A DNA stretch of 32,000 nt from Pirellula staleyi DSM 6068 (GTDB lineage: Bacteria > Planctomycetota > Planctomycetia > Pirellulales > Pirellulaceae): contig CP001848.1 of NCBI GenBank assembly GCA_000025185.1, positions 3,660,001-3,692,000 of the forward strand, read 5' to 3'. The stretch's first letter is position 1. Every line of letters starts with the position of its first letter. This document shows, piece by piece, positions 1-32,000 of this stretch. A model generated the notes under the pieces. That model made no database searches. It was given only the letters and a program-made list of their open reading frames with translations, and was not told where the DNA came from. A program made the translations under genes and the position numbers.

Positions 1-2
1 AT

Positions 3-2186
3 GCCACCGGCAACGCGGAAGCAGAAGTCGCACTCGATCGTTACAAGACCACGCAAATGATCGTTAACGATCAAAAGACGTGGCAGCATATCGTGACGAT
101 GATCAAAAGCGGCGCGATGCCGCCCGAAGATTCACCACAGCCTTCGTCGGCCGAGCGGACGCGTCTTGTCCAGTGGCTCGAGCAAACGATGTACTACGTC
201 GATTGCACCGGGGCTCCCGATCCGGGGCGCGTTACGATTCGCCGCCTCAATCGCGCGGAGTACAACAACACCATTCGCGACATGCTCGGTGTAACGTTCA
301 AGCCCGCCGATGATTTCCCCTCCGACGACGTGGGAAGCGGATTCGATAACATCGGCGATGTCCTTTCGTTGCCACCGCTGCTGATGGAAAAGTATCTCGC
401 CGCTGCTGAGCAGATTGCCACGAGTGTGATCGTCGACGATCCCATGAAACTCGTCGGCACCATCACGCTGCAAGGTAATAAACTCGAAGGGCGTGGCGCG
501 GCCAAACTCGATACTCGCACCAATCGCTGGGGTATGCCGTCGGCCGGTGGAGTCGGTGCAAAGTTCACCATCGAACAACCAGGAAACTACGTCGTTCGCA
601 TCGTTGCAACCGCCACCGAAGCGGGCAACGAGCCAGCCAAACTATTGGTGCGTGTCGACAAACGTAGCGAAGAAATCAGTGTCCGGTCGCGTGGCGGCCG
701 ACGTACGCCGATGGAAATTCGCACTCGACTTGCTGCGGGCGAACATTTCGTTTCGGCCGAATTCATCAACGATTTTTACGATCCTGATGCAAAAGACCCG
801 ACCAAACGCGATCGTAATGTCACCCTCGAAACAATCGAAGTTGCAGGTCCCCTCGAGATCAAGCCCGATCAATATCCTGTGGCCCATCGCAAGTTGATTA
901 CGGCCACACCTTCGTCGACAACCACCGTACTCGATGCGGCACAAACTAGTTTGCGCCCCTTTGTGAATCGCGCCTTTCGCCGGCGTGTGAACGAAGATGA
1001 AATTCGCAAGTATGCCCAGTTGGTCGATGCCAGCGTGCGTGATGGCGACAACTACGAACAAGGGATGCAGGTGGCTGTGATCGCCGTCCTCTGCTCTCCC
1101 CATTTTTTGTTTCGGATCGAACAAGATCCCAATCCCAACGATCCCAAGAACGCCCATCTCGTCGGCGACTACGAGCTTGCTACGCGGCTGTCGTATTTTC
1201 TATGGAGCAGCTTGCCCGATAACGAGCTTTTTTTGCTGGCTACCTCGGGAAAACTTCGCGAAGAGCAAACCCTCCGCGAGCAAGTCAAGCGGATGCTCGC
1301 CGACGATCGTTCGCAGGCACTGGCCGACAACTTTGCCAGTCAGTGGCTGAATTTGCGTTTGCTCGATTCGGCCTCTCCTGATCCTGGCGAGTTCAAAGAC
1401 TTTAGTCCCGAACTAAAATCCGACATGCAGCGAGAAACGCTCGCCTTCTTCATGTCGGTGGTGAAAGAAGATCGCAGCGTTCTCGACTTTATCGACGGTA
1501 AGTTCTCGTTCCTCAACGAGCGTCTTGCAAAGCATTACGGCATCAAAGATGTCAGTGGCGACGAGTTCCAGCTGGTGAGTCTCAGCGGAACCAATCGTGG
1601 CGGAGTGCTCACGCATGCCAGCATCCTCACGCTTACGAGTAACCCCGAACGAACGTCGCCGGTGAAGCGAGGGAAGTGGATTCTCGACAACATGCTAGGG
1701 GCTCCACCGCCGGAACCACCTGCCGATGTGCCGCAACTCGATGCGACCCAGAAAGCCCAACCGGGACTCTCGCTCCGAAAACAGCTGGAAATACATCGCG
1801 AAAACGCCGTTTGTGCATCGTGTCATCGCACCATGGACGCACTTGGTTTTGGTCTCGAAAACTTCGATGCCATTGGCAAGTTTCGCGAGAAAGAAAAAGG
1901 ACAGGCGATCGACTCTTCCGGCACATTGCCTGAGGGAGAGTCGTTCCAAGGGCCCGTGGAACTTGCGAAAGTTCTGCGTGGCAAACCGAATGAATTTACC
2001 CGCTGCATGACCGAAAAAATGCTCACCTACGCCTTAGGGCGCGGGCTTGTGCACTACGATCGCTGCAGCGTCGACAAGATTACGAAGCAGGTGGCAGGGC
2101 AAGAGTATCGTTTCTCGGCTCTCGTGACCGAAATTGTACTGAGTGATCCATTCCGCAAACGCCGAGGAGATGGTGGCCAGCCATGA
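3..2186 (+). CDS. Planctomycete DUF1592/DUF1588/DUF1585-family protein (PSD/PSCyt-type multidomain protein), 5'-truncated by the window edge
   Basis: The frame is open from nt 3 through the first ATG at 57 (...GNAEAEVALDRYKTTQ-MIVND...), so the gene starts upstream of the window. Family-typical motifs: 'IKSGAMPPED' (end of a planctomycete cytochrome-like module), 'RRLNRAEYNNTIRDMLG', 'RLSYFLWSSLPDNELF', 'FASQWLNLR', 'GVLTHASILTLTS', and C-terminal 'CASCHRTMDALGFGLENFD' with CxxCH at 1812-1826. The stop overlaps the next start (ATGA, 2183-2186). Confidence 0.85.
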   Translation, partial: ATGNAEAEVALDRYKTTQMIVNDQKTWQHIVTMIKSGAMPPEDSPQPSSAERTRLVQWLEQTMYYVDCTGAPDPGRVTIRRLNRAEYNNTIRDMLGVTFKPADDFPSDDVGSGFDNIGDVLSLPPLLMEKYLAAAEQIATSVIVDDPMKLVGTITLQGNKLEGRGAAKLDTRTNRWGMPSAGGVGAKFTIEQPGNYVVRIVATATEAGNEPAKLLVRVDKRSEEISVRSRGGRRTPMEIRTRLAAGEHFVSAEFINDFYDPDAKDPTKRDRNVTLETIEVAGPLEIKPDQYPVAHRKLITATPSSTTTVLDAAQTSLRPFVNRAFRRRVNEDEIRKYAQLVDASVRDGDNYEQGMQVAVIAVLCSPHFLFRIEQDPNPNDPKNAHLVGDYELATRLSYFLWSSLPDNELFLLATSGKLREEQTLREQVKRMLADDRSQALADNFASQWLNLRLLDSASPDPGEFKDFSPELKSDMQRETLAFFMSVVKEDRSVLDFIDGKFSFLNERLAKHYGIKDVSGDEFQLVSLSGTNRGGVLTHASILTLTSNPERTSPVKRGKWILDNMLGAPPPEPPADVPQLDATQKAQPGLSLRKQLEIHRENAVCASCHRTMDALGFGLENFDAIGKFREKEKGQAIDSSGTLPEGESFQGPVELAKVLRGKPNEFTRCMTEKMLTYALGRGLVHYDRCSVDKITKQVAGQEYRFSALVTEIVLSDPFRKRRGDGGQP

Positions 2187-3535
2187 CACTCATTCAAAAG
2201 CCTGAAGCAAAAATCAGCCGACGCACGATGCTCCGTGGAGCAACTTGTTTGCTCGGATTGCCGCTCCTGGAAGCGATGAATGCCAGCACAGTGATGGGGG
2301 CGGCACCATCGTCCGCACCTGTTCGGATGGCCTGCATCTTCTTCCCGAACGGCGCGATCATGCCCGAGTGGCGTCCCAAAGGTGAGGGGAAGTCATTCGA
2401 GTTTGGTAAGACGCTCAAGCCTCTCACTGAACTAAAAAATGAGGTGACCATGATCACCGGCCTGGCGCAGGACAATGGCCGGGCGAAGGGTGATGGTCCA
2501 GGCGATCACGCGCGATCGGCTGCGTCGTTCCTCACCGGCGCTCATCCGGTGAAAACGTCGGGCGCGAACATCAAGTGTGGTATGTCGGTCGATCAGGTCG
2601 CGGCTCAAAAGGTGGCCTATCAAACTCGTTTGCCATCGCTCGAACTCGGTACAGAACGTGGACGCGATGCAGGTGGTTGCGACAGCGGCTACAGCTGCGC
2701 GTATAGCAACACGATCTCGTGGAAGTCTGAAACCACGCCGATGGCCAAGGAGATCAATCCTCGTGCTGTTTTCGAGCGGCTGTTTGGCTCCTCGCGCGAT
2801 CTCTCCGGCGATGCCAAGCGAAACGCTCGCGTTCGCCGCAGTGTGCTCGACTTAGTCCAGCAAGACGCCCAACAACTTCGCTCGAGCCTGGGGCAGACGG
2901 ATCAACGCAAGCTCGATGAATACCTGACCGGCGTTCGCGAAATCGAAATGCGAATTGCCAAGATGGAAGATGCTGCGAAGCAGGAGCCCCCTAAGTTTGC
3001 GACGCCTGAATCGGTCCCCACCGACATTCGGGAGCACGTGCGGCTGATGTACGACCTGATGGCACTCGCTTTTCAAACCGACACCACGCGGGTCAGTACG
3101 TTCATGCTCGCCAATGAAGGGAGCAATCGGAGCTACAAATTTGTGGGGGTCAACAGTGGCCACCACGAACTGTCGCACCATCGCAATGAAGCCGACAAGA
3201 TGGAGCTGATCAGCCGCATCGATCTCTTCTTTGCTGAAGAGTTTGCCCGGTTCCTTAAAACCTTGAAGAACTCGAAGGAAGAGGGTGGATCGGTGCTCGA
3301 CAACAGCATGATTCTCTACGGCAGCGGACTTTCGGATGGCAACCGCCATCAGCATCACGATCTGCCGATTGTGCTTGCCGGCCGCGGTGGTGGCACCATC
3401 AACTCCGGGCGGCATATCGTGCTGAAAGACGAAACGCCGCTCAACAATCTCTTCTGCTCGATGCTCGACCGGATGGGAACTAAAGTTGACCGCCTCGGCG
3501 ACGCCAGCGGCACCCTCTCCGAACTCGACACCTAA
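2183..3535 (+). CDS. DUF1552 (HXXSHH-motif) family protein with twin-arginine-type signal
   Basis: 450-aa ORF with ATG at 2183. Tat-like N-terminus 'SRRTMLRGATCLLGLPLLEA'. Family-defining HxxSHH motif 'HELSHH' at 3164-3181. Its position as downstream partner of a DUF1592-family gene is the usual planctomycete pairing. Confidence 0.85.
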   Translation: MTLIQKPEAKISRRTMLRGATCLLGLPLLEAMNASTVMGAAPSSAPVRMACIFFPNGAIMPEWRPKGEGKSFEFGKTLKPLTELKNEVTMITGLAQDNGRAKGDGPGDHARSAASFLTGAHPVKTSGANIKCGMSVDQVAAQKVAYQTRLPSLELGTERGRDAGGCDSGYSCAYSNTISWKSETTPMAKEINPRAVFERLFGSSRDLSGDAKRNARVRRSVLDLVQQDAQQLRSSLGQTDQRKLDEYLTGVREIEMRIAKMEDAAKQEPPKFATPESVPTDIREHVRLMYDLMALAFQTDTTRVSTFMLANEGSNRSYKFVGVNSGHHELSHHRNEADKMELISRIDLFFAEEFARFLKTLKNSKEEGGSVLDNSMILYGSGLSDGNRHQHHDLPIVLAGRGGGTINSGRHIVLKDETPLNNLFCSMLDRMGTKVDRLGDASGTLSELDT

Positions 3536-3583
3536 CGCTGTTCGCTTGAAACCGATGCGATGTTGTCGAACAATCCGGCATAG

Positions 3584-3635
3584 GTCAGCTGCAGTTTCAC
3601 GCAGCTGACAAAAGCATCGCAATGCTTTCCTTCTT
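3584..3635 (+). terminator. Tandem hairpins downstream of the DUF1552 gene (candidate intrinsic terminator)
   Basis: First hairpin: GTCAGCTGC (3584-3592), 8-nt loop, GCAGCTGAC (3601-3609). Second hairpin: AAAGCAT (3611-3617), CGCA loop, ATGCTTT (3622-3628), followed by the T-rich run CCTTCTT. The site lies between convergent genes. Confidence 0.5.
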
Positions 3636-3695
3636 AAAATCGCAGATTTCACAAAATCGTATCTGAAATGAACGATTGAGGGATTCAAGGGTGTA

Positions 3696-4442
3696 TTAGC
3701 GCCCTACCAGCAGCCGATCGCCATGCATGTTGTCGATTAAGGGATTCGAGTGAATCTTGGCTATGGTGGTTCGAATGTCGTATTCCACCCTGTGAAAAGT
3801 GATTGTAGCTCCATCGATCGTGAGAAAAGCAGCTCGAGAATCACCATCGCGTGGCTGACCGACGGATCCGGCGTTCACCAATATTTTGTGATGGGGAAGT
3901 AGTTCGTACGACGGATTCGCGGCGGCGTCAACGAACGTCCAGTGACCTGTTTCATTGCGCTCAAACAGGCATTGATAATGCGTGTGTCCAACGACACATG
4001 CGATGTCGAATTGAGTGGCAATTCGCTCTAACTTTAACGTGTGGTAGATGTCTTCAGGAAAGAGGAATTCACGCACGTCCGCTGGAGTTGCATGAGTGAA
4101 ATGCCAGCCATCTTGCAGATGTGACCGTTGAAAAGATCGCATTAACTTCAGCAGGTGGGCTGAATCGGGCGAAGTACGAATCCGCTCAGAGACCCGCTGA
4201 ATCTCACGATTGAGGAATGGATTCCATTGACCGGGATCATGGTCGAGCACCGCGCATTCCCAATCGCCTGCGATCAGAACATCCCAATCGGCAGAGCGCC
4301 TCAGGCATTCAGCCGAATCTGGACCATAGCCCACGAGATCACCAAGGCAAATAATACGATCAGCACGAAGACGACCGATTTCGTCGAGCACTGCATCGAG
4401 TGCTTCGACGTTGCCGTGGATATCGCTGATCACTGCGTCCAT
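3696..4442 (-). CDS. Metallophosphoesterase family protein (ApaH/COG0639-like calcineurin-fold phosphoesterase)
   Basis: 248 aa with ATG at 4442. Motifs 'VISDIHGN', 'LGDLVGYGPD', 'VVGHTH' and 'NAGSVGQPRDGD'. Motif III reads GDWE (4257-4268) instead of the usual GNH(D/E). The start lies 29 nt downstream of the glgB stop on the same strand. Confidence 0.8.
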   Translation of the reverse strand: MDAVISDIHGNVEALDAVLDEIGRLRADRIICLGDLVGYGPDSAECLRRSADWDVLIAGDWECAVLDHDPGQWNPFLNREIQRVSERIRTSPDSAHLLKLMRSFQRSHLQDGWHFTHATPADVREFLFPEDIYHTLKLERIATQFDIACVVGHTHYQCLFERNETGHWTFVDAAANPSYELLPHHKILVNAGSVGQPRDGDSRAAFLTIDGATITFHRVEYDIRTTIAKIHSNPLIDNMHGDRLLVGR

Positions 4443-4471
4443 TGGTTTTTGCCCAAGTACGCGAATGCAAG

Positions 4472-6709
4472 TTACTCAACCGGTGGAGTCGTTTGCTCGT
4501 AGCGAGGTTTGAAGACTACAACGCCTAGTGGTGGAACGTTGATGGTGATTTTGGCGGGGCGGCCGTGCCAGCCGGGAGCTTCTGCCAACGCGCCGCTGAT
4601 GTTCCCCACGTTGCTGCCGCCATAGAACTTCGAGTCGGTGTTGAGCACCTCGTCGTACCACCCAGCGAACGGCACACCCAGGGCAAAATTCTTCCGAGGC
4701 ACTGGGGTAAAGTTGCAGCAGACCACCAGGCAGTCGTCTCCATCCTTCGCTTTGCGGACGTAGGAGAGAATGCTTTCGTCGCGGCTGTTGCAGTCGATCC
4801 ATTCAAAACCAGCGGGATCGAAATCGAGTTCGTGCATCGCTGGTTCGTGAATCAGCAGCTTGTTGAGGTCCGACATTAGCTGCTTCACACCGCCGTGGGT
4901 TTCCCATTGCAGCAGGTCCCACTGCAATTCGCTGTCGTGGTTCCATTCGTTCCACTGGCCGAACTCGCAGCCCATGAACAGCAGCTTTTTGCCTGGATGC
5001 GTCCACATATAGGCGTAGAGCAAACGCAAGTTGGCAAACTTCTGCCACAGGTCGCCTGGCATCTGGTCGAGCAGCGACTTTTTGCCATGCACCACTTCGT
5101 CGTGCGACAGTGGGAGTGCGAAGTTCTCGGTGTAGGCATAGATCAGGCTAAAGGTTAGCTGATCGTGATGGTGGCGGCGATGAATCGGATCTTGCTTCAT
5201 GAAGCGAAGCGTATCGTTCATCCACCCCATGTTCCATTTGATGCTAAAGCCCAAGCCACCCACATCGGTTGGGCGCGATACGCCACCCCAAGCAGTGCTC
5301 TCCTCGGCGATCGTCATCACCCCAGGGTGATATTTGTGTGTTTGAATGTTGAAATCGCGAAGGAACGAAATCGCTTCGAGATTCTCGCGTCCACCATGAA
5401 TGTTGGGGACCCATTCGCCCTCTTTGCGACTGTAGTCGAGGTAGAGCATCGAAGCGACGGCGTCGACGCGCAGTCCATCGATGTGATACTTCTCGAGCCA
5501 GAAGAGAGCGTTGGCGAGCAGGAAGTTTTTCACTTCGCAGCGGCCATAGTTGAAGATCATCGTTCCCCAGTCGGGGTGCTCGCCTTTGCGGGGATCTTCG
5601 TGTTCGTAGAGCGCGGTGCCATCGAAACGACGCAGCCCGTGCGCATCTTTGGGAAAGTGCGCGGGGACCCAGTCGAGGATCACACCAATGTCGTTTTGAT
5701 GGCAGTAGTCGACGAAGTACATGAAGTCTTCGGGAGTGCCATAACGGCTGGTGGCGGCGAAGTAGCCGACCGTTTGATAGCCCCAGCTGCCGGTGTAAGG
5801 ATGCTCGCTGATCGGTAGCAACTCGAGATGGGTGTAGTTCATCTCTTTGCAGTAGGCGACGAGCTGATGCGCGAGATCGCGATACGACAGCCAGCCGTGC
5901 GTGCGATGTGCACTGCGGCGCCAACTTCCGAGGTGCACTTCGTAGACCGACATCGGCTCGTGCAGATAGTTGCTGTTCTTGCGTTTCTCCATCCAGGCAT
6001 CATCGTTCCAGTGATGACGCGTGAGATCAGTGACGATCGAAGCGGTGCTCGGCGGAAGTTCAGCGGCAAATCCAAAGGGATCGCTCTTGTCGATCACTTC
6101 GCCCCAGCGGCTCTTCACGCGGAACTTGTACTTTTGACCTGCGTCGAGCGCGGGGACAAAAAGTTCCCACACACCGCCACTGGCGGCGCGCTTCATCGGA
6201 TGACGGCGACCATCCCACTGGTTGAAATCGCCAACCACACTCACGCTTTGGGCATTGGGAGCCCACAGAGCAAAGTTCGTCCCTTTAACCCCAGAGACTT
6301 CGCGCAGCTGCGCCCCGAATTTATCGTGGGCCCTGAGCAGTTCCCCCTTGCCGAACAAATAGCGATCGAAATCGGTGAGGTAGGGCTCAAAGGCATAAGG
6401 ATCATGCAGCGTCGTCATCTCGCCCCCTTCGCTTGCAACGCGAAGTTGATACGGCGGCCAGGTGCGATCCTCAGGGAGTGGGCAAATCGCCTCGTAGAGA
6501 CCTGCAGGGTGAATGCGTCGCATAGGTCGCGACATTTGGTGAGAACTATCCACCACCCAGGCCTGTTTACTATCCGGAAGGAACGCCCGCACCGCCAAAG
6601 CCCGGCGTCCTTCATGTTCTATCTCTTGCGGCCCCAGAACCGTGTTGGGGTTTTCGATCGTTCCGTCGAGTAAGGCTGCTACACCTTCGAGTGTTACGCT
6701 GGTTCGCAC
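4472..6709 (-). CDS. glgB: 1,4-alpha-glucan branching enzyme GlgB (GH13)
   Basis: 745 aa. GH13 branching-enzyme motifs 'GVILDWVPAHFPKD', 'GLRVDAVASMLYLDY', 'MTIAEESTAWGG' and 'FALPLSHDEVVHGK'. GTG start at 6707-6709 is preceded by AAGGAG (6717-6722) with a 7-nt spacer. Confidence 0.95.
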   Translation of the reverse strand: MRTSVTLEGVAALLDGTIENPNTVLGPQEIEHEGRRALAVRAFLPDSKQAWVVDSSHQMSRPMRRIHPAGLYEAICPLPEDRTWPPYQLRVASEGGEMTTLHDPYAFEPYLTDFDRYLFGKGELLRAHDKFGAQLREVSGVKGTNFALWAPNAQSVSVVGDFNQWDGRRHPMKRAASGGVWELFVPALDAGQKYKFRVKSRWGEVIDKSDPFGFAAELPPSTASIVTDLTRHHWNDDAWMEKRKNSNYLHEPMSVYEVHLGSWRRSAHRTHGWLSYRDLAHQLVAYCKEMNYTHLELLPISEHPYTGSWGYQTVGYFAATSRYGTPEDFMYFVDYCHQNDIGVILDWVPAHFPKDAHGLRRFDGTALYEHEDPRKGEHPDWGTMIFNYGRCEVKNFLLANALFWLEKYHIDGLRVDAVASMLYLDYSRKEGEWVPNIHGGRENLEAISFLRDFNIQTHKYHPGVMTIAEESTAWGGVSRPTDVGGLGFSIKWNMGWMNDTLRFMKQDPIHRRHHHDQLTFSLIYAYTENFALPLSHDEVVHGKKSLLDQMPGDLWQKFANLRLLYAYMWTHPGKKLLFMGCEFGQWNEWNHDSELQWDLLQWETHGGVKQLMSDLNKLLIHEPAMHELDFDPAGFEWIDCNSRDESILSYVRKAKDGDDCLVVCCNFTPVPRKNFALGVPFAGWYDEVLNTDSKFYGGSNVGNISGALAEAPGWHGRPAKITINVPPLGVVVFKPRYEQTTPPVE

Positions 6710-6821
6710 CTTCGAACTCCTTTACGTTATCGCGAGGGCCGGCAAGGTTGCGACACTCTTTATGCCCGTCTTTTCCTAAAATCACAATGCCTGCCGTAGT
6801 GTTCTTCCTGACCGGAAAAAC

Positions 6822-7454
6822 CTACTGGCCCGCTCCCAGCCCAAGAGTGGGAACCAGCTGCGCGATCGACGCCACTAGCCAATTCCAAATTCTCGGATTT
6901 TCCGAACTTTCTGCAGGCACGTTGCGGCTCGAAGCCACCTGGTGAGGGCGATCCACACGCCATTGCTTGCCGTCGCTGGTGGATAGTTGGCGCGACGACT
7001 CTTCGCCGATGGCTGGCCGATTCGCTGCTAGCGGTGGCGACAGATCGTCGATCACCGGCTCGAGGGGGCGGGCATCTACCACGTGAATCTGCATCGCTTG
7101 ATCGATCCGCTGCCACAGATCGCGGTGCTTCACCGGAGTCATTTGACCAAACCGCTCCCACTCCCATTCATTCTCGCGCCACTGCGAAATTCCGTAGCGC
7201 AGGCCACGCAAAACCGTGGTGCTACGTGTGACCAGTGTCACTTTCGAGGGCTGATCGAGCGCCTCGAGGCCTCGAACTATGGCCAGAAGCTCGAGACGTT
7301 CGCCGGTAGCACCCGGTTCTTCGTCCGCAGCGGAGGTCGCGAGGGCGTTGTCGGTCGAGCGAAGCTCAAATTCCCAAATTCCCGACTCACGGCTGGAGGC
7401 TGTGGCGGAATGGGAGCGCGAAAACAACAGAAAGTGCGGTGTTCTGGTGGGCAT
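6822..7454 (-). CDS. RNase HI-like domain protein with substituted catalytic residues plus about 85-aa C-terminal extension
   Basis: By-eye ungapped similarity to E. coli RNase HI. 'TGERLELLAIVRGLEAL' matches 'TNNRMELMAAIVALEAL', and 'PVKHRDLWQRIDQAM' matches 'PVKNVDLWQRLDAAL'. I prefer the ATG at 7454 ('MPTRTPHFLLFSRSHS', which aligns with the RNase HI N-terminus) over the track's GTG at 7538. Confidence 0.65.
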   Translation of the reverse strand: MPTRTPHFLLFSRSHSATASSRESGIWEFELRSTDNALATSAADEEPGATGERLELLAIVRGLEALDQPSKVTLVTRSTTVLRGLRYGISQWRENEWEWERFGQMTPVKHRDLWQRIDQAMQIHVVDARPLEPVIDDLSPPLAANRPAIGEESSRQLSTSDGKQWRVDRPHQVASSRNVPAESSENPRIWNWLVASIAQLVPTLGLGAGQ

Positions 7455-7794
7455 TTCGTAACTTGCAAGCTTCGAAGATGGTCGGCAAGCAGCTGGAGCT
7501 GGCAAACCGTTTCGCGAGTGGCAAATCCGTCCTGACACGCAGAGCCCGCCTGGCCCTGACCCGAAAATTTGCTGATTTTTATCTCAGCACACCTACTATC
7601 GTCAGCCGCGACCTATATTCTCCACCTTTCCTTCGCCCGACGTTTTGCGCACGTCATGCGGGTCGTACGAAGCGCATCTCTTGGCCAGCCGTCGAAGTCG
7701 CATCCGCCACCCCTGGCGGAAGGTCAATCGTTACTCAAAAACGAAATACCAAAGAACCTTTGCAACTTCCCCCGAGTGGGGCAACAATGCGGCT

Positions 7795-8505
7795 ATGTCG
7801 ACGCCTGAATCCTCCTCTTCCACGACCAACTCCAGCGAATGGCATCGCCTGAAAAGCGATAATCCGTTCGCGCCGCAGCAGCGCGTCGAAGCCGCGCCTG
7901 GCAATTCAAGCAGCGTTCCGATCGATTGCGCTCTCGACAGCCCCATCGATGCTGAAATCGTTGACGACCACTCTCTCGATAAACACTGTGTCGATGCTGT
8001 GGTCGTTGATCAGGCCAGCTTCACCGGACAGAGACAACTCCACGCGAACTTGCCCGAGCGCAGAACCGAGTTCGTCGTTCCCAAACGATTTGGGCTCTTG
8101 GCATTTCTCGGAATCACCACCGCCATCTCCATTCTGTTTGGCGGTCTTCGCTTGATCGAAGCTCCCCCGAGTGCCTTCATTTTTCTCGGCCTCCAAGCCG
8201 TGCTGGTTTGCCTGGCCCAAATGTTTTGGGGGCACGAACCGCGTGTGGCATCGACTTCCGCAGGGATGTTCTTGTTTCCGATTTATTGCGTGGTCATGCT
8301 CCTGGAAGGTTCCTTCTTCTTTTTGGAAGGCGTTTGGCTATTCGTGGCCATCCCGATCGTCTCTATCGGCTCGGTTCCAGCGGGTGCAGGGCTGGGGTAC
8401 ATCGCCGGAACATGCGCCGCTGGTGTATTCTTACTGATCGACATGGGAGAGACAAAGTTGAGCGAACTCGCTGCATCTCGTTCCTCGACAACACAAGTCC
8501 CCTAG
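7795..8505 (+). CDS. Hypothetical integral membrane protein (Ser-rich soluble N-terminal half, about 4 TM helices in the C-terminal half)
   Basis: The long ORF (track 7645-8505) begins at a TTG. The first in-frame ATG is at 7795 ('MSTPESSSS'). Hydrophobic segments include 'FGLLAFLGITTAISILFGGL', 'AFIFLGLQAVLVCLAQMFW', 'MFLFPIYCVVMLLEG' and 'LFVAIPIVSIGSVPAGAGLGYIAGTCAAGVFLLI'. I recognise no family. Confidence 0.5.
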   Translation: MSTPESSSSTTNSSEWHRLKSDNPFAPQQRVEAAPGNSSSVPIDCALDSPIDAEIVDDHSLDKHCVDAVVVDQASFTGQRQLHANLPERRTEFVVPKRFGLLAFLGITTAISILFGGLRLIEAPPSAFIFLGLQAVLVCLAQMFWGHEPRVASTSAGMFLFPIYCVVMLLEGSFFFLEGVWLFVAIPIVSIGSVPAGAGLGYIAGTCAAGVFLLIDMGETKLSELAASRSSTTQVP

Positions 8506-8579
8506 TTAGCTTTCCACTTATCGCGACTCGCACACGACTTTGAGCTGCGAATTCAAAATCCAGTCAGATAGCCAGGAAC

Positions 8580-8855
8580 ATGAAAGAACATTCGCCCCTT
8601 GCTTCCACACCGGTATTCAACTGCCTGGTGCACGTGCGACAAACCGGCAGCGATGCTTATGAAGCGGTCGCCATCGAACTCGACGGAGTGATGGGGCAAG
8701 GCTCAACGCGCCGCGATGCGCTGGCGAGTGTCGTGGCCAAGTTCAAGACCGTGATGGCCGACTATGTCGCGCGTGGCGAAGCAGTACCATGGAAGCGTCC
8801 CGCGCCAGCACCTGCACCTCACGAGCAGCAAGTGTTTATTGCGGTGCATCTGTAG
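8580..8855 (+). CDS. Small hypothetical protein, possibly HicB-like/UPF0150 fold
   Basis: 91 aa with ATG at 8580 and AGGA 4 nt upstream. The pattern 'FNCLVHVRQTGSDAYEAVAIELDGVMGQGSTRRDALASVVAKFKTVMADYVARGE' resembles the strand-strand-helix layout of HicB-type antitoxin N-domains. No HicA partner is adjacent. Confidence 0.35.
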   Translation: MKEHSPLASTPVFNCLVHVRQTGSDAYEAVAIELDGVMGQGSTRRDALASVVAKFKTVMADYVARGEAVPWKRPAPAPAPHEQQVFIAVHL

Positions 8856-8952
8856 CGGTAAGTATTCTGCGTCCAGGCCGGGAGCACGTGCATTTTGCGC
8901 GGCTCGCTTTTAGGCGGAACGAATTTTCTCTCGAATTACGAACGAGGATGCG

Positions 8953-9540
8953 ATGGCGGCTAAGCGAATTTTGATGCTCGTTGGCGACTATGTTGAAGAC
9001 TACGAAGTGATGGTCCCGTTTCAAATGCTGCTGATGGTGGGGCACGATGTGACCGCTGTTTGCCCTGGAAAAAAGCCGGGTGAAACTGTTGCGACAGCAA
9101 TCCACGACTTCGAAGGGGAGCAGACCTACAGCGAAAAGCGGGGGCATAACTTTCGACTCAACGGATCGTTCGATTTGGTCGATCCGGCGAGCTTCGATGC
9201 CCTGGTAATTCCCGGCGGCCGAGCCCCCGAGTATCTGCGACTCACACCCCGCGTGCTGGAAATTGTGCGGCATTTTGCTGATGCCAAAAAGCCGATTGCG
9301 GCTGTTTGCCACGGTGCCCAATTGCTCACGGCAGCAGGTGTTGTGAAGGGGAAAAAGATCAGTGCTTATCCCGCATGTGCTGCAGAGGTGACGCTCGCTG
9401 GAGGTGAGTACATTGCAGCCTCCGGAACATTTGATAACGCGGTGGTCGACGGAAATTTCGTCACTGCACCGGCGTGGCCCGCGCACCCAGCCTGGATCAA
9501 ATCGCTGCTCGATGTTCTCGGAACCAAGATCGAACTGTAG
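8953..9540 (+). CDS. DJ-1/PfpI family protein (PfpI-type intracellular protease/glyoxalase-like)
   Basis: 195 aa with ATG at 8953. There is close by-eye similarity to archaeal PfpI/PH1704 along the whole length: '[17 protein letters not shown]', nucleophile elbow '[12 protein letters not shown]', and '[18 protein letters not shown]'. Confidence 0.9.
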
Positions 9541-9595
9541 TGTGTCGCCCCCATCTGGCTGAAAGATGATCGCCCGGTCGATGATCCCGAGGGAA

Positions 9596-9634
9596 CATCG
9601 CTCTGGGAAATGCATACGTGCTTTCCCAGCGATG
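9596..9634 (+). terminator. Strong hairpin 56 nt downstream of the PfpI-family gene (no U-tract)
   Basis: CATCGCT(C)TGGGAAA (9596-9610), 11-nt loop, TTTCCCAGCGATG (9622-9634). The stem is 13 bp with one bulged C. There is no T-run on either side, so a terminator role is uncertain. Confidence 0.35.
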
Positions 9635-9765
9635 TAAGGCGATCGTGCTTGGGTATCGCTACAGGCTTCGCGACGCGTCAACACAGCATCCATGCCGTGT
9701 TAACGTCGCGGAGAAACGAGCCAGTGCCGAAACACTGACTTCTCGAAGTGAACAACTCGCTGTTT

Positions 9766-9801
9766 GTGATCGTGGACGAGGATCCATCCTGCCACGATCA
9801 C
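9766..9801 (-). terminator. 36-nt nested inverted repeat downstream of the C26 hydrolase gene
   Basis: The outer arms are GTGATCGTGG (9766-9775) and CCACGATCAC (9792-9801). They enclose an inner palindrome, AGGAT-CC-ATCCT. The element lies about 70 nt beyond the minus-strand stop at 9874 and has no clear U-tract. Confidence 0.35.
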
Positions 9802-9873
9802 TGCGATGAAGGTCACTTTGCTTCCAGGCGGGCGCTTGGATGGAAATGAGGAGGCTGGATCAGTCGGTTTGCC

Positions 9874-10623
9874 TTACTGGGCAACTAGGCGTGGCGATCG
9901 CGAGTGCGAGATCACCCCCGCGATGAATTCTTCGAAAATGCGAACATCAAGCGCCGATGCCGAATCGCTTTCAGGGTGGAACTGGGTGCCGATAGCAAAC
10001 CAATCTTCCTGCGTGCTTTCGATCGCTTCGATCACACCATCGGGGCAACGAGCAGTGACGGTGAAACCACGCGCCACTTCGTCCACTGCCATGTGGTGCA
10101 TGCTGTTGACGCGGATTTCGCCATCGCCATACACGCGTTCCATCAGCGAACCCATCACCACCTGCAGGCCGTGGCGATGTTCGGGATCTTGCGGATCGCG
10201 GTGAGGGATCGAGTCGGGGAGATCTTCTGGCACATGCAGGTAGAGATTGCCACCTTGAGAGAGGTTCAGCAGTTGCATGCCGCAGCCGATGCCAAAGATG
10301 GGGAGTCGACGTTCAGCAGCCAGCCCTACGAGCAAGCGATCGAAGTCTTCGCGTCGGCTGTCCATGGGGCGGACGCTCGAGTGAAGCTGAAAACCGTCGC
10401 GACGTGGATCGAGATCGCCACCACCCACCAGCACCAAGCCATCGACGAGGTCGAGCACGCTGAGAATGTCGGCTTCGCAGTCGTTGGGTGGAAGGATCAG
10501 TGGGATACCTCCCGCCGCGATGATTTTGTCGTAGTAGCCCGCCGCGATGTACGTGAGGGCAGGTCCCTCTTTACGTGTGGCACGGAAGTCGGCATTCATA
10601 GCAATGATTGGCTTGGCAGGCAT
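9874..10623 (-). CDS. Gamma-glutamyl-GABA hydrolase-like class-I glutamine amidotransferase (peptidase C26 family)
   Basis: Motifs 'LPIFGIGCGMQLLN' (nucleophile Cys), 'VNSMHHMAVD' and 'GTQFHPE'. The track ORF (to 10863) starts at a TTG. The in-frame ATG at 10623 gives 'MPAKPIIAMNADF...' and a family-typical length of 249 aa. Confidence 0.8.
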   Translation of the reverse strand: MPAKPIIAMNADFRATRKEGPALTYIAAGYYDKIIAAGGIPLILPPNDCEADILSVLDLVDGLVLVGGGDLDPRRDGFQLHSSVRPMDSRREDFDRLLVGLAAERRLPIFGIGCGMQLLNLSQGGNLYLHVPEDLPDSIPHRDPQDPEHRHGLQVVMGSLMERVYGDGEIRVNSMHHMAVDEVARGFTVTARCPDGVIEAIESTQEDWFAIGTQFHPESDSASALDVRIFEEFIAGVISHSRSPRLVAQ

Positions 10624-11437
10624 CTGAGTCCCTTTCAGAAGCAGGTGGTAACCTTGAACCACGCTTGTGTTCTCGCGGGCAAATTGCGGTAACTTGCGAA
10701 AAATCTGCGAGAGCACAAGCGTCGAACTTTCCTCCAGTAACCTCGCCCGAACGCAAGATCCCGGCGCGACAAGCGGTCGGGAATCACAGGAATGTGCTGG
10801 GAAGATCTGTTCGATGATCACGCGAGCGGGAGAAGAAAGCGTGGTCGAAGTCGTCCCTGACAATCCAAGCAGCGTTTGGCATGAGGCCGATCAGCTGAGT
10901 CCATCCCGAACTCACTCTGGTCGATCGTGATCTCCATCTCACCCTGTCGGTGACGGCTGCTAGATGTGAGTCGAGCAGTCCGTTTTTGTCTTGGCCGACG
11001 CTTGCAGGTCGTGCGAATCAAGACTGGGCGTGAATGTAGGTATCTCGCGTCCCACCTCAAGGAGCCCCCATGATTTTGCGAGTTGGGGGCGATGCTGGCA
11101 CTAGAGCATGTGCAAGCACGCAAGTGATAGCGTTTTTGAGGAGTTCCTCAGGAACTCTAAAAATGTGACTGCGATTTTCGTCAATCAGTCATGAAAACTT
11201 GAGCAAAAAGTCTCGATGAACTCATGAGAAAGATGTTAGCAAACGTACAGTATATTTTCAAGACTAATGCGGAAACTCTGCACTCAATTGTTACGAACTG
11301 TTACAAAATGTTCACCTGCGGAGAAACTGCTCTTTTCTTCCTCCAAAACTTCTGCGACAAGCCTCCTCCCGCGATGTATGCGCGGCTGGTCAATGAGTGA
11401 ATTGGCCATTTTTCGCTTGTTTGCGAGAGGTTTTTCC

Positions 11438-11908
11438 ATGTCAACTTGTGGGCCATATCGTCTTGCGATGGTTCTGTCGCTGGTTTTCATTCTGGTTTTG
11501 GCGTCCTCGTTACCCGCCGAAGAGTCGGGATGGAAAATGCCTAACCTGAATCCCTTCGCAGCCAAAAAGTCATCTCCCCCTGCTAGCAAAAGCAAAGGAT
11601 GGGGAATGCCCAAGCTGTGGCCACAATCGACGGCTAAAAAACCGACGCAGCCCAGCACTTTCAGCAAGATGCAGACTGGTACGAAGCAGTTCTTTTCGAA
11701 GACCGCCGATGTGCTGAATCCCTTTGACGATGCGAACGATCCACCTAAGAGCAGCACCTCGAGCTCGTGGAATCCCTTCCGCAGCGCCTCGACGTCAGGT
11801 AGCACGCCTGCCAAGAAGTCGAGCTGGATGTGGGGCGCGGAAGAAGAAGAACCAAGTGGCCCGCGTACCGTCAATGAATTCCTGGCCCAACCAAAGCCCA
11901 GCTACTAA
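11438..11908 (+). CDS. Small secreted Lys/Ser/Pro-rich hypothetical protein
   Basis: An ATG at 11438 gives a Sec-type signal peptide, 'MSTCGPYRLAMVLSLVFILVLASSLPAEE'. Alternative in-frame ATGs are at 11267 and 11393. The mature part is low-complexity with repeated 'GW(K/G)MP.L.P' (11528-11560 and 11597-11623) and three NPF motifs. Confidence 0.55.
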   Translation: MSTCGPYRLAMVLSLVFILVLASSLPAEESGWKMPNLNPFAAKKSSPPASKSKGWGMPKLWPQSTAKKPTQPSTFSKMQTGTKQFFSKTADVLNPFDDANDPPKSSTSSSWNPFRSASTSGSTPAKKSSWMWGAEEEEPSGPRTVNEFLAQPKPSY

Positions 11909-12014
11909 TGGGGCCGATTGGACAAGTTCTGTTTTTAGCCACACAGCAGCTGAACTTGCCCCCTCGGGTTTCGTGCCATCTGCAGATGATGGCAGCCTAC
12001 TCCTGTCTAATCTG

Positions 12015-12046
12015 AGCCTCGTGAGACCACTCGCGAGGCTTTTTTG
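12015..12046 (+). terminator. Rho-independent terminator candidate
   Basis: AGCCTCG (12015-12021) pairs with CGAGGCT (12034-12040) and is followed directly by TTTTTT. It lies about 105 nt after the stop at 11908. Confidence 0.7.
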
Positions 12047-12249
12047 TTCCCCAGCCGCCGATTACCTCACCAAACCTGCGGGCTATTCCCCACGACAGGT
12101 GTAACCGACTCGACGCCCGGCGCTCATCCATTTACACTACGAAGGCTGGAAGTAAACGTTTTGGAGCACCTCGGCAGCCCCTGTTCCGGCTGAAGTCGCG
12201 GTGCACCACTGTTTAGCCACTCAACGATTTGCAAGCTAACTGAGAGTCC

Positions 12250-13551
12250 ATGTCGCGACGCGTAGTCATCACCGGTGTAGGGTTGGTAAGCCCACTTGGA
12301 AACTCAGCCGCCTCGCTTTGGCAAGGTCTCATCGATGGGGTGTCGGCAGTTGCCCCACTCACTTCGATTCCGACCGGAGGGTTCCCTACAAAATTTGGGG
12401 CCGAGGCTTTAGGGTTCACGAGCTCGATCGACGATTTCGGTCCGCTCGAGAAAACGATGTCGCGGAACATCAAAAAGAATCTGAAGGTGATGTGCCGCGA
12501 GATTCAGATGGGGGTCGCGGTCGCGCAGCTCGCCATCACCGACGCCAAGTTGCCGATGGCAAGTCTGAATCTCGAGCGTTTTGGAGCGGTCTACGGGAGC
12601 GACTACATGCTCACGTTGCCGCAGGAATTCACGGCGGGAATTCGTGGCTGCGTGGGTGCCGATGGCAAGTTCGACTTCACTCAGTGGGCCGAGCACGGTC
12701 TACCAGCCGTCGAGCCGCTGTGGCTGCTCAAGTACCTGCCGAACCTGCCAGCAAGCCACGTCGCGATTTTCAACGACTTGCGTGGCCCGAATAATTCGCT
12801 CACGATGCGTGAAGCATCCCCCAATCTGGCCGTCGCCGAAGCCTTCTGCACCATCGAGCGGGGACATGCCGACATTATGCTCGCCGGCGCGACCGGAACC
12901 CGCATTCATCCCGCGCGAACGATTCATGTCGCATTGCAGGAAGAAATCGCTCGCGGAGATTCGCCCGAAAAGCTGAGTCGTCCGTTCGATAAGAATCGCA
13001 CCGGACTTGTGATTGGCGAAGGTGCCGCAGCGATTGTGCTCGAAGAACTCGAATCAGCCCAAGCACGTGGGGCCACCATTTTGGCCGAAGTGATTGGTTT
13101 TGGAGCGTCGGCTGTCAATGAGAATGGCATCGGCAATACGCATGTCGCCGTGAAAAATGCCTTGGCACAATCGCTCCGAACATCGAAGCTGAAAATCGCC
13201 GACGTCGACCACCTGAATGCTCACGGTCTTGGGACCAAACAGAGCGATGCCGCCGAGGCTTCAGCCATTGCAGCCGTGTTTGGTGATCGAGCCAAGCCAC
13301 TTCCAGTGACCACCGCCAAAGGGCATATGGGCAACCTGGGAGCTGGCGGCGGAATGGTGGAAATGGTCGGCAGCGTGATGGCGCTTCGCGACGGTCGGCT
13401 GTTTGGAACGCTCAACTTCGAAACGCCCGATCCTGAATGCCCAGTTCATGTTGCGACTGGAAGCAGCACCCCGGCAGGCAAGAGTTTCATCAATCTGAAC
13501 GTCACCCCGCAGGGACAAGCATCGGCTGTGGTGGTGAAGGCTTTCGCCTAA
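12250..13551 (+). CDS. Beta-ketoacyl-ACP synthase II (FabF)-like protein lacking the active-site cysteine
   Basis: 433 aa with ATG at 12250. It is collinear with E. coli FabF by eye: 'RRVVITGVGLVSPLGN', 'SRPFDKNRTGLVIGEGAAAIVLEELESAQARGA', 'LNAHGLGTKQSD' and 'KGHMGNLGAGGG'. At the 'ATACTSG' position it reads 'TMREASP' (12802-12822). Confidence 0.8.
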   Translation: MSRRVVITGVGLVSPLGNSAASLWQGLIDGVSAVAPLTSIPTGGFPTKFGAEALGFTSSIDDFGPLEKTMSRNIKKNLKVMCREIQMGVAVAQLAITDAKLPMASLNLERFGAVYGSDYMLTLPQEFTAGIRGCVGADGKFDFTQWAEHGLPAVEPLWLLKYLPNLPASHVAIFNDLRGPNNSLTMREASPNLAVAEAFCTIERGHADIMLAGATGTRIHPARTIHVALQEEIARGDSPEKLSRPFDKNRTGLVIGEGAAAIVLEELESAQARGATILAEVIGFGASAVNENGIGNTHVAVKNALAQSLRTSKLKIADVDHLNAHGLGTKQSDAAEASAIAAVFGDRAKPLPVTTAKGHMGNLGAGGGMVEMVGSVMALRDGRLFGTLNFETPDPECPVHVATGSSTPAGKSFINLNVTPQGQASAVVVKAFA

Positions 13552-13740
13552 TGCTTTCTGCCGTCGGCTGCAGGCGGAATGCCGAGCCGCGGTTAGTTCT
13601 CTTGACCGTAATCGTTGGCCGCCGCATACTTACGCGCTTTCGACCCGACCAATCTCGCGCCCAGACGCTAGTTCGTTCCGGGCGCTCTCGAGTTAGCACA
13701 ACTTCGGCAGGGCTGCCGAGGCATTGAGGAGTAATGAGGG

Positions 13741-14724
13741 ATGAACCAGAAGCGCCAACAGCTGCAGCACAACACTTTGGGTGACATGATCGCCGAGAAG
13801 ATGGCAGCAGCTGAGCCTTACGCAGCTCAGATTTTCGTCGGCACGCTGGTCGGCCTGGCGATTCTGGGTGGCATCATTTGGTATGCCAGCTTGCCAGATA
13901 CACTCAGCGCAAGAGCCTGGGATTCCTACATGGCCGCTCTGGGCGATCGCGAGAGCGAAGTCGCCATGGCGAAGTTGGCCGAAAACGAAGAGTTTAAGAG
14001 CACGACCGCTTCGATTTGGGCGAAACTTTCGGTTGGTGAAATCGCTCTGCGCCGTGGAAGCGAAATGCTGTTCCGCGATCGCAAAGATGCTGGCGATAAC
14101 CTGAAGACAGCCGAGGAAGCCTTTAGGGATGTGGAATCGCGAGCCAGCGATGCCGAAATCAAAGCACGCGCTCAGCTGGGTCTGGCCAAAGTGTTGGAAG
14201 TGACCAACAAGCCCGAGGAAGCGAAAAAGTATTTCGAAATCGTCGCGGAATCGAAAAAGGGAACCACACTTGGCGACTTGGCCGCAGCTGGCGTAAAGCG
14301 CATGAGCAATCCCAGCAACGTTGCGGTTTTGGCATGGTTCGCCGAGCAATCGCCTCGCTTGCCATCGCCCATGCCAGGCTCGAGTGGCATGGGGCCAAGT
14401 CCATCGCTTCCATCCGACCTGCCAGGACGTCCCGATATCGGACTCCCTACGGATTTTGGATCCCCCAGCCCCGTGGGGCCAGAACTTCCTTCGCTCCCTT
14501 CGTTGGGCGATACCCCTGCGACCGACTCGCCAGCTGCTCCAGCGCCCGAGGCACCAGCTTCGGAAGCTCCCGCAGCTGAAGCACCAGCGCCAGAGGCTCC
14601 TGCAGCAGGAGAAAAACCGATTGAGCCTGCTCCAGCTGCCGAAGAAAAGCCAGCCGCCGAGCCAGCTGCTGAAGAAAAGCCCGCTGAATCACCAGCCTCT
14701 GAGGCTCCTGCCGAGTCGAAATAG
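13741..14724 (+). CDS. N-terminally membrane-anchored TPR-like (YfgM-like) protein with Pro/Ala/Glu-rich tail
   Basis: 327 aa with ATG at 13741 preceded by GAGGAG. There is a single TM helix 'IFVGTLVGLAILGGIIWYASL', then a helical repeat region ('AQLGLAKVLEVTNKPEEAKKYFEIV'), then a long low-complexity C-terminus. Confidence 0.6.
   Translation: MNQKRQQLQHNTLGDMIAEKMAAAEPYAAQIFVGTLVGLAILGGIIWYASLPDTLSARAWDSYMAALGDRESEVAMAKLAENEEFKSTTASIWAKLSVGEIALRRGSEMLFRDRKDAGDNLKTAEEAFRDVESRASDAEIKARAQLGLAKVLEVTNKPEEAKKYFEIVAESKKGTTLGDLAAAGVKRMSNPSNVAVLAWFAEQSPRLPSPMPGSSGMGPSPSLPSDLPGRPDIGLPTDFGSPSPVGPELPSLPSLGDTPATDSPAAPAPEAPASEAPAAEAPAPEAPAAGEKPIEPAPAAEEKPAAEPAAEEKPAESPASEAPAESK
14524..14721 (+). repeat. 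In-frame low-complexity P/A/E(K) repeat tract
   Basis: It encodes 'DSPAAPAPEAPASEAPAAEAPAPEAPAAGEKPIEPAPAAEEKPAAEPAAEEKPAESPASEAPAESK', built from reiterated GCN-CCN-GAR units. Confidence 0.7.
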
Positions 14725-14829
14725 TCGATTCGAGTTTCTCGCTACAGAGTTACTTGGTTACTTGCCGCAGTAGGTCTCGCAATTGGGCCCAGACACTAAG
14801 CTGGGCTAACTTTCCGATCATTCGAGACC

Positions 14830-15900
14830 ATGATGTCAAGCGACGCAGCGGAGAACGACGGTCCTATCGACGAGCCTGTTGTAGAGCCGGGCGAGGAGCT
14901 TGTGCTCGATGAGCGGCAAGCTGAACTCTCCGATGAACCGATTGAGCTTGTCGTTGAAGAGCGCGAGGCCGATGGTCGCCTCGATCAGTTTCTGGCGCTG
15001 CGACTCCATCGCTACAGCCGGATGCAACTCCGCCGCGTGATTGATGCTGGCGGCGTGCTTCTCAACGGATCGCGCGCGAAGGTGAAGGTTGCTTATCGGG
15101 TGAGTACAGGCGATCGAGTTTCGATCGTCCTTCCCGAGATGCCATCAGCCGGTCCGAACCCCGAGAAAATCCCGCTCGATATCCTGTTTGAAGACGAGCA
15201 TCTGATTGCCGTCAACAAGCCACCGGGAATGGTGGTCCATCCTGCTCGCGGTCATTGGTCGGGGACACTTACGAGTGCGCTGGCGTTTCATTTTCAGCAG
15301 CTGAGCACGGTGGGAGGACAGCATCGACCGGGCATCGTGCATCGACTCGATCGCGACACCAGCGGCGTGATTATCGTTGCCAAAACCGATCCTGTTCACT
15401 TTTCACTAGCGGCACAATTCGCCGATCGAACGACGGCGAAAGAGTATTTTGCAATCACGGCGGGAGTTCCGGATCGAGATCGCGATGTCGTTTCGCAGCC
15501 CATCGGCATCCATCCGTTTCATCGGGAGAAAATGGCGATTCGTCCTGGTCATTCGACGAGTCGCGACGCGGAAACGATGTTCCATGTTCTCGAGCGATTT
15601 GCACAGCATGCTGCTGTAGAGTGTCTCCCAAAAACAGGACGCACGCACCAGATTCGGGTGCATCTCGCACATGTGCGTACGCCGGTGCTGTGCGACAAGC
15701 TCTATGGTGGTCGGGCCGAGATTACCCAAGGGGAACTTGTGCGGGATGGAAGCACCGAAGTGGTTTTGAACCGCCAGGCGCTCCATGCTCGCAAACTTTC
15801 AATCAACCATCCGAAGACTGGTGAGCGGCTCACGATCGAAGCACCACTTCCGGCCGATTTGCAGCGCGTGCTCGACTTGCTACGGAGTACGAAACCTTAG
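14830..15900 (+). CDS. rluD: RluA-family 23S rRNA pseudouridine synthase (RluD-like) with acidic N-terminal extension
   Basis: 356 aa. It has an S4-like segment 'RLDQFLA...SRMQLRRVIDAGGVLLNG', the catalytic motif 'HRLDRDTSGVIIVAKT', and 'GRTHQIRVHLAH'. Confidence 0.85.
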   Translation: MMSSDAAENDGPIDEPVVEPGEELVLDERQAELSDEPIELVVEEREADGRLDQFLALRLHRYSRMQLRRVIDAGGVLLNGSRAKVKVAYRVSTGDRVSIVLPEMPSAGPNPEKIPLDILFEDEHLIAVNKPPGMVVHPARGHWSGTLTSALAFHFQQLSTVGGQHRPGIVHRLDRDTSGVIIVAKTDPVHFSLAAQFADRTTAKEYFAITAGVPDRDRDVVSQPIGIHPFHREKMAIRPGHSTSRDAETMFHVLERFAQHAAVECLPKTGRTHQIRVHLAHVRTPVLCDKLYGGRAEITQGELVRDGSTEVVLNRQALHARKLSINHPKTGERLTIEAPLPADLQRVLDLLRSTKP

Positions 15901-15914
15901 GCTGCTGTATGGGC

Positions 15915-16691
15915 CTAAGTCTTGGCAGCACTGGGGACGATGCTTCGCACTAGATCGCTGGTCGCAATCGGCCGGACAGCTGTGAAAGTTTCAGCCGCTT
16001 CAAAACCGCAGGGTGCTCCTGCCGCCATTGCAAGTCCGCGAACACGATCCAGCACGTGAGCCTTGGCTGGCGGAAACTGTGTCTTGTAGCAGCGCACCGA
16101 TTCGATCTTCTTTTCGATGGTTTGCGAGATATCAACTGTGATCTGATGGGGCGATGCGCTTGCGCTCGAAGGTTCAAAAGCCAACCGAAAATAGACCTGC
16201 GATGCAATGGAATGAACCGGGAGATAGTCGAATGTTTCATCCCATTTGGTCAGCCGCGAATAGAACACGGCGGCATCGGTGATTTGCATTGCTTGCCAGT
16301 GGTCGGGAGATGCTAGAGGGGTCTTGTCGCCAAAACCAATCACCAGCTTAGGGCGATAGCGGCGAAATTCTTTGGCGAGCATTACGCGGGCTTCGAAAGT
16401 GTCGAACAGCCGCCGATTGGGGAGTGTCAGAATCTTGCGGACGTGCACTCCCAGTGTCTGAGCCGCTTCTGCAGCTTCGGCGTGGCGCACCTCAGGGCTC
16501 GGCGAGCCAGGAGTCGGTTCGCCGTCGGTCAGGTCGATGATACCCACACGATAGCCTTGCAGCACCAGCGATGCCAAGGTTCCGCCGCAAGAGATCTCGA
16601 TATCATCGGGATGAGCACCGACCGCGATGACATCCAGCGGCTCGGGAAGGTCGATCTTAGGGGATTCAGCAGGCACGCAGAGTAGCTCCAT
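15915..16691 (-). CDS. PIG-L/LmbE family deacetylase (BshB1-like)
   Basis: 258 aa with ATG at 16691. Signature '[20 protein letters not shown]', followed by '[13 protein letters not shown]' and 'ASPDHW'. It is convergent with the RluD-like gene, with a 14-nt gap. Confidence 0.8.
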
Positions 16692-16740
16692 CGCGAGTTC
16701 GATAGCAAACCTATGACTGGCACCATTGTAGGAAACGAAG

Positions 16741-16776
16741 CAATAAAAAAAGGGCCGGTCCCGTAAAGGACCAGCC
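16741..16776 (-). terminator. Rho-independent terminator of the 16828-17712 gene
   Basis: The minus-strand RNA reads GGGCUGGUCC-UUUACG-GGACCGGCCC. That is a 10-bp stem with one G-U pair, followed by UUUUUUUAUU. The stem occupies 16751-16776 and the A-run occupies 16744-16750 on the plus strand. Confidence 0.85.
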
Positions 16777-16827
16777 CTTGATATTTACTGGCGATGATAG
16801 TGCCCAGCTCGAGATTCGAGTGGTGGA

Positions 16828-17712
16828 CTATTCTTCTTTTTTCTCTTCAGGAGCCGCTTCGCCTTCGCTTGGCTTGGAAGGCATGGGGGTCTCTTCGGGC
16901 TTCTTTTCCTCTTCCTTTTCAGGAGCAGGAGCGGGCTCTTCGACTGGCTTGGTGGCAGCCGAAACAGCTGTCTTCACTTCGGTCGCAACGAACATCTTGA
17001 GATCGGCGGTGAGTGCCTCTTTGCTCTTGATCGATTCGGCAGCGAAGAGCGACTTCAGTTCACCCGAAAGAACTTCTTTGCTCTTCAGAACTTCAGCAGC
17101 CACCATTTCGGGAAGCTTAGCGAACTGATCCTTCACGTTTCCGCTGAGGCCTTCCACGGCTTTCTTCATAGCGGCTTCATTGTCGCTGGCAAGTTTGGTG
17201 GAGGACGACTTCACAGCGTCGGCGTTTTCGGCCTTGAGCTTTGCCAGGGCATCTTCCAGCGACTTGCTGTTGTCCCCTTGCAGCTTCTTGAAGCTGGCGA
17301 TCATTTCGTCTTGAGCCGACTTCAGCTGAGCAGCAATTGCTTTCTCGGCGTCAGCTTTGATTGCAGCGACCTTCTTGGCGGTCTCTTGTTCGAGACGCTT
17401 CGTCGCGGCGGCTACCGATTCGGAGGCTTGCGTGCGAATCGCGGCGAGTTCTTTTTCCATCGCGTCGCGCAGTTTGGCAGCTTCAGCTTCGATCTGCTTG
17501 GTGGCGTCGGCCGAAAGTTGGGCTTCGATTTCTTTCGAACGCTTGGCGAGATCAGCATCGAGTTTGGCCGAGACATTGGCGGTCACTTGCGCGCCGATCT
17601 CAGCTTTGAGACGCTCGCGTCGACGGCCAATAAAGGCTTGCGCGGGGGTGGCATCGGCCACCACGATCGCAGCCACCAAGGCGGCAACGGTGAGTAGCGA
17701 CAATCGGGTCAT
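16828..17712 (-). CDS. Secreted Ala/Lys/Glu-rich amphipathic-helix (apolipoprotein/LEA-like) protein
   Basis: 294 aa with ATG at 17712. Signal peptide 'MTRLSLLTVAALVAAIVVADATPAQA'. About 220 aa of helical low-complexity sequence follows ('AKLDADLAKRSKEIEAQLSADATKQIEAEAAKLRDAMEKELAAI...'), ending in an acidic 'EEPAPAPEKEEEKKPEE' tail. Confidence 0.7.
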   Translation of the reverse strand: MTRLSLLTVAALVAAIVVADATPAQAFIGRRRERLKAEIGAQVTANVSAKLDADLAKRSKEIEAQLSADATKQIEAEAAKLRDAMEKELAAIRTQASESVAAATKRLEQETAKKVAAIKADAEKAIAAQLKSAQDEMIASFKKLQGDNSKSLEDALAKLKAENADAVKSSSTKLASDNEAAMKKAVEGLSGNVKDQFAKLPEMVAAEVLKSKEVLSGELKSLFAAESIKSKEALTADLKMFVATEVKTAVSAATKPVEEPAPAPEKEEEKKPEETPMPSKPSEGEAAPEEKKEE

Positions 17713-18129
17713 GAGAGAAACTCCGAACCAAAACAGGGGTGGGGGGAAGGCGGGATGGAAAGCATTGGCATCGCGAACACTAGGTAAGCGACGTTAATTT
17801 TTCCGGTAGAACCAATCCCGCAATGTAATCCGAGGTGGGCTGAATATCCAGCGTTTCGCGGCAATTCGCACGCTGCATACTCAACCTAAACGGCACATTT
17901 TTGCCCGTTTCGCCAATCGATTTTGACTGATGGGTACTAGTTTCGAAAGACTGAGGGGCATTTGCTACGAAAATGTAGGTCATGCCAAATGTCGTGCAGG
18001 GTCGACCTTACACGATTATGCGAAACCGGAGAGTAGTGACGCAAGCCAAAGAAAACGTGGCCGCAGCATGAGGCCGCAAGTTATCGCCAGTCTCTCGGTA
18101 GATTCCCAAAGAGTGTAAGTGCCAGAATG

Positions 18130-18163
18130 CCAGCCACTTGGGGCAAAAGAGAAGGGTGGCTGG
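18130..18163 (-). terminator. Hairpin about 30 nt downstream of the transglutaminase-like gene
   Basis: CCAGCCAC (18130-18137) and GTGGCTGG (18156-18163) form an 8-bp stem with an 18-nt loop. There is no convincing U-tract. Confidence 0.25.
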
Positions 18164-18193
18164 ATCGCTTTGGATGAGCGGGGCGAAAGGGGG

Positions 18194-19072
18194 TTACGGC
18201 AGCGCTGAAACGTCGACAGCCACACGCATGCGGTGCTGTCCGCCACCGATCAAAACACCCTTAATGGGGCAAACATCGCTGTAATCGCGGCCCCAGGCGA
18301 GTGTAATGTGCTTGGTCGCTGGAATCTGATTGTTGGTCGGATCGAAGTCGATCCAGCCCAGTTCGGGGCAGTAAGCCGATAGCCAAGCGTGCGACGCATC
18401 GGCTCCCACAAGTTTCGGCTGACCAGGCGGAGGAGAGGTCAGCAGGTAGCCACTCACGTAGCGAGCCGGGAGGCCTAGCGAACGTAAACAGCCGATCTGC
18501 AAGTGGGCAAAATCTTGGCAAACACCGCGGCGGCTTTTTAGGACGGTGAGAATCGGGGTGCTGATCGTGGTTGCCTGCGGATCGTAAACAAACTCTTTGA
18601 AAATCCGTTTGGTGAGATCGAGTATGGCTGCCAGCCAGGGTCGTCCTGGGGTGAACGACGGCATGGCGTAAGCCCGCAACTCGTCGCTCGTGGGTATATG
18701 CGGCGAGTCATACACAAACTGACGTGCATCGAGCCACCACGGCGGCTGTCCGAGGGCAAAGCGGTCGCGAATTTCTTCCCAGGGAGGTGTGCTCTCGGCG
18801 ACGGGAATCTCGGGCTCGATTACTTGCACCTGACTCACGGCTGTCACGCTCAGCCGCTGATGCCCCTCTTGAATCGAGAAGAACCCGGTGTGATTGCCGT
18901 AGTAGTCGAGTCGAGTCTCCATCCGATTGGGTGTAGGGCGCACGCGCAGTCGATGCGACACGCAGCTTTGCCGACGATGATCGCGCGGCATCAGATGCAG
19001 TTCGTTATGACAGATCGGCACGGCCTTGCTGTAGTTGTAGACCGTGGTGTGAACGACCTTGTATTTGATCAC
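18194..19072 (-). CDS. Transglutaminase-like cysteine protease family protein (bacterial TGase N-terminal region + transglutaminase core)
   Basis: 292 aa. N-terminal region 'IKYKVVHTTVYNYSKAVPICHNELHLMPR'. Core with Cys 'RRGVCQDFAHLQIGCLRSLGLPARYVSGY', His 'DASHAWLSAY' and Asp 'WIDFDPTN'. The start is GTG (19070-19072) and overlaps the upstream TGA (GTGA). Confidence 0.85.
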   Translation of the reverse strand: MIKYKVVHTTVYNYSKAVPICHNELHLMPRDHRRQSCVSHRLRVRPTPNRMETRLDYYGNHTGFFSIQEGHQRLSVTAVSQVQVIEPEIPVAESTPPWEEIRDRFALGQPPWWLDARQFVYDSPHIPTSDELRAYAMPSFTPGRPWLAAILDLTKRIFKEFVYDPQATTISTPILTVLKSRRGVCQDFAHLQIGCLRSLGLPARYVSGYLLTSPPPGQPKLVGADASHAWLSAYCPELGWIDFDPTNNQIPATKHITLAWGRDYSDVCPIKGVLIGGGQHRMRVAVDVSALP

Positions 19073-21660
19073 GATGGAGAGAGATCGTTGTCGGGAAAGT
19101 AAAGCCGACCGGACGGACGAATTTCATTCATCTGTCGGGATGGACCGGCATGGATCAGATAGTGACGCGTGATTTCATCGGACAGTGCCCGCAATTGGTC
19201 GGCTGATCGAGCCAGTAGCGCTTCGAGCTGTCGGCGGTGGCCATCTTTTTCGACTTCGGCGAGGGCGTAAACGTCGCTCAGCCGCACATCGGTGAGGGCC
19301 GAAAGGACGATGCGTTGCTCGCTGGTCAGCAGGAGTTGGCTGGCCGAACGGGGCAGGGCATCGACATGCGAACCAAGTGCTGCCAGCTGAAATGCGATCG
19401 CCCGAGGATTGGTTTCGTCGGTGATGAGCAAGTCGAGCAGTGGAGGCAACTGTAGCGTGGTGAGATAGCGACTGCGATAGGTCATCGAGCTGTCGGCGAT
19501 TTCCAGCAGGGCTTCGAAGACGGAATCTTCTTCAGCGGCGGGAATGGCCAGCGTGCTCTTGAGCAGGATCAGTCCATGCAAAGAACGCTCGAGTCGACGC
19601 CCCATATCGAGGAAACGCCAACCAGGGCCGCGCGTCATGCTCTCGGTTCCCATACCACTGAAGGCCGAGATGTCGAGAATCAGGCGGTTGAGGATCGACA
19701 GGACATCGGCGAGCGGCACATCGTCGGGCTTCACCTGCGCCAGAACCTCTTGCCCCAGGCGGTTCAAAATGCGCCAGCTATCGATCGAAATGCGATCGCG
19801 CACAGTAGCTGCTGTCCGGCGAAGCATCGACAGCATCGAAGCGATGCTCGCCGTTTTTTTCGGGTCAAACACTCCGGCAATTAGTTCGCTTTCGAGCTGA
19901 GCAAACTGCGCTGAAGGAGGGAGCGCCATGAACTCGGGCCGAAGTTGGCCAAGCTCAGCGAGCACGTGCAGCAGTGTTCCCAAACTTTGGGGCCCGTGCA
20001 TCCCCGATTCGCTGGTGTACCGCGTAATAAAGCTGCGCAAGATGCGCGCCGAGCTTTCCGCCCGCTCGACGTGACGCCCCAGCCAGTAGAGGTTGTCGGC
20101 GACGCGGCTCGGGAGGTCGTTGCTGCTCCGCTGCACGACCACGGGTGTTCCCGCAGGATGCAGCAGCGTGACCGGTGTCACCGGGCTGTCGGCGAGAACC
20201 CACACGTCTTTGCTACCCTGACCACCCAGTGCCGATTCACCGAGCGCATCGGGAGTTGTCGAAACCCGAGCTAACCCACCCGGCATCACTTCGTAGCTAT
20301 CTCCCTTCGCCACTGCGAAGGTCCGCACGGCAACGTGCGAGGGGCCCATCACCCCGTTGTTCCAAACCGGAGCGGTGGAGCCAGAAACGAGTTCTTGGGC
20401 CACATAGTTTTGCGGCGCACATTTGATCTTCGCGCGCCATTCCGAGAGCTGTTCTTTGGTTAGACGAGCGCCATAGATTGGCGACAGGCCTGGCCCAGGG
20501 AAACTCGGCTTAATGACGAGTTCCTGAAGGTTATCGAGCACCAGTTGCAGCGATTCGCCATCGCCACACCACCAGGTCCGAACACTAGGCAGCAGCAGAT
20601 CTTCGCGAAGGAAGTAGCGGGCAAGCGTTGGCAAAAATGGAATGAGTGCGTGCGATTCCAGGACACTACAGCCGAGCGCATTGGCAAGCACCACATGTCC
20701 GCTGCGGGCCGCGTGCACCAGTCCTGGAATGCCGTGAAGCGAATCGCCGCGAAGCTCGAGCGGATCGCATTCCTCGTCACGTAGTCGCCGCAAAATGACA
20801 TCGACCTTCAGCAGTCCGCCGAGGGTCTTCAGGTAGACGTGATCGTCGCGCACCGTCAGGTCGCCACCCTCGACGAGGGCAAAACCGAGGTAGCGAGCGA
20901 TATAGGCATCTTCGAAATACGTCGGGCTGGCGGGGCCAGGTGTAAGCAGCACGATGCGCGGATTGTCTTGCGCATGAGCGACCGCTTGCAGCGTTTCGCG
21001 GAACGTTAAAAAGAATTTCGCGAGCCGCTCGACCTGCGCATCGCGAAACACATCGGGCAGCATGCGCGAGATGACGATCCGATTTTCAAGCGCGTAGCCA
21101 GCCCCTGTTGGGCCGCGAGCTCGGTCGGCCATCACCATCCAGTTGCCACTGTTATCGCGGGCCAGATGACCGGCGTAGATGTAGAGGTACCGACTGCGAG
21201 GGACCGAAAGTCCGTGGCAGGGGCGGAGGAAACCGGGATGGGCCAGAACTAGTTCCGGTGGCAGCAACCCCTCGGCCAGCAGTCGCTGCTGACCATACAG
21301 GTCGGCCAGAATCAGGTTCAGCAGCGTGGCACGCTGCGTCAGACCGGCCGAGAGTTTGTTCCACTCGCTTCCTTGAACGAGCAGCGGGAGGGCATCGAGC
21401 TCCCAGGGGCGAGTCATCCCCGCAGGATCGCCGTGAACGTTATAGGTGACACCGTTTTCGCGGATCACTCGTCGCGCTTGTTCCCAGCGTTCGAGCAATT
21501 CGGGAGCAGTGATTTCACTGAGCGAACTCGCAAACTGTTGCCAGTGTGGCCGGATCACTCCCCCATCGACCAATTCGTCGAACGTGCCGACAGGCGGCTG
21601 ATATTCAGCCAGCAGGCCGCCAGGTGGCTTGGGTCCGGAAACGGGCGTAACAACGCTCAT
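19069..21660 (-). CDS. Fusion protein: circularly permuted type-2 ATP-grasp domain + alpha-E domain
   Basis: 863 aa with ATG at 21660. Residues 1 to about 490 parallel the stand-alone ATP-grasp at 23090-24538: 'GVTYNVHGDPAG', 'IVLLTPGPASPTYFEDAYIARYLG', 'GGLARV...GQGSKDVWVL'. Residues from about 515 carry the alpha-E signature 'LPSRVADNLYWLGRHVERAE'. Confidence 0.85.
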   Translation of the reverse strand: MSVVTPVSGPKPPGGLLAEYQPPVGTFDELVDGGVIRPHWQQFASSLSEITAPELLERWEQARRVIRENGVTYNVHGDPAGMTRPWELDALPLLVQGSEWNKLSAGLTQRATLLNLILADLYGQQRLLAEGLLPPELVLAHPGFLRPCHGLSVPRSRYLYIYAGHLARDNSGNWMVMADRARGPTGAGYALENRIVISRMLPDVFRDAQVERLAKFFLTFRETLQAVAHAQDNPRIVLLTPGPASPTYFEDAYIARYLGFALVEGGDLTVRDDHVYLKTLGGLLKVDVILRRLRDEECDPLELRGDSLHGIPGLVHAARSGHVVLANALGCSVLESHALIPFLPTLARYFLREDLLLPSVRTWWCGDGESLQLVLDNLQELVIKPSFPGPGLSPIYGARLTKEQLSEWRAKIKCAPQNYVAQELVSGSTAPVWNNGVMGPSHVAVRTFAVAKGDSYEVMPGGLARVSTTPDALGESALGGQGSKDVWVLADSPVTPVTLLHPAGTPVVVQRSSNDLPSRVADNLYWLGRHVERAESSARILRSFITRYTSESGMHGPQSLGTLLHVLAELGQLRPEFMALPPSAQFAQLESELIAGVFDPKKTASIASMLSMLRRTAATVRDRISIDSWRILNRLGQEVLAQVKPDDVPLADVLSILNRLILDISAFSGMGTESMTRGPGWRFLDMGRRLERSLHGLILLKSTLAIPAAEEDSVFEALLEIADSSMTYRSRYLTTLQLPPLLDLLITDETNPRAIAFQLAALGSHVDALPRSASQLLLTSEQRIVLSALTDVRLSDVYALAEVEKDGHRRQLEALLARSADQLRALSDEITRHYLIHAGPSRQMNEIRPSGRLYFPDNDLSPS

Positions 21661-21905
21661 AGGAAAGGTCGAACCAATCTGCGAGGACTACCTGATGAAC
21701 AGGCGGTCGAGACGAGTCTGTCAAAGTCGCGTGAATCGGAAGGACGCCTGTCGATTGGAAATCGACCCGTGGGGGTGGCGCGCTTGAGGAGGAGTCCGCG
21801 AGGGATGTCTACGTCAGCATAATCTGTGGCCAAGTGGCCGGGCAAGTTGCGCCATCGATACAAACGGTCTCGCTGGTCAAGGCAACGTTGATGCGTTAGG
21901 GCTTG

Positions 21906-22904
21906 CTAACGCGATTGCGTCTGGGATTGAGTTTGCGTCGTCACCGGTCCCTGTGCCCCCGCTGTGGGTGCAAAAAAGGTTTCGTAAATCGACTCACCCA
22001 CGTCATTGAGTTTCTGCTGGAAGTCGTCAATGAATTCATGCAGACCGTCATTCACGATTTCGTCGATCCGCGAGTAGTTCAGTTCCGATCGGAGGCGTCC
22101 CAAACGCTGTTCAGCCGAACTGTAGATCCGGTCCCCACGATGACCACTAATGGCTGCGAGCGAATTTTCCGCCTCGATCAAGCAAAAATGCATGGCGCGA
22201 GGGAACTCGCGATCGAGGATCAAAAAGTCGGCCACCTGAGCAGGGGTGATACGTCCATGACGTTTGCGATACATCTCGAGGGCCGAAGCCGATTCGAGAA
22301 GGGCCGACCACTGGATGGTATCGAGCGCTGTGCCGACATCCCGCTCCGAAGGGAGCAAAATGAAGTACTTCACATCGAGAATGCGGCTGGTTTTGTCCGC
22401 TCGTTCCAGCAACCGACCGAGCCGCGCAAAGTGCCACGCTTCGCCGTGCGACATCGTGGCATCGGTGATTCCTTCCATCAGATGACTCGAAAGAATGATC
22501 TGATTGAAGAAATCGAACGGGCTGTCGAACACCGAGCGATCGGTGGCAGCCGAACGAACGGTCAGGAAGTATTTGTTGAGTTCTTCCCACATAAGCGACG
22601 AGATCATTTCGCGAACGGTGCGTGCGTTTTCTCGCGCATAGCGCAGGCACGAAACAATCGAGTTCGGGTTCTTGGCATCGAATGCCAGGAACTCAATCAC
22701 CTTACGCTGATCGGGGTCAACGTAATGCTCTTTGAAGAAGTCCTGATCGCCAGTGGTGTAGACCAGAGGCGCCCACTGGCCAGCAGTTTGCGAGCCGAGG
22801 TCGAGCGACAACTTTAGGTTGACGTTGATGAACCGCGCAACGTTCTCGGCGCGTTCGATGTAGCGACTCATCCAAAAAATGGAGTCAGCAACGCGACTAA
22901 GCAT
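21906..22904 (-). CDS. Alpha-E domain protein (DUF403 family)
   Basis: Family-typical N-terminus 'MLSRVADSIFWMSRYIERAENVARF' from the ATG at 22904, plus 'GEAWHFARLGRLLERADKTSRILDVKY'. An upstream in-frame ATG at 23033 would add 43 unconserved residues. Confidence 0.8.
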   Translation of the reverse strand: MLSRVADSIFWMSRYIERAENVARFINVNLKLSLDLGSQTAGQWAPLVYTTGDQDFFKEHYVDPDQRKVIEFLAFDAKNPNSIVSCLRYARENARTVREMISSLMWEELNKYFLTVRSAATDRSVFDSPFDFFNQIILSSHLMEGITDATMSHGEAWHFARLGRLLERADKTSRILDVKYFILLPSERDVGTALDTIQWSALLESASALEMYRKRHGRITPAQVADFLILDREFPRAMHFCLIEAENSLAAISGHRGDRIYSSAEQRLGRLRSELNYSRIDEIVNDGLHEFIDDFQQKLNDVGESIYETFFAPTAGAQGPVTTQTQSQTQSR

Positions 22905-23089
22905 GCCAGGAGGTCCGCCGTTGTGTGCAGTTCGAAGGAGTTCAGAAACAGGGGCCACGGTTTTCGCAGCAGTGATGGTGGGAGTGGAGCTAATCAAGGT
23001 ATCACCGGGCTTGATTATGATCCCCTGCATCATCCTGGGGACCGATGTCGGTGTCCAGTTACAGGGGAAAACTATTTGGCGAGGGAGCC

Positions 23090-24538
23090 CTATTTAGCGT
23101 GGTAACCATTGCGGAGTACCCAAGTATCTTTGCTGCCGCCACCTTGTGACGAGTTCACGACCAGCGAGCCTTTGCGAAGCGCCACGCGTGTCAGGCCACC
23201 GGGAAGAACGTAGATTTCGCGCCCATGCAGAATGTAGGGACGCAAATCGACATGTCGACCTTCGAAGTGATCTTCCACGATCGTTGGTACACGCGACAGG
23301 GCCAGCATCGGCTGGGCAATGTAGTTACGCGGGTTAGCGCGGATCAGGTCTTTGTACTTATCGATCTCAGCCTTCGACGCCCGTGGGCCGAGCAGAATGC
23401 CATAGCCACCCGATTCGTTGGCTGGCTTGATCACCAGCTTATCGATGTTGCCGATGACATGCTCCATCTGGACCGGATCGCCGCACACAAACGACGGAAC
23501 GTTGGGAAGAATCGTATCTTCGCCCAGGTAGTACTTGATCATCTGCGGCACGAAGGCATACACCGCTTTGTCGTCGGCAATGCCAGTGCCCGGTGCATTG
23601 GCGAGGGCCACTCGGCCAGCGTTATACACTTCCATGATTCCCGGCACGCCGAGCGTGGAATCGGGGCGGAAGCATTTGGGATCGAGAAAATCGTCGTCGA
23701 TGCGGCGGTAGATCACGTCGACCCGTTCGAGTCCCTTGGTCGTCTTCATGTAGACGTAGCCATCGGAGACCAAAAGGTCGGAACCTTGCACGAGTTCGAC
23801 ACCCATCCGCTGCGCGAGGAAGCAGTGCTCGAAATAGGCCGAGTTGTAGATGCCCGGTGTGAGCACCACGACGTTCGGGTCGCGCACACCTTCGGGAGCA
23901 ATGAACTGCAAGGTCTCGAGCAAACGCTCGGGATAGTCTTCGACCGGCAAGATCGAGAAGCCGTCGAATCCTTGCGGGAACGTTCGCTTCATCACTTCGC
24001 GGTTCTCGAGGACATACGACACACCGCTGGGACAGCGTAGATTGTCTTCCAGCACGTACATCTGACCATCGCCATCGCGGACGAGGTCGGTGCCTGTGAT
24101 GTGACACCAAACACCCTTCGGGGGGTGGGTTCCCTCAAGTTGCTTGAGGTAATTTTTGCCCGAGTGAATCAGCCACTCAGGAACGGCACCATCTTTCACG
24201 ATCTTGCGACCGTTGTAGACGTCGTCGATGAACAGATTGAGCGCGTGGATGCGCTGCTTCAGGCCACGCTCGATCGTTTCCCATTCGGCACCATCGATGA
24301 TGCGGGGAACGATGTCGAAGGGCCAGATCTTCTCGGTGCCAGCCTCGTGGCCGTACACGTTGAAGGTAATACCCATATTCAGAAACGCCAGTTCGGCCGC
24401 TTTTTGTCGCCGCTGGAGTTCTTCAAAGGTGAGAGTCGCGAGTCGTTTGACGAGCATCTCACCGCGCGGCCGGGGTTGGCCGTCGGGAGAAAAAACCTCG
24501 TCATAAAACCCTTCTGTCTGGTACGTCTCGAAGTTCAT
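23090..24538 (-). CDS. Circularly permuted type-2 ATP-grasp protein (DUF404/DUF407-type)
   Basis: '[24 protein letters not shown]' from the ATG at 24538. Motifs '[12 protein letters not shown]', '[24 protein letters not shown]', '[31 protein letters not shown]' and 'GGLTRVAL...[10 protein letters not shown]'. The track's ATG at 24658 adds 40 unconserved residues. Confidence 0.85.
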
Positions 24539-24712
24539 AAGCCCGCCTTGCCGTGAACGACGCTGCCCAAAAAACGGGCACACCTCGAACGAGTGCTGTG
24601 CACCTGTCGAGATTTCTAAAGGGTTAAGCACCCCGCACCTCCGAAAGGCAACTACCATGCCGAATGTCGCTTGAAGTGACCCTTCGAGTCAACACCCCGC
24701 GAGAAGTTTAAG

Positions 24713-24724
24713 CCTGACGTCAGG
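24713..24724. promoter_or_regulatory. Perfect 12-bp palindrome CCTGACGTCAGG upstream of the ATP-grasp operon (candidate operator)
   Basis: I read the palindrome directly at 24713-24724. It lies about 175 nt upstream of the preferred start at 24538, in the 362-nt gap between coaB and the ATP-grasp gene. Confidence 0.25.
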
Positions 24725-24900
24725 TATCGGCTCCCACCACTAGCAGGCATTTCACGATGTCAAGGAATGCGACTCGCGACAACCTTACTCGTTGTGCTAA
24801 AGAAACGTGCAAGTGCGCTACTGACGGCCACAGCATGCCGATGAACTACGCATCGAAGGATGCCAAGCCGTCGCAAGCTGTTCGTTAGTGGCCGGTAAAC

Positions 24901-25536
24901 TTACTTCGCGCGACCAAGATGCAAATCGATCGTTCGTAGAATGTGCAGCGCTACTGCCTCTTTCGTGCCGGTAGCCGAGGTAACCACCTCTCCCTGACGC
25001 CCCAGGATCTCGACCTCGTTACTGAGCGAGTCCATTGCCGAGGGGCCATTGAGCACCATTAAGTCGCAACTCTTTTTTTGCAGCTTGGTTAAGGCGCGGA
25101 ACCGCTGATCGTCGGTTTCGAGCGCAAAACCAACGAGCCACTGATCTTGGCGCTTAATGCTACCGAGGCTCGCCATCACATCGGGAGTCTCGACAAGTTC
25201 CAGCCGCAGCGGCTCTCCCGTCTTGCTGATTTTTTGTGCGGCTACCTTTTGTGGACGATAGTCACACGGCGCTGCCGCTCCAATGGCTCCATCGCACCCC
25301 ACGAACTCTCGCAGGCAAACCTCGAGCAAGTCCTCGGTGCTAATGATGTCGATCACCTCCGCTGCTGCTGGATAGGTCACCTGCACGGGACCACTCACCA
25401 CCAGCACGTCGTGCCCCAGCGAAAGTGCTGCTTCGGCAAGCGCCTTTCCCATCCGGCCGCTACTTCCGTTGGTCAGGTATCGCACGGGATCGAGATACTG
25501 ACGCGTCGGTCCCGATGTGATCAAGATGCGAGCCAT
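24901..25536 (-). CDS. coaB: Phosphopantothenate--cysteine ligase (stand-alone CoaB domain)
   Basis: 'MARILITSGPTRQYLDPVRYLTNGSSGRMGKALAEAALSLGHDVLVVSGP' is collinear with the CoaB half of E. coli Dfp ('[31 protein letters not shown]...'). I prefer the ATG at 25536 because the track's GTG at 25659 would overlap the upstream gene. No CoaC flavoprotein domain is attached. Confidence 0.85.
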   Translation of the reverse strand: MARILITSGPTRQYLDPVRYLTNGSSGRMGKALAEAALSLGHDVLVVSGPVQVTYPAAAEVIDIISTEDLLEVCLREFVGCDGAIGAAAPCDYRPQKVAAQKISKTGEPLRLELVETPDVMASLGSIKRQDQWLVGFALETDDQRFRALTKLQKKSCDLMVLNGPSAMDSLSNEVEILGRQGEVVTSATGTKEAVALHILRTIDLHLGRAK

Positions 25537-25612
25537 GCATGATCCAAAGTGAATGCAGAATAAGAGAGGGCGTGATTCCGGAGAGCTGATCGATGTAGCC
25601 CCGATCACGAGT

Positions 25613-27526
25613 CTAACGGAAAAGAGGGGACTGGAACGCCCCCTGCTGCGGAAGTGCACCTTGCTGATTGTCGGGCACTGGCTGGAAGCTGCGGATGCGG
25701 CCGCGGGGAGTCAGCCCTTCAACCGAAATCGGCTCACGCAAGCTTTCGATCGCCATGTTCCCGGCCGAATCACGCACTTCGATCCGGAGGTAGATCTGCC
25801 GCGGACTTCGAGGATCAAATTCCCAAAAGTATTGTCCCGTGTTGGGCAGCCCAGCGGCGATCGGGGTAAAAGGCCCCTCGGGACGTTCTGCCATCGATAG
25901 CGTGATGGGACGAGGCAACAGATGTTTGTCCGAAGCTTCCCAGCGGATGTCGAGCCTACCAGCCTGATCGCCACTTCCGTAGGCTGCTTGGGTGATACGA
26001 GCCGTCGGTTTCGTGGTATCGATGCCAACCCAAATGTCGGACGGATCGCCCGACTTCGGCTGATTGCCCACAAGTCCGTTGCGGCCAATAATCACCACAC
26101 GAAAACCGTAGCTCGCTTCACCACTCACTTCCACATCCATTGGACTTTGGCGGTCGGGGTCGCTCCCCCATTTCATCCAGGTCTGTCCGCCGTCGTTGGT
26201 CCCCCACAGTTCCACTTCCGCAATCCCCTCGGGGCCAACGGTTTCTACGTCGTAGTCGAGCGTGAAGCGTTTGGTGTTTGTAAGACGCGTGGGGGCATCG
26301 AGCAAATCATCTTGCGAAGCCGAAGGCCGTGACGCATCGGGTTGTCCACTCGATGCGGGAGGGGGCAGGACTTCCTCGCTTCGCATCACTGTCTGTGGCT
26401 GCGATGGAGGAGGGGCATACGACTCGCGCGGAGCAGGATTCTCGAACTCCGGTGGAAGTGGCGTGTCTGACGGGAGTGGTCGCGAGCTATCGGATACAGC
26501 TGGTGGATACTGCGGCTGTTCGTACGACGGTGGGGGCAAAGCTTCGCTCCCCAGCATGGTGTCGCTTCCGCTGGGTGGAGGGAGCGATTCGACACTGTTG
26601 CCATCGCGCGGCACACTCGCCAGACGATCTGTTCGCAGATTGGCTGGGTATGGATTGTTAACGATCTCTCCTTGCGTGTTCTCTTGAGGAACGTTGGTCG
26701 CTGGAGGGACGGTCGAAGGTGGAAGTTGATTGTCGGTGGGCCACGGACGCGCCGAAGGATCGATCTGCGATGCTGCCATCTGGGGCGGAGCGACTTGCGG
26801 CTGAACCGTTTCTCCCATCCGAACTTGCTGTGTGTAATACCCCACGTTCCCGGCAGCGTCTGCGACCTCGGCTCGCAAGTTAATGTTGCGGCTGCGGGCC
26901 ACAATGCTGGCCGTGACACGTCCCGTCAGTGTGCCGATCAGTGGCGCGGCGTTGGTCCGGTCGACTTGAATCTCTTGCCAAGGACTGCCGAGATCCGCAG
27001 TGTCCTGATATTCCAGACGCAGTGTCCCTGGATTCAAGTTGGCATCAATCGCACTAAAAGCGATCGTCAATTGGTTCGCCCCCGCTGGATCGGCTTGCAG
27101 GCTGATCTGCGGTTTCTGCGTATCGACAATCAGCCGCAGCTGAGCACGGTGTGAGGCATTGGTGGGGCGTGTGTCCCCTTCCACCGTTTGGGTACTGAAC
27201 CAAAACTCGCCATCCCGTTTGGCTCGAAACCGAAAGCGGCCATCGCTCGGCTTCCGCTCTTCGAAGAAATGCCAATTCGCTCCCCGATCCCACGAAACAT
27301 ACACCAGCACTCGCACCGGCTGTCCCGAGGGACTGGTGGAAGCTTTCACGCTAAACGGAATTTCGACTTCCGCTTGCCGCGTGGCGTAAGGAGGTGGAAG
27401 CGGCGGTGCAGATTCGGCTGAGGCTCCCCCTGCGCCGCCACTGGAGAAAGGAAGACCCTGCGCAGCGGCCAGCCCGGTCGACAATGCGACCATCACCGCA
27501 GCAGCAGTGGCAGACCACCAGCGCAT
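25613..27526 (-). CDS. Secreted hypothetical protein: two copies of a two-domain beta-rich unit (Asp-box-like motifs) separated by a Pro-rich linker
   Basis: The ATG at 27526 gives the signal peptide 'MRWWSATAAAVMVALSTGLAAAQG'; the track start at 27556 is a GTG. Asp-box-like motifs 'SWDRGANW' and 'TNDGGQTW'. Repeated 'VDTQKPQ'/'IDTTKPT' and 'LRAEVADAAGN'/'LRIEVRDSAGN'. Confidence 0.7.
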   Translation of the reverse strand: MRWWSATAAAVMVALSTGLAAAQGLPFSSGGAGGASAESAPPLPPPYATRQAEVEIPFSVKASTSPSGQPVRVLVYVSWDRGANWHFFEERKPSDGRFRFRAKRDGEFWFSTQTVEGDTRPTNASHRAQLRLIVDTQKPQISLQADPAGANQLTIAFSAIDANLNPGTLRLEYQDTADLGSPWQEIQVDRTNAAPLIGTLTGRVTASIVARSRNINLRAEVADAAGNVGYYTQQVRMGETVQPQVAPPQMAASQIDPSARPWPTDNQLPPSTVPPATNVPQENTQGEIVNNPYPANLRTDRLASVPRDGNSVESLPPPSGSDTMLGSEALPPPSYEQPQYPPAVSDSSRPLPSDTPLPPEFENPAPRESYAPPPSQPQTVMRSEEVLPPPASSGQPDASRPSASQDDLLDAPTRLTNTKRFTLDYDVETVGPEGIAEVELWGTNDGGQTWMKWGSDPDRQSPMDVEVSGEASYGFRVVIIGRNGLVGNQPKSGDPSDIWVGIDTTKPTARITQAAYGSGDQAGRLDIRWEASDKHLLPRPITLSMAERPEGPFTPIAAGLPNTGQYFWEFDPRSPRQIYLRIEVRDSAGNMAIESLREPISVEGLTPRGRIRSFQPVPDNQQGALPQQGAFQSPLFR

Positions 27527-28107
27527 CGCTGAGCCTTCCTTGGCGAGTCGATGCACAGTCCCCCCGGACCATGCCCGGAGAGCATATCGGAACGGCAGGG
27601 GGTAACACTTGAAGCACCCTTACCACAGGTGCTAGTCAGGTAGTCCAGGCAAAATAAATCGCCGTAGTAAAGTTGGCCTGAAATTCGCAAGTCCGCCATT
27701 TGTCGCAAATTGACAACAGTTGGTCGTAGAGAGCTCACTCTGGTTGGTTCTTTACCACTTCAAGGTGGATAGCACGCCCGGCTACCTCTTATCGCCCGCT
27801 CAAAACGGCGTAAGTCCCGAGAAATAAAGGCCTTCAATTGTCCATGCACAATCTGGATTATCGGTTTTGTTGGTGTAAACTGCTTACCTGGGCGCACAGT
27901 CTTTCCTCTTCCCTGACGCCCTCGAAGCGGATGATGTTTTCTAATTGCAACCTTGGTTGTGTTTATTAAGCAGCCTCTGCGAACTGGCTTGTCTACGCAC
28001 GGATTCGTAGCACTGAGTCAGATCGATCCCTCCTGCATTAAATGTGAAACCGACCACGCTGATGCCCTTGCGCAACGGCCCTGCCATTAATTTACGTGGA
28101 GTGAACC

Positions 28108-31100
28108 GTGTCTAGCCTTTCCCCGTCGTCGCGTCGTGCAGTTTTGTCGAGCAAACTCCCCCAGGCATCACGCAAACGAAAACAGCAAAGGCAGAAGAGT
28201 CGTCGCGTCTTTTTCGAATCACTTGAGCAGCGCTCGATGCTCGCCACCATCACCGGCGGCACCATTGCCGGTGGTTTTGTATCCGAGGCTGACAGCAGTT
28301 TGCTCTATTACCTTCGCGCCGACGACTCCTCAAGTGTCGTGGCAGTGGGTACTGCAGTTACCAGCTGGAACGACCAGCGTGATAGTTCGCCCAACAACTT
28401 TGTTGCTCCTGCTGTCGCAAAGCAGCCTACTTACATTGCCTCGAGCCCGAGTTTTAATGGCTTGCCAACCATTCAATTCGATGGCAGCCAAGTGAGTGCT
28501 GGCGGTGGCGTTGCGCCAAATGCTGATGAATTAGTCTTGTCTTCGAGCACCAACGTTCAGTCGGTGGTTATCGTCAGCAATCAAACGAATAACCTCTCCA
28601 TCGCGGGCTTGTGGGGGCTTGATGAGGGTGATGTTGGTATCCGCATGAATGGGACCCTATCACCCTACAATTCTTTCAATGATCCTGGTAATGGAGGCGA
28701 TTTCACAAACGCCGCTAACTCGACGCTGGCTGTAGATGGTTCGGACGCTAATAACCCTGCAGCTGTTCAAAATCGCACTCATATTGTTAGTGCAGTTCGT
28801 GGATCAGCGACAACGTTCACTGCGACAAGTATTGGTGACTACTTTAGGGTAGGTGCGAATGCTCCACGATCATGGGCAGGGGAAATTGGCGAAGTGATCG
28901 CCTTCAATCGTGCACTCAGTTCTACAGAACGCCAAATCCTTGATAATTCCCTCTCGGCAAAATTCAATGTTCAACTGGCTGGTCACGATTTCTATGCAGG
29001 CGACACTGCAATCGCCGGAAACTATGACTCGAATGTTGTCGGAATCTCTGCTACAAGTTTAGTGAATGTCGCCACAGGAAAGATTGCCACATCGTCGTCA
29101 ACCAATGGGGCTGGACCTGCACTGGCTAATGATGGCATCACCGATGGAATTTACGGTCGAGGTAGTGTCTTTCACTCTGCGCAGCAAGCGGATCCCTGGT
29201 GGGAGGTTGATCTCGGCACAAACACCAGCATTTCGCAGGTGGTACTCTACAATCGTCTGGACGGAGGTATTACTCCAAGATTTCGCGAACTCACCATCAC
29301 TGTCACCGACGCCGCTGGCACGGTGCTCTTCACATCGCCACTATTGAACGCCGGTAACGCACTCGGTGATCCTGCAACCATCTCGTACGACTTTGCTGCG
29401 GCCAATGGTGGCAATCCAGTCGTGGGGCAGAAGGTTCGGGTAACTCGCACCGTCGCTAATATCGATGACAACTCGGTTCTTCAACTCGCCGAAGTTCAAG
29501 TTCTCTCGCCAGTCGCATCGGCTGCTGTAATTAGTGCCGGACAGGCAGGCTTTGGCATGGAGTCGCTGAGTGCGCTGCCACTAAGCAACATGGTCTATGC
29601 CGGACACAAGACGGCCATCAACAGCATCGTCACGACTGACTTGCCCGCAGGGGTCACCAGTCGCTGGGATCGTGTCTGGAATGTCGACAAAACCGGGGCT
29701 GGCGTTGCCACTCGGATGGCTTTCGATTTCACCGATGCAGGACTCGTGGCTCCTGGCGCTCCCGCCAGTTATCAACTGCTCTTCACACCATCCAATGCCT
29801 TTGAGTCTGGTGAAGTTGCCTTTCAGAAACTAGTGATCCCTGGCACTGTTACCGGCGACACGGTCACCTTTGATGTACCTGCCTCAATGCTCTCCGACGG
29901 ATATTACACCGTTGGAGTGCAAGACCCCAATGTTGTCATCAACAGCAGTGCTGTTAATGGAGTTGCCGATACGTTCCGCATTGTTCGTAGTGGCAATCAA
30001 ATTGAGATCTACGAGAACGGAACTCTTGTTCAATCATCGCTCGCCGATGGCATCAATAGCATCACTATCAATGGCTCTACCGATGACGACACGTTAATTG
30101 TCGATCTGGGTGGAGGTGACGTGATCCCACTATCCAATATCAAATTCAATGCAGGAGTCGGTGGAAATGATGTCTTGACCCTCAACGGCGGTGCGAACAC
30201 GTTTGGGACAGTCACGCACACGTTTGTTTCAGCCACCGATGGTAGCGTAGCGATTACTGGGCTGGGGCTAATCAACTATACCGGCCTCGACCCGATCAAC
30301 GATAACCTCTCGGCCACCGATCGCGTCTTCAACTACACCGGTGGTGGTGAAACCATGACCGTCACCGATACCGGTGGTGCTGATGGCATGAGCACTATCA
30401 CCTCCACTCTTGGAGAATCGGTCACTTTCGTCAGCCCGACCATTTCCCTAACTATCGATGTGAACACCGGGGCTACCGTTGGGGCCGACGTCATCACCAT
30501 CACCTCGATCGATGCCGCCTATCGCGCTTCGACCACGATCCTCTCCGGCACCGACGACACGGTGAACCTCAACGCCGCCCTCACCCTCGGCAGCGGAACT
30601 TCGGTAGGCGATCTCAGCGTGATTTCGGGCGATATCAATATCACCCAAGCCATCAACACCACTGCAGGCGCTAGTGGCACCGTCACGCTCACTGCCCTGG
30701 ATGTGCTTGATACGTCAGCCGCTGCCGACATCACTTCAGGCGGCACTGTGACCATCGCAGCCACAACTCAGTACAATCTCAGCGGCGATGTCGTCTCGAC
30801 CGGCGACAGTATCACCATCAGCGGACCGATCAATCAAACCGCTAACGTGCAAATTGCCTCAGCTGGTGGCAACGTTCAAATCAACGGCACCATCAACGAT
30901 GATGGCGTTGCCAGCAATCGTAATCTCACGGTGAATGCTGGCGCGGGCAACATCAACTTTGCATCTGCGATTGGTGGCACCACTCCGCTCAATAATCTGT
31001 CGATCACTGGCGCTAACATCAACGCAGGCGCGATTGCTGTTGCTACAGCGCTTTCGGTCACTACTACCGGAACATCTCAGATCAGTGGCGTCATCAGTGG

Positions 31101-32000
31101 CGCAACCTCGCTCACTAAACTCGGCACCGGTATTCTTAGCCTTACGGCGGAGAATACCTTTACCGGTGGCACGAATGCTAACGAAGGTATCCTGAATCTT
31201 GCCGATCCCTCAACAGGTCCCATTGGCACGGTGCGTGGAACCGTCAATGTCGCTGCCGCGGGAACGCTTCGGCTGTCTACTGGCAACGCTCTTGGCTACG
31301 GCGCGGGAACCAAGGTCGATGTTCTCAATATCAATGGTGGTCTCGTCGACAACGTTGCCTCCAGCGATAACGGATGGGGCATCACCATCAACATGAATGG
31401 TGGCACGCTCCGCACGAACAATGGTGTCAGCAGCAATTCAACCGGCCAACTCTACTCGCTCGGGAATGGTTCGGCCATCAACGTATTGAGCGGAACGGCC
31501 AATGTTCAGGGACGCATCAATATCCGCGAGAGTAATCCAGGAGGTGTCCTCCCGATTAATGTTGCTAGCGGTGCAACGCTCAATTATTCCGCTGCCACCA
31601 CGCAGCAGGGCGGTACGCACGGGATCACCAAGACCGGCCTAGGCACGATGGTCCTGCAAAACGCATCCGCGGCAACAGCCGGTGGAGTTTTCACAGTTGA
31701 CGCAGGTCAGGTGGACGTTGGCCCTGGTGCCGTCAGCGATGGCGCTTGGGCTGCGAACGTCGCGATCAACAATGGCGGCACCTTGCGGCTGTTGCAAGGT
31801 AACGTGTTTAACAACACTAGCGACTTCACCATCAACACCGGCGGCACGTTCAACATGAACGGCTTCTCCGACGCGATCGGTAACCTCGCTGGCGGCGGCA
31901 ATATTACCAACAACAATGATGCCAACGGCATCTATCTCGACGATCTCAATGCCACCCACACCTTTAGTGGTTCGATCTCCGGCACAGGTCCACTCATTAT
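28108..32000 (+). CDS. Giant secreted adhesin-like protein, 3'-truncated by the window edge: LamG/ConA-like lectin domain + F5/8 type C (discoidin) domain + beta-helical repeats + autotransporter-associated beta-strand (PATR) repeats
   Basis: This ORF is absent from the track because it never reaches a stop. I translated frame 1 by hand from GTG 28108, which has an in-frame TGA at 28102-28104 and GGAG at 28098-28101, and it stays open to nt 32000 (at least 1297 codons).
- N-terminus: 'SRKRKQQRQKSRRVFFESLEQRSMLA'.
- LamG-like, about 28300-28971: '...WAGEIGEVIAFNRALSSTERQIL'.
- Discoidin, about 29062-29505: 'ANDGITDG...DPWWEVDLG...VVLYNR...LAEVQVL'.
- PATR units from 31081: 'ISGATSLTKLGTGILSLTAENTFTGGTNANEGILNL' and 'GITKTGLGTMVLQN'. 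Confidence 0.85.
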   Translation, partial: MSSLSPSSRRAVLSSKLPQASRKRKQQRQKSRRVFFESLEQRSMLATITGGTIAGGFVSEADSSLLYYLRADDSSSVVAVGTAVTSWNDQRDSSPNNFVAPAVAKQPTYIASSPSFNGLPTIQFDGSQVSAGGGVAPNADELVLSSSTNVQSVVIVSNQTNNLSIAGLWGLDEGDVGIRMNGTLSPYNSFNDPGNGGDFTNAANSTLAVDGSDANNPAAVQNRTHIVSAVRGSATTFTATSIGDYFRVGANAPRSWAGEIGEVIAFNRALSSTERQILDNSLSAKFNVQLAGHDFYAGDTAIAGNYDSNVVGISATSLVNVATGKIATSSSTNGAGPALANDGITDGIYGRGSVFHSAQQADPWWEVDLGTNTSISQVVLYNRLDGGITPRFRELTITVTDAAGTVLFTSPLLNAGNALGDPATISYDFAAANGGNPVVGQKVRVTRTVANIDDNSVLQLAEVQVLSPVASAAVISAGQAGFGMESLSALPLSNMVYAGHKTAINSIVTTDLPAGVTSRWDRVWNVDKTGAGVATRMAFDFTDAGLVAPGAPASYQLLFTPSNAFESGEVAFQKLVIPGTVTGDTVTFDVPASMLSDGYYTVGVQDPNVVINSSAVNGVADTFRIVRSGNQIEIYENGTLVQSSLADGINSITINGSTDDDTLIVDLGGGDVIPLSNIKFNAGVGGNDVLTLNGGANTFGTVTHTFVSATDGSVAITGLGLINYTGLDPINDNLSATDRVFNYTGGGETMTVTDTGGADGMSTITSTLGESVTFVSPTISLTIDVNTGATVGADVITITSIDAAYRASTTILSGTDDTVNLNAALTLGSGTSVGDLSVISGDINITQAINTTAGASGTVTLTALDVLDTSAAADITSGGTVTIAATTQYNLSGDVVSTGDSITISGPINQTANVQIASAGGNVQINGTINDDGVASNRNLTVNAGAGNINFASAIGGTTPLNNLSITGANINAGAIAVATALSVTTTGTSQISGVISGATSLTKLGTGILSLTAENTFTGGTNANEGILNLADPSTGPIGTVRGTVNVAAAGTLRLSTGNALGYGAGTKVDVLNINGGLVDNVASSDNGWGITINMNGGTLRTNNGVSSNSTGQLYSLGNGSAINVLSGTANVQGRINIRESNPGGVLPINVASGATLNYSAATTQQGGTHGITKTGLGTMVLQNASAATAGGVFTVDAGQVDVGPGAVSDGAWAANVAINNGGTLRLLQGNVFNNTSDFTINTGGTFNMNGFSDAIGNLAGGGNITNNNDANGIYLDDLNATHTFSGSISGTGPLI

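Follow-up and report, generated by a model that had tools for sequence, protein, structure and literature searches.

A stretch of 32,000 nucleotides of Pirellula staleyi DSM 6068 DNA, here called the window, carries four co-directional genes on the minus strand that we refer to as g, e, F and t (Table 1). All four open reading frames are present where the initial annotation had placed them, and profile-HMM searches recover the Pfam families it had named for each of the four proteins, so that its assignments are correct. The cluster belongs to the predicted 'peptide-ligase' system of ATP-grasp, Alpha-E and transglutaminase-like proteins (COG2308/COG2307/COG1305) and is a real, fairly ordinary copy of a widespread gene cluster that is predicted to encode a peptide ligase and a cysteine protease.

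Table 1. Positions of genes, motifs and catalytic residues within the window
Feature	Position	Strand	Basis
g, stand-alone circularly permuted ATP-grasp	23090..24538	-	Pfam, PDB match, motifs
predicted Mg2+-binding motif of g, D151...E164-D-N166	24041..24088	-	conservation and DdlB/Gss alignment
e, stand-alone Alpha-E protein	21906..22904	-	Pfam, both ER motifs
F, 863-aa fusion of ATP-grasp and Alpha-E	19069..21660	-	Pfam, identity to g and e
degenerate Mg2+-motif site of F, H165-LARDNSGNWMVM-A178-D-R180	21121..21168	-	family comparison
Alpha-E domain of F	19156..20115
overlap of F stop and t start (GTGA)	19069..19072
t, transglutaminase-like cysteine protease, 292 aa	18194..19072	-	Pfam, catalytic triad
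t, C185	18518..18520
t, H228	18389..18391
t, D244	18341..18343
Peptidase_C26/class-I GATase gene	9874..10863

The start codons that had been chosen for g and e are internal ATGs of longer open reading frames, which reach 24658 and 23033, respectively; the shorter starts are nevertheless favoured by the lengths of the homologues and by the position at which the alignment with the fused paralogue begins. They yield proteins of 482 and 332 amino acids. The N-terminal extension of the long e reading frame is not conserved and e homologues have 318-360 amino acids. Public gene calls for g and e disagree (513/375 amino acids in the NCBI record, 482/332 amino acids in the ENA record). No NCBIfam model matches g, e, F or t, and PADLOC models of known anti-phage defence systems match none of the four proteins.

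The initial annotation had stated that the window has neither an Anbu nor an amidotransferase partner. Indeed, neither the Pfam scan of the window reading frames nor the precomputed Pfam annotation of the locus shows an Anbu gene, but the second part needs a caveat: a Peptidase_C26/class-I GATase gene is present, 8 kb from the cluster and behind unrelated genes. This gene, a 647-aa and a 294-aa reading frame and a PIG-L deacetylase were all rejected as extra partners: outside P. staleyi, the cluster does not have them as conserved neighbours. A search of the window for sigma54 promoters returned 17 matches with 17.8 expected, none of them evident, and the spacing of a TGGCAT..ATGC site upstream of g is wrong for sigma54. 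Scans for sigma70 promoters and terminators are at background level and operon structure can therefore not be read from the sequence; e and F are separated by 245 nucleotides. Neither an Rfam nor a tRNA scan of the window gave a match.

Catalytic motifs of the split and fused proteins

The protein encoded by g (reading frame 23090-24658) matches CP_ATPgrasp_2 (E 4e-166) and CP_ATPgrasp_1 (E 4.6e-140), and over its full length the PDB entry 3n6x (E 1.5e-169), which is annotated as 'putative glutathionylspermidine synthase'. It carries every family-invariant motif of the split family: D151, E164 and N166 are 100% conserved among 27 split-family members and so are K371, the Gly-rich loop E-S-G-G-Y-G and D431. 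D151/E164/N166 align with D257/E270/N272 of E. coli DdlB both in the best local BLAST match and with hhalign, a sequence match that is limited to this one motif (pairwise E 0.018 and 0.0017, respectively); the equivalent pattern in the E. coli glutathionylspermidine synthetase/amidase (Gss) is D318/E330/N332. We take these D, E and N residues to be the Mg2+ ligands in the DdlB and GspS structures, and predict g to be a catalytically competent ligase. For a split ATP-grasp of Yersinia, release of phosphate from ATP has been reported (PMC6376114).

The e protein (reading frame 21906-23033) covers the whole Alpha-E profile (E 8e-107) and has both of its two ER motifs, which are also kept in the Alpha-E half of F; the motifs seen in e and F are RYIERAE/GRLLERA and GRHVERAE/GRRLERS.

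F matches CP_ATPgrasp_2 (E 6e-148) at about residues 27-491 and Alpha-E (E 3.5e-72) at about residues 516-835, and is 34% identical to g and 30% to e. The F and g clades are reciprocally monophyletic and, judged from their sequences, the two are ancient, separately conserved paralogues. F is 100% identical to a protein of P. staleyi DSM 6068, and at E<=1e-30 the fused family counts at least 7990 proteins. Its metal site is degenerate: in 81 fused-family members the position of the E is occupied by A, G or S, never by E, and that of the N by R in 97%. Fused members from Ralstonia, Tsukamurella, Halomonas and Azospirillum, which are only 33-45% identical, likewise have [A/G/S]-D-R in place of E-D-N. 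The Gly-rich loop is not conserved in the fused family either, and the position of D431 of the split family is taken by V, A or L. Purifying selection still acts on F, and 62 conserved alignment columns are common to F and g. This pattern indicates that F lacks, family-wide in the members checked, metal-binding residues that an active ligase would need, and that only the split ATP-grasp is likely to act as a conventional ligase. A full-length AlphaFold model of F has moderate confidence (pTM 0.55), too low to infer how the ATP-grasp and Alpha-E parts pack.

In principle, other metal ligands or a different chemistry are open to an ATP-grasp domain, a consideration that counts against a non-ligating F.

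The protease t has a Bact_transglu_N (E 1.4e-24) and a Transglut_core domain (E 2.8e-19). Its Cys/His/Asp triad, described as intact in the initial annotation, is C185/H228/D244 and is invariant in 67 of 67 homologues. t starts with GTG, and the stop codon of F and the start codon of t overlap by four nucleotides. The identical overlap is found in 22 of 65 loci, and in 52 of the 65 the gap between F and t is at most 30 nucleotides: as judged from these junctions, F and t are translationally coupled in P. staleyi and in most loci.

Layouts of the cluster in other genomes

Linkage of the split pair to the fused gene was scored within 10 kb at 40 fused-gene loci with full flanks. The g-e pair is present at 19 of the 40, in at least five phyla, with joint occurrence in Planctomycetota, Verrucomicrobiota, Acidobacteriota, Myxococcota and Alphaproteobacteria; by chance placement in a genome of several Mb, such linkage of g-e with (B)-F-t would be expected at well below 1%. 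Adjacent split and fused copies, which had been considered the unusual point of the P. staleyi locus, are thus not unusual. The commonest joint layout is g-e-B-F-t, in which B is a protein of about 1100 amino acids with Bact_transglu_N, Transglut_core and DUF2126 ('putative amidoligase') domains, and order and orientation vary (g-e-B-F-t, B-F-t-g-e and divergent forms). B is found at 31 of the 40 loci. About half of the loci have F-t or B-F-t with no g-e within 10 kb, and eight of the 40 have F-t with neither g-e nor B within this distance, so F-t may work independently of g-e. One clade of Pirellulales has g-e-F with no protease at the locus. All-against-all clustering of flanking reading frames from 80 loci brought out g, e, F, t and B as the only recurrent families.

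The P. staleyi g-e-F-t cluster is a reduced variant of this recurrent five-gene layout. The g-e-F-t layout without B was seen only in close relatives within the Pirellulaceae, where three genomes retain the gene order while their proteins are 66-68% identical. There is no DUF2126 gene in the 32 kb: tblastn with two B proteins matches only the small transglutaminase gene in the whole window. In a search for a DUF2126 protein elsewhere in the P. staleyi genome, the best 120 of a longer list of matches (56-79% identity) include no Pirellula or Anatilimnocola entry. It had also been proposed that the split and fused copies share a single protease; this is true here and in the small Pirellulaceae clade, but in the usual joint cluster B contributes a second transglutaminase domain. 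Clusters of the B-F-t type are widespread in Planctomycetota, Verrucomicrobiota, Acidobacteriota and Proteobacteria. They are also carried by Actinobacteria, for example as Rv2566-Rv2569c of Mycobacterium tuberculosis; in this organism we take Rv2411c to be the split-type and Rv2567 the fused-type homologue.

Proposed function and alternative explanations

We favour, tentatively and at slightly less than an even chance, a pairing of an active g+e ligase with a non-catalytic F that is coupled to the protease t, i.e. of a writer with an eraser or processing module. The split ATP-grasp, with e as its partner, would be the only active ATP- and Mg2+-dependent carboxylate-amine ligase and would make an amide or isopeptide bond, either attaching a peptide tag to a protein or forming a small amide conjugate. 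F would retain the substrate-side architecture of both domains but would not ligate, because its metal-binding residues and Gly-rich loop are lost; its role may instead be recognition or regulation, in partnership with the co-translated t, which in turn would trim, remove or transfer what g+e installs. The TGL peptidase has been predicted to reverse tags added by the ATP-grasp and alpha-E peptide ligase (PMC3495828). By analogy to homologous clusters of Pseudomonas and Burkholderia, the system is probably used under nitrogen limitation: the cluster of B. cenocepacia is NtrC/sigma54-dependent (PMC5491218) and that of P. putida is induced on a poor nitrogen source (PMC8050072). Pull-downs in Yersinia, which did not involve F, recovered no stable complexes among the operon proteins (PMC6376114). 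No substrate of the ATP-grasp/Alpha-E/transglutaminase system was found in the literature searched, in agreement with the initial annotation, and no mention of 'DUF2126' was found there. A wider proposal, that the fused family of at least about 8000 proteins is a family-wide pseudo-ligase, derived from the active split enzyme and now recognising the substrate as a subunit of the transglutaminase-like 'eraser', is speculative and we regard it as unlikely.

The initial annotation had suggested either a two-step ligase cascade or a heteromeric assembly. Split and fused copies could possibly form such an assembly. In the cascade, both ATP-grasp modules would be active in sequence, for example one priming and the other elongating a tag, and the single protease would process the product. 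Two complete sets of ATP-grasp and Alpha-E in one co-directional cluster fit this idea, as do the good conservation of F, the charged residues that F has in common with g (including K484/D485, R446 and R291/R292) and the Lys of the V-I-K-P strand, which is kept in about two thirds of F members. However, this Lys is lost in some F members, F does not conserve the Gly-rich loop or D431, neither of which varies in the split family, and all 81+4 fused members examined have other residues in place of the E and N of the D..E-x-N metal site. It is the lack of these Mg2+-binding residues across the fused family that disfavours the cascade, which we consider highly improbable. Somewhat less improbable, though still doubtful, is that g-e and F-t are functionally unrelated operons whose adjacency is a remnant of ancestral synteny. 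The 245-nucleotide gap, the lack of a readable operon signal, the many loci with F-t or B-F-t and no g-e within 10 kb, and the g-e-t(-Anbu) operons without F of other bacteria are all compatible with two independent units. Yet at least five phyla have the two units side by side, in various orders and orientations, which makes selection for linkage hard to avoid, and the gene order has persisted among the three Pirellulaceae genomes despite their divergence.

A role in small-molecule nitrogen metabolism deserves more weight than either of these, even if we think it rather unlikely: g+e would make, and the papain-like t hydrolyse, an amide of low molecular weight, for example a conjugate of gamma-glutamyl or polyamine type, much as the two halves of Gss do, with F as sensor or regulator. 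It differs from the writer/eraser pairing that we prefer only in the nature of the substrate. The closest solved structure, 3n6x, is annotated as a putative glutathionylspermidine synthase, the permuted motif order is common to E. coli Gss ('ITGRMD..YEYN', 'VKPIAGRCGS'), and Gss pairs an ATP-grasp synthetase with an amidase of Cys-protease fold. Homologous clusters belong to NtrC/nitrogen-limitation regulons, and in marine metagenomes these domains vary together with domains of urea metabolism (PMC3597751). On the other hand, phmmer detects no similarity to Gss, and the proteasome-like Anbu, a frequent partner in other genomes, would go better with a protein or peptide substrate. M. tuberculosis Rv2411c and Rv2567 made no GABA-trehalose in one reported assay (2026 preprint), a result that excludes that product only.

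The ATP-grasp/Alpha-E/transglutaminase system is one of the largest predictions from bacterial gene neighbourhoods for which a substrate is still missing, with at least 8000 matches to the fused and DUF2126 families. The P. staleyi locus itself adds little, since the cluster is already annotated in the sequenced genome of a type strain and its layout is a common one in reduced form. The degenerate metal site of F in every lineage checked should steer biochemistry, with g+e to be assayed for ligation and F+t for binding and hydrolysis, and the Pirellulaceae version offers a simpler four-gene system for reconstitution because it lacks the third putative ligase (DUF2126). If the pseudo-ligase reading is true, such clusters would be a complete writer/eraser pair for a peptide or amide modification under nitrogen stress, and the P. 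staleyi cluster, which has no B, would be the smallest natural form in which to look for this modification.

Comparison with known systems

Iyer, Abhiman, Burroughs and Aravind are said to have predicted in 2009 a peptide-ligase system of ATP-grasp, Alpha-E and transglutaminase-like proteins, with or without Anbu. The initial annotation had rightly traced the idea to a comparative-genomics prediction of the Aravind group; it was restated by Zhang & Aravind 2012 (PMC3495828). Compared with examples of this type (P. putida PP_2685-2688 and the Anbu operon of Yersinia bercovieri), P. staleyi has the same three families in the co-directional order g, e and then protease, and its split ATP-grasp keeps all catalytic motifs. 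It differs in the absence of Anbu, which is a frequent though not universal partner, and in the position of F: the fused paralogue is inserted between e and t, so t does not directly follow e and it is F, not e, that is coupled to the protease. The resemblance to B-F-t and g-e-B-F-t clusters is closer. F and t are orthologous to theirs, with the same order and the same 4-nucleotide overlap, and the five-gene clusters likewise have the orthologues of g and e as their g-e pair (74-76% identity for g to two of them), but the P. staleyi locus, like the entire 32-kb window, lacks the B gene upstream of F.

E. coli Gss has an amide synthetase of ATP-grasp type, whose motifs follow the permuted order of g (D318/E330/N332 ahead of K533), and a papain-like Cys amidase by which the synthetase reaction is reversed. 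In Gss, however, both activities reside on one polypeptide, there is no Alpha-E domain and the protease fold is CHAP, whereas t is of the transglutaminase type. Resemblance between Gss and g is at the motif level only: phmmer against PDB sequences finds only 3n6x, whose annotation is 'putative', and hhalign against E. coli Gss gives a non-significant E of 0.3. In pupylation, a ligase and a paralogous non-ligating enzyme, PafA and Dop, are writer and eraser of the same amide bond. PafA/Dop is an analogy only and offers a precedent for a writer/eraser pair of paralogues: the fold is unrelated and glutamine-synthetase-like, and Dop is itself the hydrolase, while the P. staleyi cluster has a separate Cys protease.

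The four-gene cluster and its surroundings

The four minus-strand open reading frames proposed by the initial annotation are all present in the window, and Pfam recovers the expected families in each protein: a stand-alone circularly permuted ATP-grasp (g), a stand-alone Alpha-E protein (e), an 863-aa fusion of both modules (F) and a transglutaminase-like Cys protease (t). It is practically certain that all four belong to the families of the ATP-grasp/Alpha-E/transglutaminase system. The F protein shows 100% identity to one from Pirellula staleyi DSM 6068, which places the window in that genome. The Cys, His and Asp of t, described as intact, are Cys185, His228 and Asp244 and are invariant in 67/67 homologues. 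The starts of g and e had been placed at ATGs inside longer open reading frames, and public gene calls conflict at both; the shorter versions are still favoured because of homologue lengths and the alignment with the paralogue. F and t overlap by 4 nt (GTGA) and are, judged from the sequence, translationally coupled; of 65 loci, 22 share this overlap and 52 have at most 30 nt separating the two genes.

Features of the cluster and of the remaining window
Feature	Position	Strand	Family or similarity
g	23090-24658 (longest ORF)	-	CP_ATPgrasp_2/1 (Pfam E 4e-166)
e	21906-23033 (longest ORF)	-	Alpha-E (Pfam E 8e-107)
F	19069-21660	-	CP_ATPgrasp_2 (Pfam E 6e-148) + Alpha-E (E 3.5e-72)
t	18194-19072	-	Bact_transglu_N + Transglut_core (Pfam)
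CoaB-like	24901-25659	-	DFP (Pfam); NCBIfam coaBC in ligase half only, under cut-off
647-aa ORF	25613-27556	-	
294-aa ORF	16828-17712	-	
Glutamine amidotransferase fold	9874-10863	-	Peptidase_C26/class-I; weakly similar to gamma-glutamyl-GABA hydrolase PuuD
Very large gene (start)	28105-32000, past window end	+	F5/8 type C (galactose-binding-like) + PATR autotransporter-type repeats
Planctomycete-specific genes	57-3535	+	DUF1592/DUF1588/DUF1587/DUF1585/DUF1595 (PSD/PSCyt) and DUF1552 (HXXSHH)

Immediately upstream of the cluster is a gene for a stand-alone CoaB-like protein. CoaB is a nucleotide-dependent amide ligase. Anatilimnocola aggregata and the Pirellulaceae MAG L005 share the gene order DFP-g-e-F-t, which is not conserved beyond that clade; the CoaB-like gene may be the housekeeping coaB or an addition peculiar to the clade. 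The two open reading frames flanking the cluster (647 and 294 aa) have no Pfam or NCBIfam match, and their only homologues in 80 related loci are from P. staleyi itself. The window had been said to contain no amidotransferase; a gene with a class-I glutamine amidotransferase fold does exist, but it is probably unrelated, as it lies 8 kb away from the cluster, with unrelated genes between, and is not conserved with it. The very large gene, whose product has 2653 aa in the public call, probably encodes a planctomycete surface protein with no relation to the cluster, the PSD/PSCyt and DUF1552 gene pair is typical of planctomycetes and the remaining window genes are of ordinary planctomycete types. 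Rfam and tRNA scans across the 32-kb window returned no features.

Cluster layouts and the absence of protein B

Neighbourhoods were surveyed at 80 loci around fused-gene homologues, taken from GTDB species genomes; six-frame ORFs were classed by phmmer with the four window proteins as queries, and layouts were counted for the 40 loci whose flanks extended at least 7 kb upstream and at least 5.5 kb downstream. Many carry an additional protein of about 1100 aa, B, which consists of Bact_transglu_N, Transglut_core and DUF2126 (in Pfam a 'putative amidoligase enzyme'). The layouts are B-F-t (11/40), g-e-B-F-t (10/40), F-t (8/40), B-F-t-g-e (3/40) and others (8/40), which include g-e-F-t (L005), F-t-g-e, g-e-t-B-F-t and divergent forms. 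A split g-e pair is found within 10 kb of F at 19 of the 40 loci, labelled Planctomycetota, Verrucomicrobiota, Acidobacteriota, Myxococcota and Alphaproteobacteria, indicating that the adjacency of split and fused copies, initially considered unusual, is a common and conserved feature of the system. Joint clusters usually contain two transglutaminase domains, in contrast to the single protease shared by both copies here. The surveyed loci show conserved linkage between the g-e pair, F and t, and their flanks contain no further recurrent families besides g, e, F, t and B.

In several Pirellulales MAGs (L017, L019, L025, L041, L047, L056, L070), a GTPase Der/EngA gene follows the fused gene and no transglutaminase-like gene is present there; L017 and L025 have the layout g-e-F and carry no protease there. 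This Der/EngA-type clade indicates that some lineages can do without the protease at this locus.

Most of the well-flanked loci (31 of 40) contain B. Among the surveyed loci, g-e-F-t without B is restricted to P. staleyi and close relatives (Anatilimnocola aggregata, the MAG L005 and probably L004), and tblastn against the window and the loci of these relatives detected no remnant of DUF2126. The g protein of P. staleyi shares 74-76% identity with its counterparts from g-e-B-F-t clusters of other Pirellulales. The simplest explanation of these sequence data is a loss of B in Pirellulaceae.

B (loci L006-L083, for example L006:6332-9886) shows far stronger conservation than the fused protein: its best 120 matches are 56-79% identical across phyla, F reaching 52-71% within Planctomycetota. 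The transglutaminase triad of B is intact in 44/44 members, the His in 43/44. B may be the key enzyme of B-F-t clusters.

Divergence of the split and fused ATP-grasps

The g protein is 34% identical to the N-terminal half of F, and e is 30% identical to the C-terminal half. In a neighbour-joining tree, 27 split (g-type) and 81 fused (F-type) ATP-grasp domains are reciprocally monophyletic with a mean identity of 36% between the clades, indicating an ancient duplication. Column-wise comparison identified 62 positions identically conserved in both families and another set, 100% conserved among split members, that the fused family has lost: D151 (fused: D in 66%, else N or H; H165 in P. staleyi), E164 (A, G or S, never E), N166 (R in 97%), K371 (K 67%, R 20%, E 8%), the loop E375-S-G-G-Y-G380 (not conserved) and D431 (V, A or L). 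The replacement is repeated in four distant fused members from a plasmid collection (Ralstonia, Tsukamurella, Halomonas and Azospirillum; 33-45% identical), with MAHRTE, VADRTQ, MADRLQ and LSDRTQ versus VLEDNLR. The solved homologue 3n6x retains all of the listed split-family residues.

Aligned with E. coli DdlB, g gives its best local match at the split-family motif (hhalign, E 0.0017; DdlB stretch ID257-VMLDSDGQFYLL-E270-A-N272). E. coli glutathionylspermidine synthetase/amidase (Gss) repeats the pattern at D318/E330/N332, with VK533PIAGR later in the chain, and this motif order agrees with the permuted order of g. In ATP-grasp enzymes this D/E/N trio ligates the two Mg2+, as established by the DdlB and GspS crystal structures. 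F is thus degenerate at the predicted metal-binding site, and the fused family, which is still under strong purifying selection and has both ER motifs of Alpha-E intact, is very probably no conventional Mg-ATP ligase. Foldseek detected no solved structure related to the Alpha-E fold (model pLDDT 84.9), and the full-length model of F is too uncertain for domain packing.

Possible function and relation to known systems

Tentatively, and at slightly less than even confidence, we propose that g and e would be the sole ligase, or writer, and that F would be a non-catalytic paralogue providing specificity or regulation to the co-translated protease t, the two forming an eraser or processing module; the system would probably act in nitrogen-stress physiology. 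A peptide-ligase system with a tag reversed by a TGL peptidase was predicted by the Aravind group (PMC3495828). In Yersinia, the split ATP-grasp releases phosphate from ATP, the function of its operon being unproven (PMC6376114; PMC5666114), and homologous clusters are NtrC/sigma54-dependent in B. cenocepacia (PMC5491218) and, in P. putida, are induced when the nitrogen source is poor (PMC8050072).

The two-step ligase cascade of the initial annotation, with both ligase modules active, is very unlikely given the motif comparison. That g-e and F-t are merely independent neighbours would agree with the frequent occurrence of F-t and B-F-t on their own and with the 245-nt gap between e and F, but is improbable, as the linkage recurs over phyla and orientations. 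A small amide conjugate as substrate, rather than a protein, is suggested by analogy with glutathionylspermidine synthetase/amidase and by the nitrogen-regulon context; we consider it the less likely option, and it is compatible with the writer/eraser layout too.

No link of the cluster to a defence system was found. By sequence, the cluster does not belong to the glutathionylspermidine synthetases. The cluster falls short of the full definition of B-F-t clusters because DUF2126 is missing. It has every sequence-level feature of the bioinformatically defined ATP-grasp/Alpha-E/transglutaminase system except the optional Anbu gene, and both the family assignment and the description as uncharacterised agree with Pfam and the literature. 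To the study of this very large system the locus contributes a minimal four-gene version and the testable prediction of a pseudo-ligase, with otherwise no gain in tractability. The cluster is a reduced, B-less form of a known, predicted-only system.
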